From: a virus
Lineage: Duplodnaviria; Heunggongvirae; Uroviricota; Caudoviricetes
Reading direction: 5' to 3' (one strand)
Length of the DNA stretch: 29,277 nt
Virus record (IMG/VR): IMGVR_UViG_2660238524_000011
Positions 1-29,277 of the stretch are shown here, one piece after another. The notes under the pieces are model-generated. The model was not told the DNA's origin. It did not search any database and saw only the letters and a program-made list of their open reading frames with translations. The translations under genes were made by a program, and so were the position numbers. Numbering within the stretch: the first letter of the stretch is position 1; the number at the start of each line of letters is the position of its first letter.

Positions 1-390
1 TTACTCTTTTTTCTCCGTATCTGCATCGGGTTCATCAGCAAATAGCTTGCCCTGCATCCGATCCAGTTCTTCTTTTCTTACCCGCTTAACCACGCTGTAG
101 ACCCACTGAAGCGAAACACCAAATTTGCGGGCCAGTTCGTGGTGGTTGCGTCCGTTAAACTCCCTGAAGATTTCCCGGTCGCGCTGACTGACCTTCCATA
201 CCATGCCCATCGGGAAATAAACGTTTTGCCCGCCCCAGACCTGCATCATTCGGTTCGCGACGGCCTGACCAATCTGGTCGGCAACTTCGGGCTCAATATC
301 AATAATCTCGCGAACGGTCTCAGAGGTATGCTGTGCCAGTTCCACCAGGAGTTCCGGCCCCTTACTTCGAAACTGATTCAGGTCGCTCAT
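1..390 (-). CDS. mor: Mor-like middle-operon transcriptional activator (Mor/C family)
   Basis: 129 aa, the length I recall for Mu Mor; C-terminal HTH segment GRNHHELARKFGVSLQWVYSVVKRV typical of the Mor/C family. GGGAG RBS 8 nt upstream of ATG at 390. Last gene of the leftward early operon. Confidence 0.7.
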   Translation of the reverse strand: MSDLNQFRSKGPELLVELAQHTSETVREIIDIEPEVADQIGQAVANRMMQVWGGQNVYFPMGMVWKVSQRDREIFREFNGRNHHELARKFGVSLQWVYSVVKRVRKEELDRMQGKLFADEPDADTEKKE

Positions 391-811
391 GTTTGACTCC
401 CGCAGCTCTGCGCTGCCACTTCTTCAGTTTCTCAATAACACTGCTTGCCTGTTCAGTACTGAGCCAGCGCAGGGCGCTGATGCCCGTTTCCCGCTTGATC
501 CACCTCGCTAATGCATTTTCTGAACGGTCACGAACAATGCCGGCAGCAGCCATTTCAAGCCATAGCGCACGAATTTTCCTGGACTGCGGATGGTTATCAA
601 GCGGTAAACCGGAGCTGGCTTTTCTGGCTGGTTTAACGCGAAAGCCTTTCTTTTTCATGGATTCCAGCACGCAGTTTAGTTGTGTGGTATCCATTCCTTT
701 GGTTGAGGCTTTACCGGTCAGCCCCTGTAACATCTGGCGGTAGGTGTCTTCATCCATACCCAGTTCATTACGGGCAATATGGATAAGCTGTATCAGGCGT
801 TTTTTCTGCAT
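362..811 (-). CDS. GemA/gp16-like Mu prophage regulatory protein (DUF1018-like)
   Basis: 149 aa; resembles Mu-like prophage gp16/GemA family from memory. AAGGAG RBS upstream of ATG at 811. 3' end overlaps the mor start by 29 nt. Confidence 0.55.
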   Translation of the reverse strand: MQKKRLIQLIHIARNELGMDEDTYRQMLQGLTGKASTKGMDTTQLNCVLESMKKKGFRVKPARKASSGLPLDNHPQSRKIRALWLEMAAAGIVRDRSENALARWIKRETGISALRWLSTEQASSVIEKLKKWQRRAAGVKHERPESVSK

Positions 812-812
812 A

Positions 813-1019
813 TCATCTCCTTTTTTTCAGTCTGTCGGCAACAATGTCGGTTGCAGCTGGCAGGGTGACTGGCCAGAACAACATGACGGCGGTCATGTAC
901 AGGATGTAATGCGCGGTGTCGTAGTGCCTGCCATAGCCCAGGGAACGATGAAGTCTTGCGCTGCATGATCCTGCGTACATATACCAGAAAAGAAAACAGA
1001 CAATGGTTTCAGTAGTCAT
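813..1019 (-). CDS. small hydrophobic membrane protein (hypothetical)
   Basis: Track ORF 813..1175 trimmed to the internal ATG at 1019, which has a GGAGG RBS 7 nt upstream. Product begins MTTETIVCFLFWYMYAG, predicted transmembrane. Confidence 0.4.
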   Translation of the reverse strand: MTTETIVCFLFWYMYAGSCSARLHRSLGYGRHYDTAHYILYMTAVMLFWPVTLPAATDIVADRLKKRR

Positions 1020-1239
1020 TCTGAATACCTCCCCATTCGATATGAATATTACGGGCAGCAATGACAGGGTCGTTATTCCACCATGCACCTGACATGTATT
1101 TTTCAACCTGTTCGCGTCCGGCAATAACACCAATTGTGATCCCCGGCCTGACGTTCTTAAAAAAGGCGCGGGCAAAAAGGTATCTGGCAGATATTCGGCA
1201 GGCTTTTAATTTCCGGCTTTTACCTGATAGCGTAATCAT
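1009..1239 (-). CDS. hypothetical early protein (76 aa)
   Basis: GGAGG RBS upstream of ATG at 1239. Start overlaps the stop of the upstream gene (ATGA coupling); its stop overlaps the next start. Confidence 0.4.
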   Translation of the reverse strand: MITLSGKSRKLKACRISARYLFARAFFKNVRPGITIGVIAGREQVEKYMSGAWWNNDPVIAARNIHIEWGGIQNDY

Positions 1240-1919
1240 CTGGCCTCCAGTTTCTGTTGTTCCTGCCCACTGACCGGGCGGTGCAGTCTGACGTTCTGCC
1301 CTTCACGAAACCCCGCATAGCGCGAGGCGTCGCCATTGCGGCTTCTTCCCGGTTTACGCGCCCTGGTGGTTTGCGTCTGCGGGTATTTATGTTCCAGCCA
1401 CTGCTGCATCAGTTCACGCTCATCATCGGTCAGGGCAAAGGACTGTATTTCACTGATAACGGCCAGCACCCAGCCTTCGGCAAACTGGTCTCCACGGCTG
1501 GTGCGGGTGGCGGTTTTTATTCTTTTGTTCTGTGCACTGATATACTGCTGACGCGCCTTTTTCAGCTGACGGGCCAGCACTTCCCAGGTGTATGCAGCCA
1601 GTGCCGCACGTTCCCGGTTGCCGTAGAACCCCACAGACGGATGCGTGCCGGGGTGAATGATGGAGTTAACACCAAATACCTCGCGGATGATGTTCATCAG
1701 GCCCAGCATGTAGCGCGGTGGACGGAGACTGCCTGTCGGCCAGTAGTGACTGATGGTTTCATCAATATCACTCATAGCAATGTCGGAATGTGTGATGCCG
1801 TGAACATCCATCAGTTTACGGGCTCGGCGCAGTGCCAGAGCGGCCTCGTGCGGGTTGCCGGATGCGGCCAGCGCCAGCAACTTTTTCAGTTTCTCAATGT
1901 GTTTATTCTGGTCTGTCAT
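1236..1919 (-). CDS. DUF2786-like domain protein
   Basis: Motif LLALAASGNPHEAALALRRARKLMDVHGI matches my recollection of DUF2786. The ATG at 1919 has a GGAGA RBS and overlaps the upstream stop (ATGA); the track start at 1955 lacks an RBS. Confidence 0.5.
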   Translation of the reverse strand: MTDQNKHIEKLKKLLALAASGNPHEAALALRRARKLMDVHGITHSDIAMSDIDETISHYWPTGSLRPPRYMLGLMNIIREVFGVNSIIHPGTHPSVGFYGNRERAALAAYTWEVLARQLKKARQQYISAQNKRIKTATRTSRGDQFAEGWVLAVISEIQSFALTDDERELMQQWLEHKYPQTQTTRARKPGRSRNGDASRYAGFREGQNVRLHRPVSGQEQQKLEAR

Positions 1920-2131
1920 TGTTCTGTATCTCCGGTATTTTTCTGCCGTTTCCATGCCCGGACAGCGTCGGACAGCTCTTTCAGGCTGTATGCTGCTTTA
2001 AGCTTTTCCCATAACCACTGTGTTGTTATGTGCATCAGCAGGGCAGCCAGGGCTGCCCCCGCACTGAGGCATGTCGCCAGGCCAGTAAGAATCAGTGTCC
2101 ATGCGGTGATTTCCCTGAGTATGTCAGCCAT
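1916..2131 (-). CDS. small membrane protein (71 aa, hypothetical)
   Basis: GGGAGG RBS 6 nt upstream of ATG at 2131. Hydrophobic core ITAWTLILTGLATCLSAGAALAALL. Confidence 0.45.
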   Translation of the reverse strand: MADILREITAWTLILTGLATCLSAGAALAALLMHITTQWLWEKLKAAYSLKELSDAVRAWKRQKNTGDTEQ

Positions 2132-2145
2132 TGAATGCCTCCCGG

Positions 2146-2442
2146 TTACTCGTTCGTGTAAATCACGCCCAGTCGTGCAGCCAGACGTTCCAGTTTTTTC
2201 TGTTTGTGGAAGTCAATCAGCCGGTCCATCCCCTGAAGGCGCAGTTGCTCTGTCATGATTTCCACGTCTGCCAGCTCTGCCGCGAGGTCACTTTCGCTGC
2301 CCTGTCCGTTCAGGTTGCGGGCGGCACTGGCCGCCAGTTCAGCGGCCTCTTCTGCCAGTTTCAGGGCCTGTGCGTCCGGCCCGAAACGCTGCAGGGCCAG
2401 ACGGTAGAGGGCGGTGCGGGTGAGTTCGGTGTTTCGTGTCAT
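2146..2442 (-). CDS. hypothetical early protein (98 aa)
   Basis: Co-oriented and tightly spaced within the early operon; Ala/Leu-rich helical protein. Confidence 0.4.
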   Translation of the reverse strand: MTRNTELTRTALYRLALQRFGPDAQALKLAEEAAELAASAARNLNGQGSESDLAAELADVEIMTEQLRLQGMDRLIDFHKQKKLERLAARLGVIYTNE

Positions 2443-2451
2443 GCCGCGCCC

Positions 2452-2724
2452 TCAGTGCTTCCGGCTGACGGTGATGTGCAGGCCGCCTTCTGCAGTGGTT
2501 TCCATCCGGTACGGCACCTCATGCTCTGCCGTGTGGGTGAGTGTGTTCATCAGTACCTGCAGGGCAGCCTCCTTTCCGTTGGTCGCCACAATGGCCTGTG
2601 TGGCCATGCTGATTAGCGCCGTCAGGACGTGCTTCACATCGGTGAGGTCGCGGCATTCACACTCGTTGACATAGTGTTCAACAAGGGTTCGGGTGCGCTG
2701 TCGTGCTTCCTGTGGGGTAATCAT
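2452..2724 (-). CDS. hypothetical early protein (90 aa)
   Basis: Co-oriented and tightly spaced; start overlaps the stop of 2721..2915 (ATGA). Confidence 0.4.
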   Translation of the reverse strand: MITPQEARQRTRTLVEHYVNECECRDLTDVKHVLTALISMATQAIVATNGKEAALQVLMNTLTHTAEHEVPYRMETTAEGGLHITVSRKH

Positions 2725-2915
2725 TGCGAGTCCTCCCTGTCAGGGCGGGAGAATTCCATGACGGGCACGTCTGCCGAAAAATGCTGGCTGCAGTACGGGC
2801 AGACCAGGGTGACGCGTACCGCAGGGATGTGGTATTTACCGGACATCACGGCGATGGCGCTGTGAAAACGCAGGGCTGTTATATCCCTCTCGCACTGAAT
2901 ACATTTAAATATCAT
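2721..2915 (-). CDS. small zinc-ribbon protein (CxxC...CxxC)
   Basis: 64 aa with paired Cys motifs (CIQC ... CPYC). GAGGAG RBS upstream of ATG at 2915. Confidence 0.45.
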   Translation of the reverse strand: MIFKCIQCERDITALRFHSAIAVMSGKYHIPAVRVTLVCPYCSQHFSADVPVMEFSRPDREDSQ

Positions 2916-3012
2916 GATTTAATTCTCCTCTGTTTCCGGCGTGCAGAAGCCCGCGGCGCTGACGTCGGAATAAAAAAGAAAATGTTTTTATTAAATAATT
3001 AACGTGGTGTGT

Positions 3013-3543
3013 TTACTGCACATCCTGCTCAAAAGGAATTATTGAAAAATCCTCAATGTCGCTTTTAATGGAAATACCGGGAATATTTTTCACGGCCTCT
3101 TTTTCATTCAGGATAGCGTCTTTATTTATTTCCTCTTTTACACGAATAAAGCGCTCAAGCCCCAGACGTCTCAGTAATTCAATAACATTATCCGCCCCAC
3201 GGATACTGACTGATGGCGGACGGTTTCGCCACTGCACCTCGCCGGTGGTGAGGTTAGCGAACTTCACCTTCCCGTTGCCGGTCAGTTCATCACGGTGTGC
3301 CTCACACCATGTCTGAATACCGGACTGCAGTTCGGCCATGCGTTTTTTCAGGCTCTCGGTGAGCGGGGCATAACGTGCGGTGATATCGCCAATGGCGTCA
3401 TTCATTTCTGTTTCAGCCCTGACCAGTTCACGTTGTGCGTCACCGAGTAGTCTGATTCCCTCAATGACCTCTTCACGTGTCCCCGGCACCCAGAGTGCTG
3501 CTGCGGCCTTGATACGTTTTGCACCTTTTGTACTTTTTGCCAT
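3013..3543 (-). CDS. gam: Gam-like host-nuclease inhibitor (Mu Gam/Ku-like DNA end-binding protein)
   Basis: 176 aa; N-terminus MAKSTKGAKRIKAAAA and C-terminus GISIKSDIEDFSIIPFEQ closely resemble Mu Gam as I recall it. Confidence 0.8.
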   Translation of the reverse strand: MAKSTKGAKRIKAAAALWVPGTREEVIEGIRLLGDAQRELVRAETEMNDAIGDITARYAPLTESLKKRMAELQSGIQTWCEAHRDELTGNGKVKFANLTTGEVQWRNRPPSVSIRGADNVIELLRRLGLERFIRVKEEINKDAILNEKEAVKNIPGISIKSDIEDFSIIPFEQDVQ

Positions 3544-3570
3544 TTTTTATGATTTCTCCAGTTGTGCTGA

Positions 3571-3840
3571 TTACCACAAAGATTCCGGCCACACGACGCG
3601 ACAGCCGTGCAGTTCGAAAACGCCCTGACGGAAATATCCCCTGTGGTCATGTCCGGTATACAGATAACAGGCCTTTCCCTGCTCAAGCATGCGCATGCAA
3701 TGCGCACTCCGGGAAACGCGGATGACAGGTTTGTTACCCCTGATGGTGATGCTTTGTACATCCGTGTTCGTCGCCTTAAGCGCCATAATGGCTGACTGCA
3801 CTTTGCTGATTTGCTGGTTGATACCTGTGGTGGATTTCAT
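3571..3840 (-). CDS. hypothetical early protein at the position of Mu kil (89 aa)
   Basis: Start lies 2 nt past the B-like stop (TAATAATG context). Function assigned by position only. Confidence 0.35.
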   Translation of the reverse strand: MKSTTGINQQISKVQSAIMALKATNTDVQSITIRGNKPVIRVSRSAHCMRMLEQGKACYLYTGHDHRGYFRQGVFELHGCRVVWPESLW

Positions 3841-3842
3841 TA

Positions 3843-5009
3843 TTAAACCCCTTTGACAACGTCAGCGTTGACCTGTGGAACCCCGATTTCAGCGGCCAGA
3901 TTCATGGCGGCTATTACCAGGTTACTGACGGCCAGCGGATACAGCAGGCTGACCATATTTTTACGGTGACTTCCCGGATTGCTCAGGCGGGCACGTATGG
4001 CATCCACTGCACCGGCGTCCATAATGTCCGTCAGCTGTTTACCGGCCCGTTGCAGTTTGAACGTCAGAAATTCTTCAAGGTTATTGTCCAGAGGCAGAAG
4101 TTCGACCACCTCACAGCGCTGAACGACTTCACGGACTTCCATATTGCGTTCAGACAGTTTTGTCGCCAGTTCCGGCTGGCCAATCAGCACGATGGACAGC
4201 AGTTTTTTGAAACCGGACTCCAGCTCAAAAAAGCGTTTGAGGTGTTTCAGTGTCGGAATGGGCAGACTGTGGGCCTCCTCAATCACCAGAACGTGGCTGA
4301 ACCCCGCCTGGCTGCTGTCTTTCAGGACGCGATGCAACTGGCGAAAACGGGCGTCCTGACTGCGTCTGATGCTTTCCAGTGGTGCGATGGTACTGATAAT
4401 GGCTTCGGCAATAGCTGCTGCCTTCAGGGTTTTCCCTTTCACATCGTTGTCTTCCATAGCGATGATGTATGGCTCGATAACAATTACCGGCGCATTCTCG
4501 CGGTTGATACGTTCAGTCAGGTCGCGGCGCAGCGTGGATTTACCCGCACCGGACTCACCGATGACGGCCATAAACCCACCATGACGGGCTGTCTGGTACA
4601 GCGCCTCACGCACGTAGCGAATGTCCGGGGTGGTGAACACATCATCAGAACCCTGCATGGCTTCGTCGGCGAACGGGTCACGGAAAAGACCAAACGCTTT
4701 TTTGGTTGCTGGAAATAACACCTGTTTTTTGAGTAACATATTCTCTTCCTCACTGAGGCTCGTTTTATCTGTGGTACCCGCTGTACGGGGCGTGGCCGCG
4801 CCCTGTACAGCATCAAAACTCTTCGTTGTATCAATCCCCTGACTTTCCAGCCAGGACGCAAGACGCCGGCGCACTTCTCCGGGGCTGGTGCGGGGCCACG
4901 CGTTATGATTCACAATCTGGGCCAGCGTGGCCTCAGAAACATCGACAGCTCTCGCCACCACCGCCTGTGGAATACGGGCCTCTTTCAGTTGCTGCTTCAG
5001 TACCAGCAT
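3843..5009 (-). CDS. transposition helper ATPase (MuB-like, AAA+ P-loop)
   Basis: Walker A VIGESGAGKST; located immediately downstream of the transposase. GAGGAGG RBS 5 nt upstream of ATG at 5009; the track start at 5048 would overlap the A gene by 29 nt. Confidence 0.7.
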   Translation of the reverse strand: MLVLKQQLKEARIPQAVVARAVDVSEATLAQIVNHNAWPRTSPGEVRRRLASWLESQGIDTTKSFDAVQGAATPRTAGTTDKTSLSEEENMLLKKQVLFPATKKAFGLFRDPFADEAMQGSDDVFTTPDIRYVREALYQTARHGGFMAVIGESGAGKSTLRRDLTERINRENAPVIVIEPYIIAMEDNDVKGKTLKAAAIAEAIISTIAPLESIRRSQDARFRQLHRVLKDSSQAGFSHVLVIEEAHSLPIPTLKHLKRFFELESGFKKLLSIVLIGQPELATKLSERNMEVREVVQRCEVVELLPLDNNLEEFLTFKLQRAGKQLTDIMDAGAVDAIRARLSNPGSHRKNMVSLLYPLAVSNLVIAAMNLAAEIGVPQVNADVVKGV

Positions 5010-5019
5010 GTTTCCCTCC

Positions 5020-6789
5020 TCAGTTGCCGTTAACAATGCTGATAACACTGCTGCGGGCCGGTGTGGTCAGCGTGGCCATGACTTCATCCAGTGCGGCTTC
5101 CGGTACGCCGTCCGGGTACTGTGCCGTTAACTGGCGGTAATGTTCCGGCGTCCAGGTAAGGCCGTCGGCGCTGAACTTATCGCGCAGGGCTTTCGCGGCC
5201 TCCACATGAGTCATGGGACGTTGTTCAGTGCGCGGCCCGCGTACGTCAGAGGCCTGACCACGCTTCGGCATATAGGCCGGAAGTGTGGTGTCGTCGATAT
5301 GTTTATACGGGTCAAGCCGCCCGCCGAACGGCAGCGCCTTCGCCTTGCGTGCGGCGGCTGCATCTGCGGCGTTGTCTGTACCGGTAACCAGCGCTTCGGT
5401 TTCTTTTGCCGCCATCTGTGCCGGGGTTTCCGGCAGGGCTTTGTAACTTTCGCCAAATACCGCCGCGCCTTCAGCAAAGCCAAACTCGTTCTTTCTGACC
5501 TCTTCGACCAGGAAGAACGTCTCGTGGCCGTCCTCACCGGTCAGAACCACCTGTGCCACATCGCTGCGCCATGGGTTACGGGTAATCATCAGTTTTTCAC
5601 CAACCAGTACGCCCGGTACCGTTGATACGTCAAATTCAGTGCCCCGGAACGAGACACGAAGTTTTGGCGTGACTTTGCGGAGTTCTGGTGCCGCCACAGC
5701 CAGTTCACGACATACCTCAACGGAAGGCGCTTTTTTCAGCTGCTCAGCAGTAATCTTCAGCCAGATATCCGTGCGGGTTTTACCGTGGCGGCTGTGAACA
5801 GCCGTGGCGTTAAAGTGGCTGCGCCATTTCGCGGCCAGCGCGTTGAGTTCTTCCAGACTGTGAACCGGCCGGAACTTCAGACCCGGCTCCAGCTTGCGTT
5901 CGATAATGTCACGCGCCTTTTCCACCTGTCCGGTGGCGCGGGCGTTATGCGGCTTGTGCGCTATCAGGTCGATGCCCAGTGAGCGGCACATGTTTTTCGT
6001 CATACCCGCGGTGTTTGCCGAGCCGGGGTCGAGATAGAGTATTTTCGGCACGCCGTGCAGCACGTCTGCGCCGCCACGCTCCTGCATGGCGTTGATAAGC
6101 ACAGAACACAGGTTCTCACCTGATTCCGCGCCCGTCACATACTCAACGTAAATCCAGCCGCTGGCATGGTCGGTAATCTCGTAACTCCACACGCGGTCAC
6201 TGGCGATACGGGCAAGGTTAGCGGGCTTGTTCTTGTAGAACTTCGCGCTGTCCATCACCTGCAGCCCTTTATGTCCATTGCTCAGGTAGTAAAGCGTGCA
6301 GAGTGAGGCGTCAATCTGCCAGACATGATTGGGATGCAGACTGGCCACTTCGGTATGTGGTGCAGGGGCATCCAGTTGTTCCGGGTGCAGGCCATAGTTA
6401 CGCAGAGCACGGCTGATGGCATCTTCAGACAACGGGAAAAACTCACTGGTGGTTTCATCTGTTCTGCCTGCGGTGATAAAGCCGTTAGCCCGCAGGGTTT
6501 CCACTGCATCTGCGATGGAATAGAGACGCTTACCGTTCTTGCGGGTGGCCTCACGCAGTGTGGCAGATATCAGCGCGGCTTCGTCGCGGGTCAGGGCGCT
6601 GCGCCCGGCATCGGCGCGTTTTTTGCGTTTATCAGTCACAGATACCTCCTTCAGCCTGCGCAGCAGAGTGGCGCGGGACATGCCAAGTTCAGCACAGGCA
6701 GCGTCGTATATTGCACCGCGTTTACCATGCCCCGCGTCACGTGCCGCGCGGGCGACATAAACCAGTCGTTCAGTCAGGGCAGCATTCAT
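5020..6789 (-). CDS. DDE transposase (Mu A-like, RNase H-fold integrase core)
   Basis: 589 aa with N-terminal HTH region and candidate DDE residues in HVWQIDAS, LYLDPGSANT and HNARATGQVE. Confidence 0.8.
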   Translation of the reverse strand: MNAALTERLVYVARAARDAGHGKRGAIYDAACAELGMSRATLLRRLKEVSVTDKRKKRADAGRSALTRDEAALISATLREATRKNGKRLYSIADAVETLRANGFITAGRTDETTSEFFPLSEDAISRALRNYGLHPEQLDAPAPHTEVASLHPNHVWQIDASLCTLYYLSNGHKGLQVMDSAKFYKNKPANLARIASDRVWSYEITDHASGWIYVEYVTGAESGENLCSVLINAMQERGGADVLHGVPKILYLDPGSANTAGMTKNMCRSLGIDLIAHKPHNARATGQVEKARDIIERKLEPGLKFRPVHSLEELNALAAKWRSHFNATAVHSRHGKTRTDIWLKITAEQLKKAPSVEVCRELAVAAPELRKVTPKLRVSFRGTEFDVSTVPGVLVGEKLMITRNPWRSDVAQVVLTGEDGHETFFLVEEVRKNEFGFAEGAAVFGESYKALPETPAQMAAKETEALVTGTDNAADAAAARKAKALPFGGRLDPYKHIDDTTLPAYMPKRGQASDVRGPRTEQRPMTHVEAAKALRDKFSADGLTWTPEHYRQLTAQYPDGVPEAALDEVMATLTTPARSSVISIVNGN

Positions 6790-6792
6790 TGG

Positions 6793-7707
6793 TTATGCCT
6801 CCAGCCCGTTAATCTGTGGCGTCGGCTCAGTCAGCCATGAAGGCGCTGCATTGCCTGTTGGCTCGTCCGGCAGGTCAAATGTGGAGCGCAGGCTACGCGC
6901 TGTGCTTTCCAGTTGACAGACCAGGCCTGCCATGAAGTCTCTGGGGGTATCAATCATGTTTTCAGCACAATATGCGCACAGCGTCTCAAAAGCGCTGGAC
7001 AGTCGGACGGCGATAGCAGATTCCGCCTCAACCGCTAATGCTGTTACTTCCGCCCGCAGCTTCTTAACCTCCTCATCAGGCTCAGGCGGCTGAATACGGG
7101 ATTTCTTCTCCAGTCTGGTGGAGAGTGAATCTATTTTTTCATTTTTGTCGGCGAGTACGCGCTGTTGTGCTGCGTTGGTTTCGCGCGCTTCGCGCAGGGC
7201 CTGACGCAATTCACGTACTGACATGCGATCAACGTCGTCAAGCGTCAGGCCGGCAACTGTGCCGCCGTCGGCCAATTCATCAAGTTCTTCATTATCCAGA
7301 ACCATCAGGTCGTACAGTTTGGCTTTCCCCAAAACGCTCAACGTTGAGCGTTTTGTTGGCTCATCACCTTCTCCCAAAAACTTCATACTGGCTTGCATCA
7401 TGCGGCGAGCAACTTGTGGTGCAAGTCCGAGTTCATTTTCTAAAATGTTTGTAAAATCACCGTGTGGCTCATTTTCTTTTAAGATGATCAGCCGCTTACC
7501 CGCTTCCAGCATAGATTCAGCACTCTGCGCCATATAAAAACGTGCTTCGTGAACAATGCGATCACGTTCATAAGGCAGTCCATCACCAAACTGCTGCATA
7601 ATTTCCATGCGATGCTGTGTCATAGCGTTCAAATTGACATTGATGTTATCTGACAGCGGAACCTCAACATTCAGTTCAGTGTTAACGGGTGATTTGGTGC
7701 GTCCCAT
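6793..7707 (-). CDS. conserved Mu-like early protein (304 aa, coiled-coil; copy 1)
   Basis: Immediately upstream of the A gene; paralog at 11101..12021 (about 85% identity by eye). Acidic and coiled-coil rich. Confidence 0.55.
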   Translation of the reverse strand: MGRTKSPVNTELNVEVPLSDNINVNLNAMTQHRMEIMQQFGDGLPYERDRIVHEARFYMAQSAESMLEAGKRLIILKENEPHGDFTNILENELGLAPQVARRMMQASMKFLGEGDEPTKRSTLSVLGKAKLYDLMVLDNEELDELADGGTVAGLTLDDVDRMSVRELRQALREARETNAAQQRVLADKNEKIDSLSTRLEKKSRIQPPEPDEEVKKLRAEVTALAVEAESAIAVRLSSAFETLCAYCAENMIDTPRDFMAGLVCQLESTARSLRSTFDLPDEPTGNAAPSWLTEPTPQINGLEA

Positions 7708-7717
7708 TGATTACTCC

Positions 7718-8026
7718 TTACAAACGACTACCTGAAATAACTCGTTGGTTGATTTCGTTAATACGATCCTGTGCACGCGCCATCTCGTGACTGTGAGCCA
7801 TGGCGATCTGTAGTAACTGGATTCCCGGTGCGAAACGTCCGTTCTCTAATTTCATGGCCAGTCCCTCTTCAATAAGGGTATTAAGTGCTCGATTGATATT
7901 CGCCGGGGACTCCCCCAGGGCTGATGCCAGTTCACCGTTAGAAACACCGTTCAGAGCATGACCGCGTAGAGCTTTGAGTACACGTAGGATGCGGGTCCCA
8001 GAACTGGAAATATTTACTTTACTCAT
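7718..8026 (-). CDS. winged-helix HTH DNA-binding protein (copy 1)
   Basis: Track ORF 7718..8089 trimmed to the ATG at 8026 (MSKVNISSSGTRILRVLKALRGH) by analogy with copy 2. HTH-like segment NGELASALGESPANINRALNTLIEEG. Confidence 0.5.
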   Translation of the reverse strand: MSKVNISSSGTRILRVLKALRGHALNGVSNGELASALGESPANINRALNTLIEEGLAMKLENGRFAPGIQLLQIAMAHSHEMARAQDRINEINQRVISGSRL

Positions 8027-8078
8027 GTCACATTTCCATTTTTGCAATATGTGATAACCTGTTGCATATGTGGAAAAT

Positions 8079-8267
8079 TTATGCCGCATTTGACGTGGGT
8101 TTTAATCCCAGTTTTACGGCAATTTCATGGGCTTTGCCGTAACGAGCTTTGGTCTGTCCATTGAGAACACGATAGACCTCATTGCGGCTGTAGCCGTGTT
8201 CTTCGGCCCAGCGGGTAAACGTGATACCACGCTGACGGAAGAGATTTTTAACTTGTTCGGAAGTCAT
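8079..8267 (-). CDS. Ner-like small DNA-binding regulator (first gene of early operon, copy 1)
   Basis: 62 aa with HTH segment GITFTRWAEEHGYSRNEVYRVLNG. Divergent from the repressor gene and first gene of the leftward operon. Confidence 0.55.
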   Translation of the reverse strand: MTSEQVKNLFRQRGITFTRWAEEHGYSRNEVYRVLNGQTKARYGKAHEIAVKLGLKPTSNAA

Positions 8268-8353
8268 TGTTGTCTCCTTTGTTGATGCAATGATGTTTGT
8301 TTTATATGTGATAGATTATGAGAACTATTGTTCTCATTGTCAATGAGGTTTAT
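8268..8353. promoter_or_regulatory. divergent promoter/operator region 1, with palindrome ATGAGAAC-N4-GTTCTCAT at 8318-8337
   Basis: Perfect 8-bp inverted repeat with 4-bp spacer read directly from the sequence, between divergent Ner-like and repressor genes. TTGATG at 8282-8287 is a possible -35 element. Confidence 0.5.
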
Positions 8354-8779
8354 GTGAATTTTGATTCTCTTTGCGCGTCGCGGTTCAAAGCTGAGCGTTC
8401 GCGGTTATCACTCAAGCAGGCTGAAGTAGCAGCCCTTTGTGGCGTTTCAAGAGAAATGTGGGGGAAATATGAACGAGGGGTTGCTGTTCCCGGAGGTGAG
8501 TTACTTGCAGCCTTTGCAAGAATTGGGGCCAATGTACAGTTCATTCTTACCGGGGAGTCATCAGGTATAACTTTATCACGTGATGAAATGGAGTTACTGC
8601 AGCACTACCGGCAGGCACCATTACAGGTCAAAGGTTCAGTTTTGTCGGCCTTGACTACTGGCTCCTCCAGAGAACGGGCGGAACAGGTTATTCATGGAGA
8701 TGTTCTGGGGAATGTTATCAAAGGTAACGTAACCATAGGAACAGGTGGAATAATGAACAAAAATACCAAGAGAAGATGA
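8318..8779 (+). CDS. XRE/Cro-CI-type HTH repressor (immunity repressor 1)
   Basis: HTH LSLKQAEVAALCGVSREMWGKYERG. The track ATG at 8318 lies inside the operator palindrome and lacks an RBS; in-frame GTG at 8354 preceded by GAGG is an alternative start. Stop overlaps the next start (ATGA). Confidence 0.65.
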   Translation: MRTIVLIVNEVYVNFDSLCASRFKAERSRLSLKQAEVAALCGVSREMWGKYERGVAVPGGELLAAFARIGANVQFILTGESSGITLSRDEMELLQHYRQAPLQVKGSVLSALTTGSSRERAEQVIHGDVLGNVIKGNVTIGTGGIMNKNTKRR

Positions 8780-9762
8780 GTAAAGAGAAGCAAACAGTTA
8801 ACGGGGATGTGGGTAACGTTGTCAGCGGTGATGTTACCATTCATAACTATTCTGCTGACATACTTCCTTCGGCCCAGCAACCAATTTCGTTGCTGCAAAA
8901 ACGCGATTTACACAGATTGATGGATGAATTGGTTGATCTGGGGGAAAGTAAGCGCGAGCTATGGATGACGATCCACACGAAACTTAATACCAAAACAGTT
9001 AATGAAATGACTGCGGCTGATTATCATGGTGCGGTTGAGATCCTTCAGAGATATGCACAACAGATCCAGAATATGAAGGACTGTAATCTTCTGGTCAGCA
9101 AAATAATGGCGCTTACTGACCCTGGGTATCGTCTTGACCGTGACAGATACTGTCTGAAGCATTTCGGTACAACCCATCTTAAAGGCCTAGACAAAGAGCA
9201 GTTGCAGGCTGTGTTTGGTTATTTTGATGATCTGCTGAATATTCGTGATGAGAGTAAAACTCTATCACCTCCATCGGAAAGCGGTGCAAAATCAGTCGCA
9301 ACTGTACCAACCAGAAGCCGGAAGCCTCATGTAGTAGTGTTGGGGGGAGTGTTAGTTCTTGTAGCAATATTTTTCGTGGGAATGATTGTGTTCGCTGGTA
9401 AATGGGGAAATGCCAAAGCAGTAGCTTCTACTGAAACCAGCGTTTTTAACATTAAAACCAACGATAAAATAATAGAAGATTCCATCCCCGCACTGCGCAG
9501 CATGTTTCCAGGGTTAAATAAGTACTCAGATGATTTCCATTCGGTTTCAAGCTACAAGCAAAAAACGGGCTGGCATACCCTTAAATTTACTGTATCAGCA
9601 AAGGCATCCGTCCCCGAAAATTATAGTGTTAAGGGCAAGGTTTGTTACATTAACATAAGCCCTGATGGTAGTTATGCTCGGGTTTTGACTGCTCCATGTC
9701 GTTCACTGCTACTTGATCAGCAAAGCACTCCTGACAGTAAATACCGTTTTATTCTTAAATAG
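8776..9762 (+). CDS. membrane-anchored protein of unknown function (328 aa)
   Basis: Single hydrophobic segment VVVLGGVLVLVAIFFVGMIVFAG between a roughly 165-aa N-terminal domain and a roughly 120-aa C-terminal domain. Visibly AT-rich relative to neighbours. Confidence 0.55.
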   Translation: MSKEKQTVNGDVGNVVSGDVTIHNYSADILPSAQQPISLLQKRDLHRLMDELVDLGESKRELWMTIHTKLNTKTVNEMTAADYHGAVEILQRYAQQIQNMKDCNLLVSKIMALTDPGYRLDRDRYCLKHFGTTHLKGLDKEQLQAVFGYFDDLLNIRDESKTLSPPSESGAKSVATVPTRSRKPHVVVLGGVLVLVAIFFVGMIVFAGKWGNAKAVASTETSVFNIKTNDKIIEDSIPALRSMFPGLNKYSDDFHSVSSYKQKTGWHTLKFTVSAKASVPENYSVKGKVCYINISPDGSYARVLTAPCRSLLLDQQSTPDSKYRFILK

Positions 9763-9843
9763 AAAATAACAGCTGAATTACCATGGGATCAGAAAAAAGA
9801 CAAAGGCGGCATCATGCTGCGTTCTGAAATTTTAATGTAAAAG

Positions 9844-10434
9844 GTGATGAACATGGCAGGGATTCAGGTTATCGCAGGAAGTTTTCCTAAAGGGTGGGCA
9901 AGCATGGGGTTCGGTACCATCGTGTTTGCCAAAAAACCAAAACAAGGCTTTCCTGAAAATATTGTATTAAATCTGAAAGAAGAGCTTTTATCGATTGAAC
10001 TTGCGGATAGTGAAGAGGAAAGCCGTATAGGTAAGGCGGCAGGCGCAGGTTTGCTTGGTGGATTAATCTTTGGTGGTGCAGGGTTGGTCATTGGAGGTTT
10101 GCTTGGTGCGGCGGACAAGACGAAAAAAACTATCACTTTTAAGGCAATGTTTACGGGAAATAGGTTACTTCTGGCTAAAACAGATTCAAAAACTTTTGTA
10201 AAACTTCAGTCAATTGCTGCTGATAATGCCCATAACGCATCTGTAATCAACATGAAGCAAACTAACAGGGGCGATGTTTCTTCTCGTAAACAACTAACAG
10301 AAAATCCACAGCAGCAAGACTTACCTGCGCCCGCTACAACAGTAAAAATGACTGCCAAAGATAAGTTAGAATCGGCTCTTGGGCTGGGAATCATCGTTAT
10401 AGCTGTTTGGGCAATAATACACTTCTTTTTTTAG
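9844..10434 (+). CDS. glycine-zipper membrane protein of unknown function
   Basis: Gly-rich segment GAGLLGGLIFGGAGLVIGGLLGAA and C-terminal hydrophobic helix. Likely start is the ATG at 9853, preceded by AAGG. Confidence 0.5.
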   Translation: MMNMAGIQVIAGSFPKGWASMGFGTIVFAKKPKQGFPENIVLNLKEELLSIELADSEEESRIGKAAGAGLLGGLIFGGAGLVIGGLLGAADKTKKTITFKAMFTGNRLLLAKTDSKTFVKLQSIAADNAHNASVINMKQTNRGDVSSRKQLTENPQQQDLPAPATTVKMTAKDKLESALGLGIIVIAVWAIIHFFF

Positions 10435-10435
10435 T

Positions 10436-10460
10436 GCAGCCCTTCAGGGCTGTTTCTGTT
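10436..10460 (+). terminator. putative intrinsic terminator
   Basis: Hairpin GCAGCCC-ttca-GGGCTG (stem one side one base longer) followed by TTTCTGTT, directly after the stop of 9844..10434. Confidence 0.5.
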
Positions 10461-10471
10461 CAGGAGGTATC

Positions 10472-10768
10472 TTAAGGATTATCCGGGGCGTTTTCCTGTT
10501 TGCCGTACTTCGGAGACGAACAACATTCTGTTGGCTGACCGGTGAGTTTACGTAACTCCTTCATGAGCAGCTCCTGATCGTAAACTGTCATCAGTGCCGC
10601 AATGGTGGCATGCAGTGCATCGGGCAGTATCCAGGGACGCAGCAGAGTGGCGCGGGACATGCCAAGTTCAGCACAGGCAGCGTCGTATATTGCACCGCGT
10701 TTACCATGCCCCGCGTCACGTGCCGCGCGGGCTGTTTCAACCAGTTTTTCAGTCAGTGCCGGGGTCAT
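10472..10768 (-). pseudogene. chimeric in-frame fusion: transposase N-terminus (44 aa) joined to an internal fragment of the P-loop gene
   Basis: 10638-10732 is identical to 6659-6753 (A gene 5' region). 10493-10636 matches 14970-15113 with 3 mismatches in 144 bp. Product is MTPALTEKL...SRATLL followed by RPWILPDALHATIAALM. Confidence 0.55.
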
Positions 10769-10783
10769 AGCTTGTCTTCCCTG

Positions 10784-11101
10784 TTATCCGATTCTGGCGG
10801 CAATTTTTCTGGCGAGGTCGCACAGTGTTTCGCCATCGCAGGTTTTCACCACGGTATTTACCGGTTGCGGTGCAACTACCGGGCGTAATGCTGACTGATT
10901 CTGCAGACGTCTTATCTGCTGCATCAGCATCACCTCCATCGTCAGTACAAACGGGTGCGTCTCCTGTGCGGGTACGCAGATTTCACCGGAAGGGGTCACC
11001 ACGCGGAAACCCTGCACCATCTCCGGCAGCAGATTACACAGTGCGTGCCCCAGTGCCTCCGGGCTGTCCATCAGGGTATTTTGTGTGTTATTCGTATTCA
11101 T
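10784..11101 (-). CDS. hypothetical protein (105 aa), present only in control module 2
   Basis: Start abuts the stop of 11101..12021. No counterpart between the 304-aa gene and A in copy 1. Confidence 0.35.
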   Translation of the reverse strand: MNTNNTQNTLMDSPEALGHALCNLLPEMVQGFRVVTPSGEICVPAQETHPFVLTMEVMLMQQIRRLQNQSALRPVVAPQPVNTVVKTCDGETLCDLARKIAARIG

Positions 11102-12021
11102 TACTGCATATCCTCCGGTCGGTTGATTTCAGGTTCCGGTTCGGTCAGCCAGGCGGGGGCATCGTTACCCGATGGAGCGGCCTCAAGGTCAAACGTCTCA
11201 CGTAATGCATGAACACTGCGTTCAATCTGGCAGACCAGACCGGCCATGAAATCTCTGGGGGTATCGATCATGTTTTTGGTGCAGTATTCACACAGGGTCT
11301 CAAAAACACTGGACAGCCGGACGGCGATAGCCGATTCGGCCTCAACCGCTAATGCCGTCACTTCCGCCCGCAATTTTTTCAGTTCTTCGTCTGGCGGCGG
11401 AGGTTGCAGGCGCGATTTCTTCTCCAGTTTTGTGGCCAGTTCGTTGATTTTTTCGTCCTTTCCGGCAAGCACCTGTTGCTGAGCTGCGTTGGTTTCGCGC
11501 GCTTCACGCAGGGCGGCCTTCAGTTCGCGGCTGGTCATGCGATCAATATCATCAAGCGTTGCACCGGCGACGGTTCCACCATCAGCTAATGCGTCGAGTT
11601 CTTCGTCATCCAGAACCATCAGTTCATATAACTTGGTTTTTCCCAAAACGCTCAGCGCTGAGCGTTTTGGCTGTTCATCTCCATTGCCGAGAAATTTCAC
11701 GCTGGCCTGCATCATGCGACGAGCTACCTGTGGTGCTAATCCGAGGTCGTTTTCCAGAATATTTGTGAAATCACCATGCGGTTCATTTTCTTTTAAGATG
11801 ATCAGCCGCTTACCCGCTTCCAACATAGATTCAGCACTCTGCGCCATATAAAAACGTGCTTCGTGAACGATGCGTTCACGTTCATAAGGCAGTCCATCAC
11901 CAAACTGCTGCATGATCTCCATGCGATGCTGTGTCATGGCATTCAGGCTGACGTTGAGATCATCCGACAGCGGTACATCGGCGTTCAGTTCAGTGTTAAT
12001 CGGTGATTTGGTACGTCCCAT
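11101..12021 (-). CDS. conserved Mu-like early protein (306 aa; copy 2)
   Basis: Paralog of 6793..7707. Confidence 0.55.
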   Translation of the reverse strand: MGRTKSPINTELNADVPLSDDLNVSLNAMTQHRMEIMQQFGDGLPYERERIVHEARFYMAQSAESMLEAGKRLIILKENEPHGDFTNILENDLGLAPQVARRMMQASVKFLGNGDEQPKRSALSVLGKTKLYELMVLDDEELDALADGGTVAGATLDDIDRMTSRELKAALREARETNAAQQQVLAGKDEKINELATKLEKKSRLQPPPPDEELKKLRAEVTALAVEAESAIAVRLSSVFETLCEYCTKNMIDTPRDFMAGLVCQIERSVHALRETFDLEAAPSGNDAPAWLTEPEPEINRPEDMQ

Positions 12022-12031
12022 TGATTACTCC

Positions 12032-12340
12032 TTACAAACGACTACCTGAAATGACACGTTGGTTAATTTCGTTAATACGATCCTGTGCACGTGCCATCTC
12101 GTTACTGTGGGCCATGGCGATCTGCAGTAACTGGATGCCCGGTGCAAAACGTCCGTTCTCCAGTTTCAGAGCCAGCCCTTCTTCAATGAGGGTGTTGAGT
12201 GCCCGGTTGATGTTTGCCGGTGACTCGTGCAGTGCTGTCGCCAGTTCACCGTTAGAAATACCGTTCAGGGCATGACCGCGCAGCGCTTTGAGTACCCGGA
12301 GGATGCGACTGCCGGAGCTTGAAACATTCGTCTTACTCAT
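12032..12340 (-). CDS. winged-helix HTH DNA-binding protein (copy 2)
   Basis: Paralog of 7718..8026. Start at the ATG at 12340 (MSK...) with AGAGG RBS 7 nt upstream. Confidence 0.5.
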   Translation of the reverse strand: MSKTNVSSSGSRILRVLKALRGHALNGISNGELATALHESPANINRALNTLIEEGLALKLENGRFAPGIQLLQIAMAHSNEMARAQDRINEINQRVISGSRL

Positions 12341-12392
12341 CTGCATACCTCTTTTGCGATATGTGATAACCTTTTACAAAGACTCAAAATAT

Positions 12393-12581
12393 TTAGGCCG
12401 CCTGAGCTGTTGATTTCAGTCCCAACTTCACGGCGATTTCATGGGATTTACCGTAACGGGCTTTGGTCTGCCCGTTGAGAACGCGGTATACCTCATTGCG
12501 GTTGTAGCCGTTTTCTTCTGCCCAGCGGGTGAAAGTGATCCCGCGCTGGCGGAAGAGAGCTTTGACTTGTTCTGCAGTCAT
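12393..12581 (-). CDS. Ner-like small DNA-binding regulator (copy 2)
   Basis: 62 aa, about 87% identical to 8079..8267. Confidence 0.55.
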   Translation of the reverse strand: MTAEQVKALFRQRGITFTRWAEENGYNRNEVYRVLNGQTKARYGKSHEIAVKLGLKSTAQAA

Positions 12582-12674
12582 CGTTGTCTCCTTTGTTGAT
12601 GCAATGATGTTTGCCTTATATGTGTTAGATTATTGCTCATAATTATGAGCATATCAAGATAGAGATTCACTTTT
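12582..12674. promoter_or_regulatory. divergent promoter/operator region 2, with 18-bp palindrome TGCTCATAATTATGAGCA at 12634-12651
   Basis: Perfect palindrome read from the sequence; a third half-site TATGAGCA overlaps the repressor 2 start codon at 12674-12681. Confidence 0.5.
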
Positions 12675-13031
12675 ATGAGCAAAGATATAGGAGAGCGCGT
12701 TATTTCTGTGAGGAAGAAAGCAGGGTTGAACCAGAGAGAATTTGCAGCTCGTTTAGGTATTTCTAATGGTGGTATCAGTCAGATTGAAAATGGAAAGGCG
12801 ATGCCTGGAGGGGAGTTTCTGTTAAAGATGCATCAAGAGTTTAATGTTGATGTAAATTGGTTGCTCACTGGAATGAGCACAGATGGTATGACTAGAAACC
12901 AGAATCAAATTTCCCCAGAAAAACAAAAACTAATAGATACTTTTGACGACATGACACCAGACCAACAACGCTCATTTCTTGAGATTGGGCGATTCTATAC
13001 TCAGCCAAAACCAGGAAAAATCGCAGGCTGA
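12675..13031 (+). CDS. XRE-type HTH repressor (immunity repressor 2)
   Basis: HTH LNQREFAARLGISNGGISQIENG. Unrelated to repressor 1 outside the HTH core. Confidence 0.65.
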   Translation: MSKDIGERVISVRKKAGLNQREFAARLGISNGGISQIENGKAMPGGEFLLKMHQEFNVDVNWLLTGMSTDGMTRNQNQISPEKQKLIDTFDDMTPDQQRSFLEIGRFYTQPKPGKIAG

Positions 13032-13116
13032 TACTGACCCGGACACAAAGGACAGGTGGTTGATCTGGATGCTTTCAGAAAACATCGCCAGTGACATAGT
13101 GGAAGTTGTTTGGTTT

Positions 13117-13148
13117 ACCGGAAAGCATTGTGCTTTCCGGTTTTGTTT
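13117..13148 (+). terminator. putative intrinsic terminator
   Basis: 10-bp stem ACCGGAAAGC/GCTTTCCGGT with 5-nt loop, followed by TTTTGTTT. Downstream of repressor 2 and abutting the Dam stop codon. Confidence 0.55.
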
Positions 13149-13910
13149 CAGAAGTTGCAGATTAGCAGTTCACGGCGCGGCGTGGGTTTACCCGCCAGAC
13201 TGTAGTTGATATTCACTGTCTGTATGTTCAGTCCAGTGAACACCTCGCGCATCTGCGGGATGTCGTTCACCGAAATTATCATTTTTCCTCTGATGCACCG
13301 GGCCAGCTCTGCCAGCCGCGAGTAGTTCCCTTCAGGAAAATCCACACCATAGCCTTCCGTACCCAGGTACGGTGGGTCGCAGTAGAACAGCGTGTGCGGA
13401 CGATCATAACGCTCAATGCACTGTTGCCAGTCCATGTGTTCTATGACTGTTCTGGAAAGCCGCAGGTGTGCCGCTGACAGTTCTTCTTCAATACGTAGCA
13501 GGTTGAAGCGTGGCGGGGATGTGGTGGAGGTACCGAAGCTGTGCTCTGCCACCTTGCCGCCAAACGCCTGCTTCTGAAGGTAGTAGAACCGTGCCGCACG
13601 CTGGATATCCGTCAGTGTTTCTTCCGGGGTGATCTGCAGCCATTTGTAGATCTGACGGCTGACCAGCGCCCATTTGAACTGGCGGACAAATTCTTCCAGG
13701 TGATGCTTTACCACCCGGTACAGATTCACCAGTTCACCGTTGATATCATTGATGACTTCGATCTTGCCGGGTGTCTTAAGAAAATAGAGCGCTGCTGCCC
13801 CACAAAACGGCTCCACATAACATTCATGCGCCGGAAACAGCGGCAGAATGTGTTTTGCAAGGCGGCGTTTGCCACCAATCCACGGCACGATGGGTAATGT
13901 CTGCATTTTC
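13148..13910 (-). CDS. dam: DNA adenine methyltransferase (Dam-like, D12-class N6-MTase)
   Basis: DPPY catalytic motif (FYCDPPYLG) and N-terminal SAM-binding region (IVPWIGGKRR ... VEPFCGAAA). Track ORF trimmed to the ATG at 13910 (MKMQTLPIVPW). Confidence 0.75.
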
Positions 13911-14102
13911 ATAATCTGCAAGCCTTTTACAATTATTAAAAAATATGGCAGTCTGGTCAGGTCTCGCGAGACTGACTGAACCTTGGTCGGCTCACAGCGC
14001 ATTCCTGTGGGGCGATGACCAGCCCGGCTTTCGGGTGCCGGGCTGGTCGTTCTTTCATGATGCGGCAGGGATGGCGGGATTTCTGTTAATGTGGTTTAGG
14101 GA

Positions 14103-14318
14103 TTATCCGGGGCGATTTTCTGACCTTATCCGGTCCAGGGCATAAGTAATACCTTCTGCAAAAACAGAAGTATCAAACTGCTTTTGTATTCCCTGAAAAT
14201 GAAAAGCGGCACGACAGACACTCAGTTCTCCGCGGTATAACCGGATAATATCTTCCAGAACATTGTTCACTGCTTCAGCACGGCGCTGATGTTCTGTTAA
14301 CGTTAATCGGGGATTCAT
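14103..14318 (-). CDS. hypothetical protein (71 aa)
   Basis: Strong AAGGAG RBS 7 nt upstream of the ATG at 14318. Confidence 0.45.
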   Translation of the reverse strand: MNPRLTLTEHQRRAEAVNNVLEDIIRLYRGELSVCRAAFHFQGIQKQFDTSVFAEGITYALDRIRSENRPG

Positions 14319-14721
14319 GATGCACTCCTTAAATGATGATTTTTATGTACTCACCGGCAAAATATTCTGCCGATTACTGAACACGCATCCGGCACCTCAG
14401 GTTTTGATTTATTCTGGTTTTTTCGATATCCCGGACCAGGTTGATCACGACCAGAAAAAGTGCCGGTGTTTTATTGATACGCTGATATGGCTTCGGGATA
14501 ACAGCTATATTCGTTACTCTCAGTTGCTGGCTGTGGGAGCGGCTGATGTCGTCCTCACGGAAAAAACGCTCTGTCTGCTCAATGCCATGCCGACCTTTCT
14601 GCAGCCCCGGCCCGTACCATTTAAAGAGTCACTTCTGGATGCAGTAAAAACCGGTGAAAATGCAGTCATCGCTGAATGCGTATCCCGGATTATGCGTTAC
14701 GTGTTTAATGAACGTAAGTGA
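14317..14721 (+). CDS. hypothetical protein (134 aa)
   Basis: ORF fills the 378-nt gap between minus-strand genes. Its start codon overlaps the divergent start of 14103..14318 (CATGATG); 3' end converges on and overlaps the P-loop gene. Weak GGGGA RBS. Confidence 0.35.
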   Translation: MMHSLNDDFYVLTGKIFCRLLNTHPAPQVLIYSGFFDIPDQVDHDQKKCRCFIDTLIWLRDNSYIRYSQLLAVGAADVVLTEKTLCLLNAMPTFLQPRPVPFKESLLDAVKTGENAVIAECVSRIMRYVFNERK

Positions 14722-15425
14722 GGTTTATCCGCTGTCTGCATAATCCCGATAGCCAGTGCGAGGGGAAGTAATTCCGGGGAAACTCTTTCAAACAGCGATG
14801 CCCATTCTCCTCTCGCCATCACTCTGTCCAGCCCGCCCTCCAGTTGCATTTCAGCAATCTTCCTGATTTCCCGGAACAACGCCGCTTTGATCTCTTCATG
14901 CTCAGCTTTATTTTCCGGTGTCAGAAGGTATTCGTCGAAGAACCGGGGAGGCTGGTTAATCGGGATGTGTTCCTGTTTGCCGTACTTCGGGGACGAACAA
15001 CATTCTGTTGACTGACCAGTGAGTTTACGTAACTCCTTCATGAGCAGCTCCTGATCGTAAACTGTCATCAGTGCCGCAATGGTGGCATGCAGTGCATCGG
15101 GCAGTATCCAGGGTTGCCGGCCCGTGGGGCATATAACATCCAGCAGCTCATTCGTCCGACAGATACGCTCCTCGCCGTATGACAACAGGCCCTGTCCCGT
15201 GTATTCCTCCAGCCTGATCACTGTGCCAGCCCGTGGTTTCTGCCATGTGCTCAGATCATCCCCACTCATACGGCGCTCACCGTCCACGTCTGCGGCGTCG
15301 ACAATGACGCTGTTTCCGAATTCCTGTTTCACCACTTCCTCTATTCGCGCCAGTACGTAACTTTTACCGCTGCCCACAGGACCGGACACGGTGACAGTGA
15401 TGACCGGATTCAGTGTCTGCGTCAT
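14697..15425 (-). CDS. P-loop NTPase-like protein of unknown function (242 aa)
   Basis: N-terminal Walker A-like SGPVGSGKSY. GAGGAG RBS 8 nt upstream of ATG at 15425. Confidence 0.5.
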   Translation of the reverse strand: MTQTLNPVITVTVSGPVGSGKSYVLARIEEVVKQEFGNSVIVDAADVDGERRMSGDDLSTWQKPRAGTVIRLEEYTGQGLLSYGEERICRTNELLDVICPTGRQPWILPDALHATIAALMTVYDQELLMKELRKLTGQSTECCSSPKYGKQEHIPINQPPRFFDEYLLTPENKAEHEEIKAALFREIRKIAEMQLEGGLDRVMARGEWASLFERVSPELLPLALAIGIMQTADKPHLRSLNT

Positions 15426-15555
15426 ATCGTATTCTCCTCTGTGAATAATTCATCGTTTATCCTGCACATCCCGTATCCCCGGCTCTCTTAACGCGCTTTA
15501 AAATCCTTCGCGCCCTGTATTTGTGATGCTGTCTCCACCAGATAAGGAGACACAC

Positions 15556-15906
15556 ATGAAAAACCTGAAAAAATTCATTCCCCCTGTTAAAAAACCTCGC
15601 CTCAGCGGCTGGCTGCTGACCTCAGTGCTGTTGCTGGGCACCATCGCTCTGGTCTCACCACAGCAGCTGCCTGTTGTGATCTACAAGCTGGCACTCATCA
15701 CGCTGGCAGCAGTGCTGGGTTACTGGCTTGACCGTTCGCTCTTCCCCAAAGCCCGTCCCGGTCAGTACCTGAAACATGACGACAGGCTGATGGCTGAAGG
15801 GCGTTTCCCGGTACAGACCGGCCTTCACCTGGTGTTTTCTGCTGCGTTAATCCGCCGTGCACTGATTGTTGCAGCGGTCTGCCTGGCTGTTGCGATGGGG
15901 CTTTAA
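15556..15906 (+). CDS. holin-like membrane protein (three predicted TM segments)
   Basis: AAGGAGA RBS before the ATG at 15556 (MKNLKK...). Located immediately upstream of the endolysin. Confidence 0.45.
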   Translation: MKNLKKFIPPVKKPRLSGWLLTSVLLLGTIALVSPQQLPVVIYKLALITLAAVLGYWLDRSLFPKARPGQYLKHDDRLMAEGRFPVQTGLHLVFSAALIRRALIVAAVCLAVAMGL

Positions 15907-15908
15907 TC

Positions 15909-16649
15909 ATGAACTGGCCGCAGATCACCTGGATTGTATGCATGTCCCTGAAACTGGCTTTCGAAGCCTTTCGGGTCTTCATCAGAACCGAACGCCTGTC
16001 AGTCCGCGCCGGGACCTTTCTGGTTCATATGGCATGGGTATTCTTTGTCGCAATGTTGCTCTGGTGTGGCGGCTTTTTTAGCCAGGCATGCGCAGCACAA
16101 CCTCCGCAGGCTGCGCTGCAGTATCGCGATGATGTGATCCGTAATGCCCGGCTTGAATGGGGACTGTCTGCGCCGGTGGCCGATTTCGCCGCGCAACTGC
16201 ATCAGGAAAGCGGCTGGCGACCTGATGCGATCTCGCCGGCTGGCGCTCAGGGACTGGCGCAGTTCATGCCTGCCACTGCCGACTGGATAAGCCAGTTGAT
16301 ACCGATGCTGAGCAGTCGTGAGCCGTTTAATCCGGCATGGGCTATCCGGGCGCTGGTCAGCTATGACCGCTGGCTGTGGCAGCGTGTCAGCGCCGCCAGT
16401 GACTGCGAGCGTATGGCCATGACACTGTCGGGCTATAACGGTGGTCTGGGCTGGGTACAACGGGACAGGCGGCTTGCATCACAGAAAGGTCTGGACAGCA
16501 CCCGCTGGTTCGGACATGTCGCCACGGTGAATGCCGGACGCAATGCGGCCAGCTGGCGGGAGAACCGCCATTATCCGCAGCGCATCCTGCGCGAACTGGC
16601 ACCGCGATATCTCACATGGGGAGGCAGCAGTTGTGTGGCATCTGGTTAA
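15909..16649 (+). CDS. endolysin, lytic transglycosylase (SLT domain) with N-terminal hydrophobic segment
   Basis: SLT-type motif LHQESGWRPDAISPAGAQGLAQFMP. N-terminal hydrophobic stretch suggests a signal-anchor or SAR type; an internal start at MAWVFFVAM is possible. Confidence 0.75.
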   Translation: MNWPQITWIVCMSLKLAFEAFRVFIRTERLSVRAGTFLVHMAWVFFVAMLLWCGGFFSQACAAQPPQAALQYRDDVIRNARLEWGLSAPVADFAAQLHQESGWRPDAISPAGAQGLAQFMPATADWISQLIPMLSSREPFNPAWAIRALVSYDRWLWQRVSAASDCERMAMTLSGYNGGLGWVQRDRRLASQKGLDSTRWFGHVATVNAGRNAASWRENRHYPQRILRELAPRYLTWGGSSCVASG

Positions 16650-17283
16650 AAAGCTGCCGTGGCGCGGCATTCTGCTGGCCATTCTTATCAATGCCTTTCT
16701 GGTCGGCCTGTATGCCATGGGATACAGAAGTGGTCATGACTCTGCAAAGCGTGACGGTGATACCGCGCTCAGTCAGTTGCAGTCAGCATTTGACGCGTAC
16801 AAAACGGAGCAGGCAACGCTTGAGAATGCTGCGCTGCGGGCCTGGGCCAGACGGTATCAGGAGCAGGTGGCCGCCGGGCAGCGGGCTGAAGCCGGTTATC
16901 TTGAGCAGATTGCTCAACTGGAGAGCCGGAACAAACAACTACAGGGGCAAATTAACGATGTCACACAGCGCTGGATTGATGAAAAAGGTAAGAGCCATCC
17001 CATTGAGTGCGTGTTTACTCGCGGTTTCGTGCGCCAGTACAACGCCGCACTCGGATATGACAACGCATCCGTCGACACCGGTCATTCAGACTCAGTTGCC
17101 GCCGCTGGCACCCGCTCTGGCACAGCGACCGGGCAACCTGAAACCACTGACACCCGGTTACGCGATTCGGGTGTCTCCCAGCGTGACGTTCTCGCCAACA
17201 TCATCGACAACGCATGGCAATGTCGTCGCTGGCGGAACCAGATAAACGCGTTGCTGGATGAACGGGAAGGATTACAGAAATGA
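16633..17283 (+). CDS. Rz-like i-spanin
   Basis: GTG at 16633 preceded by GGAGG. N-terminal TM (ILLAILINAFLVGLY) followed by coiled-coil. The track start at 16531 would overlap most of the endolysin 3' end. Confidence 0.55.
   Translation: MWHLVKKLPWRGILLAILINAFLVGLYAMGYRSGHDSAKRDGDTALSQLQSAFDAYKTEQATLENAALRAWARRYQEQVAAGQRAEAGYLEQIAQLESRNKQLQGQINDVTQRWIDEKGKSHPIECVFTRGFVRQYNAALGYDNASVDTGHSDSVAAAGTRSGTATGQPETTDTRLRDSGVSQRDVLANIIDNAWQCRRWRNQINALLDEREGLQK
16979..17245 (+). CDS. Rz1-like o-spanin lipoprotein, embedded in the +1 frame of Rz
   Basis: MKKVRAIPLSACLLAVSC lipoprotein-type signal with lipobox Cys, followed by a Pro-rich short product, wholly inside the Rz gene. Confidence 0.55.
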   Translation: MKKVRAIPLSACLLAVSCASTTPHSDMTTHPSTPVIQTQLPPLAPALAQRPGNLKPLTPGYAIRVSPSVTFSPTSSTTHGNVVAGGTR

Positions 17284-17606
17284 CACTGCAGGTTGAATTC
17301 TGGACGGTGGTGAGTTTTCTGCTCACCTTCATGGGGTTTGTGGGAGGGCTCGCCAAATGGTTGTTCAGTAAAACAGAAGAACGCCAGGCGGCACGATTCG
17401 CCTCCCTTGAACAGGCCCTGCAACAATCCGCCTCCAACTGGGGCGAGCTGGAAAAAGAATTTATGCGATTTAAAGCGGATTTACCGCTGAATTATGTCCG
17501 TCGAGAGGATTATATCCGTGGCCAGACAGTCATTGAGGCCAAACTGGACGCGCTTTATAACAAACTGGAAGTGGTACAGCAGTACCGCAATACCGGAGGT
17601 CAATAA
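17280..17606 (+). CDS. hypothetical late protein with N-terminal TM (108 aa)
   Basis: Start overlaps the Rz stop (ATGA). Confidence 0.45.
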   Translation: MTLQVEFWTVVSFLLTFMGFVGGLAKWLFSKTEERQAARFASLEQALQQSASNWGELEKEFMRFKADLPLNYVRREDYIRGQTVIEAKLDALYNKLEVVQQYRNTGGQ

Positions 17607-17917
17607 TGGTCGATATTACCCGGGTACGCCGCGAATCCCTGCGCTGGAGTCTGCTGGTTGCCCTGAACAAGACCCGCCCTTACACCGCCAGCGAGACGCT
17701 GCTGCTGGATGTGTCCCGTGCCATCTACCCGGACACCACACCGCTGGAACTGCGCCGCGAACTGGATTATCTGGCTGACCGTAAAATGGTTGAGCTGGAG
17801 AAAAAACCTTCTGGCGACTGGTTTGCTGACCTGACCCGCCTCGGCGTAGACCTGGTGGAATACACCGTGGAATGTGGTCCGGGTATTGCCCGCCCGGAAA
17901 AGTACTGGAGTGAATAA
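17606..17917 (+). CDS. hypothetical late protein (103 aa)
   Basis: GGAGG RBS 7 nt upstream; translationally coupled (TAATG). Confidence 0.45.
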   Translation: MVDITRVRRESLRWSLLVALNKTRPYTASETLLLDVSRAIYPDTTPLELRRELDYLADRKMVELEKKPSGDWFADLTRLGVDLVEYTVECGPGIARPEKYWSE

Positions 17918-18462
17918 TGGCCAGACGCAGCACAATAGAAAAGCTGCCGGAAGATGTGCGCCGCTGGCTTGAACGGGCGCTGACTGAATCCGGCTTCAGC
18001 GGGTATAACGAGCTGGAGTCCCTGTTGCGTGAGCGGGGGTACGTCATCAGCAAATCCGCTATCCATCGCTATGGACAGAAGATTGAGCGCCGCTATGGTG
18101 CTATCCGTGCGGCAACAGAAGCGGCCCGCATGCTGACCGAAGGCGCAGCAGACGATCAGGATGCGCGTTCGGAGGCTGTGATAGCCCTTATTCAGACCGA
18201 GCTGTTCGAGAGTATTGTCCAGTTGCAGGAGGCGGAAGAAGGCGAAGTCGATCCTAAAGAACGCGTGGCCCTGCTGTCGAAGGTGGCGAAGAATGTGGCT
18301 ACGCTGTCCCGCGCGTCCGTCAACCTCAAAAAGTTCCAGTCTGAAGTACGGGCCAGAGCGCAGCAGGCAGCCAGCAACGCCGAGAAAATTGCCCGTAAGG
18401 GGGGACTGTCAAGCGACGCAGTACAGGCGCTTCGTCGCGAGATTCTGGGGATTGCCACATGA
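17917..18462 (+). CDS. Mu gp27-like DNA-binding protein (putative terminase small subunit, DUF3486-like)
   Basis: 181 aa immediately upstream of the large terminase with overlapping stop/start. N-terminal basic region, C-terminal coiled-coil. Confidence 0.5.
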   Translation: MARRSTIEKLPEDVRRWLERALTESGFSGYNELESLLRERGYVISKSAIHRYGQKIERRYGAIRAATEAARMLTEGAADDQDARSEAVIALIQTELFESIVQLQEAEEGEVDPKERVALLSKVAKNVATLSRASVNLKKFQSEVRARAQQAASNAEKIARKGGLSSDAVQALRREILGIAT

Positions 18463-20054
18463 CAAAATCATCCGGAGTGATTTTAAACGCCGCTGGCGGC
18501 GGCCCCGAAGGGATGAGTCCCATGGACGGGAGGAATAACCTTGCTCCCGTTTTGCCTGATACCTCGGCGCTGGATGCTCCTCCCGTTCTGTTGCCTTACC
18601 AGCAGCGCTGGGTGGCAGACACCTCTCCGCTTAAGGTGATAGAAAAGAGCCGTCGTACCGGTATTACATGGGCTGAGGCATCCGATAACGTACTGACCGC
18701 CGCCTCTTCTGCGCCAGCAGGCGGGATGAATGTGTATTACATCGCTTATAACCAGGACATGACCGTCGAATACATTCAGGCGTGTGCGATGTGGGCACGG
18801 GCATTCAACTATGCGGCCAGTGAAATTGAAGAAGGATTCTGGGAAGAGGACGACGACGACAAACACATCAAGACTTACACCATCAAATTTCCTGACTCCG
18901 GCTTTCGTATTGTTGCGCTCTCCAGCCGCCCGTCTAACCTGCGTGGCCGTCAGGGTATTATTGTTATCGACGAAGCGGCGTTCCATGAGCAACTGGACGA
19001 ACTGCTGAAAGCGGCGCTGGCGATGCTTATCTGGGGGGGAAAGGTACGCGTTATCTCCACCCATGACGGTGACGACAATCCGTTCAATACGCTTATCGGG
19101 GATATCCGTGCCGGACGTCAGGGAGGCAGCATACATCGCATCACTTTCCGGGAAGCCGTATCTGAGGGGCTGTTCCGGCGCGTCTGTCTGCGCACCGGGA
19201 AGGAATGGTCGGAGGCATCCGAGCAGGCCTGGATGGCATCGGTGTACAAATTCTACGGTGCCGGCGCATCCGAAGAGCTTGACTGTATTCCGGCCAACGG
19301 TGGCGGTGCCTGGCTGTCCCGTGCCCTGATAGAGTCCCGCATGTCCGCTGATACGCCGGTATTGCGTCTGACCTGCAAGGAAGGTTATGAACTGCTGTCT
19401 GATGAGGTTCGCTTCCGCGAGACGCAGGACTGGCTTGATGAGTATCTGAAACCATTGCTGGAGGCACTCCCCACTGATGCCCGCTCTTTCCTGGGGCGCG
19501 ACTTTGGCCGTAGCGGTGATTTGTCGGTGGACTATCCCCTGCTGCAGGAGAAGAACCTGGTACGACGCGTGCCATTCGTACTGGAGCTGCGTAACGTGCC
19601 GTTCAGACAGCAGGAGCAAATCACCTGGTATCTGATGGATGGCCTGCCCGGTCTGCTGGGTGCAGCGTTTGATGCCCGTGGTAATGGTGCCTATCTGGCT
19701 GAATACGCCATGCAGCGCTACGGCTCCGGCCGGGTTCAGCAGGTGATGCCAACCGAAGGCTGGTACCGGGAGCATATGCCTCCGGTCAAAGCTGCACTGG
19801 AAGACGGCAACCTGGTGGACTTACCAAAGGATGAAGACACACTGGATGACCTGCGGGCCGTTCAGGTGGTGAACGGTGTCCCCCGCGTACCGGAGCAACG
19901 CTCAAAAGCAAAGGCTGACGGTGGTAAACGCCACGGGGATTCAGCCATCGCACTGGCGCTGGCGTATTTCGCCAGCCGTGAAATTAACAAAGGGCCGGTG
20001 AAGGCAAGCTCACGCCGTCGTCGTCAGGCGGCCCGTATGCTGGAGGGATTCTGA
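18459..20054 (+). CDS. terminase large subunit (Mu gp28-like)
   Basis: 531 aa. Walker B-like GIIVIDEAAFHE; C-terminal acidic nuclease-type region (DGGKRHGDSAIALALA). Confidence 0.8.
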   Translation: MTKSSGVILNAAGGGPEGMSPMDGRNNLAPVLPDTSALDAPPVLLPYQQRWVADTSPLKVIEKSRRTGITWAEASDNVLTAASSAPAGGMNVYYIAYNQDMTVEYIQACAMWARAFNYAASEIEEGFWEEDDDDKHIKTYTIKFPDSGFRIVALSSRPSNLRGRQGIIVIDEAAFHEQLDELLKAALAMLIWGGKVRVISTHDGDDNPFNTLIGDIRAGRQGGSIHRITFREAVSEGLFRRVCLRTGKEWSEASEQAWMASVYKFYGAGASEELDCIPANGGGAWLSRALIESRMSADTPVLRLTCKEGYELLSDEVRFRETQDWLDEYLKPLLEALPTDARSFLGRDFGRSGDLSVDYPLLQEKNLVRRVPFVLELRNVPFRQQEQITWYLMDGLPGLLGAAFDARGNGAYLAEYAMQRYGSGRVQQVMPTEGWYREHMPPVKAALEDGNLVDLPKDEDTLDDLRAVQVVNGVPRVPEQRSKAKADGGKRHGDSAIALALAYFASREINKGPVKASSRRRRQAARMLEGF

Positions 20055-21550
20055 TGGCGAGGGGTATCTGGGTTTCACCCGATGAATTTGTTGCTTTTTC
20101 TGAGCCTCAGAAATCACTGACCGCGCAGATTGCCTCCCGCAGCCGCGCGATCGACTTTTACGGACTGGGCATGTATCTGCCCAATCCTGATCCCATTCTC
20201 AAGGCTCAGGGACGGGATATCCGTATCTACCGCGAACTGCGCACCGACCCGCTGGTTGGGGGCTGTATCCGCAGACGTAAAGCAGCGCTCAAATCACTGG
20301 AGCGTGGACTGGAGCGTGGTCACGCTTCTGCCCGGGTCTTCCGTTTCATCCGCGACATGCTCGACGATCTGGATCTGTCCCGCATCATCGGTGAGATGAG
20401 TGATGCCGTGCTCTACGGGTATCAGCCCTGTGAAATCATGTGGGGCCGTTCGGTCAGGTCGTGGGCGGTGACGGATATTGTCGGCAAACCGCCTGAGTGG
20501 TTTCAGTTTGATACGGACAACTGCCTGCGCTTTCGGGCGCGTGATGCGGGTGTGGAGGGTGAGCTGCTGTCACCGTCAAAATTCGTGGTGCCGGCACAGG
20601 ATGCCTCGTATGACAATCCTTACGGTTTCCCGGACCTGTCCATGTGCTTCTGGCCGGTCGCCTTCAAGAAAGGCGGGATGAAATTCTGGCTCCGCTTTGC
20701 CGAAAAGTTTGGCTCCCCGTGGGTGATCGGTAAGCACCCGAGGGGCGCAAATGATGCAGAGATTGAAAAACTGCTGGACTCCATGGAGCAGATGGTGGAG
20801 GACGCGGTGGCCGCCATCCCCGATGACAGCAGTATTGAGCTCAGGGCAGCGGATGGCAAGGCAGACAGCAGCGAGGTATTTCGCGAGCTGATCACACTGT
20901 CACGCAGTGAGATCTCCATTGCATTACTCGGTCAGAATCAGACCACGGAAGCGAACAGTAACAAGGCCTCTGCACAGGCCGGGCTGGAGGTAACGGCTGA
21001 TATCCGCGATGCGGATGCGGACATCATTCAGGCGGCAGTGAATCAGGTCATCAGAACGGTGGTCACCCTGAACTTCGGCGATGTGCCGTGTCCGGTCTGG
21101 GCCATGTGGGAACAGGAGGCCATTGATGACACCCGTGCCACCCGCGACGAAAAACTCACCCGGGCGGGTCTGCGTCTGACCCCGCAATACTTTAAGCGTG
21201 AGTACCAACTGCAGGACGGCGATATTGACGAGACACCACCGTCGGAACGCCAGAATAACATGCTGCCGCTGTCATTTGCCGAGGCGATTGATGCCGATAT
21301 TCAGGCTCAGCAGCAGCTTGACGACGCGCTGGACATTCTGATGAACGGAGGTGTGTTAAATGGCACGCTGGAACCCGTCCTGGCACCTCTGTTTAAGCGG
21401 GTCGAAAACGGGGTTAACCCGTCTGAGCTGCTGGGCGAACTGGCGGAGCTCTACCCTCAGATGAACACGGACGATCTGCAGGAGCGGCTGGCCCGCATTC
21501 TCTTTGTGGCAAATATCCGGGGACGTCTGCATGAGCGTGACAACGGCTGA
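20054..21550 (+). CDS. portal protein (Mu gp29-like, DUF935-type)
   Basis: 498 aa directly after the terminase with overlapping stop/start. Confidence 0.75.
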   Translation: MARGIWVSPDEFVAFSEPQKSLTAQIASRSRAIDFYGLGMYLPNPDPILKAQGRDIRIYRELRTDPLVGGCIRRRKAALKSLERGLERGHASARVFRFIRDMLDDLDLSRIIGEMSDAVLYGYQPCEIMWGRSVRSWAVTDIVGKPPEWFQFDTDNCLRFRARDAGVEGELLSPSKFVVPAQDASYDNPYGFPDLSMCFWPVAFKKGGMKFWLRFAEKFGSPWVIGKHPRGANDAEIEKLLDSMEQMVEDAVAAIPDDSSIELRAADGKADSSEVFRELITLSRSEISIALLGQNQTTEANSNKASAQAGLEVTADIRDADADIIQAAVNQVIRTVVTLNFGDVPCPVWAMWEQEAIDDTRATRDEKLTRAGLRLTPQYFKREYQLQDGDIDETPPSERQNNMLPLSFAEAIDADIQAQQQLDDALDILMNGGVLNGTLEPVLAPLFKRVENGVNPSELLGELAELYPQMNTDDLQERLARILFVANIRGRLHERDNG

Positions 21551-22352
21551 ACTGGCGTACTGCATGACGCTTCCCCCGAAGCGGGCAATCAACTACCTGA
21601 AGTCCAAAGGATATCAGATTACCTGGGACTGGGAAGAAATGTGGCAGGAGGCCCATGCCCGCGCCTTTACCGTTGCTAAAGTGACCCGCCTGGATATCCT
21701 GGAAGATATTCGCGGGGCACTGCAGCAGGCTGTCGATGAAGGAAAAACCGATCGCTGGTTCCGGCAGGAGCTGGAGCCGGTGCTGAAGCGTAAGGGATGG
21801 TGGGGACCACGTGACACGACTGACCCGGTAACGGGTGAGCCGGTCACCATTCAGCAGGGCAGTCCGTGGCGGCTCGATACCATCTTTCGCACCAATATGT
21901 CCGTACTCTACAGCGCCGGTCGTTGGGCGGAACAGATGGAAAACGTCGACGACAGGCCGTACTGGATGTATACCGGCATCAACGACAGCCATACCCGCAG
22001 GAGCCATCTGGCGCTGCATGGTCTGGTGCTGCGCTGGGATGACCCGTTCTGGCAGGCATTTTACCCGCCGAACGGCTGGCGCTGCCGCTGTAGTGTTATT
22101 GCCCTGAGTGCGGCGGATGTACGTGCCCGTGGCCTGAAGGTTATCAGCTCCGGCTCTGCCATGGGCCAGGAACTGAAACTGGTCTCAGAGAAAACCGGCG
22201 AAATGCGGAACGTGGCCACCTTTAATACCGGCACCACGAAGGTGACCACCGACGTCGGCTGGTCTTATGCTCCGGGGGCAGCATACCGTCCCGACCTGGC
22301 CCGCTATCAGGGTACGCTTCAGCCACTGGCACAACAGGAACTGAGAGGATAA
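21531..22352 (+). CDS. head morphogenesis protein (Mu F/gp30-like)
   Basis: Track ORF trimmed to the ATG at 21531 (MSVTTAEL). Conserved position after the portal. Confidence 0.65.
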   Translation: MSVTTAELAYCMTLPPKRAINYLKSKGYQITWDWEEMWQEAHARAFTVAKVTRLDILEDIRGALQQAVDEGKTDRWFRQELEPVLKRKGWWGPRDTTDPVTGEPVTIQQGSPWRLDTIFRTNMSVLYSAGRWAEQMENVDDRPYWMYTGINDSHTRRSHLALHGLVLRWDDPFWQAFYPPNGWRCRCSVIALSAADVRARGLKVISSGSAMGQELKLVSEKTGEMRNVATFNTGTTKVTTDVGWSYAPGAAYRPDLARYQGTLQPLAQQELRG

Positions 22353-22354
22353 CA

Positions 22355-22813
22355 ATGGCTTCCGATAACCTGGTCAGTATCACCATTAACGATAAGTCCC
22401 TGCGCCGGAGCCTCCGTGCGCTGGATCTTGCTGCCACAGACCTGGAGCCCGCGATGCGCAAAATCGCCGGAACCCTGCTGGCGGAAACACAGTTTAACTT
22501 TCTTGATGAGGGGCGTCCGGGGTGGATGCCCTCGCTGGCAGCGGAAGAACGTGACGGGCAGACACTGCAGGATACCGGGCGTCTGATGGGGTCAGTATCA
22601 ACCGACCATGACGACCGGCAGGCTGTTGTGGGGACCAACGTTGTTTACGGTGCCATTCACCAGTTCGGGGGTAAAACGGGGCGTAATGAGTCTGTTGAAC
22701 TTCCGGCCCGCCCGTTCCTGCCGGTGACGGGGGATGGAGAACTACAGCCTGAAGTGGTAATCCCCATCCTCGATACCATTGTCCGCCATCTTGAATCAGC
22801 GGCCCGTCGCTGA
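22355..22813 (+). CDS. virion morphogenesis protein (Mu G-like)
   Basis: 152 aa at the position of Mu G. Confidence 0.55.
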   Translation: MASDNLVSITINDKSLRRSLRALDLAATDLEPAMRKIAGTLLAETQFNFLDEGRPGWMPSLAAEERDGQTLQDTGRLMGSVSTDHDDRQAVVGTNVVYGAIHQFGGKTGRNESVELPARPFLPVTGDGELQPEVVIPILDTIVRHLESAARR

Positions 22814-22855
22814 GTTTTCTCTCTTCAGGCGGGTGATTTATCATTGCCAGCGAAT

Positions 22856-22900
22856 GAGGGGCTGTATTACCTTTATAAAGGCTTTACAGCCTCTGTTTTA
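22856..22900 (+). other. nested palindromic hairpin in the G-I intergenic region (possible terminator or regulatory site)
   Basis: GCTGTA ... TACAGC arms enclosing the perfect 12-bp palindrome CCTTTATAAAGG (22870-22881), followed by TGTTTTAT. Confidence 0.3.
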
Positions 22901-23027
22901 TAACCGCCTCCGGTTCACCGCATTGCTTTCCCTGTCCTTCTCCCCTGATGTTTTCTAAAGCAGATTAAAATCGCCGGGCCTGCATTTCTCACAAACTGTC
23001 TCCGACAACATAACGCGGGACAGCAAA

Positions 23028-24143
23028 ATGTCAGCCATTCACATTTTTAAAGCCGGTACTCATACCGATATGCACGGCAAAAAACTGCCGTTCACGCCAG
23101 ACGATCTTGCCGCCTGCGTGAAAGCCTATGACCCGTCCGTCCATGAAGCACCACTCGTGATTGGTCATCCCAGAACGGAAGACCCGGCGTGGGGCTGGGT
23201 GAAAGCCCTGTCGCTCAGCGGCGTCGATCTGATGGCAGAGCCTGCCCAGCTGGACCCGCAGTTTGCTGAGATGGTCACCGACGGACGATTCAAAAAAGTG
23301 TCCGCCTCTTTCTACCTCCCGGATTCACCGTCCAATCCGAAGCCCGGCGTGCTCTACCTTCGCCATGTGGGCTTTCTCGGGGCACAGCCACCTTCCGTCA
23401 AGGGGCTGAAACAGGTGTCCTTCAGTGAGCAGGAAGAAGGTGTGGTGGAGTTCGCCGACTGGCAGGCCATCACGAATGCCTCCCTGTGGGGAAAGCTGCG
23501 CGATTTTCTGATCGCCCGCTTCAGTCTGGACGAGGCAGAAAAAGTCCTGCCGGAATGGCAGCTCAACAGTCTGCGCGAAGAGGCGTACCGCGACACACTG
23601 TCGCAGGATGCAGCAGGTGCACAATTCAGTGAGACAGGCCCGGGGCCGTCTTCCGCAAGTAACGAGGAATCATCGATGACAAAAGAAGAGATTGAAGCCC
23701 TTCAGGAGGAGAACCGCCGCCTGAAGCAGCAGGCTGCTGATCGCGATGCGCGTGATGCACAGGTCAGACAGGAGCAACTGCATAAGGACAATGTGGCCTT
23801 TGCAGAAAAACTGGTCGCAGAGGGCCGTCTGGCTCCCCGCGCCTCCTCCGTGGTGGTTGCCCTGCTGGATGCCGTCGCCGGTGGCGACAAGCCGGTGGAG
23901 TTTGCTGAGGGGGAAAGCCGCACACCGCTGGCCACCGCCTTTCGTTCATTGCTCTCCGACGGGGAGCCGGTGATGAATTTCGCCGAACAGGCCACAAAAG
24001 AGCGTGTCGGCGACACGGTGAAGGTGGATGTGGCAGAGTTTGCGGAAGCCGATCCTGAGCGTCTGGCCCTGCATCAGAAAGCAGTGGCCCTGTCCAAAAA
24101 AGAAGGCATCAGCTATGAGGCTGCTGTCGCACGCTGCCTGTAA
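23028..24143 (+). CDS. head protease/scaffold protein (Mu I-like)
   Basis: 371 aa; N-terminal domain followed by a charged coiled-coil C-terminal part; immediately upstream of the major capsid gene. Confidence 0.65.
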   Translation: MSAIHIFKAGTHTDMHGKKLPFTPDDLAACVKAYDPSVHEAPLVIGHPRTEDPAWGWVKALSLSGVDLMAEPAQLDPQFAEMVTDGRFKKVSASFYLPDSPSNPKPGVLYLRHVGFLGAQPPSVKGLKQVSFSEQEEGVVEFADWQAITNASLWGKLRDFLIARFSLDEAEKVLPEWQLNSLREEAYRDTLSQDAAGAQFSETGPGPSSASNEESSMTKEEIEALQEENRRLKQQAADRDARDAQVRQEQLHKDNVAFAEKLVAEGRLAPRASSVVVALLDAVAGGDKPVEFAEGESRTPLATAFRSLLSDGEPVMNFAEQATKERVGDTVKVDVAEFAEADPERLALHQKAVALSKKEGISYEAAVARCL

Positions 24144-24157
24144 TTTAAGGAGAGAGC

Positions 24158-25111
24158 ATGTCTGATTACTTAAAAGGTAAACGTGTCGTTGATCCGGTAC
24201 TGACCAGTATCGCCCGTGGCTATAAAAATGCCGCATTCATCGGCGAACGTATTTTCCCCGTCGTGCTGACGGACAAGGAAGGCGTGCGTGTACCGACCTT
24301 CGGGAAAACCGCCTTTGTGGAATATGACACCGAGCGTGCCGTCGGGGCGGACAGCAATGTTCTGGTCCGTGAAAAAACAGGCACGCTGGACCTGGTGCTG
24401 GGTGAACACGATCTGGCTGCGCCGGTGGACTATCGCGAGCAGGCGGAGTCCATGTTTAACGAAGAGAGCAAGGCCATCCGTCGCGCCACGAATGGCGTGA
24501 ACCTGCGCCGTGAACTTATCGCTGCCCGTCTGGCTCAGGATGAAAAGGTCTACCGTACCGGGCACGTCAAAAAACTGACAGCCAGTGATCGCTGGGCCGG
24601 TGGTAAGGGGGACCCCATCGGGGTGATTGAAGCCGGTATGGAAGCGGTCCGTACGGCCACGGGGCTGCGTCCTAACCTGATGACCATGGGGGCCGGCGTG
24701 ATGGCGCTGCTGAAGTTCCACCCGGCGATTCAGGCCGCCATCGGAGCCAACGAACGCAAGCGCATCACCACAGAAATCCTGCAGGACCTCTTTCAGATCG
24801 AAGAGATCGTCATCGGTGCCCCAGTCTCCCTGCCGTCCATGAAAGCGGCAATGGATAAGAACAGCGTGCCGGCGGATATCTGGGGAGACAATCTGATGCT
24901 GCACTATGTCGGCAAACCGCAGCCGGGGGCGGACAGCGCGGACGAGAACGAGCCGTCCTTCGGCTACACCCTGCGTCGTAAGGGGATGCCTGTTGCCGAC
25001 AAATACGACGGAGCCGGTGGCAAGGTGAAGTACTGCCGTTATACCGATATCTACAAAGTCGCCGTGGTTGGTGGCGATGCCGGGTATCTCATTACCGGTA
25101 TCAGTAAATAA
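24158..25111 (+). CDS. major capsid protein (Mu T-like)
   Basis: 317 aa at the Mu T position. GGAGAG RBS before the ATG. Confidence 0.75.
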   Translation: MSDYLKGKRVVDPVLTSIARGYKNAAFIGERIFPVVLTDKEGVRVPTFGKTAFVEYDTERAVGADSNVLVREKTGTLDLVLGEHDLAAPVDYREQAESMFNEESKAIRRATNGVNLRRELIAARLAQDEKVYRTGHVKKLTASDRWAGGKGDPIGVIEAGMEAVRTATGLRPNLMTMGAGVMALLKFHPAIQAAIGANERKRITTEILQDLFQIEEIVIGAPVSLPSMKAAMDKNSVPADIWGDNLMLHYVGKPQPGADSADENEPSFGYTLRRKGMPVADKYDGAGGKVKYCRYTDIYKVAVVGGDAGYLITGISK

Positions 25112-25120
25112 GGAGGCGTT

Positions 25121-25459
25121 ATGGGAACCACTCAGCAGGTCATTCTGATCACAACCGTAACGGCAGGGGCAGCACTGGCACAGCAGCGTTTTGTCGGGGC
25201 AGATAATACCCCCTGTAAAGCCGGTGCCGCAGCGCTCGGGGTTGCCGAAGTGGATGCTGTTACCGGCGACAGCACGCCGGTGAGCGTTCTGGGCATTATT
25301 GCTGTCGAGGCCGGGGCCGCTGTCAGCCGTGGTGTGGCTGTTCAGTCAGATGCTCAGGCCAGAGCCGTGCCGCAGTCCGGCGACGGTAAATCCTGTGGTA
25401 TTGCACTTGATGAAGCCGGGGGTGAAGGCGACGTCATTCGTATCCTGCGCGGGGTGTGA
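25121..25459 (+). CDS. small Ala/Gly/Val-rich head-associated protein (DUF2190-like)
   Basis: 112 aa, low complexity, immediately after the capsid gene. AGGAGG RBS. Confidence 0.45.
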   Translation: MGTTQQVILITTVTAGAALAQQRFVGADNTPCKAGAAALGVAEVDAVTGDSTPVSVLGIIAVEAGAAVSRGVAVQSDAQARAVPQSGDGKSCGIALDEAGGEGDVIRILRGV

Positions 25460-25460
25460 C

Positions 25461-25907
25461 ATGTACTGCACCCTGGAGGATTTGCTTGCGCAGGTGCCGG
25501 AGCGGACGCTTATCGAGCTCACCAGTGAAGAGATGGACTTCGACTCACCTGCAACAGTGAATACCCGTGTGGTGGACAGCTGTATCCGCTATGCCGACGA
25601 GCTGATTGATGCCCATCTGCGCGGACGCTATATCCTGCCACTGGCAGAGATACCGACTGTTCTGCGGGACATTGCCATCACGCTGGTCCGTTACCGGCTC
25701 TACGCCCGCCGCCCGGAAGGTGACCTCCCGGATACGGTGAAGGATGACCACAAAGAAGCGCTGCGGCAACTCAGGGAGTTACGTGATAACAGGCTCACGC
25801 TGGGGCTGCCGTCCACTCAGAAAGATGTGCCTGAGCCTGGCGAGTTTCGTGTACGCAGTCGCCCGGCCACTTTCGGCGGTCGTGACGGTTTACTGGAGAA
25901 ATACTGA
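25461..25907 (+). CDS. Mu gp36-like protein (head-tail joining, DUF1320-like)
   Basis: Track ORF 25299..25907 trimmed to the ATG at 25461 (MYCTLEDLLAQV), which follows the stop of the previous gene. Confidence 0.5.
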   Translation: MYCTLEDLLAQVPERTLIELTSEEMDFDSPATVNTRVVDSCIRYADELIDAHLRGRYILPLAEIPTVLRDIAITLVRYRLYARRPEGDLPDTVKDDHKEALRQLRELRDNRLTLGLPSTQKDVPEPGEFRVRSRPATFGGRDGLLEKY

Positions 25908-26371
25908 TGAACGTTCTGCCCGTCCTTGATGCGGTACTGGCCCGGTTACGCGAGAAGCTGCCGCAACTGCAGGTGGAGTACTTCCCGGAGAAACCGGCTG
26001 AATATCGCCTGAACCATCCGGTTGGCGCGTTGCTGTTGAGCTATGCCGGTTCGCGCTTTGACAGGCCGGATGATACCGGTGCGGTGATCCAGTCTCAGAC
26101 TATCCAGCTCTGCGTCACGGTGGTCTTCCGCCAGCTCAACGGTAAAAAAGGGGCGATTAATGTCCTGGATGCTGTCCGCCGCATTCTCGGTGGCCACACC
26201 CCGCCCGGCTGCCGCCGCCGTATCTGGCTGACCCGCGAGGTGTTTATCGGTGAAGTCAGGGGGCTGTGGCAGTACGCCCTCGACTTCGCGACTGAAAGCG
26301 TCTTTATCGAAGACAGCGATTTACCGTCCGGCCCGCTGTTAACCGAAGTGAACTATGAGGAAAGCGAGTGA
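25907..26371 (+). CDS. Mu gp37-like protein (DUF1834-like)
   Basis: 154 aa; overlapping stop/start (ATGA) with flanking genes. Confidence 0.5.
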   Translation: MNVLPVLDAVLARLREKLPQLQVEYFPEKPAEYRLNHPVGALLLSYAGSRFDRPDDTGAVIQSQTIQLCVTVVFRQLNGKKGAINVLDAVRRILGGHTPPGCRRRIWLTREVFIGEVRGLWQYALDFATESVFIEDSDLPSGPLLTEVNYEESE

Positions 26372-26622
26372 TGAAAGAATACCGCTATTCCGGCCCGGCC
26401 AGCGGCGTCACGCTGTCGGACGGAACCGAAATCCTGCTCTGGCCGGGGAAGACGGTTTCCCTGCCGGAGGAGCATGACTACGTGAAGGTACTGGTGGCGC
26501 TGAAACATCTGACGCCGGTACCTGAAGAGACTAAACCCGCCGGCACACCGGCTGTGCAGTCACCAAAGCGCAGAAGCAGCAGTGACAGCGAAGTGAAAAC
26601 GGAGGACACCCATGGCAGCTAA
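26368..26622 (+). CDS. small late protein (84 aa)
   Basis: Translationally coupled between the gp37-like and sheath genes. Confidence 0.4.
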   Translation: MMKEYRYSGPASGVTLSDGTEILLWPGKTVSLPEEHDYVKVLVALKHLTPVPEETKPAGTPAVQSPKRRSSSDSEVKTEDTHGS

Positions 26623-28039
26623 CTATCTGCATGGTCCCGAAACCATTGAGGTGGAAAACGGTGCCCGCCCGGTTAAAACGGTGAAATCTGCCGTTATTGG
26701 CCTGATTGGTACCGCCCCGATGGGGGATGTCAATACGCTGGTACAGTGCCTGTCTGAGAAAGACGCAGCGGCATTTGGCAGCCAGTTCACCGGCTTTACC
26801 ATTCCGCAGGCGCTGGATGCGATTTATGACCATGGTGCAGGCACCGTTCTGGTCATTAACGTCCTCGACCCGGCGAAACATAAAACGGCGATCGAGGATG
26901 AGGTGGTTACCTTTGACAAATCGACAGGGCAGGCCAGACTGGCGCATCCGGTTGTCGCTAATGTGGTGGTGAAAAACAGTGAAGGCAGCACCACCCACAC
27001 GGCGAACACGGACTACCGTGTTGATGCGCAGGCGGGTGTGCTCACGAACCTGGGCAAGGCTATTGAGGCCGGTGGCAGCGTGAAGGTGAGCTATGAGTAC
27101 GCGGACCCGTCGAAGGTGACTGCGGCGGACATCATCGGCGGGGTGAACAGCGCCGGAAACCGAACCGGCATGAAGCTGCTTAACGACAGCTTCAACCTGT
27201 ACGGCTATTTCGCCAAAATTCTGATTGCGCCGGTGTTCTGCACCCAGAAGAGTGTCGCAGTTGAGCTTATCGCCATGGCAGAGAAGCTGGGCGCGGTAAC
27301 CTACATTGATGCGCCTGTCGGTACCACCTTTGCACAGGCTCTGGCAGGTCGTGGCCCGGAAGGCACCATCAACTTCAATACCAGCTCCGACCGCGTCCGT
27401 CTGTGCTATCCGCATGTGAAGGTATATGACCCGGTGACAAACACAGAGCGTCTGGAGCCGCTCAGCCAGCGTGCAGCAGGTCTGCGTGCCAGAGTCGATC
27501 TGGACAAGGGCTACTGGTGGTCATCCTCCAATCAGGAGATTCTGGGGATCACCGGCGTGGAGCGCCAGCTGTCCGCGATGATTGATGACCCGCAGAGTGA
27601 GGTGAACCTGCTTAACGAACAGGGGATCACCACGGTATTCAGCAGTTACGGCAGCGGCCTTCGTCTGTGGGGTAACCGGACGGCAGCATGGCCAACGGTC
27701 ACCCATATGCGTAACTTTGAGAACGTTCGCCGCACCGGTGATGTGATCAACGAGTCCATTCGTTATTTCAGCCAGCAGTACATCGACATGCCGATTACTC
27801 AGGCGCTGATTGATGCACTGACGGAGTCGGTCAACGCCTACGGTCGCAAAATGACTGGTGATGGTGCGGTACTGGGCTTCCGTTGCTGGTTTGATCCGGC
27901 CCGCAATCCGGAGACGGAGCTGGCCGCCGGGCACCTGTTGCTGAGCTACAAATATACGCCACCACCGCCGCTGGAGCGACTGACGTTTGAGACTGAGATC
28001 ACCTCGGAATACCTGTTAACCCTGAAAGGGGGCAACTGA
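26612..28039 (+). CDS. contractile tail sheath protein (Mu L-like)
   Basis: 475 aa directly upstream of the tube gene. Confidence 0.8.
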   Translation: MAANYLHGPETIEVENGARPVKTVKSAVIGLIGTAPMGDVNTLVQCLSEKDAAAFGSQFTGFTIPQALDAIYDHGAGTVLVINVLDPAKHKTAIEDEVVTFDKSTGQARLAHPVVANVVVKNSEGSTTHTANTDYRVDAQAGVLTNLGKAIEAGGSVKVSYEYADPSKVTAADIIGGVNSAGNRTGMKLLNDSFNLYGYFAKILIAPVFCTQKSVAVELIAMAEKLGAVTYIDAPVGTTFAQALAGRGPEGTINFNTSSDRVRLCYPHVKVYDPVTNTERLEPLSQRAAGLRARVDLDKGYWWSSSNQEILGITGVERQLSAMIDDPQSEVNLLNEQGITTVFSSYGSGLRLWGNRTAAWPTVTHMRNFENVRRTGDVINESIRYFSQQYIDMPITQALIDALTESVNAYGRKMTGDGAVLGFRCWFDPARNPETELAAGHLLLSYKYTPPPPLERLTFETEITSEYLLTLKGGN

Positions 28040-28560
28040 TGTCAAAGATTGAGATAAACCGCATCACGAATGCCAACATCTATCTGGATGGTACTAACCT
28101 GCTGGGACGGGCTGAGGAAGTTAAACTCCCCGATGTCTCCATGATTATGCAGGAACACAAGGCGCTGGGGATGGTGGGTAAGGTGGAACTCCCGGCTGGT
28201 TTTGACAAACTGGAAGGCGAAATCAAATGGAACAGCTTTTACCGCGATGCGATGCTGTCTGCCGCGAACCCGTACAGGTCGCTGGCACTGCAGTGTCGTT
28301 CCAGCGTCCAGCGCTACAGCTCGCAGGGGCTGATTGACGAAATCCCGCTGGTCACCTTCCTGACGATTATGTTCAAGAAGAACCCGCTGGGGACGTTCAA
28401 ACAGCACGAGAACGCCGAGTTCTCCAGTAGCTTCACCTGCACGTATATCAGACAGGTACTGGATGGTGAAGAGCTGCTGCAACTGGACTATCTGGCCAAC
28501 ATCTTCCGGGTCGGCGGTGTTGATCAACTGACTGACTACCGTATCAATATCGGGGGCTGA
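28039..28560 (+). CDS. tail tube protein (Mu M-like)
   Basis: 173 aa immediately after the sheath gene with overlapping stop/start. Confidence 0.75.
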   Translation: MSKIEINRITNANIYLDGTNLLGRAEEVKLPDVSMIMQEHKALGMVGKVELPAGFDKLEGEIKWNSFYRDAMLSAANPYRSLALQCRSSVQRYSSQGLIDEIPLVTFLTIMFKKNPLGTFKQHENAEFSSSFTCTYIRQVLDGEELLQLDYLANIFRVGGVDQLTDYRINIGG

Positions 28561-28562
28561 CG

Positions 28563-28844
28563 GTGAGTGTTGAACTGACGGATAAAGGAGGACGATGTGC
28601 GGCACTGGGCATGTCAAATGGTACGTGGTTTACCCTCCTTGATATTCCGGGGGTGGAAACCCTTTTTAATACCCGTAAAACCAATGACCCGATTGACTGC
28701 ACACGTTCAAAGGCCCGCAAACTGGCGGATTTGATTGAAGCATGGGAGCCTCCCGACCACTGGTTCTCCGGCATCGGCAAATCTGAGGGAAAGACGCTTC
28801 TCATCGCTTTCCTGCGTAACTGCAAGGGGTTTCGCACTTGCTGA
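28563..28844 (+). CDS. hypothetical small protein (93 aa), possible moron
   Basis: GTG start at 28563 preceded by GGGGG. Cys-containing product with no recognisable structural role, followed by a terminator-like hairpin. Confidence 0.35.
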   Translation: MSVELTDKGGRCAALGMSNGTWFTLLDIPGVETLFNTRKTNDPIDCTRSKARKLADLIEAWEPPDHWFSGIGKSEGKTLLIAFLRNCKGFRTC

Positions 28845-28851
28845 CATCACA

Positions 28852-28876
28852 GGGGCTCCGGCCCCTTCTTCTTAAT
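28852..28876 (+). terminator. putative intrinsic terminator
   Basis: GGGGC-tccg-GCCCC hairpin followed by TTCTTCTT, directly after the 93-aa ORF. Confidence 0.4.
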
Positions 28877-28941
28877 CTCCTTTAATATCCGTCACGCGCT
28901 TCTCCCGACATACTGCCCTGAACTTACACAGGAGCACAATC

Positions 28942-29277
28942 ATGTCACAGACCCCATCCGATACTTTTAAATTGTCTTATCCCTTCACCACTGCTGCAGG
29001 CACCAGAATTGAGCTGGTTGAACTGAAACGCCTGACGGTAAAAGACCTGAAGCAGGTGCGCAAAATCAGCAAAAACCCGGCAGACTGGGACGAACCGCTG
29101 ATTGCCCGCAGTACTGGTCTTCTCCCGGAGGATCTCGACAATATGGATCTGGCTGATTACCTGCAGTTACAGAAACGATTTCAGCTCATCACGGGGATGG
29201 GTGAGAGCAACCAGGGCGCTGACGCAGGCGCAGGGGCTGCTGGCGAGATGGTTCCGGTTTCAGCCGGGGGAGATTGA
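28942..29277 (+). CDS. tail assembly chaperone (gpE/gpG-like)
   Basis: 111 aa with AGGAG RBS, located after the tube gene and before the expected tape-measure gene. Confidence 0.55.
   Translation: MSQTPSDTFKLSYPFTTAAGTRIELVELKRLTVKDLKQVRKISKNPADWDEPLIARSTGLLPEDLDNMDLADYLQLQKRFQLITGMGESNQGADAGAGAAGEMVPVSAGGD

Follow-up and report, generated by a model that had tools for sequence, protein, structure and literature searches.

A BcepMu-type early operon in a transposable prophage of Escherichia coli, beside a partial second copy probably created by scaffolding

Positions 1-8267 of the window (the whole stretch of viral DNA analysed here, 29,277 nucleotides) very probably represent the early operon, for regulation, transposition and replication, of an E. 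coli transposable prophage that is of BcepMu type (genus Bcepmuvirus), the neighbouring partial copy at 10638-12657 being a scaffolding artefact (probability about 0.9 for this reading). The similarity of its products places the operon in the lineage of BcepMu, as Mu-like in a broad sense only and not Mu proper. It is already known: the DNA of the element is 99.9% identical to that of Escherichia phage PhiKM (PQ738613), classified in Bcepmuvirus, with 99.9-100% identity across PhiKM and E. coli prophages, and, among 5426 complete E. coli genomes, 645 (~12%) contain matching sequences. Because this prophage type is common, annotated and classified, the biology of the operon matters little in itself.

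Results

Sixteen leftward genes make up the early operon

Sixteen open reading frames (ORFs), all intact, run from 8267 down to 1 (Table 1), and the order ends with Gam, then the small ORFs, GemA and Mor. This agrees with a previous sequence-only reading, which had put all the early genes that it named on the minus strand, but which counted six small ORFs where there are seven, one of them encoding 227 aa (DUF2786/DUF7168). Each of these seven matches one PHROG family (E 1e-34 to 1e-56). For the winged-HTH gene, the longest ORF extends to 8089, and the start is annotated at 8026 in relatives.

Table 1. Coordinates in the window of the early operon, its control region, the scaffold joint and the second partial early region.
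Feature	Position	Strand	Basis
First early gene, 62-aa HTH, BcepMu gp16 family, position of Mu ner	8079-8267	-	TIGR04111, phrog_925, tblastn
102-aa IclR/MarR-like winged-HTH regulator, BcepMu gp12 homologue	7718-8026	-	34% identity
304-aa DUF3102 protein, BcepMu gp10 homologue	6793-7707	-	Pfam DUF3102; 40.5% identity
589-aa DDE (rve) transposase, BcepMu/Tn552 type	5020-6789	-	Pfam rve, phrog_310, BcepMu gp09 similarity
388-aa AAA_22 (ExeA/TniB-like) transposition ATPase	3843-5009	-	Pfam, phrog_296, BcepMu gp08 similarity
89-aa ORF in 'kil position', phrog_2041	3571-3840	-	PHROG match
Gam, host-nuclease inhibitor	3013-3543	-	Pfam 1e-40; 61.5% identical to Mu Gam
64-aa ORF	2721-2915	-	PHROG match
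90-aa ORF	2452-2724	-	PHROG match
98-aa MazG-like ORF	2146-2442	-	PHROG match
71-aa ORF	1916-2131	-	PHROG match
227-aa DUF2786/DUF7168 ORF	1236-1919	-	PHROG match
76-aa ORF	1009-1239	-	PHROG match
68-aa ORF	813-1019	-	PHROG match
GemA (Mu gp16 family)	362-811	-	Pfam 8e-41; 44% to BcepMu counterpart, 36% to Mu GemA
Mor/C-family late-transcription activator, last operon gene	1-390	-	Pfam 1e-43; 54% to BcepMu, 30-32% to Mu Mor
Predicted early promoter Pe, TTGACA-17-CATAAT, 11/12 consensus matches	8315-8343	-	Consensus scan only
Perfect palindrome GAGAAC-TATT-GTTCTC within Pe spacer	8320-8335	.	Only exact copy in window
Divergent cI/Cro-type HTH repressor Rep1, 153 aa	8318-8779	+	38.5% identical to BcepMu gp17
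95 nt identical to 15019-15113	10542-10636	.	Contig end, K-1 bases into shared right arm
Scaffold joint: single N in source record (GCA_001030365.1, KQ087679.1), A in window	10637	.
95 nt identical to 6659-6753	10638-10732	.	Contig end, K-1 bases into shared left arm (transposase gene 5' part)
Second prophage (PhiKM type), immunity-proximal early part, outside operon under study	10733-12657	-	ORFs, promoter scan
105-aa ORF, second prophage	10784-11101	-
DUF3102 gene, second copy	11101-12021	-
Winged-HTH gene, second copy	12032-12340	-
gp16-family gene, second copy	12393-12581	-
Predicted Pe2 with palindrome TGCTCAT-AATT-ATGAGCA	12629-12657	-	Consensus scan

The 15 junctions have gaps, from the first gene on, of 52, 10, 3, 10, 2, 27, 97, -4, 9, 14, -4, -4, -11, 1 and -29 nt, i.e., 10 nt or less at 11 of them (overlaps included), and a GGAG-like ribosome-binding site lies upstream of each start. 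The stop/start overlaps reported earlier are present as ATGA at 1236-1239, 1916-1919 and 2721-2724, whereas 3840-3845 reads TAA-TA-ATG, with a 2-nt spacer. Gene spacing suggests that the early genes may be translationally coupled, although tight packing is not peculiar to them: the late genes, on the plus strand from about 15523, are spaced equally closely (gaps of 2, -17, -4, -1, -1, -20, 2 and so on in a near-identical relative). The early genes are thus transcribed away from the late ones, as the sequence-only reading had pointed out in contrast to Mu, but this divergence is a published hallmark of BcepMu-like viruses (PMC2771037) and not new.

The transposition genes resemble those of BcepMu rather than those of Mu

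A tblastn comparison with BcepMu (NC_005882) finds homologues whose order follows that of BcepMu genes 1-17. The 62-aa HTH protein scores 94.4 bits against TIGR04111 (BcepMu_gp16; cutoff 34) and is 45% identical to BcepMu gp16. The transposase matches Pfam rve (1e-8; 35.8 bits, cutoff 32.6) and phrog_310 (2e-147), and shares 68% identity with BcepMu gp09 over 581 aa, full length (tblastn), including the motifs WQID (D160), LYLD (D254) and GQVE (E290). In DDE transposases the catalytic residues are D, D and E, the last two separated by about 35 residues; D160, D254 and E290 are, by motif, the candidate catalytic residues. The ATPase matches AAA_22 (Pfam, 4e-20) and phrog_296 (DNA transposition protein, 8e-93), is 59% identical to BcepMu gp08, and is the predicted functional analogue of MuB.

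The chance that the element is a true member of Muvirus (Mu, D108), having a MuA/MuB system and an inverted early region, appears vanishingly small. Its Gam, GemA and Mor resemble the Mu proteins to the degrees given in Table 1, and the gene order is like that of Mu (ner-A-B-kil-...-gam-...-gemA-mor). However, these are the only Mu early proteins with a tblastn match at E<=1e-3, none being obtained for MuA, MuB, Ner, c or Kil; no Mu-specific Pfam domains, such as the DNA-binding and C-terminal domains of MuA, were found in the transposase or ATPase, and neither MuA nor MuB was matched by sequence in the PDB. The near relationship of the transposase to gp09, the divergence of early and late genes and a target duplication of 6 bp, not 5 bp (see below), likewise speak against Muvirus, which the tblastn, Pfam, PDB and target-duplication tests refute. 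Since Mu Ner and Kil have no tblastn match here, 'Ner-like' and 'kil-position' are positional labels only. What holds of the earlier view is that this is the early operon of a Mu-like transposable phage, with products matching early families of Mu and BcepMu (Pfam, PHROG, NCBIfam and tblastn).

Related prophages end in TG...CA and are flanked by 6-bp duplications

The window lacks both prophage ends, which were read in two near-identical relatives as TGATTAGACTTGAG...GCGGCGCATCA, of the TG...CA type; the left end (TGATTAGACTTGAG...) lies 163 bp past window position 1. The relatives are flanked by 6-bp target duplications at unrelated insertion sites, CCTGGG (in gspL) and TTCTTC (ycaL-aroA spacer). 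Of the terminal TG...CA repeats and 5-bp duplication that the sequence-only reading had proposed to look for, the repeats are therefore present while the duplication measures 6 bp, both as seen in the relatives' ends and not in this copy. Whole relative prophages span about 36-37 kb, and some carry IS insertions.

These observations bear on the possibility that the prophage is temperate but depends on an integrase, or is a decayed remnant, and that the transposase is an unrelated insertion sequence. Weak NCBIfam matches of the transposase to IS481 and IS21, far under the cutoffs, and the IS insertions in some relatives would agree with it, but the transposase is closely spaced within a conserved 16-gene operon that is syntenic with BcepMu and has 16 of 16 ORFs intact, and complete prophages, inserted at different sites, have TG...CA termini flanked by 6-bp duplications. 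Neither an absence of Mu-family similarity nor an integrase with an att site, the two findings named earlier as contrary to a transposable phage, was encountered, and no tyrosine integrase occurs in the window or the relatives' annotation; an integrase-dependent prophage or a remnant is extremely unlikely. The only recombinase in relatives is a small 'recombinase family protein' adjoining tail-fibre genes.

The control region suggests a repressed, polycistronic operon

Pe is the sole strong sigma-70-like site upstream of the operon on the minus strand in a consensus scan, although the promoter and operator scans gave total hit counts no higher than in shuffled sequence. The palindrome in its spacer is a candidate operator of the divergent repressor. 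By analogy with Mu and BcepMu, and on the strength of these scans, in a lysogen the cI-type repressor (8318-8779) may bind this palindrome within Pe (8315-8343) and keep the operon silent, and induction would yield a single leftward polycistronic transcript. The first products would be three regulatory or accessory proteins, i.e., the gp16-family HTH protein in ner position, the IclR-like winged-HTH protein and the DUF3102 protein, followed by the DDE transposase with the AAA+ ATPase as its partner; by the same analogy these two would carry out integration and replicative transposition between TG...CA ends with 6-bp target duplications. Gam, which would shield linear DNA ends, and the run of small accessory genes would come next, and finally GemA and the Mor/C-family activator would be made, the latter presumably activating the lysis, head and tail genes that run rightward beyond the immunity region.

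A second partial early region lies across a one-base scaffold joint

Beyond position 10637 stands the immunity-proximal early part of a second, PhiKM-type prophage, including only the first 12 transposase codons. In the source record the joint is a single N. The repeat on either side of it is exactly 95 nt long, and both times base 96 is the first to mismatch. For this reason it is most likely that the source genome carries two separate prophages, with near-identical arms and different immunity modules, collapsed into one scaffold. The 95/95 pattern corresponds to K-1 for K=96 (assembler and k-mer size deduced from the pattern), and scaffolding would have set the two immunity modules of the co-resident prophages in series across the one-N joint. 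The prophage of strain E41-1 (NZ_CP028483) has no mismatches to window positions 1-6753, nor has that of M9682-C1 (NZ_CP024275) to 6644-10636, and the native M9682-C1 prophage is collinear with 981-10636, ungapped. The window is itself a scaffold that merges two related prophages; since the arms were collapsed, 1-6753 and 6754-8267 may come from different prophage copies.

A tandem duplication of two immunity types was the first impression, but the N and the 95-nt repeat on each side speak strongly against it. It is highly unlikely that the serial arrangement is real, as one hybrid prophage that received two immunity modules in tandem by illegitimate recombination of heteroimmune relatives, in which case Pe2 would read through a repressor gene in antisense and on into the same transposition operon. 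Such a hybrid could accommodate two modules that are both complete and that match natural prophages at 100% or 99.9% identity, a fused 98-aa ORF that is in frame at the joint, and control regions with different palindromes and repressors sharing only 36% identity. Yet the junction base is N, the 95-nt repeats mark the places where two de Bruijn contigs end and not a sequenced junction, and there is no microhomology. The fusion ORF appears in one public assembly only; three collections contain neither the junction 28-mer nor any contig with the junction, and no complete E. coli genome spans it (0 of 634 with these sequences). A tandem prophage would also measure roughly 41 kb against ~36-37 kb in relatives, which would probably be a problem for a headful packager. 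That the modules form a dual-immunity hybrid, with two different repressors and two serial early promoters that supply a single transposition operon, immune to both parental types, the N being merely an uncalled base, is very improbable indeed. Two collapsed prophages, by contrast, have natural counterparts: some genomes, e.g., strain p11B (H28 and H52), hold both immunity types at separate loci.

Discussion

E. coli BcepMu-type prophages comprise at least two immunity types that are able to share a cell. The types are distinguished by the repressor (36% identity) and by the palindrome within the early promoter, whereas their transposition genes are nearly identical. Pairs of co-resident prophages mislead short-read scaffolders, so that variable modules are written in series, and 'duplicated' or 'hybrid' prophage regions in draft genomes should be checked for single-N joints with K-1 bases of repeat alongside.

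Comparison with known systems

PhiKM and the E41-1 and M9682-C1 prophages have the same 16 early genes, in the same order, with the divergent repressor and the late genes. No biological difference separates the present element from them; the window only lines up two immunity modules, one from each of two prophages of this type, across a scaffold N.

In BcepMu, genes 1-13 lie on the bottom strand and 17-52 on the top strand, with a Tn552/IS1604-type transposase and terminal CA (PMC2771037; PMC2628397). The same two-cluster plan is found here: regulators, transposase and small genes extend to the left end, with GemA and Mor last, and lysis, head and P2-like tail genes occupy the opposite strand, with lysogeny control between them. 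As in Bcepmuvirus, the gp16-family HTH gene and a divergent cI-type gp17 homologue lie at the interface, the latter followed by a membrane protein and next by holin and SLT endolysin (55-61% identity). Also shared, as read in near-identical relatives, are TG...CA termini and insertion at different sites with a short target duplication. In this genus, replicative transposition and headful packaging would leave random host sequence flanking the virion DNA. The E. coli element differs in having Mu-type Gam and other small genes in place of BcepMu gp03-gp05, for which the annotation gives SSB-like, HU-like DNA-binding and DUF3164 proteins, in lacking gp11 and gp13-15, and, in its relatives, in a recombinase gene beside opposed tail-fibre genes, which BcepMu reportedly lacks.

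With Mu the element shares functional logic and the order regulator, transposase, ATPase, small genes, Gam, GemA, Mor, as well as integration by transposition and TG...CA ends, while its transposase, ATPase, ner-position protein and repressor have no similarity to their Mu counterparts. Mu transcribes early, middle and late genes in one direction and makes a 5-bp target duplication; here, the early genes read toward the nearby genome end, away from the late genes, and in the window no second Mor/C paralogue is seen in a middle operon of its own.

Tn552/IS1604 and TniA-TniB modules likewise pair an rve DDE transposase with an AAA_22-type ATPase (the family placement being made via BcepMu annotation and the literature), but here the transposition module belongs to a tailed-phage genome of ~37 kb. 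Finally, Pseudomonas phages B3 and D3112, which are siphoviruses with a Mu-like collinear layout, resemble the present element in that a DUF3102 gene and genes for HTH regulators precede the transposase; to this element B3 shows 66.6% DNA identity over about 1.1 kb.

Gene content and lineage of the early operon

ORF listing, junction analysis and Pfam searches bear out the minus-strand early operon of the sequence-only reading, with 16 intact ORFs running from 8267 down to 1, all on the minus strand; DUF3102, DUF2786/DUF7168 and HTH domains are likewise matched among the products.

Features of the early operon and two genes of the second immunity module
Feature	Coordinates	Strand	Match
62-aa HTH	8079-8267	-	
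102-aa winged HTH	7718-8026	-	
DUF3102 protein, 304 aa	6793-7707	-	
Transposase, 589 aa	5020-6789	-	Pfam rve 1e-8, above cutoff
ATPase, 388 aa	3843-5009	-	Pfam AAA_22 4e-20
89-aa ORF	3571-3840	-	
Gam	3013-3543	-	Pfam 1e-40
Seven ORFs (64, 90, 98, 71, 227, 76, 68 aa)	813-2915	-	
GemA	362-811	-	Pfam 8e-41
Mor	1-390	-	Pfam 1e-43
105-aa ORF (second module)	10784-11101	-	phrog_5446
Dam-type DNA adenine methylase (second module)	13148-14002	-	PADLOC MTase_II, 9e-112

Eleven of the 15 junctions overlap or are separated by at most 10 nt, the remaining four measuring 52, 27, 97 and 14 nt. Three of the four ATGA overlaps described previously are exact, while the fourth (3840-3845) reads TAA-TA-ATG, with a 2-nt spacer. 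Because a near-identical relative spaces its late genes equally tightly, this spacing is normal phage economy and no special property of the operon. Neither promoter nor terminator was called in the largest intergenic gap, which is A/T-rich and follows Gam (2916-3012), and the plus-strand ORF that the annotation of Escherichia phage PhiKM (PQ738613) places across it (window 2781-3002) is probably spurious. The small ORFs each fall in an existing PHROGs family of unknown function, except the 98-aa ORF of the operon, whose match is to the C-terminal portion of a family of MazG-like NTP pyrophosphohydrolases. An Rfam scan of the whole window returned zero families at threshold, and PADLOC, run on the unknown ORFs, matched the Dam methylase alone.

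Over 1-6780 and 10638-29277, the window shares 99.9% identity with PhiKM (taxonomy Bcepmuvirus), and 645 of the 5426 complete E. coli genomes contain related DNA. By tblastn, the transposase (68%), ATPase (59%), Mor (54%), gp16 (45%), GemA (44%), DUF3102 protein (40.5%), repressor (38.5%) and winged HTH (34%) match Burkholderia phage BcepMu, collinear with its genes 1-17, and the ner-position protein belongs to the BcepMu_gp16 family (TIGR04111, 94.4 bits versus a cutoff of 34). The candidate catalytic residues of the transposase (D160, D254 and E290) are kept in BcepMu gp09, as seen by motif comparison. Matches to Mu are limited to Gam (61.5%), GemA (36%) and Mor/C (30-32%), with no tblastn match of MuA, MuB, Ner, c or Kil to the window at E<=1e-3; searched against PDB sequences, the transposase and ATPase gave marginal matches only (E-values >0.003), MuA and MuB structures not among them. 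Based on the identity to PhiKM, the BcepMu matches and the missing similarity to MuA, MuB, Ner, c and Kil, the element is a transposable phage of BcepMu type whose Gam is of Mu type. The earlier Mu-like interpretation therefore holds for a transposable-phage early operon, but the lineage is that of BcepMu and not Mu proper. For Gam itself, no match was found in the BcepMu early region, and this distribution indicates mosaic exchange among enterobacterial phages of the Mu and BcepMu types.

Late genes (holin, SLT endolysin, spanins, terminase, portal, head, sheath and tube) lie on the plus strand from ~15523, and the divergence of early and late genes, unlike in Mu, was correctly recognized from the start.

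Control region

A consensus scan identifies a single strong sigma-70-like site, TTGACA-17-CATAAT, at 8343-8315 on the minus strand (predicted early promoter Pe), with a perfect palindrome, GAGAAC-TATT-GTTCTC (8320-8335), inside its spacer, and a divergent cI-type repressor gene begins at 8318. Pe excepted, promoters and terminators scanned for within the operon do not rise above shuffled expectation. Gene content, order, homology and ends are read directly; if the parallel with Mu and BcepMu holds, the repressor would shut Pe, and induction would yield one leftward transcript encoding regulators, then transposase and ATPase, Gam, accessory proteins, GemA and last Mor, which would then switch on the rightward late genes.

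The repressor gene overlaps a 328-aa ORF by ATGA, followed by a 196-aa ORF (8318-10434, plus strand), and GC falls to 42-44% across this segment. The 328-aa protein has a weak Flk N-terminal match, while the 196-aa ORF has hydrophobic glycine-rich stretches and is followed by a terminator-like hairpin (10436-10453). The ORFs of the segment have no PADLOC matches; it may serve as a cargo or exclusion cassette expressed in the lysogen, resembling BcepMu gp17-gp18.

Prophage ends and transposition

Both prophage ends lie outside the window, position 1 being the Mor stop codon, and the search for terminal TG...CA proposed earlier was run on relatives. The prophage of E. coli E41-1 (NZ_CP028483), with zero mismatches to window 1-6753, has a left end TGATTAGACTTGAG..., 163 bp left of Mor, and a right end ...GCGGCGCATCA, flanked on both sides by TTCTTC at a site between ycaL and aroA. 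The prophage of M9682-C1 (NZ_CP024275), with zero mismatches to window 6644-10636, has the same ends, flanked by CCTGGG, and interrupts gspL. These relatives sit at two unrelated sites, end in TG...CA and are flanked by 6-bp duplications, all of which points to transposition rather than site-specific integration; the duplication is longer than the Mu-like 5 bp anticipated previously. The left end has GATAAATG plus the related GATATTTATG, and GATAAATG occurs twice, inverted, at the right end; these repeats are candidate transposase-binding sites.

In several strains, IS elements are inserted into this prophage (strain Ec-U4, i.e., genome match H10; matches H6-H8; locus L004, 17254-19670). ISEc23 lies in the large-terminase gene region, and one strain has ISEcp1, together with blaCTX-M-15, inside the matched early or immunity region.

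Two immunity types and the junction at 10637

Repeat analysis and ORFs reveal a second gene set at 10638-12581 (gp16-family gene, winged HTH, DUF3102, 105-aa ORF and 44 transposase codons), with its own promoter-like site, palindrome (TGCTCAT-AATT-ATGAGCA) and a different repressor. The two control regions (8268-8343 and 12582-12657) are about 85-90% identical beside the gp16-family gene, each promoter spacer having its own perfect palindrome (GAGAAC-N4-GTTCTC versus TGCTCAT-N4-ATGAGCA), and the proteins of the two sets are 87% (gp16-family), 92% (winged HTH) and 83% (DUF3102) identical, but the repressors only 36%. Judged from these comparisons, two immunity types are present in the window. 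The 105-aa ORF, between DUF3102 and transposase, occurs only in the PhiKM-type prophage, the other type having a 3-nt gap there; the methylase, between repressor and lysis genes, is likewise part of the PhiKM-type module and absent from the other.

Window 6780-10637 is missing from PhiKM and native to 98 E. coli genomes. The truncated second transposase forms a fusion with the 3' end of a gene that elsewhere occupies 14697-15425. A tandem heteroimmune hybrid formed by recent illegitimate recombination was at first appealing, given a 100% match to both parents and a unique junction: its 28-mer had no hits in genome, viral and metagenome contigs, and a BLAST search of E. coli genomes with the junction was likewise empty. 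However, the source record (GCA_001030365.1, scaffold KQ087679.1) equals the window except for one N at 10637, the junction base, and the 95 nt on each side are repeat ends (10542-10636 identical to 15019-15113, 10638-10732 to 6659-6753, each with a mismatch at base 96), which leads us to reject the hybrid. The junction has no microhomology. Transposition of one prophage into the other is also rejected, as the junction coincides with neither a TG nor a CA end but falls inside a gene.

A one-N join of two contigs, each reaching K-1 = 95 bases into a repeat, is the product of a K=96 de Bruijn assembler (the value presumably used) plus scaffolder, a pattern arising where a module in the interior is the sole difference between two copies of a repeat. 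Position 10637 is thus a scaffold joint at which the immunity modules of two prophages were written one after the other, and the 98-aa fusion ORF (10472-10768) is a fake created by it. Given the one-N joint and the 95-base repeat ends on each side, the source genome most likely holds two separate prophages, one per immunity type, with their shared arms collapsed; strain p11B has both types at separate loci (H28 and H52). The operon as drawn is faithful to the native arrangement, since over 981-10636 it aligns with M9682-C1 collinearly and without gaps.

Relation to known transposable phages

Reports of BcepMu-type prophages in E. coli are routine and extend to UPEC and ST131; the operon holds nothing new, and the only surprise nearby is an assembly artefact. 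The position of the 98-aa MazG-like ORF is occupied in BcepMu by the pyrophosphatase gp06. In relatives, a 'recombinase family protein' is annotated beside opposed tail-fibre and tail-fibre-assembly genes (L003, 5714-9082; L004, 38437-41735; right end, beyond the window), which suggests an invertible host-range segment, unlike BcepMu, reported without one. Finally, the two immunity types resemble the heteroimmune pair Mu and D108.

Follow-up and report, generated by a model that had tools for sequence, protein, structure and literature searches.

What does a run of short, tightly packed genes between gam and gemA do for the prophage that carries it? The question is raised by positions 813-2915 of the window, by which we mean the whole 29,277-nucleotide stretch of viral DNA analyzed here. 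Over the 2.4 kb queried, the window matches Escherichia phage PhiKM (Bcepmuvirus) with 100% identity, and the same stretch is found in 629 of 5,426 complete E. coli genomes (~12%, or about 1 in 9). The prophage can be identified as PhiKM itself or as the copy adjoining ycaL in many E. coli strains, and it is very common in clinical E. coli. Its entire early arm runs opposite in orientation to the late genes, as in BcepMu-type phages, which places mor against the host gene ycaL. Genes of this arm follow a Mu-like order, all on the minus strand: an HTH regulator, a DUF3102 protein, transposase A, B (ExeA/AAA), an 89-aa ORF, Gam, the cluster, GemA, and Mor (Table 1). The cluster thus lies between A/B and gemA/mor on the same strand, the placement that characterizes a Mu-type semi-essential (SE) early region, as the preliminary description had proposed, and the order A-B-Gam-cluster-GemA-Mor mirrors the Mu layout. 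We consider it probable that a transposable prophage of BcepMu type carries the distal part of its early operon, the Mu-type SE early region, in this interval, the roles discussed below included. An Rfam scan of positions 1-8400 returned no RNA family, and the literature on PhiKM, DUF2786, and ST131 Mu-like prophages yielded no functional study of the cluster genes.

Table 1. Genes of the early arm, with their coordinates in the window and family matches.
Feature	Position	Strand	Family match
Transposase A	5020-6789	minus	
B (ExeA/AAA)	3843-5009	minus	
Gam, host-nuclease inhibitor, upstream cluster boundary	3013..3543	minus	Pfam Phage_Mu_Gam, 9.9e-41
64-aa C4 zinc-ribbon-like protein (WP_001295928), first gene past gam	2721..2915	minus	
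90-aa protein, variable insert	2452..2724	minus	phrog_3691, E 4e-56
98-aa MazG-like (all-alpha) NTP pyrophosphohydrolase candidate (WP_001295929)	2146..2442	minus	phrog_2245, E 5.5e-34
71-aa single-pass membrane protein, variable insert	1916..2131	minus	phrog_3958, E 1e-41
227-aa basic DUF2786 + DUF7168 protein (WP_000132039)	1236..1919	minus	Pfam
76-aa basic protein, mobile variable insert	1009..1239	minus	phrog_3681, E 6.5e-55
68-aa hydrophobic protein, directly upstream of gemA	813..1019	minus	phrog_6436, E 1.2e-44
GemA, downstream cluster boundary	362..811	minus	Pfam GemA, 8.3e-41
Mor, after GemA	1-390	minus	

Coding ORFs fill the interval, all on the minus strand, as seven tightly packed genes between gam and gemA/mor. 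Each has a PHROG family match (7/7, E 1e-34 to 1e-77) and a GGAG-type Shine-Dalgarno ribosome-binding site, and RefSeq annotation covers the cluster genes. Four of the seven junctions overlap (by 4, 4, 4, and 11 nt), and the remainder are gaps of 1-14 nt. Relatives were diverged enough for selection to be measured in six of the seven genes; dN/dS was 0.08-0.47 in five, 813-1019 was saturated, and wherever divergence suffices, dN/dS lies below 1 for all measurable genes. The ORFs of the cluster are real coding genes, more than chance ORFs. That they could be open frames arising by chance, in DNA that is non-coding or coded in another way, finds a foothold in the GenBank record of PhiKM, which has a plus-strand CDS (~2781-3002) across part of the zinc-ribbon gene. 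We give this reading virtually no credence. It is already effectively refuted by the seven PHROG matches, purifying selection, and RefSeq annotation, by the invariant cysteines and catalytic acidic residues, and by ribosome-binding sites, coupled stops and starts, and frames kept across 19 species. The plus-strand CDS, annotated instead of the 64-aa gene, was itself rejected: the minus-strand frame is conserved and under selection. The preliminary description had allowed for a lack of coding signal; what was found is PHROG matches, frames conserved among relatives, and purifying selection.

The gene map was corrected to seven genes, with two mis-called starts or frames. A 120-aa ORF with a TTG start (813-1175) is a mis-call, as phrog_6436 covers only its residues 53-120 (the last 68); the RefSeq start at 1019, the ribosome-binding site, and the N-termini of homologues also rule it out. 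This stretch holds two genes, 813-1019 and 1009-1239, the second (phrog_3681) overlapping in another frame. For the DUF2786 gene, the likely start is 1919, where an ATGA overlaps with the upstream stop, not 1955. The cluster had been described as six small overlapping ORFs. Those ORFs are real, but the 76-aa gene had been missed, only four of the seven junctions overlap, and the 227-aa product of the DUF2786 gene is not small. The remote homology search suggested at that stage placed all of the proteins in PHROG families and made two of them recognizable; PDB searches gave nothing significant for the zinc-ribbon, 90-aa, 76-aa, and DUF2786 proteins and marginal hits for the MazG-like one.

Presence matrices of 80 viral loci and 19 genomes divide the cluster into two parts. 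Four genes, encoding the zinc-ribbon, MazG-like, DUF2786/7168, and small hydrophobic (68-aa) proteins, form a backbone conserved across 19 Enterobacterales species. The genes for the 90-aa, 71-aa membrane, and 76-aa proteins are variable inserts. Natural variants of the cluster occur among relatives, including an IS1B insertion, fusing deletions, and single-gene losses.

The first backbone gene always follows Gam or DUF3164 in the 80 viral loci and 19 genomes. Its product was noted at the outset for a CxxC...CxxC pattern, and this was borne out: 35 homologues keep both CxxC pairs (C5, C8, C39, and C42) without exception, even those with only ~25-30% identity. A word-indexed search for further zinc-ribbon homologues found mostly frameshifted near-identical copies, giving a very shallow alignment. 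The protein has a confident all-beta structure model, for which a search for structural relatives returned nothing significant; PDB sequence and profile searches were likewise negative. The best viral fold match of the ribbon, a weak one, is a Gordonia phage protein named MazG-like. In most relatives, the zinc-ribbon and MazG-like genes are coupled by an ATGA overlap. At one related locus, a poly-A run longer by one A, perhaps through faulty assembly, fuses the two, and elsewhere natural deletions have produced fusions of the zinc-ribbon gene with the 90-aa gene or with mor.

None of the products had been considered recognizable in the preliminary description, a view that two of them overturn. 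The first is the 98-aa protein, which is recognizable from its sequence as a candidate MazG-like NTP pyrophosphohydrolase that falls short of the curated Pfam and NCBIfam thresholds. Its PHROG family (phrog_2245) is annotated as "nucleoside triphosphate pyrophosphohydrolase," and current PGAP uses the same name. EExxE...ExxD acidic motifs of the metal-binding type are present, with E31 invariant and E32, E35, E56, and D59 kept in at least 90% of 58 relatives. Relatives number 1,625 cluster representatives at E <= 1e-3, and dN/dS is 0.12-0.25. Pfam PRA-PH scores 15.5 bits, below its cut-off of 21.3, and the sole NCBIfam match, TIGR03188, scores 14.6 bits vs a cut-off of 42.7; sub-threshold Pfam MazG matches occur in 10 of the 58 relatives. 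PDB profile matches to nucleotide pyrophosphohydrolases are marginal (5ie9, E 0.036; 2gta, E 0.24), and hhalign against E. coli MazG aligned the motifs to EETYE...ELGDL, but with negligible probability.

Two published observations bear on this protein. In a TraDIS study of an ST131 lysogen, transposon insertions in exactly the MazG-like gene, there NCTC13441_02987, were depleted under the DNase colicin E9 (PMC6351738). The effect is small (logFC -1.96) and could reflect something besides loss of the enzyme. Separately, the phage MazG-like protein Atd1, a (p)ppGpp pyrophosphatase, is reported to deplete (p)ppGpp and thereby blunt TIR-based abortive infection (bioRxiv 10.1101/2022.06.09.495361). 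Both Atd1 and the 98-aa protein are small, single-domain, MazG-like phage proteins with acidic catalytic motifs, located among accessory early genes. However, the two have no detectable sequence relationship. When the 98-aa protein was searched by tblastn against 50,697 phage records, five records matched, with no Pectobacterium phage (the source of Atd1; PcCB7V) among them.

The second recognizable product is the 227-aa protein, which exceeds the Pfam gathering thresholds for both PF23771 (DUF7168; 90.4 vs 25.5 bits) and PF10979 (DUF2786; 42.9 vs 23.9 bits). Both domains are present in every full-length homologue. DUF2786/7168 was found in 171 phage records, and full-length copies occur in Mu-like phages of Pseudomonas, Ralstonia, Curvibacter, and Alteromonadaceae. 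In the Pseudomonas D3112-type phage LPB1, the homologue keeps its position two genes before gemA. The protein is basic (pI 10.1), carries the invariant motif KRIK..T..R.D.FAEGW, and is under the strongest purifying selection in the cluster (dN/dS 0.08-0.13). Its structure model gave weak KH-like matches; no structural relative of the model was significant, nor was any hit in PDB sequence and profile searches.

These properties may also be read differently. The backbone genes, chiefly those for DUF2786/DUF7168 and the zinc ribbon, could encode auxiliary transposition, replication, or regulatory factors, functional counterparts of Mu arm, cim, lig, or sot, and not host-directed effectors. The spread of the full-length protein through Mu-like phages of several genera, its position in LPB1, the strength of selection, and its charge, motif, and KH-like matches all fit, as does the constant placement of the zinc ribbon after Gam or DUF3164, and such functions have been reported for the Mu SE region (PMC4553209). 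We regard this as a possible, though tentative, alternative. Within the reading we prefer, of a block that conditions the host, the zinc ribbon and the basic DUF2786/7168 protein would have nucleic acid or a protein of the host as their binding target, a guess made from charge and zinc-ribbon class.

The variable inserts behave differently from the backbone. The 90-aa gene is missing from most relatives. Where the flanking genes share 95-98% identity, it reaches only 76-83%, and its dN/dS is the highest in the cluster (0.38-0.47). The N-terminal half is hypervariable, with an allelic mosaic at residues 8-36, and a PDB profile search found no relative. The 76-aa gene, joined to the DUF2786 gene by an ATGA overlap, is patchy among relatives. 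Compared with a diverged copy, its dN/dS is 0.16; close copies give 1.19, from too few changes for the figure to be interpreted. In a P22-like Salmonella phage, a homologue (73% identical) belongs to the block of accessory genes adjoining int, where its neighbors include DUF4222, EaA/DUF550, and TraR, with DNA methyltransferase genes ~0.7-2 kb off. PDB searches with the 76-aa protein gave nothing significant. The 71-aa gene is restricted to the E. coli-type clade and is deleted in several close relatives, leaving no diverged comparator for dN/dS. In related prophages, other cargo takes up the same slot, including a DUF550-type dATP/dGTP pyrophosphohydrolase.

A pattern of this kind raises the question, posed in the preliminary description for anti-restriction and anti-CRISPR-like activities, of whether the cluster is an anti-defense island, in which some or most of the small proteins inhibit restriction, CRISPR, or TIR/CBASS-type abortive infection and are made early to protect phage DNA on entry or during replication. 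The early-operon position suggests this, as do the mosaic pattern in which the 90-aa, 71-aa, and 76-aa genes come and go, the hypervariable half and top dN/dS of the 90-aa protein, allelic replacement at the 68-aa slot, the P22-like accessory block with its nearby DNA methyltransferase genes, the alternative cargo of related prophages, and the report of MazG-like Atd1 as a phage anti-TIR factor. However, Pfam, PHROGs, and NCBIfam matched none of the seven to a characterized anti-defense family, dN/dS is below 1 wherever divergence suffices, and the tblastn search with the 98-aa protein reached no Pectobacterium phage. PADLOC, which models defense and not anti-defense, likewise gave no significant match, nor did NCBIfam. 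The four-gene backbone is syntenic over 19 species, and DUF2786/7168 keeps its synteny in a Pseudomonas phage; since counter-defense genes are usually patchy, such conservation in four of the seven genes is atypical for them. An island of this kind is conceivable but rather doubtful. For some of the genes, an anti-defense role is plausible as a hypothesis, and the three variable genes and the MazG-like enzyme are reasonable candidates.

Two membrane proteins had been claimed for the cluster, and one is clear: the 71-aa protein has a single hydrophobic span at residues 12-36 (KD19 1.98). The other, the 68-aa protein, is borderline (maximum KD19 1.52); its two hydrophobic or aromatic stretches are probably two membrane segments. 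Its gene has a strong GGGAGG ribosome-binding site before the RefSeq start at 1019, and its slot is occupied in nearly all relatives. The allele in the window is 38-47% identical to most others, even with 96% identical flanks, while two loci carry a 79% copy; a WP..LP motif is conserved. These small membrane proteins would act on the envelope or on division, like Kil-type early functions. They, and perhaps others, might instead serve in lysogenic conversion or superinfection exclusion, being made by the prophage to the advantage of its host and not for lytic growth. Having two small hydrophobic proteins in a prophage so frequent among clinical isolates is compatible with that, and MazG-like insertions alter how well an ST131 lysogen fares under colicin E9 without induction, a sign of some expression or effect in the lysogen. 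However, the genes are buried in an early operon that is repressed, none has its own promoter-like site, and the cluster apparently tolerates natural deletions, gene fusions, and an IS1 insertion. We consider this explanation very unlikely.

How would the cluster work as part of an early operon? A Pe-like candidate promoter lies at 8315..8343 on the minus strand (TTGACA-17-CATAAT, 11/12 matches), and the minus strand of 813-2915 has no terminator-like site; both come from a consensus-only scan in which sites were no more numerous than in shuffled sequence. We infer that a single early promoter most likely drives the seven translationally coupled genes together with transposase A/B and Gam. Transcription would begin upon derepression of the prophage or infection of a cell, and the block would condition the host for replicative transposition. 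The MazG-like enzyme would hydrolyze a nucleotide, perhaps a non-canonical dNTP or a stress alarmone, e.g., (p)ppGpp, and in doing so would keep the cell permissive and viable. The variable inserts would adapt the phage to particular hosts, possibly as counter-defense.

This arrangement has parallels in other phages. In Mu, the early transcript is long and includes the SE region, and hosts survive better once the region is deleted (PMC3325207); the functions it encodes are dispensable and toxic to the host (PMC3325207, PMC4553209). The Mu region (kil, gam, and the ORFs to gemA/mor) also lies past B, ends with gemA and mor, follows the same strand logic, and consists of many short, packed ORFs, and homologues of Gam, GemA, and Mor flank the cluster here. 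However, the SE ORFs of Mu showed no homology to the cluster genes that were checked (76-aa, 98-aa, and 227-aa): no Mu record was listed by name when these three proteins were searched by tblastn against the phage collection. The left arm of Pseudomonas D3112/B3-type phages, with its core ORFs and regions of genomic plasticity, similarly has short (<100 codons), packed, variable ORFs amid conserved ORFs from B to gemA (PMC4378225), and LPB1 has the DUF2786/7168 homologue. That gene is the only one shown to be shared, at 34-37% identity, and the proven anti-CRISPR genes of these phages sit elsewhere, between protease/scaffold and head genes (PMC4378225). The P22-like block at int, the classical "ea" position, resembles the cluster in that the neighbors of the 76-aa homologue are short early genes of a non-essential kind, but it belongs to a lambdoid podovirus with other regulation and shares only one gene.

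As the accessory early region of a Mu-like prophage, the block is of the standard kind; hundreds of genomes already contain it in annotated form, and it will not surprise phage specialists. Priority candidates within it are the MazG-like enzyme, with its published transposon phenotype in ST131, a pandemic lineage, and the fast-evolving 90-aa protein. The mobile 76-aa protein common to P22-like phages is also a candidate, as is the DUF2786/DUF7168 protein, whose homologues occur in Mu-like phages from several genera of proteobacteria. It is a long shot that the zinc-ribbon and MazG-like pair forms an early host-survival module that destroys a nucleotide alarm signal, for example (p)ppGpp or a second messenger of defense, with the fast-evolving 90-aa insert between the two genes acting as an inhibitor that keeps up with a polymorphic E. 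coli defense protein. In the TraDIS data, loss of the MazG-like gene sensitizes ST131 to a DNase colicin; if the reading is true, the module would be a widespread, clinically relevant means of counter-defense and stress tolerance, carried by a prophage in ~12% of complete E. coli genomes, including the ST131 strain used for TraDIS.

Escherichia phage PhiKM (PQ738613; genus Bcepmuvirus, from uropathogenic E. coli) is 100% identical to the window across 2.4 kb around the cluster, and in 629 of the 5,426 complete E. coli genomes this region has a match, usually with an identity of 99% or higher. In RefSeq strain 4/1-1, the prophage end adjoins ycaL, and mor is the outermost phage gene. The preliminary description placed the cluster at the position of the semi-essential early region of Mu, and it did so correctly: the A–B–Gam–cluster–GemA–Mor order matches the Mu layout. 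In Mu, this region holds 14 ORFs within a long early transcript and encodes host-toxic, dispensable functions (PMC3325207, PMC4553209). The 89-aa ORF occupies the position of Mu kil, with 59–70% identity in most relatives and 28–33% in the most distant. In a sister clade (loci such as L003, L045–L076, and L090–L102), a 203-aa DUF3164 protein (Pfam 3e-80) stands in Gam's place, and Pseudomonas phage LPB1 likewise has DUF3164 followed by small ORFs.

Genes of the early arm in their listed order, with window coordinates
Feature	Coordinates	Strand	Remarks
HTH regulator	7718-8089	minus	
DUF3102 protein	6793-7707	minus	
Transposase A	5020-6789	minus	
B (ExeA/AAA)	3843-5009	minus	
89-aa ORF	3571-3840	minus	phrog_2041, function not assigned; between B and Gam
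Gam	3013-3543	minus	directly before cluster
Zinc ribbon, 64 aa	2721-2915	minus	
90-aa protein	2452-2724	minus	
MazG-like, 98 aa	2146-2442	minus	WP_001295929.1
Membrane protein, 71 aa	1916-2131	minus	
DUF2786/DUF7168, 227 aa	1236-1919	minus	
76-aa protein	1009-1239	minus	phrog_3681
Hydrophobic protein, 68 aa	813-1019	minus	phrog_6436; start per RefSeq
GemA	362-811	minus	directly after cluster
Mor	1-390	minus	

Relative to PhiKM, the window carries about 3.9 kb of additional DNA (6778-10637, compared with 10638-12633). The early-control module (DUF3102 protein and IclR-like HTH protein) is duplicated (6903-8319 versus 11217-12633, 82% identity), and the 3' end of the transposase gene is repeated (6659-6780 versus 10638-10759, 93%). 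The addition and duplicated module have the look of two related Mu-like immunity regions combined into one. A D12-class N6-adenine DNA methyltransferase (Pfam 8.7e-29; 13148-14002, minus strand) lies in a 42–52% GC region (a lower-GC stretch at about 8–15 kb) between the early arm and late genes of about 58% GC; it could have a self-protection or anti-restriction function.

Minus-strand genes do fill the interval 813-2915, but there are seven rather than the six first described. The 120-aa TTG frame at 813-1175, taken as one gene, is a miscall: only its last 68 residues, from the RefSeq start at 1019, match phrog_6436, and the 76-aa gene uses a different frame. All seven genes are preceded by a correctly spaced GGAG/GGGAGG site, and their junctions are three ATGA overlaps, one 11-nt overlap, and gaps of 1–14 nt. 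The diverged comparators were Klebsiella phage KP12, Escherichia phage Phi06_2974 B, and a pair of divergent E. coli prophages; wherever divergence suffices, the cluster genes give dN/dS values of 0.08–0.47. The 71-aa gene has no diverged comparator, and the 68-aa gene is saturated. Judged from sequence, the seven ORFs are true genes, and chance frames are ruled out. The PhiKM GenBank record places a plus-strand CDS over the 64-aa gene, a weaker annotation than the minus-strand gene. Natural rearrangements also occur. The database proteins P0004 and P0016 represent two fusions: one joins the zinc ribbon in frame to the C-terminal end of the 90-aa protein, and the other joins zinc-ribbon residues 1–26 to Mor, removing the entire cluster. 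E. coli S10EC (NZ_CP076697) has IS1B inserted in the cluster. These variants suggest that lysogens may tolerate the loss of these genes.

Presence and absence were scored at 80 viral-contig loci around GemA relatives and, for zinc-ribbon relatives, at 19 surrounding loci in genomes representing 17 Enterobacterales species. The conserved order is 89-aa ORF, Gam or DUF3164, zinc ribbon, MazG-like, DUF2786/7168, 68-aa hydrophobic protein, and GemA, with the 90-aa, 71-aa, and 76-aa genes variably present. In the clade lacking the 90-aa gene, the zinc-ribbon stop and MazG-like start overlap as ATGA; in the clade to which the window belongs, the 90-aa gene lies precisely between the zinc-ribbon and MazG-like genes. 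Four of the seven cluster genes form a conserved backbone and the other three are exchangeable inserts, an architecture that parallels the left-arm "regions of genomic plasticity" of Pseudomonas Mu-like phages (PMC4378225). Alternative cargo in this region of related prophages includes a PF04447 dATP/dGTP pyrophosphohydrolase and several families without a Pfam match. The ATGA overlap in most relatives directly follows an A7 run (the normal form, as in L048, L050, and L003); at locus L052, an A8 run joins the two genes as one ORF, which may reflect homopolymer slippage or assembly error.

The products had been described as small and unrecognisable. Two now have family assignments (MazG-like and DUF2786/DUF7168), and the latter protein is 227 aa long. 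The 98-aa protein matches phrog_2245, "nucleoside triphosphate pyrophosphohydrolase" (5.5e-34), the name also given by recent PGAP runs, and an exhaustive search returned 1,625 cluster representatives at E <= 1e-3. Among 58 of these representatives, E31 never varies and each of E32, E35, E56, and D59 is kept in at least 90%; together these residues form the MazG-type EExxE...ExxD signature. Matches in curated libraries fall below threshold: Pfam PRA-PH (15.5 bits, cut-off 21.3), weak Pfam MazG matches in 10 of the 58 relatives, and PDB profile matches to two small nucleotide pyrophosphohydrolases, 5ie9 (E 0.036) and 2gta (E 0.24). Alignment to E. coli MazG by hhalign paired the motifs without significance. 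Our working assignment is a predicted MazG-like protein. Homologues at L077, L079, and L074 carry a C-terminal extension of about 70 aa (motif LLEDWCGAVPNSAFIGATD...), which the window's copy lacks. The best viral fold match of the zinc-ribbon model, a weak one, is a Gordonia phage protein of 133 aa that bears the name MazG-like, which we consider a coincidence.

A phenotype has been recorded for the MazG-like gene of the cluster. In TraDIS of ST131 strain NCTC 13441, insertions in the WP_001295929.1 gene (NCTC13441_02987) were depleted under the DNase colicin E9, placing it among genes giving a fitness benefit (logFC −1.96 with EDTA; significant also without EDTA) (PMC6351738). It is the sole gene in that table without a stated envelope function, and none of five neighbouring locus tags sought in the study's supplementary text is present. 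The effect, small and unvalidated, fits a role in keeping a stressed host viable. Atd1, a MazG-like protein from a Pectobacterium phage, reportedly depletes (p)ppGpp and blunts TIR-based abortive infection (bioRxiv 10.1101/2022.06.09.495361); tblastn of phage records detected no relationship between it and the 98-aa protein.

By hydropathy, the 71-aa protein has a single clear transmembrane span (residues 12–36), and the 68-aa protein, with two hydrophobic/aromatic stretches and a conserved WP..LP motif, is borderline as a membrane protein. The 68-aa slot, at 38–40% identity between flanks 96% identical, shows allelic replacement. Searches of Pfam, PHROGs, NCBIfam, and PDB profiles matched the 90-aa and 76-aa proteins only to their own PHROG families. 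The 90-aa protein is 76–83% identical in prophages whose flanking genes are 95–98% identical; its gene has the top dN/dS of the cluster (0.38–0.47), and its N-terminal half is mosaic and hypervariable. For the 76-aa gene, a homologue with 73% identity lies among accessory genes adjoining int in a P22-like Salmonella phage, neighbouring DUF4222, EaA/DUF550, and TraR, with DNA methyltransferase genes about 0.7–2 kb away.

The analysis shows seven coding, translationally coupled genes in a Mu-type early position, two with family assignments. They would be co-transcribed from a Pe-like promoter, and their products would act within the first minutes of derepression or infection. A consensus scan gave TTGACA-17-CATAAT at 8343-8315 as the best promoter candidate and detected no terminator-like site inside the cluster. 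Most concretely, the MazG-like enzyme may hydrolyse a nucleotide, which would be a non-canonical dNTP or else an alarmone. For the other products, guesses go no further than protein class: the zinc ribbon and the basic DUF2786/7168 protein may be binders of nucleic acid or of a partner protein, the envelope or division may be the target of the small hydrophobic proteins, as with Kil-type functions, and the variable inserts may serve host adaptation or counter-defence.

No cluster product matched a characterised anti-defence family in Pfam, PHROG, or NCBIfam. An anti-defence role is a hypothesis that suits the three inserts, and perhaps the MazG-like enzyme as well; the conserved backbone suits it poorly. 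The cluster is a real, ordinary accessory early region of a known and very common Mu-like prophage, and its genes are already in public records, annotated mostly as hypothetical proteins. The leads best worth testing are the DUF2786/DUF7168 protein, which is widespread and without a structural relative, the rapidly evolving 90-aa protein, and the MazG-like gene, for which a transposon phenotype is on record.

Follow-up and report, generated by a model that had tools for sequence, protein, structure and literature searches.

Does a short motif that recurs in the control regions of a transposable prophage mark one kind of binding site, or do its copies belong to different signals? The original prediction for this locus treated four copies as a single motif, conserved where the surrounding sequence has diverged, and proposed a binding site for the Ner-like or helix-turn-helix (HTH) protein or a shared promoter element. 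The window, by which we mean the whole 29,277-nucleotide stretch of DNA analyzed, is an E. coli BcepMu/B3-type transposable (Mu-like) prophage with two paralogous early-control modules at approximately 6659-8319 and 10638-12633, which are 78-90% identical. Its nearest named phage is Escherichia phage PhiKM (genus Bcepmuvirus). The minus strand of each module carries a gp16-type 62-amino-acid HTH gene (referred to here as gp16 or, by position, ner), followed by a gene for a 102-amino-acid winged-helix protein and one for a DUF3102 protein; in module 1 these are followed by a DDE transposase and its AAA+ partner. An XRE-type repressor is encoded on the plus strand of each module, divergent from gp16. 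The genes on which the argument turns are as follows.

8079-8267, minus strand: gp16-type "Ner-like" gene, copy 1, 62 amino acids (TIGR04111 BcepMu_gp16; phrog_925)
12393-12581, minus strand: gp16-type "Ner-like" gene, copy 2, 62 amino acids, 87% identical to copy 1
7718-8026, minus strand: winged-helix gene (IclR-type HTH only), copy 1, 102 amino acids (Pfam HTH_IclR; phrog_1368)
12032-12340, minus strand: winged-helix gene, copy 2, with its start set by homology at MSK (reading frame open to 12346)
8318-8779, plus strand: divergent XRE-type immunity repressor 1 (Pfam HTH_31/HTH_3), start codon uncertain
12675-13031, plus strand: divergent XRE-type immunity repressor 2 (Pfam HTH_3)

A full-text literature search returned no experimental study of the switch in this E. 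coli phage group, and for comparison 141 related loci (numbered with the prefix L) were collected from genomes and viral contigs.

The 14-mer ATATGTGATAACCT, which had been placed upstream of the HTH gene in both copies, is indeed found there as exact matches at 8047-8060 and 12359-12372, both on the plus strand and the only two in the window. None of 100 dinucleotide-preserving shuffles gave two matches to it, even with two mismatches allowed. The shorter ATATGTGATA, searched with at most one mismatch, is found at four sites, beginning at 8047, 8304 and 12359 and, as ATATGTGTTA, occupying 12618-12627, a number of matches that 3 of 100 shuffles also reached. Its recurrence at 8304-8313 in the first control region is as originally described; the variant ATATGTGTTA is present in the second control region as claimed, at 12618-12627 and not at 12617-12626. 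These four positions are not independent, since they represent two sites, A and B, in two paralogous modules. Site A lies upstream of ner, and site B lies between ner and the winged-helix gene. Beyond sites A and B, the window has no further copy with at most one mismatch, and a search of the full PhiKM genome likewise gave no additional copy of the motif.

The surroundings of site A are defined by a promoter. A consensus scan identifies one strong promoter per control region, on the minus strand, and we assign it as the predicted early promoter, Pe; both sigma-70 hexamers are present with a spacer inside the 16-18 nucleotide criterion, and relatives have a like architecture. Site A and the elements around it are arranged as follows.

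8315-8343, minus strand: Pe, copy 1, with -35 TTGACA (8343-8338), a 17-nucleotide spacer and -10 CATAAT (8320-8315), matching 11 of 12 consensus positions
12629-12657, minus strand: Pe, copy 2, with -35 TTGATA, a 17-nucleotide spacer and -10 AATAAT, matching 10 of 12 consensus positions
8304-8313, minus strand: site A, copy 1, TATCACATAT, starting 1 nucleotide past the Pe -10
12618-12627, minus strand: site A, copy 2, variant TAACACATAT, at the same position relative to the Pe -10
8268-8314, minus strand: Pe leader, copy 1 (CTATCACATATAAAACAAACATCATTGCATCAACAAAGGAGACAACA), conserved
12582-12628, minus strand: Pe leader, copy 2, defined by alignment with copy 1
8320-8335, no strand assigned: immunity-specific palindrome GAGAACTATTGTTCTC in the Pe spacer, presumed operator of repressor 1, with an inverted repeat at 8311-8325/8330-8344
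12634-12651, no strand assigned: immunity-specific palindrome TGCTCATAATTATGAGCA in the Pe spacer, presumed operator of repressor 2, with a further half-site at 12673-12689

Site A covers the discriminator, the predicted start point (approximately 8307-8309) and the first transcribed bases of Pe. The proposal of a shared promoter element is thus right for this site, as the motif starts one base past the Pe -10 in both copies. The proposal that it stands out from diverged surroundings fares less well here. From the ner ATG to the -10, the two copies are identical at 48 of 53 positions (91%), compared with 154 of 189 for the ner coding sequence, and homology drops sharply past the Pe -10, to 17 of 52. 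Site A therefore marks the edge of a conserved leader and is, between the copies, no island of conservation. It is past this -10 that the module alignment breaks down, and the two repressors are unrelated in sequence; the palindrome in the Pe spacer is perfect in both copies and differs between them, and other immunity types carry different palindromes at the same place.

Among relatives, the Pe leader remains recognizable out to Pseudomonas phage B3, and many metagenome lineages have it too. The family consensus at site A is ATAAT-C-TA[T/A/C]CACA[C/T]ATAA, or loosely TAWCACAYAT, and the exact 10-mer is confined to a few immunity types. When 34 diverse leader representatives are considered, a CACA[ACT]A box lies 5-10 nucleotides past the Pe -10 in 11, where 2.3 are expected and 500 shuffles gave at most 7, an enrichment that is supportive and not decisive because the motif was defined after the data had been seen. 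Carriers of such a CACA-type box include Burkholderia phage BcepMu, the Pseudomonas phages B3, Fc02 and JBD25 and many metagenome lineages.

Read on the plus strand, site A (TGTGATAGATT) could, judged by its sequence, serve as the extended -10 of a repressor promoter. It there takes the form TGTG(A/T)TAGATT, and a repressor promoter so placed would overlap Pe back to back. Overlapping promoters of this kind have been described for B3-family phages (PMC9936078).

Site B presents a different picture, and is located as follows.

8027-8078, minus strand: spacer between ner and the winged-helix gene, copy 1, 52 nucleotides, with the conserved block GCAACAGGTTATCACATATTGCAAAAATGG and a ribosome-binding site
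12341-12392, minus strand: the same spacer, copy 2, 52 nucleotides, defined by alignment with relatives
8047-8057, minus strand: site B, copy 1, the 11-mer TTATCACATAT within the 14-mer at 8047-8060, 21-31 nucleotides upstream of the winged-helix ATG
12359-12369, minus strand: site B, copy 2, the same 11-mer within the 14-mer at 12359-12372, an exact match to copy 1

Between the two copies, site B is identical at 14 of 14 positions and its flanks at 5 of 13 and 10 of 18, so that the claim of conservation within diverged sequence holds for this site and fails for site A, where 48 of 53 leader positions agree. The notion of four equally conserved copies of one motif has to be given up accordingly, with site B invariant and site A not. 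In an alignment of 31 unique modules, namely those with a winged-helix protein at least 84% identical, TTATCACATAT is the longest invariant run, with 11 bases against 5 for the next (708 columns, 41.5% invariant; P=0.025 by shuffling of the invariance flags). PhiKM has a single copy of the 11-mer in its entire genome. An alignment of 38 unique spacers together with distant lineages gives a family-wide core of AACAG-N-KTWTCA ... GAAAAGRGG. In group D, in which the winged-helix protein is about 75% identical, site B reads GTTTC(A/G)TATAT, compared with TTATCACATAT in the main group; in lineages further removed, AACAG-N-KTWTCA and the A-rich Shine-Dalgarno end persist. Scanning IMG/VR with a 17-base pattern produced 60 matches, 50 of them in the ner/winged-helix context, while the remaining 10 fall in unrelated low-GC phages and look like chance. 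Across related prophages, the motif is strongly general at site B and at site A only as a degenerate box. From this pattern of sequence conservation, we consider site B a real signal and probably a regulatory binding site. Sites A and B have a common TCAYATA-type core in five sub-lineages, and are spaced 257-259 bp apart, or approximately 24.5 helical turns.

Natural rearrangements indicate which gene site B accompanies, and the linkage is seen directly in them. In L077 and L138, an additional gene separates ner from the winged-helix gene; site B remains directly after ner, and the winged-helix gene is translationally coupled to the inserted gene. In L047 (also L126 and L134), a gene of 182-184 amino acids lies between Pe and ner; in L047 the leader and site A remain with Pe, and site B remains after ner. 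The same winged-helix protein is encoded, at 91-93% identity and with an identical recognition helix (SPANINRALNTLIEEG), by approximately 25 loci (among them L024 and L028) that pair it with a different, 76-amino-acid Cro analogue, the gene for which overlaps the winged-helix start by ATGA. Loci of the L028 type have no site B within 3.3 kb even at two mismatches, and L028, examined in detail, has no CACA box past Pe (TTGACA-16-TACAAT) and no homologous leader. Finally, in L070 a winged-helix protein of type D is found together with the site B of the main group. On the basis of these four rearrangements, the Pe leader with site A, gp16 and site B behave as a single module that is exchanged as a block.

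The same comparisons bear on the suggestion that site B is an autoregulatory operator of the winged-helix protein. This protein scores 28.9 and 26.0 bits (copies 1 and 2) against the HTH_IclR cut-off of 22, and its 102 amino acids match HTH models only, with no C-terminal IclR effector-binding domain; it is on this sequence evidence a stand-alone winged helix (phrog_1368). It is a conserved DNA-binding protein, and in most members site B lies 21-31 nucleotides upstream of the start of its gene, as might be expected of such an operator. Yet because the site B/gp16 module moves without the winged-helix gene, the protein is a poor candidate for the binder: roughly 25 loci keep it and lack site B, site B follows ner and not the winged-helix gene when another gene is inserted, and L070 joins a D-type protein to a main-group site. 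We consider this explanation very improbable.

The Ner-like protein is then to be weighed, and its own classification calls for a comment. gp16 belongs to the BcepMu gp16 family, scoring 94.4 bits against the TIGR04111 cut-off of 34 over model positions 1-55 of 55. It falls outside the Mu Ner/Nlp family (Pfam HTH_35, PF13693), for which copy 2 reaches 17.9 bits against a cut-off of 25 and copy 1 gives no match. A single-sequence AlphaFold model (mean pLDDT 81) predicts a four-helix HTH fold nearest to 434 repressor/Cro; the best structural matches are 434 repressor/Cro, CapH, EnrR, SinR and Cro/C1-type HTH domains, all with E of at least 0.18, and no Ner structure is found in the top 50 fold matches. 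A sequence search against solved structures gave nothing significant for gp16 or the winged-helix protein. The label "Ner-like" is valid for gp16 by position only.

The reading that we favor, with a probability of roughly 0.4, is that the motif represents two separate cis-elements of an exchangeable "Pe-leader/gp16/spacer" module in the lysis-lysogeny switch, and that, judged from sequence comparison, both boxes belong to the gp16 module with gp16, not the winged-helix protein, as the likeliest binder. gp16 is 81-100% identical across the compared phages of differing immunity type and, because it is conserved across heteroimmune phages, needs a target other than the immunity-specific palindromes. 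It would recognize the shared T(A/T)TCACAYAT-type box. Site A overlaps the stretch in which the divergent repressor promoter has to fall, and it is at the overlapping Pe and repressor promoters that a Cro/Ner analogue is expected to act. Bound there, gp16 would damp Pe and stop the repressor from being made, in the manner of Cro and Ner. Bound at site B, it would hold down expression of the winged-helix, DUF3102 and transposase genes, acting as a roadblock or covering the DNA from which the next gene's translation-initiation region is transcribed. We infer both the binder and these effects.

Several observations speak to this assignment of gp16. Site B has the same core as site A in the same orientation, and is co-inherited with gp16. 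On the other side, groups M and D differ in site B and have identical recognition helices in gp16 (SRNEVYRVLNG) and in the winged-helix protein, and a divergent gp16 (69% identity; L023 and L070) keeps the main-group site B. The variants of site B thus occur without covariation with the recognition helix of either protein, and the support for a particular site-protein pair that might have come from this source does not materialize. As a binding site for the Ner-like or HTH protein, then, site B is plausible for the former, by association only, and disfavored for the latter. Sites A and B also evolve independently, site A being far less conserved; their spacing is not an in-phase looping distance; and site B lacks dyad symmetry in the main group. 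The distant gp16 phages B3, Fc02 and BcepMu are without site B, and the linkage to ner could be mere physical adjacency.

It is conceivable, instead, that site B acts in the mRNA, belonging to a portable translation-initiation region that serves any gene placed after ner. In such a case it could be an enhancer or standby site rich in A, U and C and free of G, or else a point of RNase processing that uncouples ner from the transposase genes, and the likeness of A and B would come from common ancestry or from the similar composition of two 5' leaders. The conserved block runs unbroken from GTAACAG to the Shine-Dalgarno sequence and in L077 serves a different downstream gene, while in phages that lack the spacer an ATGA overlap provides the coupling between the two genes. 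Both leaders fit TATCACAYAT-(1-3 nt)-GCAAA...AAGGRG-ATG, both tracts are G-free, and sub-lineages drift yet are conserved within themselves. Structure in the RNA does not support this explanation: minimum free energy z-scores lie between -0.09 and -0.55 and the fold differs from homologue to homologue, Rfam gives no match at E of at most 1, and a test for a duplex between site B and the start region gave P from 0.01 to 0.6, with significance in one homologous start-region family only. Low-specificity enhancers would, moreover, leave 11 invariant bases unexplained. In L138, the conserved GAAAAGAGG lies 25 nucleotides from the start codon and so is not the ribosome-binding site of that gene, and with the predicted Pe start inside site A only part of the A box would be present in the RNA. 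We therefore regard an mRNA element as somewhat unlikely, in each of its variants and in its account of the likeness between the boxes.

Other features of the spacer were considered and set aside. A hairpin of site B with the start of the next gene (UCACAU/AUGUGA in some members) is found in differing registers with z-scores near zero. Indels and the lack of three-base periodicity argue against site B as coding sequence. A 14-codon upstream reading frame in copy 1 runs by ATGA onto the winged-helix start, and most relatives have a TAA that closes it; a 20-nucleotide inverted repeat around site B (8033-8052/8057-8076) is restricted to copy 1 and near-identical relatives. Neither spacer contains an intrinsic terminator (a GC-rich hairpin and T run) after ner.

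A further alternative takes the opposite strand. Site B might be the core of a distal promoter reading on the plus strand in the direction of the repressor, with an extended -10 of TGTGATAAY or TGATAACCT, antisense through ner and into the repressor gene, and site A (TGTGATAGATT) would be the matching proximal promoter. A precedent exists in Fc02, a phage with a gp16-type protein, in which strand-specific RNA sequencing showed that the repressor of the lysogen is transcribed from a distal promoter, pC1, beyond ner and antisense to it, and the authors describe pC1 as conserved in the B3 family (PMC9936078). Both sites fit TGTG-A-TA-NNN-T on the plus strand, approximately half of the main group reads TGTGATAAT, and the alignments of groups M, D and E all retain the TG, the A at -11 and the T at -7 (register TGA-WANNCT). 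The pattern is nevertheless low in information, and a conserved block of any sort would "conserve" it. Scanning both strands for two-hexamer sigma-70 promoters gave nothing at site B in the window, L026 or L071; a -35 is missing, and the better register in the window is GATAAC, which is without the -7 T. Within ner of copy 2, a terminator-like hairpin lies on the plus strand. We consider a distal promoter at site B improbable. An antisense 52-amino-acid reading frame inside ner (8127-8285 and 12441-12599) is open in just 27 of 53 homologues, which also speaks against the distal promoter, and this frame was set aside.

The possibility also arises that site B belongs to a host factor, or that the likeness of A and B is coincidental and the boxes are kept for unrelated reasons. 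TGTGA is a half-site of CRP. None of the 5,426 complete E. coli genomes has a D-type site B, and the type of site may therefore track the host. As to coincidence, the restriction of the exact site A 10-mer to a few immunity types, and the 3 of 100 shuffles that produce four 10-mer matches at one mismatch, are both in its favor. By inspection, however, CRP (for which the second half-site is absent), IHF, Fur, LexA, TyrR, PurR, CytR, a DnaA box, sigma-54 and lambda-type boxA/boxB each fail to fit family-wide. Global regulators are conserved across Enterobacterales, and a change of host need not alter the site; in addition, the A box and site B are lost along with gp16 in phages of the L028 type. 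A host factor or simple coincidence is in our view quite improbable.

Placing the two boxes beside known systems helps to define what the module resembles. In phage Mu, the Ner operator lies between the divergent Pe and Pc promoters. Like Ner, gp16 is a small HTH protein whose gene opens the early operon and diverges from that of the repressor, and it would be expected to act near overlapping promoters and turn both down. It differs in scoring below the HTH_35 cut-off and in a predicted fold nearer to 434 repressor/Cro; the 12-bp Ner repeats of Mu are by inspection absent here, and the most conserved box is downstream of the gene, whereas we know of no box downstream of the Ner gene in Mu. A literature search on the Mu Ner operator found no paper. 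The position of a Cro analogue, the divergent promoters and the operators between -35 and -10 recall lambda and 434 Cro on OR. Cro, however, acts on the same operators as its own repressor and varies along with immunity, while gp16 and its boxes are constant here as repressors and palindromes change. With pC1 of Fc02 (PMC9936078) and PRE of lambda, site B has in common a place just beyond the Cro/Ner gene and the potential for an antisense transcript into the repressor; unlike them, it shows no promoter consensus. BcepMu and B3 (genera Bcepmuvirus and Beetrevirus) have the same order of repressor, Pe with a spacer palindrome, and gp16, with a CACA box past the -10 and, in B3, a homologous leader, but no spacer or second box after gp16; site B is found only in enterobacterial lineages. 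The module thus works like the Cro/Ner side of a temperate-phage switch and is, by the comparisons made here, not a member of the Ner family. The boxes themselves are of an ordinary kind, conserved cis-regulatory elements in a phage switch and not a new system, and are newly defined here.

If gp16 is indeed the binder, a wider role could be speculated upon. Because gp16 and the boxes are constant across differing repressors and operators, including those of the two modules in this window, the protein could serve as a switch that is independent of immunity and acts in trans on the boxes of a co-resident heteroimmune prophage, although we hold this extension to be improbable. Were it so, gp16 of an induced prophage would shut off repressor synthesis in a relative and gate its transposase genes, resulting in cross-induction or cross-silencing between co-resident transposable prophages, and site B would represent a Cro-type operator of a new kind, situated downstream of the gene and controlling entry into the transposition operon. 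Heteroimmune prophages could then communicate through gp16. If gp16 does not bind, the element points to translational or antisense-promoter control of transposase expression.

Pe and the presumed immunity-specific operators are now placed, and the 11-base element at site B is the most constrained sequence of the control module and provides a precise target for footprinting and mutagenesis. BcepMu-like prophages of this kind are common in E. coli, being carried by 624 of the 5,426 complete genomes, among which are ST131 strains such as JJ1886. Approximately 125 complete E. coli genomes have module 1 at 95% identity or more, and 391 have module 2 at 99% identity or more, JJ1886 among them.

The window is two related prophages joined, either as a hybrid or in tandem, as seen across 1-15500. 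Immunity region 1 and a complete early arm span 1 to about 10640, and this arm abuts the second prophage fragment at a joint near 10638-10773, where the fragment begins within a truncated transposase N-terminus that is 90% identical to 6659-6794. From there the gene order continues with ner-2 (the second copy of ner, the minus-strand 62-aa Cro/Ner-like gene), repressor 2, the Dam methylase, and the late genes. The segment 10479-10653 repeats 14956-15130 at 91% identity, and coverage of 6000-15500 in one place is 76% or less in every complete E. coli genome.

Genes near the two divergent immunity repressors are as follows.

8776-9762, plus strand: phrog_10002 gene (328 aa), function unknown, weakly similar to the N-terminal part of Flk
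9844-10434, plus strand: phrog_12025 gene (196 aa), function unknown, downstream of repressor 1
13148-14002, minus strand: gene for a Dam-family adenine methyltransferase (TIGR00571, 116 bits)

The phrog_10002 gene overlaps the stop codon of repressor 1, and both it and the phrog_12025 gene look like cargo of the immunity region that is peculiar to module 1. The methyltransferase gene adjoins repressor 2, as does its counterpart in PhiKM, the closest named phage.

Within the early promoter, Pe, the spacer between -35 and -10 carries a palindrome that is specific to each immunity.

8320-8335: perfect palindrome, copy 1
12634-12651: perfect palindrome, copy 2
12673-12689: further half-site, overlapping the repressor 2 start codon

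At the corresponding place, relatives carry no fewer than six further palindromes. Between the Pe -10 and ner lies the Pe leader (minus strand, 8272-8300 and 12586-12614), which contains GGCAAACATCATTGCATC; its conservation reaches Pseudomonas phage B3, as GCAACATCTTTGCAT, and many metagenome lineages also keep it, as ATCTTTGCATCACAGGAG. The leader is able to fold into a small GCAA/UUGC hairpin, the stem of which is weakened in copy 1 of the window, and UACAA/UUGUA in one sub-lineage looks like a compensatory change.

In a sister group (L028 1208-1504; about 25 similar loci), the entire block of Pe leader, ner-type gene (gp16), and spacer gives way to another promoter, TTGACA-16-TACAAT, and to a Cro analogue of 76 aa. 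By eye this analogue is closer to Mu Ner than gp16 is, and its gene shares an ATGA overlap with the start of the winged-helix gene. In copy 1 only, a 20-nt inverted repeat (8033-8076; 75% complementary, 4 nt between arms) is centered on site B, the invariant 11-mer of the ner-to-winged-helix spacer, and the same copy holds a 14-codon ORF (ATGCAACAGG...ACATGA) ending on the winged-helix start codon; neither is conserved in relatives.

Two features lie antisense to ner.

8127-8285 and 12441-12599, plus strand: 52-aa ORF, in both copies
12498-12511, plus strand: weak hairpin resembling a terminator, with a T run after it, inside the coding sequence

The ORF recalls the antisense olg genes of the B3-family Pseudomonas phage Fc02; it lacks a conserved start codon and is broken in 26 of the 53 homologues. 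The hairpin, the T run of which is broken in copy 1, recurs with its T run at the related locus L026 (1343-1330), again antisense to ner and within the coding sequence.

Follow-up and report, generated by a model that had tools for sequence, protein, structure and literature searches.

Two predicted repressor-operator switches of the same design in a BcepMu-like transposable prophage of Escherichia coli

A 29,277-nt viral sequence (IMG/VR record IMGVR_UViG_2660238524_000011; hereafter the window, meaning the whole stretch of DNA analysed) carries two repressor genes, each divergent from a gene for a small helix-turn-helix (HTH) protein and each associated with a different perfect palindrome. 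This arrangement raises the question of which protein reads the palindromes, which promoter they control, and where the first repressor gene, annotated as starting within its own palindrome, begins.

Genomic context of the two immunity regions

The window corresponds to an E. coli prophage, a Mu-like transposable myovirus of the BcepMu-like group. Its assignment to Bcepmuvirus follows from gene content and order, from the taxonomy line, from the presence of Mor, GemA, Gam, an rve-family transposase and Mu-like head genes, and from DNA identity to PhiKM, an Escherichia phage classified in Bcepmuvirus that is 96.8-99.9% identical to the window and reaches 99.9% over positions 1-6780 and 10638-29277. 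Related prophages were matched in 635 of 5426 complete E. coli genomes (~12%). The early arm occupies the minus strand; on the plus strand are the repressor and the genes for lysis and for a Mu-like head and tail. BcepMu and PhiKM (the latter near-identical in DNA) share this gene order, with the early arm on one strand and repressor, lysis and late genes on the other, but PhiKM has one immunity module where the window has two. The repressor 2 gene is unannotated in the PhiKM record. Coordinates of the features discussed below, together with the dyads of related loci, are collected in Table 1.

Table 1. Features of the two immunity regions of the window and dyads of the immunity types found in related loci.
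Feature	Coordinates	Strand	Description
Early arm	from 8267 downward	(-)	62-aa Ner-like HTH, IclR-type HTH, DUF3102, rve-family transposase, ExeA/MuB-like ATPase, Gam, GemA, Mor
ner1	8079..8267	(-)	62-aa HTH protein, first gene of the early operon; phrog_925
Pc1, candidate repressor promoter	8309..8317	(+)	putative extended -10 TGaTAGATT; overlaps Pe1 -10 on the opposite strand
Pe1, early promoter	8315..8343	(-)	-35 TTGACA 8343-8338, 17-bp spacer, -10 CATAAT 8320-8315; 11/12 consensus positions
O1 of repressor 1, predicted operator	8318-8337		ATGAGAAC-tatt-GTTCTCAT; perfect 8-nt arms, 4-nt centre; fills Pe1 spacer, overlaps -10
O2 of repressor 1, candidate	8352..8371		ATGTGAATTTTGATTCTCTT; 14/20 match to O1, 34 bp from O1, overlaps GTG start
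Repressor 1	8354..8779	(+)	141 aa, GTG 8354, Shine-Dalgarno GAGG 8345-8348; XRE/HTH_3 plus C-terminal domain common to other HTH types
ner2	12393..12581	(-)	87% identical to ner1
Pc2, candidate repressor promoter	12623..12631	(+)	putative extended -10 TGtTAGATT, on the same grounds as Pc1
Pe2, early promoter	12629..12657	(-)	-35 TTGATA 12657-12652, 17-bp spacer, -10 AATAAT 12634-12629; 10/12 consensus positions
O1 of repressor 2, predicted operator	12634-12651		TGCTCATAATTATGAGCA, perfect 18-bp palindrome; fills Pe2 spacer
O2 of repressor 2, candidate	12663..12682		AGATTCACTTTTATGAGCAA; exact right half TTATGAGCA 12673-12681, weak left half; 30 bp from O1
Repressor 2	12675..13031	(+)	118 aa, XRE/HTH_3; Pfam HTH_3 E = 4.6e-15
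O3 of repressor 2, candidate	12861..12880		TTGCTCACTGGAATGAGCAC, inside its own gene; TGCTCA-N6-TGAGCA, hexamers and spacing of O1
IAI39-type segment	6754-10636		3.9 kb; transposase N-terminus, DUF3102, IclR-type gene, ner1, repressor 1, 328-aa and 196-aa genes
Type A dyad in Pe spacer			ATGAGAAC-N4-GTTCTCAT; copy 1 of the window
Type B dyad in Pe spacer			TGCTCATAATTATGAGCA; copy 2 of the window
Type C dyad in Pe spacer			TATCCCATAAATGGGATA
Type D dyad in Pe spacer			TATACACAAACGTGTATA
Type E dyad in Pe spacer			GGTGCAGAttacCTCACC
Type F dyad in Pe spacer			TATGTGATCAATACATCACATA
Type G dyad in Pe spacer			TTCCCAAACGGGAA
Type H dyad in Pe spacer			GGTAGAAAATTTTCAACC
Type I dyad in Pe spacer			TGTATTCATTTGAATACA
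Type J dyad in Pe spacer			GATGATTTAATCA...TGATTTAATCATC

The palindromes lie within the leftward early promoters

Both palindromes, first reported in the initial annotation, were read directly from the sequence as exact and were also recovered by a repeat search of the window. Mononucleotide shuffles of each intergenic region gave chance probabilities for a perfect inverted repeat with 8-nt arms of P = 0.0055 (86 nt) and P = 0.0087 (93 nt). Over the 29-kb window, ~4 such repeats are expected and 16 nested matches (~8 distinct) were observed; since inverted repeats exceed a few window-wide, position and comparative data outweigh the palindromes alone. A search for further copies of either palindrome with up to three mismatches found none in the window, and thus no cross-sites in the other module.

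A sigma-70 scan returned Pe1 as the sole match in 7950-8500 and Pe2 as the sole match in 12270-12800, and Pe recurs at the same offset from the ner ATG (48-76 nt) in 8 of 10 immunity types (defined below). Downstream of Pe1 lie ner1, the IclR-type HTH gene, DUF3102, the rve transposase and the genes beyond. As judged from these sequence elements, the promoter concerned is the leftward early promoter and not that of the repressor itself. The dyad fills the Pe spacer and overlaps the -10, so that a bound protein would exclude RNA polymerase; this placement, found in both modules, supports the earlier proposal that the palindromes act as operators.

Conservation of the flanking promoter DNA between the two copies, also claimed in the initial annotation, stands for one side of the palindromes. 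The ner-side flanks (8268-8319 versus 12582-12633) are 92% identical, with 4 mismatches in 52 positions, but the similarity on the repressor side is confined to the -35 hexamer (TGTCAA in copy 1 versus TATCAA in copy 2, plus strand). Homology between the copies (81.7% for 6903-8319 versus 11217-12633) breaks off precisely where the variable segment with the palindromes begins.

The promoters of the repressor genes are less conspicuous, and the candidates Pc1 and Pc2 fall below the threshold of the consensus promoter scan. A TGn followed by a -10-like hexamer (TGnTAGATT) is nevertheless legible at the equivalent position in all immunity types, in an alignment read by eye, even where neighbouring bases differ. 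Since the repressor 1 mRNA must begin before 8345, this extended -10 is the only conserved candidate. Transcription from Pc1 would start near 8323-8325, inside O1, implying negative autoregulation; O1 would then repress Pc as well as Pe, a design that is unusual and may be leaky. A repressor promoter with -35 and -10 elements located between O1 and the start codon was considered and rejected, there being no room for it before the Shine-Dalgarno sequence.

Eleven immunity types pair one dyad with one repressor HTH

Related immunity regions were compared across 65 loci, of which 61 were anchored on ner (58 from IMG/VR and three from GTDB species genomes) and four were reached via repressor homologues. 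Nearly all ner-anchored loci conserve the 50 nt adjoining ner (...GTTGATGCAATGATGTTTGCCTTATGTGTGATAGATTAT), and the variable dyad segment comes next. Clustering of the divergent repressors defined types A to J, to which the repressor of one locus (L067) adds a further type. These eleven repressor HTH types correspond one-to-one to dyads, each type having its own dyad in the same promoter slot (Table 1).

Within types, the dyads vary little. Relatives of repressor 2 carry TTGCTCATAATTATGAGCAA and TGCTCATTATTTTGAGCA as variants of its O1, and relatives of repressor 1 down to 56% protein identity keep the arms of O1 with a variable centre (TATT, TATA, TTTA or TTTG). The Dickeya and Pectobacterium homologues of repressor 1 (56-59% identity, same recognition helix) served as a test of prediction and keep the form ATGTGAAC-N4-GTTCTCAT; their dyads, ATGTGAACtttgGTTCTCAT and ATGTGAACtttaGTTCTCAT, retain the arms and vary in the centre alone.

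The most direct indication of which part of the repressor is involved comes from natural domain swaps. In the type F locus L045, the repressor has a C-terminal domain ~95% identical to that of repressor 1 (from residue 65) and an HTH with ~45% identity, and the dyad is TATGTGATCAATACATCACATA. The L067 repressor combines the repressor 1 C-terminal domain, and the same downstream 328-aa gene, with a third HTH, and the locus carries the perfect palindrome GGTATTCATATGAATACC. This palindrome resembles the L062 dyad TGTATTCATTTGAATACA; the two HTH domains are also similar, but the remainder of the L062 protein is not. Three different HTH domains on one C-terminal domain are thus accompanied by three different palindromes, which points to the repressor HTH as the reader of the dyads.

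The two immunity specificities put forward for the window are borne out, at the level of sequence, by this one-to-one pairing, by the shared Ner, and by identities of 36% between the repressor HTH regions versus 87% between the Ner proteins. Two IMG genomes contain two such prophages with recognisable immunity regions, and in both the types differ (A+E and E+C), an anecdotal observation that favours heteroimmunity.

Repressor proteins and the start of repressor 1

Among HTH families, the Pfam matches of the two repressors were confined to the XRE type (HTH_3, HTH_31 and HTH_19), with Phage_CI_repr additionally matched in repressor 2. Among structures in the PDB, repressor 1 matched the P22 C2 N-terminal domain (E = 9e-5) and repressor 2 the 434 repressor (E = 3e-8). 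A Pfam search for Peptidase_S24 (E <= 0.01) found none in either repressor, making RecA-stimulated autocleavage an unlikely route of induction. A few distant homologues (P0068, P0069 and P0078) do contain PF00717. The stop codon of repressor 1 overlaps the start of the 328-aa gene (ATGA 8776-8779); PADLOC returned no matches for this gene or for the 196-aa gene co-transcribed with it and repressor 1. The only PADLOC match was to the Dam-like methylase of module 2, with methyltransferase models.

The annotated start codon of repressor 1, ATG 8318, forms the first three bases of the operator, and the identical gene of E. coli IAI39 is annotated in RefSeq with 153 aa. Translation from this codon would give the N-terminus MRTIVLIVNEVY, perhaps from a leaderless mRNA, in which case coding coincidence or autoregulation would account for the overlap with the palindrome. 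Leaderless translation has a precedent in the lambda cI mRNA made from PRM. Apart from the RefSeq annotation, an upstream start agrees with the frame being open from that ATG in the E. coli group (P0001) and in the distant clusters P0005 and P0016, which encode a similar MRTxxLIVN peptide. The weight of the evidence, however, is against it. In four independent lineages (L022, L055, L064 from Dickeya and L065 from Pectobacterium) a TGA directly follows the upstream ATG (ATGTGAAC), and all four retain the GTG and a purine-rich Shine-Dalgarno sequence. In the window, no Shine-Dalgarno sequence precedes ATG 8318, and GAGG lies 5 nt before the in-frame GTG 8354. Homologues from Pectobacterium, Brenneria and Dickeya (56-59% identity) start with MNFDSL; one Salmonella homologue has ATG in place of the GTG, as has P0016; and repressors of the other immunity types start at an equivalent place, 86-101 nt from ner. 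Numbered from the GTG, repressor 1 aligns over residues 5-70 with residues 4-70 of the P22 C2 N-terminal domain.

Variation within the twelve disputed codons (I to K, TI to LI) sits in the dyad centre, as suits an operator and not a protein. Read in this way, the apparently conserved MRTxxLIVN peptide is the translation of the operator and the -35, its variable residues falling in the dyad centre. Operator constraint accounts for the open frame, and some use of the upstream ATG may occur, but we regard ATG 8318 as a very unlikely start for the gene. On these comparisons, the earlier suggestion of a start downstream of 8318, at the GTG, is upheld: the repressor 1 gene encodes the 141-aa product listed in Table 1 and has been annotated twelve codons too long.

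Second and third candidate sites

Scanning each locus with its own O1, with probabilities taken from Markov samples, identified additional candidate sites. The O2 copies are weaker than O1 and lie 29-34 bp to its right, over the repressor start codon. For repressor 1, none of 1000 Markov samples reached the O2 score (13-position window); for repressor 2, O2 overlaps ATG 12675 (P = 0.001) and is kept in the relatives L020 and L050. Its exact right half, which covers this ATG, is the third half-site that had been noted over the repressor 2 start codon. Across types, O2 was found with P <= 0.002 in A, B, D, E, H and I and with P = 0.025 in F; the scan of type C yielded none (P = 0.74). Spacing from O1 is 33-34 bp in A and F, the scanned types that share the repressor 1 C-terminal domain, and 29-31 bp in the others.

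The candidate O3 of repressor 2 has P = 0.035 in the window and 0.023 and 0.006 in relatives, and its sequence encodes a conserved LLTG motif. Types with O3 sites at P <= 0.05 are B, C, D and H; of the two type E loci scanned, L026 has such a site (P = 0.023) and L041 does not (P = 0.237). Scans of types A, F and G showed none. A third operator for repressor 1 was rejected, the best match being 11/20 (P = 0.94). Because O2 and O3 overlap conserved coding sequence in part, their conservation does not count as independent evidence and carries less weight than the evidence for O1.

Other explanations for the palindromes

If the palindromes functioned as RNA, they would be hairpins and not protein-binding DNA; for instance, they might stabilise the repressor mRNA as a stem-loop at its 5' end or serve as an attenuator. 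Such hairpins are thermodynamically possible (predicted folds of -13.1 and -9.2 kcal/mol, with z-scores of -3.9 and -2.6), and the joint change of both arms across types would fit a hairpin equally well. Yet the palindromes lie in the promoter spacer, upstream of the Pe transcript start, and if the inferred start of the repressor transcript holds, the dyad is transcribed only in part. A hairpin has no need of separate extra copies of the motif 30-34 bp and ~230 bp away, including lone half-sites, nor would it account for a palindrome that tracks the HTH of the adjacent repressor even where the rest of the protein is unchanged. A search of the whole window found no Rfam family above threshold. 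We consider an RNA role very unlikely.

A second possibility is that the palindromes are bound by the Ner-like protein, in the way that lambda Cro and CI share operators. The ner gene is adjacent, divergent and first in the early operon, and its product is an HTH protein: it matches phrog_925, 'HTH DNA binding protein', with E = 1e-32, and the product of ner2 alone gave a match to Pfam HTH_35 (Mu Ner/Nlp), at 17.9 bits versus a cut-off of 25. By position, the ner product corresponds to Mu Ner and lambda Cro. Residues 28-45 are nonetheless identical in Ner from both modules, yet the two palindromes are unrelated. Across eight immunity types ner1 is 81-100% identical, one and the same Ner sequence accompanies types B, D and E, and a type E locus encodes exactly the Ner of copy 2. 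As the same Ner is found beside three different palindromes, Ner is not their reader, and the chance that it is appears slighter still than that of an RNA hairpin. Ner and its flank being shared by all types, Ner must act on the shared DNA; its probable target is the conserved block that separates ner from O1, at ~+8 to +21 of Pe and around the -35 of the candidate Pc. Mu Ner is placed likewise relative to the Mu early and repressor promoters.

Finally, that the palindromes are chance features of AT-rich intergenic DNA, as the handful of perfect inverted repeats expected in 29 kb might allow, is practically negligible as an explanation given the shuffle probabilities of ~0.005-0.009 per intergenic region, the identical promoter position of both palindromes, and the dyads in the same slot in eleven types of related loci, comparative data that already refute it.

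Origin of the two modules

The sequence comparisons identify the two modules as different cassettes joined by recombination, and not as products of a duplication. Positions 1-6753 of the window are identical to PhiKM, and the sequence from 10638 onward is 99.9% identical to it; between them, inside this PhiKM-type genome, lies the IAI39-type segment, which is 99-99.9% identical to type A loci and also carries the last 55 codons of a gene called 'ABC transporter ATPase' in RefSeq. The left join falls where the transposase sequences are homologous. At the right join (10636, a filler A, 10638) there is no microhomology, and an in-frame fusion ORF results at 10472-10768 on the minus strand. None of the complete E. 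coli genomes contains the chimeric junction, and its 30-mer is absent from IMG/VR and the JGI metagenomes. The chimera could have arisen by a rare illegitimate recombination of two heteroimmune phages, or it could be artefactual.

Discussion

The palindromes are very probably the binding sites at which two different repressors each silence the main early promoter, a conclusion that rests on what the sequence itself displays: the sites, their placement within the promoter, the co-variation with the repressor HTH and the start codon. We further consider it highly likely that the window holds two repressor-operator switches of the same design, with the sites, HTH specificity, role of Ner and GTG start described here.

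We infer the working of these switches, including repressor binding, cooperativity, the repressor promoter and the role of Ner, as follows. Pe, a strong sigma-70 promoter, would transcribe the ner-like gene and the transposition and replication operon leftward, with the small XRE-family repressor encoded divergently. A repressor dimer would occupy O1 in the 17-bp Pe spacer, over the -10, excluding RNA polymerase and keeping the prophage silent. At O2, three helical turns away over the repressor start codon, a second dimer would bind, probably cooperatively, and limit the expression of the repressor itself; the O3 of repressor 2, 228 bp away within its own gene, could form a loop or act as a roadblock. 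Specificity would reside in the HTH, repressor 1 reading ATGAGAAC-N4-GTTCTCAT and repressor 2 reading TGCTCA-N6-TGAGCA, and this HTH-specific reading of distinct dyads would make the two modules heteroimmune. Ner and the ner-side DNA (the Pe -10, the early 5' UTR and the likely extended -10 of the repressor promoter) are common to all types. ATG 8318 marks the outer end of the operator, and translation proceeds from GTG 8354.

The window shows the features of a CI/C2-type switch, namely a Cro/C1-type HTH, dyads over the early promoter, and co-variation of operator and HTH between heteroimmune relatives. As in the lambdoid 434 cI and P22 c2 systems, HTH_3 repressors are combined with dyad operators of 14-20 bp over the early promoter, with sites a few helical turns apart, and operator and repressor are swapped together between heteroimmune phages. 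Unlike the lambdoid repressors, which carry a C-terminal Peptidase_S24 autocleavage domain, those of the window have 141 and 118 aa and lack it. The Cro analogue, Ner, lies outside the exchanged cassette here and cannot share operators, and the inferred promoters are back to back with overlapping -10 elements, unlike the lambdoid PR/PRM layout.

In the c-ner region of Mu and D108, the repressor is divergent from an early operon with ner as its first gene and blocks Pe through several operators (O1-O3), and the two phages are heteroimmune relatives. The window resembles them as a transposable phage with a divergent repressor, a Ner-type first early gene and heteroimmune relatives. The Mu c repressor, however, has a winged-helix domain related to MuA and binds non-palindromic repeats over ~200 bp, with IHF, at operators that double as a transposition enhancer, whereas the window has XRE/HTH_3 repressors and compact dyads within an intergenic region of ~90 bp. 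In Mu and D108, moreover, ner differs along with c, but here ner is shared between immunity types.

P2 C offers a likeness in its small size (~100-140 aa), in not being SOS-cleaved, and in occluding the early promoter around the -10; the P2 C structure (2l49/2xcj) was also matched weakly by repressor 2 (E = 0.003). The sites of P2 C are a pair of direct repeats on either side of the -10, and in P2 the promoters Pe and Pc point towards each other, whereas here inverted repeats lie inside the spacer and the genes are divergent. The closest analogue for the O1, O2 and O3 of repressor 2 is the three-operator layout of TP901-1 CI. That repressor has no cleavage domain and binds palindromic sites (OR and OL) at divergent promoters and a distant OD in the neighbouring lytic gene, thought to form a loop. 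TP901-1 belongs to an unrelated host (Lactococcus) and phage type, and its distal site lies in a lytic and not a repressor gene.

Heteroimmune repressor-operator cassettes are a textbook principle, and the case described here is an ordinary switch in a previously unmapped phage group. It provides a map of the promoter, two or three predicted operators per module and the repressor start for a family whose regulation is undescribed in the literature searched, in which we found no operator or promoter mapping and no binding, footprint or transcript data for the BcepMu-like group. It also corrects a start codon error that has spread in RefSeq, from 153 to 141 aa. The eleven HTH/dyad pairs in one slot, including the three HTH domains on the same C-terminal domain, constitute a natural library of orthogonal repressor-operator pairs for specificity studies or synthetic circuits.

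We also put forward, as a tentative and rather doubtful extension, that exchange of the cassette takes place at one fixed point within the promoter, where the -10 meets the spacer, with the Cro-like arm (Ner, the DNA it targets and the promoter of the repressor) common to all heteroimmune types, that Ner could induce a heteroimmune prophage in trans, and that the window comprises two switches in series. If so, Ner from a superinfecting heteroimmune phage, or from one module of the double-module prophage, could stop a resident prophage with a different immunity type from making its repressor, and a double-module phage would be immune to both types, its lysogeny needing both repressors.

Palindromes within the DUF3102 genes

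The DUF3102 gene of each immunity module contains a long perfect palindrome, arranged as an A-tract followed by a GC-rich stem and a T-tract, and RNA folding of the two window elements yields free energies of -17.8 and -19.0 kcal/mol. The position of the palindrome within the DUF3102 coding sequence is fixed (about 3903-3939 in related loci L006-L060). At this position the related loci carry at least nine different sequences, every one of them a perfect palindrome of 24-28 bp, and the encoded peptide varies freely (KRSTLSVLG versus the inferred KCANVGTFG). The palindrome is a DNA or RNA element under strong selection, and could act as an attenuator, a protein-binding site or a transposition enhancer.

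Coordinates of sequence features in the window
Feature	Position	Strand	Description
DUF3102 palindrome, module 1	7330-7355		perfect, 26 bp; CAAAACGCTCAACGTTGAGCGTTTTG
DUF3102 palindrome, module 2	11643-11670		perfect, 28 bp; CCAAAACGCTCAGCGCTGAGCGTTTTGG
Imperfect inverted repeat	8033-8076 (between ner1 and IclR-type gene) and 12352-12371		20 nt; TTTCCATTTTTGCAATATGT / ACCTGTTGCATATGTGGAAA
Conserved block between ner and O1	8287-8300 and 12601-12614		GCAATGATGTTTG
Hairpin, then TTTTG	13118-13140		ACCGGAAAGCAttgTGCTTTCCGGT; -17.1 kcal/mol, z-score -4.85
Dam-like methylase gene	13148-14002	minus	convergent with repressor 2

Conserved elements and operator variation

The GCAATGATGTTTG block is retained even in Dickeya and Pectobacterium relatives (L064, L065) despite divergence of the surrounding UTR, and it is a candidate binding site for the Ner-like protein shared among immunity types. 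Two motifs inside the imperfect inverted repeat, TGCAAT and ATATGTGATA, recur at 8285-8313, just upstream of the predicted operator O1. O1 itself varies in the type-A prophage L011 (IMGVR_UViG_2541047893_000009), where a G-to-A change in the right-arm core converts GTTCTCAT to ATTCTCAT. Because the resulting ATTC core is also used in O2, the weaker candidate site over the repressor start codon, the L011 variant may represent a tolerated or down-affinity operator.

Repressors and downstream genes

The C-terminal domain of repressor 1 (residues 65-141 of 8354-8779; ...AEQVIHGDVLGNVIKGNVTIG.GGIMNKNTKRK) recurs nearly identical in combination with three or more unrelated N-terminal HTH domains, in proteins P0003, P0004, P0006, P0021, P0022, P0025 and P0028. 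Among the repressor types scanned for O2, the O1-O2 spacing is 33-34 bp in types A and F, both of which carry this domain, and 29-31 bp in the others.

An ATGA overlap (8776-8779) couples the translation of repressor 1 to that of a 328-aa gene, and a 196-aa gene follows (region 8776-10434). These genes correspond to phrog_10002 and phrog_12025, and a PADLOC search of both returned zero matches. In relatives, the precomputed Pfam marks are Flk_N. They are faint on the 328-aa gene itself (L067, L068), and in L064 to L066 Flk_N is unmarked on the 193/194-aa gene that lies downstream of the repressor. The 328-aa and 196-aa genes may constitute cargo expressed in the lysogen.

In the second module, the hairpin is likely a terminator between repressor 2 and the Dam-like methylase gene. 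The 118-aa repressor 2 gene is not annotated in the GenBank record of the near-identical phage PhiKM (L001, PQ738613.1, 29393-29860), which lists at this position nothing but a hypothetical protein of 41 aa encoded on the other strand.

A possible chimeric prophage with two immunity switches

The right junction of the type-A module (10636/10638) lacks microhomology. On the minus strand it creates an ORF (10472-10768) in which the transposase N-terminus is fused in frame to the C-terminal end of a gene designated 'ABC transporter ATPase' by RefSeq. This junction was not found in 5426 complete E. coli genomes, IMG/VR or JGI metagenomes. The window is a PhiKM-type genome into which a 3.9-kb IAI39-type immunity cassette (6754-10637) has been inserted, and this insertion has left it with two heteroimmune switches in series.

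Follow-up and report, generated by a model that had tools for sequence, protein, structure and literature searches.

A matched terminal peptide on a prophage repressor and on the membrane protein encoded immediately downstream of it

The stretch of viral DNA analyzed here, called the window below (29,277 nt; Caudoviricetes, IMG/VR record IMGVR_UViG_2660238524_000011), raises the question of why the C-terminus of a prophage repressor should resemble the N-terminus of the product of the next, overlapping gene. The original prediction, made from the sequence of the window, described an imperfect direct repeat at this point and offered three explanations for it: a duplication scar, a shared interaction peptide, or the footprint of a past gene fusion or split. 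The features of the locus are collected in Table 1. Repressor 1 qualifies as an XRE-family HTH phage repressor, since its HTH lies above the Pfam threshold (HTH_31, 30.5 bits against a cut-off of 27) and it is located at the lysogeny switch, where it is divergent from the Ner-like gene and transposase genes adjoin it; in a P2-like phage the equivalent gene sits at the position of the C repressor. Most of its homologs in a broad alignment (A1) start at MNFDSL. An AlphaFold2 model places the HTH at amino acids 1–66, two helices at 76–101 and a disordered tail at 102–141, and the motif within this tail (in which GGAGATGTT lies at bp 8696) has pLDDT values of 38–54. The tail motif is kept in homologs with three different HTH N-terminal domains (A1), and in nearly all tail-bearing homologs a cluster of lysine and arginine residues follows it. 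The repressor 1 stop codon and the start codon of the next gene, whose product is called the partner below, overlap in an ATGA, which implies translational coupling; the same −1 overlap is found at seven other loci (L002, L017, L027, L052, L077, L078, and L119).

Table 1. Features of the repressor locus in the window
Feature	Coordinates	Strand	Basis or remark
Ner/Cro-like DNA-binding gene, divergent from repressor 1	8079..8267	-	Marks lysogeny switch of Mu-like prophage
Repressor 1, prophage XRE-type HTH	8354..8779	+	GTG start at 8354 gives MNFDSL...; PGAP start is ATG at 8318
Repressor C-terminal motif EQVIHGDVLGNVIKGNVTIGTGG, three G-[DN]-V triplets	8681..8749	+	Protein comparison, homologs
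Basic end of repressor 1, IMNKNTKRR	8750..8776	+	Alignment A1 and tails of other loci
ATGA overlap, repressor 1 stop / partner start	8776..8779	+	Read from sequence
Partner gene, 328 aa	8776..9762	+	phrog_10002; NCBIfam Flk NF007987; AlphaFold2 model; hydropathy
Partner N-terminal motif KQTVNGDVGNVVSGDVTIHNY	8788..8850	+	Homolog alignment, codon changes, pLDDT
Flk-like helical domain, aa 30-160	8863..9255	+	pLDDT >90; NCBIfam Flk match
Transmembrane helix, aa 186-204	9331..9387	+	Kyte-Doolittle score 3.05; helix 191-205 in AlphaFold2 model
C-terminal alpha/beta domain, aa 225-328	9448..9759	+	AlphaFold2 model, relatives compared
Third gene of repressor operon, 196-aa glycine-rich membrane protein	9844..10434	+	phrog_12025; without motif
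Repressor 2	12675-13031		Tail absent

The resemblance is real at the protein level. The repressor tail EQVIHGDVLGNVIKGNVTIG aligns with the N-terminal segment KQTVNGDVGNVVSGDVTI of the next protein over 20 columns with 11 identities, and the BLOSUM62 local score of 55 was reached by none of 1000 whole-protein shuffles (29.6 ± 4.5); with only the 40-residue ends compared, the same 55 stands against 19.6 ± 4.2 for shuffled sequences (z = 8.5) and 28 for the reversed partner. When all six frames of the whole window were scanned, each motif was the best non-self match of the other (score 54; next 34), and no third copy was found. The part of the prediction that spoke of a repeat in the DNA fared less well, as the proposed alignment of the two DNA segments gives a score of 23 against 15.0 ± 2.3, a value that 4 of 500 shuffles reach, and a nucleotide identity of ∼60%; the DNA similarity is thus only marginal, whereas that of the proteins is far beyond chance. 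Repressor 1 also does not end at GTGG as first described, but continues for nine further residues, the basic end of Table 1. The partner begins MSKEKQTVNGDVGNVVSGDVTIHNY, in which the Y codon ends at bp 8850.

The low DNA similarity bears on the origin of the two segments. A functionless remnant of a local duplication or gene conversion, from the end of one gene to the start of the next, could account for two copies that lie ∼100 nt apart in the same orientation and for the marginal DNA score, but 101 of 174 identical residues (58%) are specified by different codons and nucleotide identity is 46–65%. Both segments are, moreover, under purifying selection at the protein level: the repressor 1 motif differs from its Serratia counterpart by 12 synonymous and three nonsynonymous codon changes, the partner motif differs from those of orthologs by 11 and five and by six and zero, respectively, and the latter is nearly invariant in 21 homologs whose overall identity is 44–82%. 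The pairing also persists from the Enterobacterales to the Neisseriales and Burkholderiales, i.e. across Gamma- and Betaproteobacteria, and on unrelated partner scaffolds. A neutral remnant is therefore very improbable, and the codon evidence speaks against gene conversion as well as against the duplication scar of the original prediction. Nor do the data bear the marks of a gene fusion or split, as the reading frames of the two ORFs differ, the homolog searches brought up no protein joining an HTH to a Flk-like domain, and no slippery heptamer of the form X XXY YYZ was seen at the overlap. The GDV/GNV periodicity of the motif recalls the repeats of bactofilin-like or left-handed β-helix domains. 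Such a repeat domain was considered and rejected; there is a single ∼18-residue unit and no Pfam match, so the motif cannot be a folded solenoid by itself.

The similarity was followed into other prophages. Loci were collected with another repressor alignment (A3), the broad alignment having no sufficiently conserved stretch, and the ORFs for within-locus comparison were chosen by an objective rule; the set comprises ∼47 non-redundant Mu-like and P2-like prophage loci from genomes and IMG/VR, and the pair is present in both kinds of phage. The C-terminal motif of a repressor fits its own downstream N-terminus much better than it fits the N-termini of other loci. For 30 non-redundant genome loci the sum over true pairs is 934 against 591 ± 36 for permuted pairings (none of 20,000 permutations reaches 934), for the 47 genome and IMG/VR loci it is 1461 against 909 ± 46 (z = 12), and for the G/N/Q-rich pairs only (n = 8) it is 390 against 235 ± 32 (three of 50,000 permutations reach 390). 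At least ten versions of the motif occur, for example GNRVAGRDY and FNGxxxGQFxxxxIIN, and the pairs (tail and partner N-terminus) include FNGDISGQFAGNQIINNG and FNGTAQGQFSSRDIINIH, SGKGNRVAGRDFNENK and TGGQNRVAGRDFNENK, GHRFALGDYHE and EHRIALGDYYE, HGGQFSTGTINNY and HGGQFGQVINNY, and NSGMGAIQIG and NSGSGAVQMG. In 18 loci the aligned motifs span 11–22 columns, and matched adjacent pairs are spaced from −20 to +38 nt. In several seeming exceptions the partner is encoded after one intervening gene, and five loci (L028, L143, L020, L047, and L058) carry a motif-like tail with a weak or absent partner match. Repressor relatives that have no tail also have no partner; repressor 2 of the window, correctly predicted to be without the tail (sequence and A1), is one of these, and no co-directional gene lies downstream of it. 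The compositional bias of both segments might invite the thought that two glycine-, asparagine- and valine-rich low-complexity ends resemble each other by chance, but the scores of the shuffled and reversed partner given above, together with within-locus matching at z ≈ 12 over the loci, leave that explanation with next to no credence. The original prediction would have counted as refuted if the tail proved to be a conserved intrinsic part of the repressor family, and this is literally true of a subfamily; yet it does not make the finding an ordinary one, because conservation extends to the tail and its matching partner jointly.

The matching has its limits. Within RVAGRDY, the largest class, covariation between tail and partner is weak (p ≈ 0.017, n = 19; p ≈ 0.08 when only the n = 10 stricter pairs are counted). 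Hence it is classes that match, and no residue-by-residue co-evolution is claimed. Several old duplications followed by conservation could produce such between-class matching. Among 5426 complete E. coli genomes, 127 carry the module. Two motif classes that differ greatly occur in the prophages of E. coli, and each class finds its match inside its own locus.

The partner consists of the N-terminal motif, a Flk-like helical cytoplasmic domain, one transmembrane helix and a C-terminal α/β domain. The NCBIfam Flk model NF007987 matches only its amino acids 19–147 (E = 2.9e-12), and the 46.6 bits obtained do not reach the curated cut-off of 353, so the protein does not qualify as a Flk equivalog. 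QRxxLHxL...W..H...G...EhT motifs of this domain are common to partners at other loci, and by its sequence and predicted model the partner belongs to a Flk-like domain superfamily with a helical cytoplasmic domain and a membrane anchor. The residues RSRKPH just before the transmembrane helix indicate that the N-terminus should be cytoplasmic, and the α/β domain is presumably periplasmic; the latter is missing from tail-anchored relatives of ∼190–215 amino acids and stands alone in other proteins. Precomputed annotation lists PF27202 for the protein cluster of the partner, for which the literature search found no description. Pfam, PADLOC, and PDB fold searches with the partner gave nothing significant, the weak fold resemblances being to three-helix bundles such as the Red-β C-terminal domain (E > 1), and these searches thus offer no clue to what the partner does. 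Amino acids 1–28 have pLDDT values below 50, and both motifs are thus predicted to be disordered in the monomers, beside confidently folded domains. Over the matched loci the scaffolds that bear the motif are unrelated: most are Flk-like tail-anchored proteins, and others are zinc-ribbon proteins with a transmembrane segment or small proteins with two. A clear transmembrane segment is present in 35 of 45 matched partners, and among the other ten, at least two (L003 and L014) end in a short hydrophobic stretch that falls just short in a 19-residue hydropathy scan. Such a motif begins nearly all prophage-type Flk-like proteins, and chromosomal Flk lacks it.

The shared interaction peptide is thus the one of the three original explanations that is favored, on the strength of within-locus matching over many versions, purifying selection, and predicted disorder in both proteins. 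We put at roughly 60% the probability that this peptide is homotypic and co-evolving and serves to couple the repressor to a partner anchored in the membrane. The two segments would form a pair of matching interaction peptides, terminal, intrinsically disordered and rich in G/N/Q/V/I. Through them the tail of the repressor would associate directly, like with like, with the cytoplasmic N-terminal end of the membrane protein that is translated along with it. A shared β-strand or cross-β stacking seems the most plausible geometry, because it needs the two sequences to be alike; against it, the many charged residues of the RVAGRDY class would be out of the ordinary in an in-register stack. Such an association would tie the prophage repressor pool to a membrane-anchored protein, here a Flk-like one with an extra outer domain, which would probably tether, co-assemble with or inactivate the repressor, and the outcome would be modulated maintenance of, or exit from, lysogeny in phages that have no RecA-cleavable repressor. 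With coupled, and presumably near-equimolar, expression, simple constitutive sequestration of the repressor is hard to reconcile with stable lysogeny, which calls for an interaction that is conditional or only partial. That the pairing occurs in many temperate phages suggests a direct, possibly amyloid-like, link of the lysogeny switch to the cell membrane.

A more specific and doubtful form of this is an amyloid- or prion-like relay with a transcription factor as its output, which would switch the prophage. The membrane partner would nucleate a cross-β fold through its N-terminal motif and template the matching repressor tail, and the repressor would then be pulled off its operators, leading to induction or to a heritable change of immunity state; diversification of the motif into orthogonal classes would let co-resident prophages avoid cross-talk.

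The same physical pairing might instead have its output at the membrane. The partner would then act as an effector of toxicity or exclusion (resembling Rex, a holin or a toxin) and be silenced or triggered by the tail, and the pair would be an addiction, abortive-infection or superinfection-exclusion module comparable to a type II antitoxin and toxin or to an amyloid-triggered executioner. Type II antitoxins typically have the HTH gene first, coupled genes and a disordered C-terminal tail, all of which are seen or predicted here, and the repressor 1 HTH gives weak matches to the MqsA, HipB, and PezA antitoxin models. The lysogenic operon expresses the partners, which are small membrane proteins, and in Bab/Agp and HET-S a motif pair controls a membrane-targeting death domain. 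On the other hand, no toxin family in Pfam, NCBIfam or PADLOC and no PADLOC defense model matched the downstream gene, no NACHT, NB-ARC, Bell or defense model matched repressor 1 or the partner, and the Flk-like domain is more like a tail-anchored regulator than a pore former. Amyloid signaling pairs, moreover, carry the C-terminal motif on the effector, and here it is on the DNA-binding protein; the partner is also frameshifted in phage 520873, whose record was submitted as the complete genome of a phage. We consider a membrane output of this kind unlikely.

Lastly, the two peptides might make no mutual contact and be recognized by a common third reader, such as a protease or adaptor that reads them as degrons in the way ClpXP acts on the C-terminus of the Mu repressor, another phage protein, DNA or the membrane, which would co-regulate the turnover or localization of both proteins. 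Degrons are typically terminal disordered peptides, the basic cluster after the repressor motif would suit such a reader, and the weak within-class covariation fits a shared conserved one. Against it, the single host species noted above has unrelated motif classes, each matched within its locus, the window holds no third copy of the motif, and a host reader needs no likeness between the two sequences in at least ten versions. A host factor as the target is by the same sequence comparison unlikely, because one host carries unlike classes matched per locus, which a conserved factor would not need. Recognition by a third reader is thus an improbable account of the pairing.

If the favored reading is correct and the peptides do pair, at least two temperate lineages (Mu-like and P2-like) wire their master repressor to a membrane protein by a portable, diversifying like-with-like peptide. 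This would provide a testable handle on the control of repressors that lack a RecA-cleavable domain, a new context for amyloid-type signaling motifs (on a regulator that binds DNA, in place of a death effector), and a set of naturally orthogonal association tags of ∼20 residues. Should the output be exclusion or addiction rather than induction, the pair would still be a prophage-encoded module that is undescribed in the literature searched. If the amyloid relay were true, amyloid signaling would extend from the control of cell death to gene regulation, and an induction pathway would be at hand for Mu-like and P2-like phages that are not SOS-inducible. A literature search that did not cover all journals returned no prior description of a repressor with an amyloid or other such motif, or of the gene downstream of Mu-like repressors, and the amyloid-type motif pattern on a phage repressor and a membrane protein was not found as a context in that literature.

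The closest parallel is with the gene pairs that carry amyloid signaling motifs, bacterial BASS1–11, including Bab/Agp, which functions in E. coli, and fungal HET-S/NWD2 (bioRxiv 10.1101/2020.01.06.895854; bioRxiv 10.1101/2024.11.07.622273). These were sought as adjacent collinear genes with similarity of at least 15 aligned residues between the C-terminus of one product and the N-terminus of the other, and overlaps between the genes are frequent. The pair in the window exceeds this length, its genes are collinear and overlap in the ATGA (a few partners at other loci are one gene on), and the within-pair matching over motif families stands out against permutation at z ≈ 10–12, with the weak covariation in the largest class noted above. 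As in the amyloid signaling pairs, the motif is ∼15–25 amino acids long, combines G/N/Q with hydrophobic residues, joins a C-terminus to the N-terminus from the adjacent collinear gene, is portable between domain contexts and occurs in many families, each matched within the pair; and, like Bab/Agp, the example here sits in E. coli, in a prophage. The carriers differ, however, being an XRE-HTH DNA-binding repressor and a constitutively membrane-anchored Flk-like or small membrane protein in place of a Bell, HeLo or Bab effector and an NLR/STAND or TPR sensor, and domains and motifs stand in the opposite polarity to each other. Highly charged classes (RVAGRDY) occur here, and the papers whose text was searched make no mention of HTH proteins or repressors.

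Flk (RflH or “Fluke”) is a tail-anchored regulator of flagellar type III secretion in Salmonella and E. coli, and the relatives of the partner are likewise cytoplasmic helical proteins with a C-terminal transmembrane anchor. Unlike Flk, the partner is prophage-encoded and has an N-terminal motif that chromosomal Flk-type proteins lack, and that of the window has an additional domain of ∼105 amino acids after the transmembrane helix. In type II toxin–antitoxin systems with XRE-HTH antitoxins (HigA, MqsA, and HipB type), the upstream HTH protein autoregulates and its disordered tail contacts the product of the coupled downstream gene, but there toxin and antitoxin are not known to share a sequence motif. 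Membrane-anchored anti-sigma factors (RseA or ZAS type) and the aggregation-type antirepressor RstC of the CTX/RS1 phages capture or aggregate transcription regulators, and some partners here have the zinc-ribbon and transmembrane layout of the former; those systems are not known to use a shared peptide for recognition, and no homology to them was detected. The c repressor of phage Mu is of another DNA-binding family and is not known to have a matching downstream partner. Its C-terminal tail modulates ClpXP degradation and DNA binding, and a C-terminal tail with a regulatory role, putative in repressor 1, is common to both repressors, each of them from a phage that is transposable and not inducible by SOS.

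The XRE-type prophage repressor 1 and the membrane protein of the next ORF (the partner) carry GDV-GNV-type peptides at the C- and N-terminus, respectively. The peptides quoted in the original prediction are correct, except that repressor 1 does not end in ...GTGG; nine further residues (IMNKNTKRR) follow. The protein alignment of the two (EQVIHGDVLGNVIKGNVTI / KQTVNGDV-GNVVSGDVTI) has a BLOSUM62 score of 55, which was reached by none of 1000 shuffles of the whole proteins (29.6±4.5; 19.6±4.2 and z=8.5 with the shuffled 40-residue end as background), whereas reversing the partner gives only 28. When the window was scanned in all six frames, each motif proved to be the other's best non-self match (54; next 34), and chance resemblance can practically be discounted. 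The suggestion that the underlying DNA is also similar holds only marginally (∼60% identity; 4 of 500 shuffles score at least as high), and it is the protein-level similarity that stands; by these comparisons the two ends share a common peptide, not a DNA repeat.

The window is E. coli chromosome with Mu-like (transposable) prophage DNA, and the 1.5-kb stretch around the motif pair is present in 127 of 5426 complete E. coli genomes (at ≥99% identity in 98). In strain IAI39 a Ner-like gene and MuA/MuB-type transposition genes lie on one flank and late genes on the other. The third protein of the repressor operon has a TM segment at its C-terminus and a stretch resembling a glycine zipper; it lacks the shared motif and has no family assignment beyond its phrog. 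The second early region contains repressor 2, a Ner-like gene, an HTH gene, a DUF3102 gene and a truncated transposase 5′ end; its junction looks like a recombination or deletion between two related prophages.

Features of the repressor loci, with modeled segments of the partner protein
Feature	Position	Strand	Remarks
Ner-like gene	8079-8267	-	divergent from repressor 1
Repressor 1	8354 (GTG)-8779	+	XRE-type HTH, Pfam HTH_31; start as MNFDSL of most homologues (PGAP: ATG at 8318)
Partner ORF	8776-9762	+	328 aa; start overlaps repressor 1 stop (ATGA)
Partner, N-terminus	aa 1-28		disordered, pLDDT <50 (AlphaFold2)
Partner, helical domain	aa 30-160		confident (AlphaFold2)
Partner, TM helix	∼aa 186-205		AlphaFold2
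Partner, alpha/beta domain	aa 225-328 (9448-9759)		confident (AlphaFold2)
Third gene of repressor operon	9844-10434	+	196-aa membrane protein, phrog_12025
Second early region	10472-13031		Mu-like, partial
Repeat	10479-10653 / 14956-15130		
Repeat	10638-10773 / 6659-6794		
Junction	near 10638-10653		second early region joins 91% copy of part of gene 14697-15425
Repressor 2	12675-13031		
Gene after repressor 2	13148-14002		strand opposite to repressor 2; DNA methyltransferase-like by eye from translation

The same tail is found throughout a repressor subfamily, including members with a quite different HTH domain; other homologues have different G/N/Q-rich tails (for example, QVFHGNVSGQFAGNQIVNNG... 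and ...VSGNGNRVAGRDYNEKK), and still others have none. Repressor 2, as originally noted, lacks a tail, and it also lacks a co-directional downstream gene, which fits a rule that tail and partner occur together. Loci encoding repressor relatives (66 from genomes and 80 from IMG/VR) were compared by a single fixed rule, in which the next co-directional ORF is taken as the partner and the last 40 residues of the repressor are aligned with the first 40 of this neighbour. In locus after locus the tail matches its own neighbour's N-terminus, and the version of the motif differs between loci (tail/partner: FNGDISGQFAGNQIINNG/FNGTAQGQFSSRDIINIH; SGKGNRVAGRDFNENK/TGGQNRVAGRDFNENK; GHRFALGDYHE/EHRIALGDYYE; FNGNIDGQVSAENIYNIG/FNHTVGQVAANNIYNIY; HGGQFSTGTINNY/HGGQFGQVINNY; NSGMGAIQIGSIG/NSGSGAVQMGNVAG). 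When pairings were shuffled among non-redundant loci, the true pairing scored 934 for 30 genome loci (permuted 591±36) and 1461 for 47 genome plus IMG/VR loci (909±46, z=12), each reached by 0 of 20000 permutations; the eight G/N/Q-rich pairs alone gave 390 (235±32; reached by 3 of 50000). In RVAGRDY, the largest of the classes, tails show only a weak excess of matching to their own partners (p≈0.02-0.08), and the matching signal in these alignments is one between classes.

Independent divergence after a single ancestral duplication would give no preference for the own partner, so the pairs appear to have been kept alike locus by locus. The idea of a duplication scar is also contradicted by the codons, which differ at 7 of 11 identical residues in the window pair and at 101 of 174 in 18 loci, where nucleotide identity of the aligned motifs is 46-65%. 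Synonymous/non-synonymous codon changes between orthologous loci (12/3 and 17/5 in the tail, 11/5 and 6/0 in the partner N-terminus) indicate that both segments are under purifying selection, and the partner's first 25 residues are near-invariant although overall identity among the homologues is only 44-82%. A neutral scar without function is therefore very improbable, and the comparisons lend no support to the footprint of a gene fusion or split.

Residues 19-147 of the window partner match the NCBIfam model for Flk, a tail-anchored flagellar secretion regulator (E 2.9e-12, with a score far under the equivalog cut-off). Most other partners have 190-215 aa and combine this helical domain with the motif and an anchor at the C-terminus. 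The Flk-like family is small: 1.84 billion representatives searched with a profile yielded only 112 clusters. Nearly all prophage-type members open with such a motif, one of them with two tandem copies, and chromosomal Flk-type proteins lack it. Some loci have unrelated partners, which are either zinc-ribbon proteins of 117-139 aa that contain TM segments or small proteins with two TM segments. The window partner's alpha/beta domain also occurs alone or differently fused in other proteins (e.g., P0098, P0102 and P0108), and Klebsiella phage KP12 and Escherichia phage Phi06_2974 B have it as well. Some partners, among them P0121 from the representative library and that of locus L005, have the motif twice in tandem (NRTAGRNYYEV...NNVAGRDVIHV), which recalls the two-repeat HET-s prion domain. 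The P2-like Escherichia phage 520873 (NC_049344; L148, 2040-3485, in an unannotated repressor-integrase region) carries the module at the equivalent position, the repressor ending ...NISGGNNRIAGRDYNETKGR and the next gene beginning MAVNSNGSNNRVAGRDFHEKNI; this Flk-like gene is frameshifted with its N-terminal motif intact, and is either a pseudogene or carries a sequencing error. The tail and its matching membrane partner thus form a portable unit, which is found with different DNA-binding domains on the repressor side, on different scaffolds on the partner side, and in more than one phage lineage.

In L053, L046 and L101 (probably also in L018 and L034) one gene separates the repressor from its downstream partner, and in L079 the partner has a later start codon; matches are weak in L047 and L058, and the tails of L028, L143 and L020 have no convincing partner. 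L101 (IMG/VR, 3001-4500) has two tandem HTH genes, both with RIAGRDY-type tails, and then one partner starting MAVNSNGSNNRVAGRDFHEKNI. Lonsdalea and Pseudomonas prophages (L009-L013, L021-L025, L112, L118, L125, L127) are built differently and show no end-to-end match: a helical ...VLKLVVNR segment closes the repressor homologue, and the neighbouring Flk-like protein opens with a helix and has a motif of the IKIKGxxGNINLGTQ type in its interior.

The two peptides are alike rather than complementary, are matched per locus, and lie at C- and N-termini across coupled genes; each is modeled as disordered by itself (in repressor 1 after the HTH and two helices, pLDDT 38-54). These features point to direct like-with-like association, and the proposal of a shared interaction peptide gains support from its matching within loci over many motif versions. 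Geometries that demand likeness are shared or stacked beta-strands, arranged either as cross-beta or so that one peptide mimics a subunit of a symmetric oligomer, and translational coupling would let both ends emerge close in time and space, favouring assembly. Recognition of both peptides by a third party is rather improbable, since class-by-class matching would be unnecessary for a conserved host reader (e.g., a protease), and E. coli prophages carry two or more unrelated motif classes, each matched to its locus. With the same physical pairing the membrane protein could instead be an effector (exclusion, addiction or abortive infection), which the antitoxin-like gene layout fits, but the partner matches no toxin or defence family and we consider this unlikely. 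We favour, with a probability of about 0.6, a partner that physically links the repressor with the membrane, thereby modulating the lysogeny switch; these repressors have no RecA-cleavable domain.

The motif pair is confirmed; it is more widespread and of greater interest than the original prediction supposed, and our literature searches found no paper describing repressor-associated motif pairs. Bacterial amyloid signalling motifs were sought in adjacent collinear genes, frequently overlapping, as C- versus N-terminal similarities of at least 15 residues, and one such pair, Bab/Agp, is functional in an E. coli prophage defence island (bioRxiv 10.1101/2020.01.06.895854; 10.1101/2024.11.07.622273). 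The genomic pattern of repressor and partner is the same as this discovery criterion, but amyloid signalling pairs have different carrier domains, which repressor and partner do not share. By analogy, repressor and partner may work like a matched pair of the amyloid signalling type in a new context.

Follow-up and report, generated by a model that had tools for sequence, protein, structure and literature searches.

The window analysed here, a stretch of 29,277 nucleotides, derives from a Mu-like prophage of Escherichia coli. The features of the immunity region that are relevant to this study are as follows.

8315-8343, - strand: sigma-70-like promoter (TTGACA-17-CATAAT, 11 of 12 positions, a consensus match only) for the divergent early (Ner-like/transposase) operon.
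8318-8779, + strand: prophage repressor of 153 aa, with an XRE-type helix-turn-helix (HTH; residues 22-68; Pfam HTH_31/HTH_3) and a conserved C-terminal module; divergent from the Ner-like early operon.
8570-8668, + strand: helical module of the repressor (residues 85-117, TLSRDEMELLQHYRQAPLQVKGSVLSALTTGSS), invariant in Escherichia, Serratia and Yersinia, whereas the HTH half diverges.
8675-8761, + strand: tail motif of the repressor (residues 120-148, RAEQVIHGDVLGNVIKGNVTIGTGGIMN), invariant among relatives and matching the orfA head.
8776-9762, + strand: orfA, encoding a predicted bitopic inner-membrane protein of 328 aa (N-terminus in, C-terminus out); its ATG lies within an ATGA that holds the TGA of the repressor.
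8782-8850, + strand: head motif of orfA (residues 3-25, KEKQTVNGDVGNVVSGDVTIHNY), near-invariant in homologues that are 45-82% identical overall and matching the repressor tail.
8866-9258, + strand: cytoplasmic, all-helical Flk_N domain of orfA (residues ~31-161; pLDDT >90; NCBIfam Flk, BLASTP to Flk and PF27202).
9331-9399, + strand: predicted transmembrane helix of orfA (residues 186-208; hydropathy and AF2), preceded by the basic stretch RSRKPH.
9436-9759, + strand: predicted periplasmic alpha/beta domain of orfA (residues 221-328; pLDDT >90; lipoprotein homology), with two conserved Cys residues.
9788-9852, + strand: conserved leader of the orfB cassette, where the homology to a Citrobacter locus starts despite a different upstream gene.
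9853-10434, + strand: orfB (PHROG 12025), 193 aa from the RefSeq start, which has an AAGGTG ribosome-binding site, or 196 aa from a GTG at 9844.
10436-10463, + strand: terminator-like hairpin and T-rich tract of modest strength, closing the putative repressor-orfA-orfB transcript.

The repressor reading frame begins, as annotated, inside the promoter, and an alternative GTG start is present at 8354. The repressor, orfA, orfB and the hairpin all lie on the + strand, and both the reading frames and the ATGA overlap agree with the original prediction, as does the location of the two downstream genes in the lysogenic (repressor) transcript, in positional analogy to cI-rexA-rexB. The terminator predicted behind orfB corresponds to a hairpin at 10436-10453, with a stem of 7 bp including five GC pairs, followed by TTTCTGTT. 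This is the sole terminator-like site within 7900-11000 (-13.1 kcal/mol), but it is statistically unexceptional (z = -1.6; shuffled sequences yield 2.8 such sites). The module is 100% identical across many complete E. coli genomes, in which its chromosomal sites differ, and at least 80% of it is present in 97 of 5,426 genomes. Almost no relatives of the locus were found in a phage genome collection.

The assignment of the repressor is supported by its match to HTH_31 (E = 4.7e-7) and by PDB sequence matches to P22 C2 and 434 cI. The helical module was found behind several different HTH types, and its pattern, (D/E)ExxLLxx(Y/F)RxAPxxxKxxxLxxLTxG, recurs in P2-like and other loci. A search with the C-terminal 78 aa of the repressor yielded only five close matches and recovered no domain name. 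The protein also shows weak similarity to models of the antitoxins MqsA, HipB and PezA. Together with the succession of an HTH protein gene and an ATGA-overlapping gene, which is the classic layout of type II toxin-antitoxin systems, this similarity could suggest an addiction module, with orfA as a membrane-acting toxin kept in check by the repressor tail, which would stabilise the prophage or time post-induction events. We consider such a system highly unlikely, because the antitoxin similarity covers only the generic HTH and falls far under the family cut-offs, no toxin family in Pfam, PADLOC or NCBIfam matched orfA or orfB, and the repressor gene is located where an immunity repressor is expected, facing away from Ner-like or Cox-like genes.

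The orfA product belongs to PHROG 10002, and an identical protein (P0001) represents a cluster of 345 sequences in Pfam PF27202. It contains a single hydrophobic stretch (residues ~186-208, KD 3.05), in which AF2 places a helix at residues 190-205, in line with the single-pass protein of 328 aa that had been predicted. In the monomer model, the head has no predicted order (residues 1-29; AF2 pLDDT 43-45). Residues 19-147 match the NCBIfam Flk model PRK10715 with an E-value of 2.9e-12, BLASTP aligns 133 aa with the Flk protein of E. coli K-12 at 25% identity (E = 1e-5), and precomputed PF27202 matches exist for the 100%-identical P0001 and for relatives (weak for some). Thus, orfA is a member of the Flk_N family. 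It is not an Flk equivalog, scoring 46.6 bits against a curated cut-off of 353 bits (NF007987/PRK10715). Nor does it have the architecture of an Flk-like tail anchor that ends without a periplasmic part, because a folded domain of 120 aa follows the transmembrane helix. Most members of the Flk_N family are tail-anchored and have no such domain; 29 of 40 relatives pass a strict tail-anchor test, and the C-terminus is hydrophobic to a lesser degree in several others. The periplasmic domain has homologues among lipoproteins whose genes directly follow short Flk_N genes (E = 9e-16 and 3e-19) and is also homologous to a free lipoprotein encoded behind a tail-less repressor in the Mu-like KP12; its family otherwise consists of stand-alone lipoproteins. 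Structure searches found no structural analogue of orfA, and no HTH-Flk_N fusion protein is present among 112 family representatives.

To our knowledge, Flk/Fluke (RflH) of Salmonella and E. coli is the only Flk_N protein that has been characterised. It is a cytoplasmic protein with a tail anchor, interacts with FlhA-C in two-hybrid assays and keeps a switch in a single state (PMC13344023). orfA resembles it in having a homologous Flk_N helical domain that a single transmembrane helix tethers to the inner membrane on the cytoplasmic side. However, orfA contains one Flk_N unit, whereas Flk has internal repeats; it carries a repressor-matched N-terminal motif that is absent from Flk, as well as the additional periplasmic domain; and it is encoded by a phage and paired with a repressor instead of the flagellar apparatus. 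Since Flk binds FlhA-C (PMC13344023), the homology also raises the idea that orfA mimics the host protein at this target, which is the flagellar export gate, and alters flagellar assembly in lysogens. The chance of this is very remote in our view, because the similarity spans ~130 residues at 25% identity with a bit score far from the curated cut-off, and because the mimicry would leave unexplained both the repressor-matched head and the strict tie to one repressor family.

The second gene, orfB, encodes a glycine zipper (AAGAGLLGGLIFGGAGLVIGGLLGAA, 10036-10116) and, behind a linker, a C-terminal hydrophobic transmembrane helix (10360-10431), consistent with the prediction that both products are membrane proteins. 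A low-confidence AF2 model (pLDDT 35.7) suggests the order of four beta strands, zipper, two beta strands, helix and transmembrane segment. PF27000 (PH_gly_zipper) has precomputed weak matches on orfB homologues that are 72-97% identical (P0026, P0027 and P0032), and the PH-like fold of this family, split by a glycine zipper, would fit the tentative secondary-structure order of orfB, which differs in its long linker and C-terminal transmembrane helix. We know of no function assigned to the PF27000 family.

The original prediction had joined orfA and orfB in a two-gene module, but this linkage did not stand up to comparison. orfB occurs without orfA in Citrobacter, behind a different repressor type; it is missing in Serratia; and unrelated genes take its place in Yersinia and other loci. 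It also has homology boundaries of its own at the DNA level, from ~65 nt 5' of its ATG to its stop codon. orfB thus behaves as an independent, self-contained moron cassette that is not linked to orfA and would ride the same lysogenic transcript as the repressor and orfA; a role in lysogenic conversion or exclusion is a reasonable guess. The low GC content to which the prediction had drawn attention is real, being 0.42-0.43 for orfA and orfB versus 0.54 for the window. However, it does not mark out the two genes in particular as acquired cargo, because the entire immunity region is low in GC (repressor, 0.46; Ner-like gene, 0.48; second repressor, 0.41). Furthermore, orfA is not random cargo, because it strictly co-occurs with one repressor family and carries a terminal motif that co-varies with that of the repressor.

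This co-variation is the main finding of our analysis. Flk_N loci were collected using two sub-family alignments, the wide Flk_N alignment being too diverse for locus finding. In all 26 intact loci, which include both Mu-like and P2-like prophages, the tail of an XRE repressor and the head of the Flk_N protein have a G/N/V-rich motif of 10-24 aa in common. The order repressor-Flk_N is kept in Mu-like prophages (the window, L004, L007, L008, L012, L013 and L029-L036) and in prophages of the P2-like type that encode Cox and an integrase (L014 and L017-L027), and the gap between the two genes ranges from -4 to +34 nt in 24 of the 26 loci. Tail/head alignment scores are 35-79 in all 25 adjacent pairs, compared with 18.3 +/- 4.2 for shuffled heads. 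The mean score of cognate pairs is 54.8 versus 33.4 for non-cognate pairs, and none of 5,000 permuted pairings reached the observed mean. Within the window, the best non-self match of the repressor tail in six frames is the orfA head (score 52, over 21 columns; next best, 34). The motif varies from lineage to lineage yet stays matched inside each pair, as seen in the pairs HGDVLGNVIKGNVTI / NGDVGNVVSGDVTI, GNRVAGRDFNENK / QNRVAGRDFNENK, QQFNGPVGSVTSGDVVN / QQFNGAVEQVAAGDIKN and FHGSVGQVIKGD / FHGDTGVVAGGD. All motif classes have the core [VI]-x-x-G-[RDN]-[DV] in common. In composition, the motifs are enriched in N (2.9x), G (2.3x), V (1.8x) and Q (1.5x) and depleted in L (0.09x), P (0.09x) and K (0.6x), while I (0.9x) is not enriched.

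Two trivial sources of this likeness were examined. Duplication at the gene junction, or another artefact of adjacency, is ruled out by locus L016, in which the tail-bearing repressor lies 2.7 kb away from the Flk_N gene and the pair still scores 70. Gene conversion was rejected by a codon test, in which 118 of 260 identical-residue positions used the same codon versus 109.9 expected. The motif residues are near-invariant in both proteins, whereas the HTH half of the repressor diverges, and the pair is under selection at the protein level. Conversely, six related Mu-like loci in four distinct contexts (the second repressor of the window, L039-L041, Citrobacter L009 and KP12) have repressors with other, tail-less C-termini and contain no Flk_N gene. 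The Citrobacter loci L010 and L011, sisters of L009, show the same gene layout as L009. The co-occurrence of orfA with one repressor family is thus strict. The deposited sequence of phage 520873 has a frameshift in its Flk_N gene, which is therefore not essential for the phage. Literature searches on Flk with prophages or repressors, and on membrane sequestration of phage repressors, revealed no description of the pairing.

Our preferred explanation, to which we give about an even chance, is that orfA is a dedicated membrane partner that touches the repressor via the common motif and controls its availability. The two proteins would be produced from one transcript with translational coupling through the ATGA. 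orfA would be anchored in the inner membrane, exposing its Flk_N domain and disordered head to the cytoplasm and a sensor-like domain to the periplasm. We infer a physical contact, either between the two motifs or between the motif and the Flk_N domain. By this contact, orfA would trap, retain or convert the repressor and thereby set the amount of active repressor reaching the operators. The switch between lysogeny and induction would thus receive an input from the membrane or envelope, in a phage whose repressor has no LexA-like self-cleavage domain; the direction of control and the signal are likewise proposed. Several points weigh against this scheme. Steady 1:1 co-expression of a repressor and its sequestering partner needs an extra gating step. 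In addition, envelope sensing cannot be the general signal, because most family members are tail-anchored without a periplasmic domain. The free lipoprotein encoded behind the tail-less repressor of KP12 and the frameshifted Flk_N gene of phage 520873 also speak against it.

The proposed logic has partial parallels. Inactivation of a repressor by sequestration is known for Qtip (PMC11323111), and antirepressors such as Qtip of VP882 and those of Gifsy are likewise small partners that control a regulator by binding or sequestration. The known ones are soluble, are transcribed separately and solely upon induction, and have no motif in common with the repressor, unlike orfA. Membrane anti-sigma factors would be similar to orfA in being membrane-anchored, co-transcribed and translationally coupled with their target, but they contain defined ASD or zinc-finger domains that are absent from orfA.

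The same observations could be read differently, in that a third factor could equally recognise the motif in both proteins. Tail and head would then be recognition peptides for a host protease, an adaptor or a membrane chaperone, and orfA would act as a decoy, competitor or adaptor that tunes the turnover of the repressor without direct contact. Such competition has a model in lambda CIII, which competes for FtsH, and the stability of the Mu repressor depends on its C-terminal tail and ClpXP. The location of both motifs at exposed termini that are predicted to be disordered, and the presence of the core in every motif class, also fit this explanation. However, a fixed host factor predicts one conserved motif, whereas divergent classes are matched pairwise within closely related hosts, and no third motif-bearing ORF was found in the 29-kb window or in a 26-kb reference prophage. 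We therefore judge recognition by a third factor to be distinctly unlikely.

Matched terminal motifs in adjacent genes are also the hallmark of amyloid-signalling pairs (Bell/NLR BASS and Bab/Agp), in which one protein ends with a motif of ~15-25 aa and its neighbour begins with it (bioRxiv 10.1101/2020.01.06.895854 and 10.1101/2024.11.07.622273). Bab/Agp is an abortive-infection system of E. coli prophages (bioRxiv 10.1101/2024.11.07.622273). As in these systems, the motif of the repressor-Flk_N pairs is kept inside each pair but has diversified from pair to pair, with the same rise in N, G, V and Q and fall in L, P and K. However, the motif here joins an HTH repressor to an Flk_N protein rather than an NLR/STAND/TPR sensor to a Bell/HeLo/Babybell membrane-targeting effector, and neither Pfam nor PADLOC revealed Bell, HeLo or NLR/TPR-type domains in the repressor or orfA. 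In addition, none of the known Pfam families of amyloid motifs matches the motif, and one motif class (NRVAGRDFNENK) is highly charged. The likeness to Bab/Agp would therefore be one of logic only. A bolder version of our preferred explanation, which we think improbable but worth stating, is that the tail/head motif is a prion-like (amyloid or beta-solenoid) templating element that switches the repressor off DNA. The Flk_N protein would cluster on a membrane or envelope cue, its head motifs would nucleate a cross-beta fold, and this fold would recruit and convert the repressor tail and pull the repressor off DNA, producing an all-or-none, self-propagating induction switch or, in reverse, cell killing.

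The exclusion or abortive-infection function put forward in the original prediction was also considered. Here, the repressor and orfA would form a sensor-effector defence like cI-RexA-RexB or Bab/Agp: an incoming phage would disturb the repressor or orfA, the shared motif would relay the disturbance, and orfA as the effector, possibly with the glycine-zipper protein orfB, would injure the membrane or prevent DNA from entering. In favour of this reading, orfA and orfB follow the repressor in the lysogenic operon and encode membrane proteins, and orfB as well as the periplasmic domain of orfA behaves as a free-standing prophage cassette, like exclusion genes. The C-terminal/N-terminal motif in adjacent genes is shared with Bab/Agp (bioRxiv 10.1101/2024.11.07.622273); 22 of the 26 pairs reach a score of at least 40 over a length of at least 15, and the composition bias fits. 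On the other side, a profile search against PADLOC matched neither gene to a defence system (best for orfA, PDC-M19B with E = 0.014; none for orfB). orfA has a single transmembrane helix and neither a pore-forming, Bell-like or HeLo-like domain nor a detectable structural analogue, and orfB is not linked to it. Moreover, the arrangement is the opposite of that in known amyloid-signalling pairs, since here the N-terminal (sensor-side) motif belongs to the membrane protein. As for lambda cI-rexA-rexB and P22 sieA/sieB, the resemblance lies in having membrane-protein genes on the lysogenic transcript of the repressor. No homology to RexA, RexB, SieA or SieB, in sequence or fold, was detected for orfA or orfB, and Pfam and NCBIfam gave nothing relevant; RexB is polytopic, unlike orfA and orfB, and the Rex proteins have no motif in common with cI, unlike orfA and the repressor. 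We regard a defence function of the repressor-orfA pair as unlikely, while an exclusion or abortive-infection role may apply above all to orfB and the periplasmic domain of orfA.

The preferred explanation, orfA as a membrane partner of the repressor, bears on a general question. Mu-like and many P2-like phage repressors have no LexA-type cleavage domain, and little is understood of the trigger that inactivates them. A membrane partner that is conserved, coupled in translation and matched in motif is a candidate for the missing input to such repressors, and the pairing points to a previously undescribed membrane-linked control of a dormant virus. Adjacent genes with a shared terminal motif have hitherto been linked to immunity by cell death, and the pairing would extend this logic to transcription-factor control. 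If the prion-like version is true, it would be the first example of amyloid-type signalling on a transcription repressor, operating across Mu-like and P2-like phages, and would provide an induction pathway for these RecA-independent repressors. Our results also suggest a first context-based role for two recently defined families of unknown function, Flk_N in phages and the C-terminal module of the repressor, and the repressor-orfA pairing may illuminate how host Flk engages its partners. With the module found in ~2% of complete E. coli genomes, clinical lineages among them, it could affect prophage induction and phage susceptibility.

The prophage in the window, from E. coli, is transposable (Mu-like) and has a B3/BcepMu-type layout, in which a rightward repressor gene faces away from the leftward early operon:
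5020-6789, leftward: DDE transposase, early operon
6793-7707, leftward: DUF3102 protein, early operon
7718-8089, leftward: IclR-like HTH protein, early operon
8079-8267, leftward: Ner-like protein, early operon
from 8318, rightward: XRE-type repressor, opposite to the early operon

A strong sigma-70-like promoter match (11/12; 8315-8343, minus strand) covers the ATG annotated as the repressor start (8318). The true start could be either the 8318 ATG or GTG 8354: the N-terminal extension is kept at the protein level in prophage locus L012, yet repressor homologues begin approximately 12 codons further in, at a position corresponding to GTG 8354. In complete E. coli genomes, an identical block (100%) is found at differing chromosomal sites, followed 3' by a small P-loop gene, a holin gene, SLT and late genes. 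The segment 8250-10470 is present over at least 80% of its length in 97 of 5426 genomes, and approximately 530 more genomes carry the same prophage family with a shorter, different repressor and none of the genes described below.

The gene behind the repressor, orfA, overlaps it by ATGA at 8776-8779 and encodes a 328-aa protein with a single transmembrane (TM) helix, both as originally predicted. The two genes are co-transcribed and translationally coupled, and the orfA product is tethered to the membrane with its head in the cytoplasm. An AF2 model built from 22 homologues divides the protein as follows:
residues 1-29: disordered head (pLDDT ~44)
residues 31-161: all-helical domain, Flk_N (pLDDT >90)
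between helical domain and TM helix: disordered linker
residues 190-205: TM helix
residues 221-328: alpha/beta domain with two conserved cysteines (pLDDT >90)

The N-in, C-out topology is predicted from the basic residues preceding the TM helix and from the lipoprotein homology of the C-terminal domain. The helical domain is assigned to Flk_N by sequence comparison, with a match to NCBIfam Flk (E 2.9e-12), 25% identity to K-12 Flk across 133 aa and a precomputed Pfam match to PF27202; structure searches with orfA against solved and viral predicted structures gave no convincing match. The cytoplasmic protein Flk/Fluke has a tail anchor, interacts with FlhA-C and holds the switch for flagellar export in the early state (PMC13344023). 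It is highly improbable that orfA, whose NCBIfam match lies far under the equivalog cut-off, is a Flk mimic acting on flagellar export.

In every locus studied, a Flk_N gene lies 3' of an XRE-type repressor gene, with a gap of -4 to +34 nt in 24 of the 26 pairs. These loci belong to two unrelated temperate phage types: Mu-like loci, with Ner-like, IclR-like HTH, DUF3102 and transposase genes upstream and a holin gene downstream, and P2-like loci, with a Cox-like gene upstream and an integrase gene downstream (from Yersinia, Mixta, Rosenbergiella, Buttiauxella, Izhakiella, Erwinia, Enterobacter, Hafnia, Serratia and Arsenophonus). The HTH halves of the paired repressors differ, and a C-terminal helical module, (D/E)ExxLLxx(Y/F)RxAPxxxKxxxLxxLTxG, is common to them and is followed by a tail. 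A short motif recurs in this tail and in the head at the N-terminus of the cognate Flk_N protein; it varies by lineage and is matched inside each pair.

Matched motifs of repressor tails and cognate Flk_N heads
Window: repressor tail HGDVLGNVIKGNVTI; Flk_N head NGDVGNVVSGDVTI
L012: repressor tail FHGSVGQVIKGD; Flk_N head FHGDTGVVAGGD
L018: repressor tail GNRVAGRDFNENK; Flk_N head QNRVAGRDFNENK
L020: repressor tail NRAAGRDY; Flk_N head NRAAGRDF
L032: repressor tail QQFNGPVGSVTSGDVVN; Flk_N head QQFNGAVEQVAAGDIKN
L034: repressor tail NRAAGRDYHE; Flk_N head NRAAGRDYIE

Local alignment scores between tail and head were 35-79 (mean 54.8) for cognate pairs, compared with means of 33.4 for non-cognate pairs and 18.3 +/- 4.2 for shuffled heads, and the observed mean was reached in 0 of 5000 random re-pairings. 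Among the six-frame ORFs of the window, tail and head are each other's best match (52 versus at most 34), and no third carrier of the motif was found. The motif residues are almost invariant in both families, whose members otherwise vary considerably (orfA homologues are 45-82% identical overall, and the repressor HTH half is divergent).

Two other origins of the match were rejected. In L016, 2.7 kb separate the Flk_N gene from the tail-bearing repressor 5' of it, and the two are still matched (QVAGDLGQNVTGNVNIKGGFNMGG / QVAGDVGMVSHGTVTINGGLNVGG, score 70); the gene junction therefore does not account for the similarity. Gene conversion was ruled out by codon sharing near expectation (the same codon at 118 of 260 identical residues; 109.9 expected from codon usage), which indicates that the match is kept by selection at the protein level. 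The residue at the variable position of NR[V/A/I]AGRD is the same in tail and head in 9-10 of 15 pairs, where approximately 5 would be expected. Class-1 heads (L014, L017-L027) contain a second half-repeat approximately 10 residues after the first (NRVAGRDFxE ... GRDxVNI), and in a further head class (family representatives P0059, P0061 and P0071) an N-terminal extension of approximately 30-40 aa precedes the motif GN..N(I/V)NFGTQ(L/V)N(I/F).

The Flk_N gene is absent from six related Mu-like loci whose repressors have other C-termini (the second repressor of the window, L039-L041, Citrobacter L009, whose gene layout is shared by L010 and L011, and KP12), and no discordant case was seen among the intact loci examined. 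Flk_N pseudogenes occur in endosymbionts and in Escherichia phage 520873 (L038; NC_049344; P2-like, Xuanwuvirus). In this phage, the frameshifted, unannotated pseudogene lies between repressor and integrase at ~2280-2900, and the motif is retained in both the repressor tail (NISGGNNRIAGRDYNETKGR) and the remnant head (NSNGSNNRVAGRDFHEKN). The strict co-occurrence with one repressor type and the matched motif contradict the original view of orfA as acquired cargo. A toxin-antitoxin-like addiction module appears improbable, and only slightly less so is the recognition of both tail and head by one third factor, for instance a protease.

The C-terminal part of phage repressors generally serves signal reception and oligomerisation, as in lambda CI, 434 and P22. 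In the loci described here, a portable C-terminal module with its tail is carried on varied HTH domains, always together with a Flk_N protein. From the coupling, the tethering, the co-occurrence and the co-varying motifs, we infer a mutual action of orfA and the repressor through the motif. The reading that we prefer, at roughly even odds, is that orfA would take hold of the repressor at the membrane, or convert it, and would thereby set the amount of active repressor. Flk is comparable as a membrane-tethered binder that locks its partner in one state, and Qtip provides a precedent for repressor inactivation by sequestration (PMC11323111). The direction in which control runs, its gating step and its signal are all conjectural: the candidate signal would act through the periplasmic domain in orfA, and may be a membrane- or cytoplasm-borne factor in the tail-anchored majority of the family.

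This majority emerged from an exhaustive profile search, which yielded 112 family representatives at 50% identity in two groups. The first consists of Flk_N proteins, mostly of 185-220 aa, of which 29 of the 40 checked have a hydrophobic tail anchor at the C-terminal end by a strict test and several more weakly. The second consists of stand-alone periplasmic proteins (lipoproteins or N-anchored) homologous to the C-terminal domain of orfA. The two parts are fused only in P0038 and the close relatives of orfA. In L006/L007 and L013, the gene for a short Flk_N protein precedes one for a separate lipoprotein of the orfA C-terminal family (E 9e-16 and 3e-19), and the Mu-like KP12 has the lipoprotein by itself, behind an unrelated repressor. 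These split and lone genes indicate that the periplasmic domain is a separable unit that was fused to a Flk_N anchor in the orfA lineage. The domain forms its own family (LPxIRxxFPGLDKYA...GHNCFIEI...C), whose members are mostly lipoproteins, some of 270-370 aa with additional C-terminal parts, and which occupies the same moron slot in Mu-like prophages whether or not Flk_N is present:
window 9436-9759
L006 5627-6160
L013 4638-5165
L037 2986-3519

The gene 3' of orfA, orfB, belongs to PHROG 12025, and its homologues (72-97% identical) match Pfam PF27000 PH_gly_zipper. Its predicted glycine zipper is present, together with a C-terminal TM helix. The AF2 model of orfB is too poor to be used (pLDDT 35.7), although its order of four strands, zipper, two strands, helix, long linker and TM helix would fit a PH-like fold split by the zipper. 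In Citrobacter, orfB lies immediately 3' of a CI-type repressor and the Flk_N gene is absent; in Serratia, this third gene is absent, and in Yersinia it is replaced by an unrelated 249-aa membrane protein. Thus, orfB is not tied to orfA, and the proposed two-gene unit dissolves into two real lysogenic membrane genes. DNA homology between the window and Citrobacter extends from approximately 65 nt before the orfB ATG to its stop codon, and orfB behaves as a moron cassette inserted in the lysogenic transcript. The conserved leader of approximately 65 nt (9788-9852), common to the Citrobacter cassette, could hold its own promoter (a TTTAAT-like -10 element) or a regulatory element. Exclusion or another lysogenic conversion is a fair guess for the role of orfB. 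A hairpin with a T-tract at 10436-10463 makes the intrinsic terminator plausible, although its stability is modest (-13.1 kcal/mol, z -1.6). The AT-richness is real (GC 0.42-0.43), but repressors and Ner-like genes are also low in GC, so it is a feature of the entire immunity region and not of orfA and orfB alone.

To the right lies a minus-strand in-frame chimeric ORF (10472-10768; junction 10636|10637, ...ATLLR|PWILPD...), consisting of the last 54 codons of the P-loop gene normally 3' of orfB and the first 44 codons of a second DDE transposase. The junction had no match in 5426 complete E. coli genomes, and may stem from a rare deletion between two related prophages in tandem or from a chimeric assembly. 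A partial second copy of the early and immunity region follows (10637-13031), so that the window carries two tandem immunity regions; from there rightward, it matches a common E. coli prophage type (L040). The second region and the cargo behind its repressor (13148-15425), which also includes 71-aa and 134-aa ORFs, comprise:
10784-11101: ORF, 105 aa
11101-12021: DUF3102 protein
12032-12346: HTH protein
12393-12581: Ner-like protein
12675-13031: second, different repressor, 118 aa, without tail motif or Flk_N gene
13148-14002, minus: Dam-type methyltransferase (Pfam E 8.7e-29), cargo
14697-15425, minus: full-length P-loop protein, 242 aa, cargo

The C-terminal part of this P-loop protein matches the shortened remnant at 10472-10636. 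The tail-less repressors of this common E. coli prophage type (L039-L041 and window 12675-13031) have differing HTH halves and another conserved module, KQKL(I/M)DxFDxM(T/S)PxQ(Q/R)RxxLE(I/V)G(R/K)x(Y/F)xxPKPxK(I/L)AG, which by its sequence represents a second portable repressor C-terminus.

Pooling the matched segments shows an excess of N (2.9x), G (2.3x), V (1.8x) and Q (1.5x) and a deficit of L (0.09x), P (0.09x) and K (0.6x), and 22 of 26 pairs score at least 40 over a length of at least 15. The same criterion and composition bias define bacterial amyloid-signalling motif pairs (bioRxiv 10.1101/2020.01.06.895854), of which Bab/Agp, an abortive-infection system in E. coli prophage hotspots, is an experimentally studied example (bioRxiv 10.1101/2024.11.07.622273). 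By this analogy, the repressor and orfA could form a defence pair of sensor and effector, which we consider unlikely; the likeness extends only to logic and composition, whereas the partner domains are wholly different and one motif class is strongly charged. There is a minority chance that the pair represents a prion-like switch of a categorically new kind, acting on a prophage repressor.

The orfA and orfB families have already been catalogued without an assigned function, and our search of the accessible literature found no prior description of the repressor-Flk_N pairing or the matched tail/head motif. Under the preferred reading, in which orfA captures or converts the repressor, repressors without a self-cleavage domain would gain an input to induction or immunity. 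The pair can be seen as a case of genes sharing a terminal motif, or of membrane-tethered control over a transcription factor, in which the partner domains and the biological target are new.

Follow-up and report, generated by a model that had tools for sequence, protein, structure and literature searches.

The window analysed here, a single stretch of 29,277 nucleotides of tailed-phage DNA, contains an open reading frame (ORF) that is put together from pieces of two genes, one for a transposase and one for a P-loop protein. The question raised by this locus is whether the fusion is a gene, created by recombination between phage sequences, or a product of the way in which the DNA was assembled. 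The first-pass annotation described an in-frame chimeric ORF and proposed a recent recombination or gene conversion event, leaving misassembly as the alternative.

The chimeric reading frame

The ORF reads through two blocks that also occur elsewhere in the window, with a single base between them:

10472..10768, minus strand: artefactual 98-aa ORF (KLX01166.1 / SK67_03795), the exact protein being confined to one contig

By direct comparison within the window, the block 10638-10732 shows no mismatch to 6659-6753 over its 95 positions, while 10493-10636 differs from 14970-15113 at 3 of 144 positions (10514, 10534, and 10541). Both blocks fall in the one ORF, on either side of base 10637, and similarity is lost at once beyond both block edges. 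Self-BLAST and a repeat search recover the same two pairs, together with a further repeat pair, 6903-8319 / 11217-12633, of 82% identity. The coordinates, identities, one-base spacer, and ORF given in the first-pass annotation are therefore exact, and the self-alignment that it suggested as a check reproduces both blocks. Since the last mismatch on the left is at 10541, the perfect run on that side spans 10542-10636; on the right, the first difference is at 10733 and the perfect run spans 10638-10732. Each of these runs is 95 nt long. No microhomology and no recombinase or transposase target signature is found at the 10637 breakpoint, where mismatches begin immediately and the two sides have no junction bases in common.

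The two halves of the ORF come from two variants of the same prophage, named X and P in the following. Its codons 1-43 are those of the P transposase, codon 44 reads CGN, and the remainder corresponds to the last 54 codons of the X P-loop gene. At residues 1-43, the product is similar to the N-terminus of the 589-aa transposase encoded in the window; 8 differences between the two DNA copies in 10733-10759 account for 5 substitutions close to its beginning. Residues 45-98 form the C-terminal end of the X P-loop protein and resemble an internal stretch of a 242-aa Walker-A protein encoded further along the window. The exact 98-aa protein is found on one contig only, the draft scaffold KQ087679.1. 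The rest of its 90% cluster consists of fragments of 36-60 aa annotated as 'ABC transporter ATPase, partial', mostly located on contigs of ~3-4.8 kb.

A functional meaning of the in-frame fusion was also considered and rejected: a one-base spacer keeps the frame about one time in three by chance, and the 98-aa ORF has no Pfam family match.

Two variants of a BcepMu-like prophage

The window is a BcepMu-like (genus Bcepmuvirus) transposable prophage of Escherichia coli. Its Pfam matches include a DDE (rve) transposase with an AAA+ partner and the early genes for Mor, GemA, and Gam. It also holds Mu-type portal, gp27, F, and G head genes and a P2-like contractile tail, and its early operon runs divergent from the late genes. 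A homologue of its DUF3102 gene is present in Burkholderia phage phiE255. The layout is that of a shared left arm, an X module (to 10636), an N, a P module (from 10638), and a shared right arm:

1..6658, minus strand: shared left arm with the early operon, Mor, GemA, Gam, an ExeA/MuB-like AAA ATPase, and most of the transposase gene
5020..6789, minus strand: DDE transposase, 589 aa as assembled (Pfam rve, E = 9.8e-9)
6659..10636, no strand: X-branch unipath holding the X regulatory module, with 95 shared bases at either end; its genes encode DUF3102, Ner-like HTH proteins, a 153-aa HTH repressor candidate, 328-aa and 196-aa proteins of unknown function, and the P-loop protein
10638..15113, no strand: P-branch unipath holding the PhiKM-type regulatory module, 99.9% identical to PhiKM 27398-31873; its genes encode a 105-aa ORF, DUF3102, Ner-like HTH proteins, a 118-aa CI-like repressor, a Dam methylase, small ORFs, and the 3' part of the 242-aa P-loop gene
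14697..15425, minus strand: 242-aa Walker-A (P-loop) protein of the P module, with the motif GPVGSGKS
15114..29277, plus strand: shared right arm with lysis, Mu-like head, and P2-like tail genes

The left arm is 99.9% identical to PhiKM 20740-27519 and 99.8% identical to the X prophage of strain AR_0015; it is common to both variants and probably represents two copies collapsed into one. The right arm is 99.9% identical to PhiKM and 99.2% to the AR_0015 X prophage. The body of the transposase gene is common to X and P, while its first 12 codons in the window are of the X type; its RefSeq name is 'integrase catalytic domain-containing protein'. The X branch carries the last 55 codons of the 158-aa X P-loop protein, and the P branch starts with codons 1-43 of the P transposase plus two bases of codon 44. 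In PhiKM, the remainder of the transposase gene precedes the equivalent of the P branch. Relative to X, P has the 105-aa ORF as an extra, located ahead of the transposase gene. The 242-aa P-loop protein has a weak AAA_30 match and belongs to PHROG 3787; the 5' part of its gene, 15114-15425, is common to the 158-aa X version, which RefSeq calls 'ABC transporter ATPase'.

Both variants are found intact in other records. The Bcepmuvirus phage PhiKM (PQ738613.1) is collinear with window 1-6780 plus 10638-29277 at 99.9% identity and represents the P variant, matching an ST131-type prophage. Nothing in PhiKM corresponds to window 6754-10637, and an intact transposase gene lies upstream of its 105-aa ORF. 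Window 1-10636 plus 14961-24113, on the other hand, matches the X prophage of AR_0015 (NZ_CP024862.1) at 99.2-99.8% identity. In the X variant, position 10636 runs straight into the equivalent of 15114, giving the 158-aa P-loop protein, and there is no P module. The X module, 6700-10636, is present, contiguous, and 100% identical in 98 of 5,426 complete E. coli genomes (AR_0015 and 97 others), and the P module is found in ~475 of the same 5,426, where, as in PhiKM, an intact transposase gene precedes it. Strain 18044 (NZ_AP022326.1) carries both as two separate full prophages, with X next to cysA (1.44 Mb) and P next to ycaL (3.12 Mb), and the arrangement in strain p11A (NZ_CP049077.2) is similar, again with X and P as full prophages apart from each other. 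The X and P arms are ~99-100% identical to each other in complete genomes. The prophage type itself, PhiKM/ST131-type with its X variant, was already known.

The variants differ in alternative regulatory modules of ~4 kb set between common arms, the X-specific part being 6754-10541 and the P-specific part 10733-15018. These early-control blocks are presumed to be immunity modules. Judging from their different HTH repressors (153 aa in X versus 118 aa in P), the two variants would be heteroimmune. Exchange of the immunity region between otherwise near-identical temperate phages is classically represented by the imm434 and imm21 hybrids of lambda. X and P resemble these hybrids in being near-identical temperate phages that exchange such a region, here a ~4-kb block with a repressor candidate, Ner-like genes, and, where the genes diverge, the presumed early promoter/operator region; they differ from them in being Mu-like transposable phages.

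Smaller differences are also seen in the arms. In a comparison with the two prophages of strain 18044, window 1-6753 is identical to P; the differences from X number 20, with 17 of them located in 2097-2604. Another cluster, at 15229-15417 in the 5' part of the P-loop gene, contains 20 of the 69 differences from P. The clusters at 2097-2604 and 15229-15417 look like small mosaic patches swapped among prophage variants. In the X prophage of strain 18044 (38300-41512 of that locus), annotation shows the tape-measure gene as split or as a pseudogene; in PhiKM (11521-14386), it is marked as interrupted by a sequencing gap. Its products are called elsewhere with 983 or 1070 aa. This gene therefore has length variants and is prone to assembly trouble.

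The modules have sharp boundaries at 6754 and 10541, and the same boundaries occur in separate intact prophages. This bears on gene conversion or mosaicism, according to which the near-identical blocks would be recently converted patches between diverged paralogues in one real locus. The sharp jump of identity at the block edges, from ~82% to 98-100%, is what such conversion would leave, and mosaic module boundaries are common in phages. Nevertheless, the blocks are not patches inside paralogues, as each of them begins a long arm common to both variants, and the edges at 6754 and 10541, being real X/P boundaries, say nothing about what happens at 10637. Gene conversion consequently retains next to no probability as the origin of the joint.

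The source record and the search for the joint

The E. coli draft scaffold KQ087679.1 (GCA_001030365.1) is identical to window 472-20768 with the exception of one N, which falls exactly at the joint:

10637..10637, no strand: scaffold join, N in KQ087679.1 and A in the window, the sole N of the 20,297-nt locus

The source record thus has its gap character precisely where the two blocks meet. The A read at 10637 in the window is probably a re-encoding of this N. Ambiguous bases are apparently re-encoded as A in the window, which hides gap markers from a reader who has only the sequence. A protein was called across the joint because CGN encodes arginine whichever base stands at the N, and since the N was written as one base, annotation pipelines went straight through it and emitted the protein. 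The first-pass annotation was right that the region reads as an in-frame 98-aa ORF. As a gene, the chimera does not stand: it is not a real feature.

A real joint would be expected to be a defined contiguous sequence that is reproduced in independent data, and to show microhomology or a recombinase or transposase signature at its breakpoint. What is found is an N at the joint, no such signature, and no copies elsewhere. In megablast searches, the region 10300-11100 is not spanned in any of the 5,426 complete E. coli genomes and has no spanning match among phages. An exact 39-nt probe for the joint gives 0 matches in the genome, viral, and metagenome contig collections. The parents are intact and separate, and the joint is unique to one scaffold, as would be the case for an artefact.

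These searches weigh on the possibility of a real tandem, in which illegitimate recombination between co-resident prophages would have fused the X P-loop gene, broken in its middle, with the P transposase gene at codon 44. X and P do share single chromosomes in some strains, and a product of unequal crossover would show the same order, [arm][X module][P module][arm]. The wholly P-like left arm of the window and the conserved frame of the fusion would also agree with it. Against it speak the absence of the joint from the 5,426 complete genomes and the three contig collections, the position of the sole N of the region at the joint base, and the lack of junction microhomology. The assembly-graph evidence described in the next section points in the same direction.

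The signature of the assembly graph

The unipath graph of ALLPATHS-LG is built with K = 96 (PMC3483556). The perfect runs that flank the joint, 95 nt on each side, are equal to K-1 for this value, so that both sides extend K-1 past the nearest X/P difference with the same K:

10542..10636, no strand: X-branch end overlap (K-1), 95 nt identical to 15019-15113, the last X/P difference being at 10541
10638..10732, no strand: P-branch start overlap (K-1), 95 nt identical to 6659-6753, the first difference being at 10733

This was reproduced in a simulation in which the two parents were rebuilt from the window (X as 1-10636 plus 15114-end, P as 1-6658 plus 10638-end) and the 96-mers private to either parent were read out. 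With K = 96, the X-specific unipath is exactly 6659-10636 and the P-specific unipath exactly 10638-15113. The ends of these simulated unipaths are the four coordinates that delimit the blocks noted in the first-pass annotation. With a real tandem, there is no reason for both breakpoints to fall at a distance of exactly 95 nt from the closest X/P polymorphism.

The 90% cluster includes contigs that follow the same rule with other k-mer lengths. Sizes of 3898, 3942, and 3986 nt correspond to 3788 + 2k for k = 55, 77, and 99. One of them, NODE_8486_length_3898, maps to window 6699-10596 and thereby ends 55 nt past the first and last X/P differences (k = 55); 4 other independent contigs terminate at 10595 or 10596. 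Other short-read assemblies break at this position at their own k, and the place of the joint is thus a routine contig end, which a real tandem would not lead one to expect. Taken with the points raised above, recombination between co-resident prophages has a very small probability, and the same very small probability applies to its product, a single prophage in which two possibly heteroimmune regulatory modules would sit together and the P early promoter would drive transcription of the fusion ORF.

A duplication by transposition, with the 95-bp repeat as the target duplication, was also rejected. Target duplications in Mu-type transposition measure ~5 bp, the repeat is far too long, the insert contains no element ends, and K-1 already explains the length.

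Origin of the joint

From the sequence comparisons, the joint at 10636/10637/10638 is almost certainly a scaffolding artefact of a short-read draft assembly, with two BcepMu-like prophages behind it. The sequenced culture would have contained two closely related prophages of this kind, most likely at two chromosomal loci. Their near-identical arms would collapse in a K = 96 de Bruijn/unipath graph, in which the X and P modules would form a bubble, and each branch of this bubble would keep K-1 = 95 shared bases at either end. Mate-pair scaffolding would then link both ~4-kb branches to both arms and set them in series with a minimal gap, in the order arm, X branch, N, P branch, arm, rather than choosing one of the branches. 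Such an order would make the 3' end of the X P-loop gene (55 codons) adjoin the first 43 codons of the P transposase gene, and a single N, by preserving the frame and leaving an arginine codon, would allow gene callers to emit a 98-aa 'protein'. The near-identical blocks would accordingly represent graph overlaps at the points where X and P converge into the shared arms, and it is for this reason, as starts of shared arms, that they are near-identical while their neighbours are at ~82%. ALLPATHS-LG was probably the assembler used for GCA_001030365.1.

This arrangement resembles the collapsed-repeat bubble misassembly expected from ALLPATHS-LG at K = 96 in its two branches between shared sequence, its 95-base overlaps, its N, and its intact parents. 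It differs in that the gap is written as one N and in that a protein was called through the gap. Some observations count against an artefact: the window itself reads A rather than N at 10637, one N is an unusual notation for a gap, and the left arm matches the P type without any mixture, an appearance that a real recombinant of P arm, X module, and P module would share. The recent recombination or gene conversion put forward in the first-pass annotation is not supported, in view of the sole N at the joint, the 95/95 symmetry at K-1, the absence of the joint elsewhere, and the separate parents. The N, the symmetry, and the intact separate parents favour instead the misassembly that it had named as an alternative and as the outcome that would speak against its proposal.

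The same bubble, and hence the same artefact, would arise from a mixed culture or sub-population in which a single locus is occupied by X in one strain or variant and by P in another. This is a variant of the artefact explanation and not of a real joint, and its graph signatures are the same as those of two prophages in one chromosome. True double lysogens, however, exist among the complete genomes, and the end of the scaffold also bears on the matter. The window ends at position 3,958,689 of the record, the scaffold is 3,967,716 nt long, and PhiKM continues for ~8.9 kb to the end of the tail-fibre gene. By coordinate arithmetic, the scaffold seems to stop about where the right end of the prophage, or its tail-fibre region, ends, which is expected if two different right flanks compete. 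A mixed culture is considered unlikely, and two prophages at two loci are the more likely arrangement.

A palindrome in the DUF3102 gene

Aside from the joint, the DUF3102 gene contains a perfect palindrome at the same codon in both modules, upstream of the transposase gene:

7330-7355: X palindrome, CAAAACGCTCAACGTTGAGCGTTTTG
11643-11670: P palindrome, CCAAAACGCTCAGCGCTGAGCGTTTTGG

The palindrome is 26-28 nt long, with the consensus CAAAA-N6-A[AG]CG[CT]T-N6-TTTTG. It occurs with other arm sequences in Klebsiella phage KP12 (KP12_287) and in Burkholderia phage phiE255 (gp41), and most of 80 IMG/VR relatives have it too, near nt 346-378 of the DUF3102 gene. Pairing was counted over 45 distinct site contexts and compared with 500 shuffles. 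Paired bases make up 93.8% of cells versus 74.7% in the shuffles, none of which (0/500) reaches the observed value. Of the 14 pairs, 8 are changed on both sides, and there are 101 compensatory cells as compared with 29 in the shuffles. Structures shifted by 1-3 columns pair in no more than 51% of cells.

The pair adjacent to the centre also covaries (G-C in 26, A-T in 17). This pair would be impossible in a hairpin because it encloses only 2 nt, and an RNA hairpin was rejected on these grounds. Covariation that reaches up to the centre-adjacent pair implies symmetry at the level of duplex DNA. The pattern points to a dyad symmetry, for example a candidate site for a dimeric protein, or, as an alternative origin, to maintenance by template switching. 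For DUF3102 itself, neither a solved relative nor an assigned function was found, nor any literature on its function.

Implications

The joint is unimportant as biology and important as a matter of data hygiene. The artefact has yielded a deposited 'hypothetical protein', KLX01166.1, and a draft genome that appears to hold a ~39-kb prophage with a double module, where two prophages of ~35 kb are most likely present instead. It also provides a diagnostic that can be applied to other records: identical runs of equal length on both sides of a junction, matching K-1 of a common assembler, indicate a graph overlap and not a recombination breakpoint.

If the tandem were true, the replication genes would be driven from the X module only, and the P early operon would be cut short, with its last expressed product combining the N-terminal DNA-binding segment of the transposase with the tail of the P-loop protein. 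A product of this kind could serve against P-type phages as a dominant-negative or immunity factor.

With the joint read as a scaffolding artefact, the underlying biology is modest: the BcepMu-like prophages of E. coli come in at least two variants, which swap a ~4-kb repressor and early-control module between shared arms.

Follow-up and report, generated by a model that had tools for sequence, protein, structure and literature searches.

An orphan N6-adenine DNA methyltransferase (MTase) of a Mu-like E. coli prophage is preceded, directly upstream of its start codon, by a conserved structured leader, and the methylase travels with this leader of about 155 nt between unrelated phage types. We think it fairly probable that the enzyme, which is M.EcoMIV, is silent in the lysogen, protects phage DNA during lytic growth, and has its translation gated by the leader. 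The methylase gene is not new, the protein having been named since 2015; the leader is apparently undescribed and is the only potentially new element in the window, by which we mean the whole 29,277-nt stretch of DNA that was analysed.

The methylase gene and its family

The gene lies on the minus strand at 13148..13912, with its ATG at 13912-13910 and its stop codon at 13148-13150, and encodes 254 aa. The preliminary description had given the span as 13148-13910, which is the right gene with its end set 2 nt short, the A of the start codon being at 13912. A 284-aa reading from an ATG at 14002, as in the PhiKM GenBank record, is unlikely because the extension overlaps the conserved non-coding leader and relatives carry an in-frame stop there; the RefSeq start gives 254 aa. 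Within the region of this extension, a T-run of the window carries a 1-nt insertion.

The protein matched Pfam PF02086 (MethyltransfD12) with E=6e-29 over residues 11-234, scoring 102 bits against a cutoff of 22 and covering profile positions 1-248 of 253, and scored 116.6 bits with the TIGR00571 dam subfamily model (cutoff 114.85). Matches were also obtained with the PADLOC model MTase_II (PDLC03253, E=6e-112), with PHROG 56 (E=1.5e-100) and, in the PDB, with DpnM (2dpm, 6.5e-17) and EcoDam (2g1p, 5.5e-14). Catalytic motif IV, DPPY (residues 179-182; 13367..13378, minus strand), is invariant across the aligned homologues, EcoDam and T4Dam included. The AdoMet-binding motif I, F36-C-G-A-A (13793..13807, minus strand), is FxGxG-like, with the final Gly changed to Ala; its F36 and G38 are invariant across the MTase subfamily, EcoDam and T4Dam. 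The order of motif I, target-recognition hairpin and DPPY is that of the alpha group. Family and motifs, as read from the sequence, confirm the assignment to the D12-class (alpha-group) N6-adenine DNA methyltransferases, so that the D12 class and DPPY motif of the preliminary description are borne out. An AlphaFold model of the protein, made from a 17-sequence alignment at 85-95% identity, had a pLDDT of 56.8, too low for it to be relied on.

All 254 residues are identical to those of WP_000783854.1 (EC958_1101) from prophage Phi2 of the E. coli ST131 strain EC958. The window and Phi2 are the same prophage with the same gene order, although the window has an extra immunity module 3 kb to the left; the protein is the same. 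Forde et al. (2015) named the Phi2 methylase M.EcoMIV and described it as a PF02086 orphan without a known recognition site and with no characterised homologue above 65% identity; its provisional REBASE class is type IIA (asymmetric site), no site being known (PMC4659465). In the EC958 lysogen its transcription was weak and significantly below that of dam (RT-PCR, one condition), and no motif in the SMRT data was assignable to it, every m6A motif being given to other enzymes (PMC4659465). That account does not include the leader, the linkage to Com or the loss of the Dam hairpin residues (PMC4659465). Roughly 10% of complete E. coli genomes carry the methylase, those of the pandemic ST131 clone among them; it is a common prophage orphan, and the gene by itself adds little.

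The gene could be imagined as an inactive relic, and the fact that no methylation has ever been attributed to M.EcoMIV (PMC4659465) would fit such a state. We regard this as very improbable: the catalytic motifs are all intact, more than 100 residues are the same in all the homologues compared, which come from phages of enterics, Pseudomonas, Vibrio and Burkholderia and are 64-95% identical, and at E<=1e-30 the wider family runs to 674 clusters. Woods et al. in 2002 reportedly described the phiE125 homologue gp27 as an active adenine methylase, which also speaks against a relic.

Orphan status and target recognition

In the prophage, a BcepMu-like transposable element, the methylase fills an accessory slot that is flanked by the immunity region and the lysis cassette. 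The immunity side is represented by an HTH_3 / CI-type repressor gene ('repressor 2') on the plus strand (12675..13031; PF01381 4.6e-15, PF07022 1.8e-5). Its intrinsic terminator (13117..13149, plus strand) consists of an 11-pair stem (13117-13141) followed by TTTGTTTC and abuts the methylase stop codon, ending 7 nt away, so that the two genes are convergent. This agrees with the placement of the methylase just past the repressor 2 terminator and on the opposite strand that had been proposed earlier. Read on the minus strand, the terminator hairpin has no T-run after it.

Among the neighbours of the methylase no match to an endonuclease or a defence family was found in Pfam, NCBIfam, PADLOC or PHROGs. 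The unannotated ones encode 71 aa, 134 aa and a 242-aa P-loop protein with a Walker A motif, and the only matches were to PHROGs of unknown function (4490, 2266 and 3787). Restriction enzymes are often unrecognisable by sequence, and the 242-aa protein with its Walker A motif has no known function, which would suit a scheme in which the methylase is the modification half of a full R-M or defence system and one of these neighbours is the nuclease. We give that scheme next to no credence. In relatives the methylase shows no linkage to any of these neighbours, the homologue in KP12 has different flanking genes, the phrog_3787 P-loop gene is also found in a sister prophage type that lacks any methylase, and PADLOC gave no matches among the neighbours. 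Across 80 methylase loci from different species there was no co-occurring neighbour cluster beyond phage modules and Com, and a Pfam search of 141 flanking ORFs of relatives returned HTH, tail, capsid and terminase families with no recurrent nuclease. An adjacent, co-conserved endonuclease, as a type II R-M system would have, was found neither in the window nor in the 80 related loci. A divergent nuclease partner could evade profile searches, but the lack of a conserved neighbour of any kind argues against one. The methylase is confirmed to stand alone, with no recognisable or conserved endonuclease partner, and its earlier designation as an orphan holds, as the cognate endonuclease was sought and not found.

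The equivalent of the target-recognition hairpin (residues 117-136, FGGKVAEHSFGTSTTSPPRF; 13505..13564, minus strand) was located with HMMER against EcoDam and with a MAFFT alignment that included EcoDam and T4Dam, the T4Dam sequence having been checked against PDB 1q0s. The hairpin has the same length as in Dam and lacks the Arg that reads GATC. EcoDam R124 and T4Dam R116 align to A122, EcoDam L122 to K120 and EcoDam N120 to G118, and the A122 position reads A, A, D, T or E in five members of the subfamily. EcoDam K9 aligns to P10, and EcoDam Y138 / T4Dam R130 align to F136, which is L in B3, VP882 and phiE125. Base-reading roles of these residues were reportedly established by Horton et al. 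in 2005 and 2006, with R124/R116 said to contact the fourth base pair and K9 and R130 the first G:C pair. The MTase lacks the residues that read GATC (R124/R116, K9 or R130), so that a specificity for GATC does not follow; with the E. coli Dam equivalog model NF008152 it scored 67 bits, below the cutoff of 441. The term 'Dam-like' used in the preliminary description is thus sound for family and fold, and does not extend to the GATC-reading residues or to the Dam equivalog model. EcoDam, T4Dam and DpnM share with the MTase the Pfam family, the alpha-group order, DPPY, the AdoMet motif I and the hairpin length, but only 20-26% identity, and EcoDam R124, N120, L122 and K9 and T4Dam R116 and R130 are not conserved in it.

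One may ask whether the enzyme could still be a true Dam isoenzyme acting on GATC, which would supplement host Dam during rapid lytic replication (for example, by avoiding MutH nicking or by timing phage functions) and would not bring a new protective specificity. It scores above the cutoff of the broad TIGR00571 'dam' subfamily model, its closest relatives of solved structure (DpnM, EcoDam and T4Dam) are all GATC methylases, and its hairpin length (F117 to G127) and T-T-x-P segment recall T4Dam. GATC specificity has, moreover, arisen in several MTase lineages. We nevertheless consider an isoenzyme rather unlikely. The Arg for the fourth base pair has given way to a position that is not conserved in the subfamily (A, D, T or E), neither of the first-base-pair readers, EcoDam K9 and T4Dam R130, is conserved, and the equivalog score is far below its cutoff. 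The provisional REBASE class implies an asymmetric site (PMC4659465), and the phiE125 record notes its homologue as similar to the AlwI methylase. The MTase probably recognises its target in another manner than Dam recognises GATC. The site of M.EcoMIV should not be assumed to be GATC, which matters for ST131 methylomes and for the use of phages on restricting hosts.

GATC is under-represented in the window (observed/expected 0.56), which includes a GATC-free 6-kb stretch at 1139-7226. Mobile elements of enteric bacteria typically show this, and it is uninformative on the specificity of the MTase.

The structured leader

The leader occupies 13913..14056 on the minus strand, directly upstream of the methylase start codon, and was matched by covariance model R1 at 13901-14056 with a score of 146.4 bits. 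Full-length sense-strand matches to R1 with E<0.01 were obtained in at least 63 of 85 sources. The leader is spread over gamma-, beta- and delta-proteobacterial prophages and the phages B3, VP882, phiE125 and KP12, and it lies upstream of the methylase in VP882 (E=9e-13) and phiE125 (E=8e-6). As an independent check, IMG/VR was scanned with a 16-nt leader motif; of the 120 sites, 72 had directly downstream either a gene of the methylase subfamily (68 sites) or com (4 sites). The other sites are taken as chance matches, as nearly all of them are without the full leader. In many phages the stop codon of a late gene immediately precedes the leader, and no conserved sigma-70 promoter was found upstream of it at a consistent distance.

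The folding z-score of the leader is -5.3. In the covariation analysis 89.7% of cells were paired compared with 68.5% in shuffles, and 524 cells were compensatory compared with 153, pairing counts that are inflated because the alignment was fitted to model R1. Rfam 15 gave no match at E<=1 across 12500-15600 and, with the limit relaxed to E<=10 over 13880-14130, nothing above noise; in 12 related loci no match reached the gathering level. An RNA motif called 'D12-methyl', a name said to come from Weinberg et al. in 2017, does not match the leader if it is in Rfam 15.

Helix H1 (14017..14048, minus strand) is a GC-rich hairpin of 12-13 bp built on a perfect 12-nt inverted repeat, and double-sided changes across relatives occur at 13 of its 13 pairs. 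It is followed by a putative switch region (13989..14009, minus strand) in which three strands covary. In helix H2, CACAG (14009-14005) pairs with CUGUG (13997-13993). In the alternative helix P2, CUGUGAGCC (13997-13989) pairs with the ribosome-binding region (13916..13928, minus strand), which consists of the Shine-Dalgarno region AAAGG (13927-13923) and the P2 3' strand GGCUUGCAG (13924-13916). H2 lies outside the model; it was nevertheless 87.6% paired and had 36 compensatory cells where 9.4 were expected, a value reached by none of 500 shuffles. P2 had double-sided changes at 9 of 9 pairs. Both helices are upheld by covariation and are mutually exclusive, and P2 is predicted to sequester the ribosome-binding site. 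P2 always involves the ribosome-binding site or the start codon of the first downstream gene, be it the methylase or com; in Com-bearing relatives its 3' strand overlaps the com start codon (L068). The leader probably controls translation of the methylase, as judged from these pairings.

Helix H3 (13955..13977, minus strand) is an imperfect palindrome with a one-base bulge and is enclosed by helix P3 (13979-13983 with 13950-13954, minus strand). Both the pairing and the bulge of H3 are kept despite sequence change in Xenorhabdus, Photorhabdus, Brenneria, Iodobacter and Burkholderia. We had considered a 12-bp palindrome within it, GTCTCGCGAGAC (13961-13972), as a Mor/C-type activator site near -41 of a promoter-like CTGACC-17-AATAAT. 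This was dropped: the palindrome occurs once in the window, in other genera its two arms change in concert while the bulge is kept, and the -10 element of the promoter-like sequence is not conserved.

Covariation by itself might reflect something other than a translational switch on the sense strand, such as an antisense small RNA ended at H1, or a DNA-level operator or recombination site. H1 is a perfect palindrome, which in enteric copies is followed by GUUCUUUC on the opposite strand, and its sense-strand A-C mismatches exceed its G-U pairs (77 versus 33). An antisense-directed promoter-like TTTTCA-16-TACAAT is present at 13906-13933, and sub-threshold matches on the antisense strand were seen in two relatives (ctRNA_pGA1, 29.5 bits; SymR, 28.4 bits). 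The antisense promoter and the U-run are, however, not conserved outside the enterics, and in the remaining helices the balance is reversed, sense-strand G-U pairs exceeding A-C mismatches in P2 (81 versus 32), P3 (34 versus 17) and H3 (32 versus 18). The constant involvement in P2 of the ribosome-binding site or start codon of the first gene, and covariation of three strands as expected for alternative RNA helices, also argue against an antisense or DNA element, which we judge unlikely. We propose, tentatively and with some doubt, that the leader represents a class of cis-acting RNA switch not described before, which accompanies this methylase subfamily and either exposes or hides the first gene's ribosome-binding site.

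Should the leader prove to be a true switch, it would count as a widespread RNA regulator of phage anti-restriction genes and would offer a handle for experimental activation of these methylases. Synthesis of a potentially toxic methylase would then be confined to one particular time or cue during lytic growth. The leader is also a testable explanation for the apparent silence of prophage methylases in methylome studies. Candidate triggers are the kinetics of co-transcriptional folding, the binding of a phage protein to H1, or a small ligand.

Relatives and the proposed role in lytic growth

A com gene precedes the methylase in 19 of the 80 relatives and in phage B3, as it does mom in Mu, and the Com ORFs of these relatives are true PF10122 members. 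In B3, ORF48 (a Dam homologue) is 64% identical to the MTase, and ORF47 (Com) lies upstream and overlaps it. Where com is present, the leader lies upstream of com and not between com and the methylase. The recurrent linkage to Com, the regulator of mom, strengthens the case for an anti-restriction role, which we infer. Mom itself is an unrelated enzyme that makes acetamido-adenine. The translation start region of Mu mom is sequestered in RNA structure, a likeness to the MTase leader. The phage of the window has no com: its sole CxxC...CxxC ORF (2721-2915) does not match PF10122. This lack of com, and that of a conserved promoter upstream of the leader, count against the combined interpretation given at the outset.

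According to that interpretation, the methylase would be nearly silent in the lysogen and would be synthesised in lytic growth, where it would modify replicating phage DNA before packaging, so that the progeny resist restriction in the next host; it would thus be a functional analogue of Mu Mom. Its expression would be gated post-transcriptionally by the leader. In the off state the Shine-Dalgarno region would be paired with an upstream strand (P2); in the on state that upstream strand would be engaged in H2, where its partner is a copy of the 3' strand lying still further upstream. Roughly one relative in four would have com under the control of the leader, and Com would then turn on the methylase, as for mom in Mu.

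The preliminary description had also allowed for an effect on host gene regulation, and the methylase could be pictured as an epigenetic regulator of lysogenic conversion that acts on the host chromosome and alters host expression. It adjoins the immunity region, where morons expressed in the lysogen often sit, and a 65%-identical homologue was moderately expressed in a Burkholderia phi1026b lysogen by RNA-seq (PMC2920897). The latter result also bears on silence in the lysogen, for which the transcript evidence in EC958 comes from one RT-PCR condition in one paper (PMC4659465). Host regulation in the lysogen is nevertheless disfavoured and appears quite unlikely to us: EC958 transcribes the identical gene at a level far below that of dam, and all m6A motifs there are assigned to other enzymes (PMC4659465), the ribosome-binding site is predicted to be sequestered in the conserved leader, and other phages carry the methylase gene in late operons.

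Orphan homologues with 64-66% full-length identity to the MTase are phiE125 gp27, phi1026b gp26, KS9 gp25 and VP882 Dam. Their phages are of other types than that of the window (lambda-like siphovirus, telomere phage) and have other hosts. The homologue of VP882 lies after tail genes and that of phiE125 after lysis genes, both of them late-gene neighbourhoods.

The enzymes Hia5, Hin1523 and Nma1821 are, like the MTase, orphan DPPY adenine methyltransferases of Mu-like prophages and distant Dam relatives; they are non-specific, have a divergent target-recognition region, and were assigned an anti-restriction role (Drozdz et al. 2012, PMC3299994). Membership of the MTase in the Hia5 family, which its Mu-like context had suggested, was dropped because B3 ORF48, its 64% homologue, falls outside that family, being absent from the 1000 sequences closest to Hia5 (PMC3299994). 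Genes of the Hia5 type are found at the phage's right end, where mom lies, whereas the MTase gene adjoins the immunity region.

The methylase gene and its prophage setting

The preliminary description had reported a Dam-like orphan adenine methyltransferase of the D12 class with a DPPY motif, and the evidence from family, motif and neighbourhood leaves that observation and its interpretation essentially intact. The protein matches Pfam PF02086 (D12 class) over the entire profile, far beyond chance (E=6e-29), as well as the PADLOC type II methylase model (6e-112), and its closest relatives of solved structure are DpnM, EcoDam and T4Dam (E=1e-17 to 1e-14). DPPY occupies residues 179–182 and the AdoMet motif F36-C-G-A-A lies N-terminal of it, an order that, as read from the sequence, is the alpha-group arrangement; on the same reading the protein is assigned firmly to the D12 alpha-group methylases with intact motifs. 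An E. coli variant in nr (P0001, 320 aa) has its C-terminal ~66 residues tandemly duplicated internally, including a second DPPY. Seven giant proteins of 1,000–2,500 aa (P0123, P0138, P0141, P0149, P0186, P0235 and P0267) carry the methylase domain two to four times, in whole or in part, at ~30% identity and are presumably multi-methylase fusions of mobile elements.

The window is a BcepMu-like (Bcepmuvirus) transposable prophage, 100% identical over 12300–15500 to Escherichia phage PhiKM (PQ738613.1). Its early operon comprises Mor, Gam, an ExeA-like ATPase, a DDE transposase, DUF3102, an IclR-type HTH protein and a BcepMu gp16-like protein. To its right lies the divergent HTH_3 repressor gene (repressor 2; 12675–13031, plus strand), followed on its 3' side by a terminator (13117–13141, plus strand, and a T-run). 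The methylase gene lies beyond this terminator, from 13148 onward, on the opposite strand, just as had been described. Its longest reading frame is 13148–14002 (minus strand), and the coordinates proposed earlier, 13148–13910, are good to 2 nt because the true start is ATG 13912, giving 254 aa. RefSeq uses the same ATG in ST131 genomes, and the ribosome-binding site AAAGG precedes it by 10 nt. In PhiKM the gene is annotated from an upstream ATG (29908–30762, equivalent to window 13148–14002; 284 aa). This start was rejected: the 30 additional codons fall inside a conserved non-coding leader and are open only because of a 1-nt T-run insertion relative to other genera.

The gene is an ordinary phage orphan methylase that has already been catalogued. 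WP_000783854.1 is identical at 254 of 254 residues, and its gene resides in the E. coli ST131 EC958 prophage that separates aroA from ycaL, with the gene order of the window. This Phi2 gene was named M.EcoMIV (EC958_1101) and was considered a PF02086 type II orphan and "predicted Dam homolog", its REBASE class being provisionally type IIA (Forde et al. 2015, PMC4659465). In the same study no SMRT motif could be assigned to M.EcoMIV in EC958, its transcription was significantly below that of dam in mid-log LB cultures, and a recognition site was known for none of the homologues above 65% identity. The gene and its leader occur in 546 of 5,426 complete E. coli genomes (388 of these at ≥99% identity), homologues of 85–95% identity are very common throughout Enterobacterales, and the wider family comprises 674 clusters (50% identity) at E≤1e-30.

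Target specificity and gene neighbours

The label "Dam-like" holds for the family, since the protein passes the broad NCBIfam "dam" subfamily model, if narrowly (116.6 bits against a cutoff of 114.85). It does not carry over to specificity. The E. coli Dam equivalog model fails (67 bits against 441), and the protein differs from EcoDam and T4Dam (sequence checked against PDB 1q0s) at positions which we take to be the GATC-reading residues of the Horton/Jeltsch/Cheng structures. HMMER pairwise alignment and an independent MAFFT alignment agree on the EcoDam comparison. The recognition hairpin is equal in length in all three proteins (F117–G127 in the window, Y119–G129 in EcoDam, F111–G121 in T4Dam), whereas EcoDam R124 (T4Dam R116) is replaced by A122 (A, D, T or E within the subfamily), EcoDam N120 and L122 by G118 and K120, EcoDam K9 by P10, and EcoDam Y138 (T4Dam R130) by F136, with L in B3, VP882 and phiE125. 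Because of these replacements and the failed equivalog model, GATC is a possible but not an implied target and appears rather unlikely. Membership in the non-specific Hia5/Hin1523 family is unlikely on the literature, in which B3 ORF48, a 64% homologue, lies outside the 1000 sequences nearest to Hia5 (Drozdz et al., PMC3299994). As to the composition of the window, GATC is rarer than expected (73 observed, 129 expected; ratio 0.56) and absent from a 6-kb stretch of the early operon (1139–7226), and CTAG is nearly missing (2 observed, 9.3 expected).

The neighbouring genes encode proteins of 71 aa (14103–14318, minus strand), 134 aa (14317–14721, plus strand; phrog_2266; present in the RefSeq annotation, absent from that of PhiKM) and 242 aa (14697–15425, minus strand; phrog_3787; a P-loop protein with Walker A GPVGSGKS). 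They match only PHROGs of unknown function (4490, 2266 and 3787) and nothing above noise in Pfam, NCBIfam or PADLOC. The 134-aa gene is antisense between two minus-strand genes, with overlaps of 2 nt (71-aa gene) and 25 nt (242-aa gene). Some RefSeq records label the phrog_3787 protein an "ABC transporter ATPase"; its gene adjoins the lysis cassette and is conserved in both BcepMu-like prophage types. None of the three shows linkage to the methylase: in KP12 the methylase occupies this slot beside other genes, and phrog_3787 also occurs in a sister prophage type that lacks the methylase and has different genes in the slot. When all flanking ORFs of 80 loci fetched from different species (methylase homologues of 62–87% identity) were clustered, no partner recurred beyond phage modules and one small Com-like ORF. 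Among 141 flanking ORFs, Pfam recognized HTH, tail-fibre, capsid and terminase proteins, with no nuclease recurring. Neither the window nor these loci show a conserved nuclease partner, in keeping with the earlier claim that no restriction endonuclease is adjacent.

A covarying leader with the ribosome-binding site inside its 3' helix

The ~190 nt separating the 71-aa gene from the methylase start are conserved across genera, and KP12 keeps them although its upstream gene has the opposite orientation. The conservation is structural: pairing is kept and hairpin sequences differ in Escherichia, Brenneria, Photorhabdus, Xenorhabdus, Iodobacter, Burkholderia, a Francisella MAG and Vibrio phage VP882. 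On the minus strand, the leader consists of helices H1 (14048–14017), H2 (CACAG 14009–14005 with CUGUG 13997–13993), P2 (CUGUGAGCC 13997–13989 with GGCUUGCAG 13924–13916), P3 (13983–13979 with 13954–13950) and H3 (13977–13955), then a short U/A helix and the AUG at 13912. The Shine-Dalgarno AAAGG falls within the part paired in P2 and the U/A helix.

A covariance model built from 17 enteric copies (155 positions, 39 pairs) was searched over the window and 84 loci (950 kb). Full-length matches were found in 63 of these 85 sources (E<0.01), every one on the methylase sense strand and ending at a start codon, that of the methylase or, where present, that of com, with none elsewhere in the 950 kb. 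In the alignment, 89.7% of cells are paired (68.5% in shuffles, 35–48% in slid controls), 37 of 39 pairs have double-sided changes, and compensatory cells number 524 against 153 expected, counts that are biased toward the model used to fit the alignment. H2 lies outside the model; 87.6% of its cells are paired and 36 are compensatory where 9.4 were expected, a level that none of 500 shuffles reached.

H2 and P2 share their central strand and are thus mutually exclusive. The three strands covary jointly (CACAG/CUGUG/..ACAG, CACUG/CAGUG/CAC.., CGCAG/CUGCG/CGCGG, CACAU/AUGUG/CACAU), which is the pattern that a putative sequestor/anti-sequestor switch predicts. The leader folds with a z-score of −5.3 in the window and −3.6 in Trabulsiella, the minimum-energy fold being the P2 (off) form in Trabulsiella and having H2 formed in the window.

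Searched against Rfam 15, the 3 kb containing the leader had no match at E≤1, a 251-nt stretch yielded noise alone at E≤10, and none of 12 related loci had a hit that reached gathering score. The only non-trivial weak matches, far under threshold, are on the antisense strand of two relatives (ctRNA_pGA1, 29.5 bits against 45; SymR, 28.4 against 61). That part of the element acts as an antisense RNA or at the DNA level is a less likely rival reading. On the sense strand, G-U pairs outnumber A-C mismatches in P2, P3 and H3, and A-C mismatches outnumber G-U pairs in H1. Within this locus, only the structured leader, just outside the coordinates described earlier, may be new. A "D12-methyl" motif was reportedly published by Weinberg et al. 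in 2017, which makes it less certain that this leader has gone undescribed.

A 16-nt motif taken from the leader RNA alone hit at least 120 sites in IMG/VR; among those listed, the methylase subfamily followed within 1.3 kb downstream at 68 and Com at 4, and only 3–5 of the other 49 had a detectable leader. The remaining sites without a leader are chance matches. Together, leader and methylase gene form a mobile cassette among Mu-like, P2-like, lambda-like and telomere phages. On the viral contig L167 a good leader match (7671–7814, 40.8 bits) is followed by neither a methylase nor a com ORF, and the next gene runs in the opposite direction; this leader may have been left behind when the methylase was lost. 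In Paraburkholderia/Burkholderia loci such as L058, L074, L079 and L084, the leader is preceded at a distance of ~45 nt by a conserved palindrome, CAAAGTNACTTTG(ACC), which may be a late-promoter or regulator site particular to that phage group.

Com linkage and a second immunity module

In phage B3, a gene annotated as the Com translational regulator precedes and overlaps the methylase homologue. ORFs of 60–70 aa with a CxxC...CxxC pattern occupy the position of B3 Com in 19 of the 80 loci, and both of the two tested were confirmed as PF10122 Com (E=4e-17 and 4e-22); the linkage to Com is recurrent. The methylase homologues of B3, VP882 and phiE125 lie among tail or lysis genes, and at many other loci the leader starts straight after the stop codon of a late gene. 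By analogy with Mu mom, these three features, Com linkage, tail or lysis neighbourhood and position behind late genes, support late expression and a Mom-like role in self-protection. The methylase would be synthesized during lytic growth, its translation gated by the H2/P2 alternative, and would methylate phage DNA prior to packaging at a target other than the canonical Dam-style GATC, and the methylated DNA would be protected from restriction in the next host. No com gene was found in the window, where the sole zinc-ribbon ORF (2721–2915, minus strand), encoding a 64-aa CxxC-28-CPxC protein in the early operon, is not PF10122.

A second, different immunity/accessory module lies ~3 kb to the left of the first (6754–10732; context 5020–12600). 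It comprises DUF3102 (6793–7707), an IclR-type HTH protein (7718–8089), an HTH repressor (8318–8779), phrog_10002 (8776–9762) and phrog_12025 (9844–10434), and is 99.8% identical to another BcepMu-like prophage type present in 97 E. coli genomes. No tandem of the two modules occurs in PhiKM or in any complete E. coli genome. The second module lies between exact 95-bp direct repeats of the transposase 5' end (6659–6753 and 10638–10732), and a chimeric ORF (10472–10768, minus strand) joins the transposase N-terminus to an internal fragment of phrog_3787. The tandem arrangement may have arisen by recombination between two co-resident prophages, or it may be a chimera produced in assembly.
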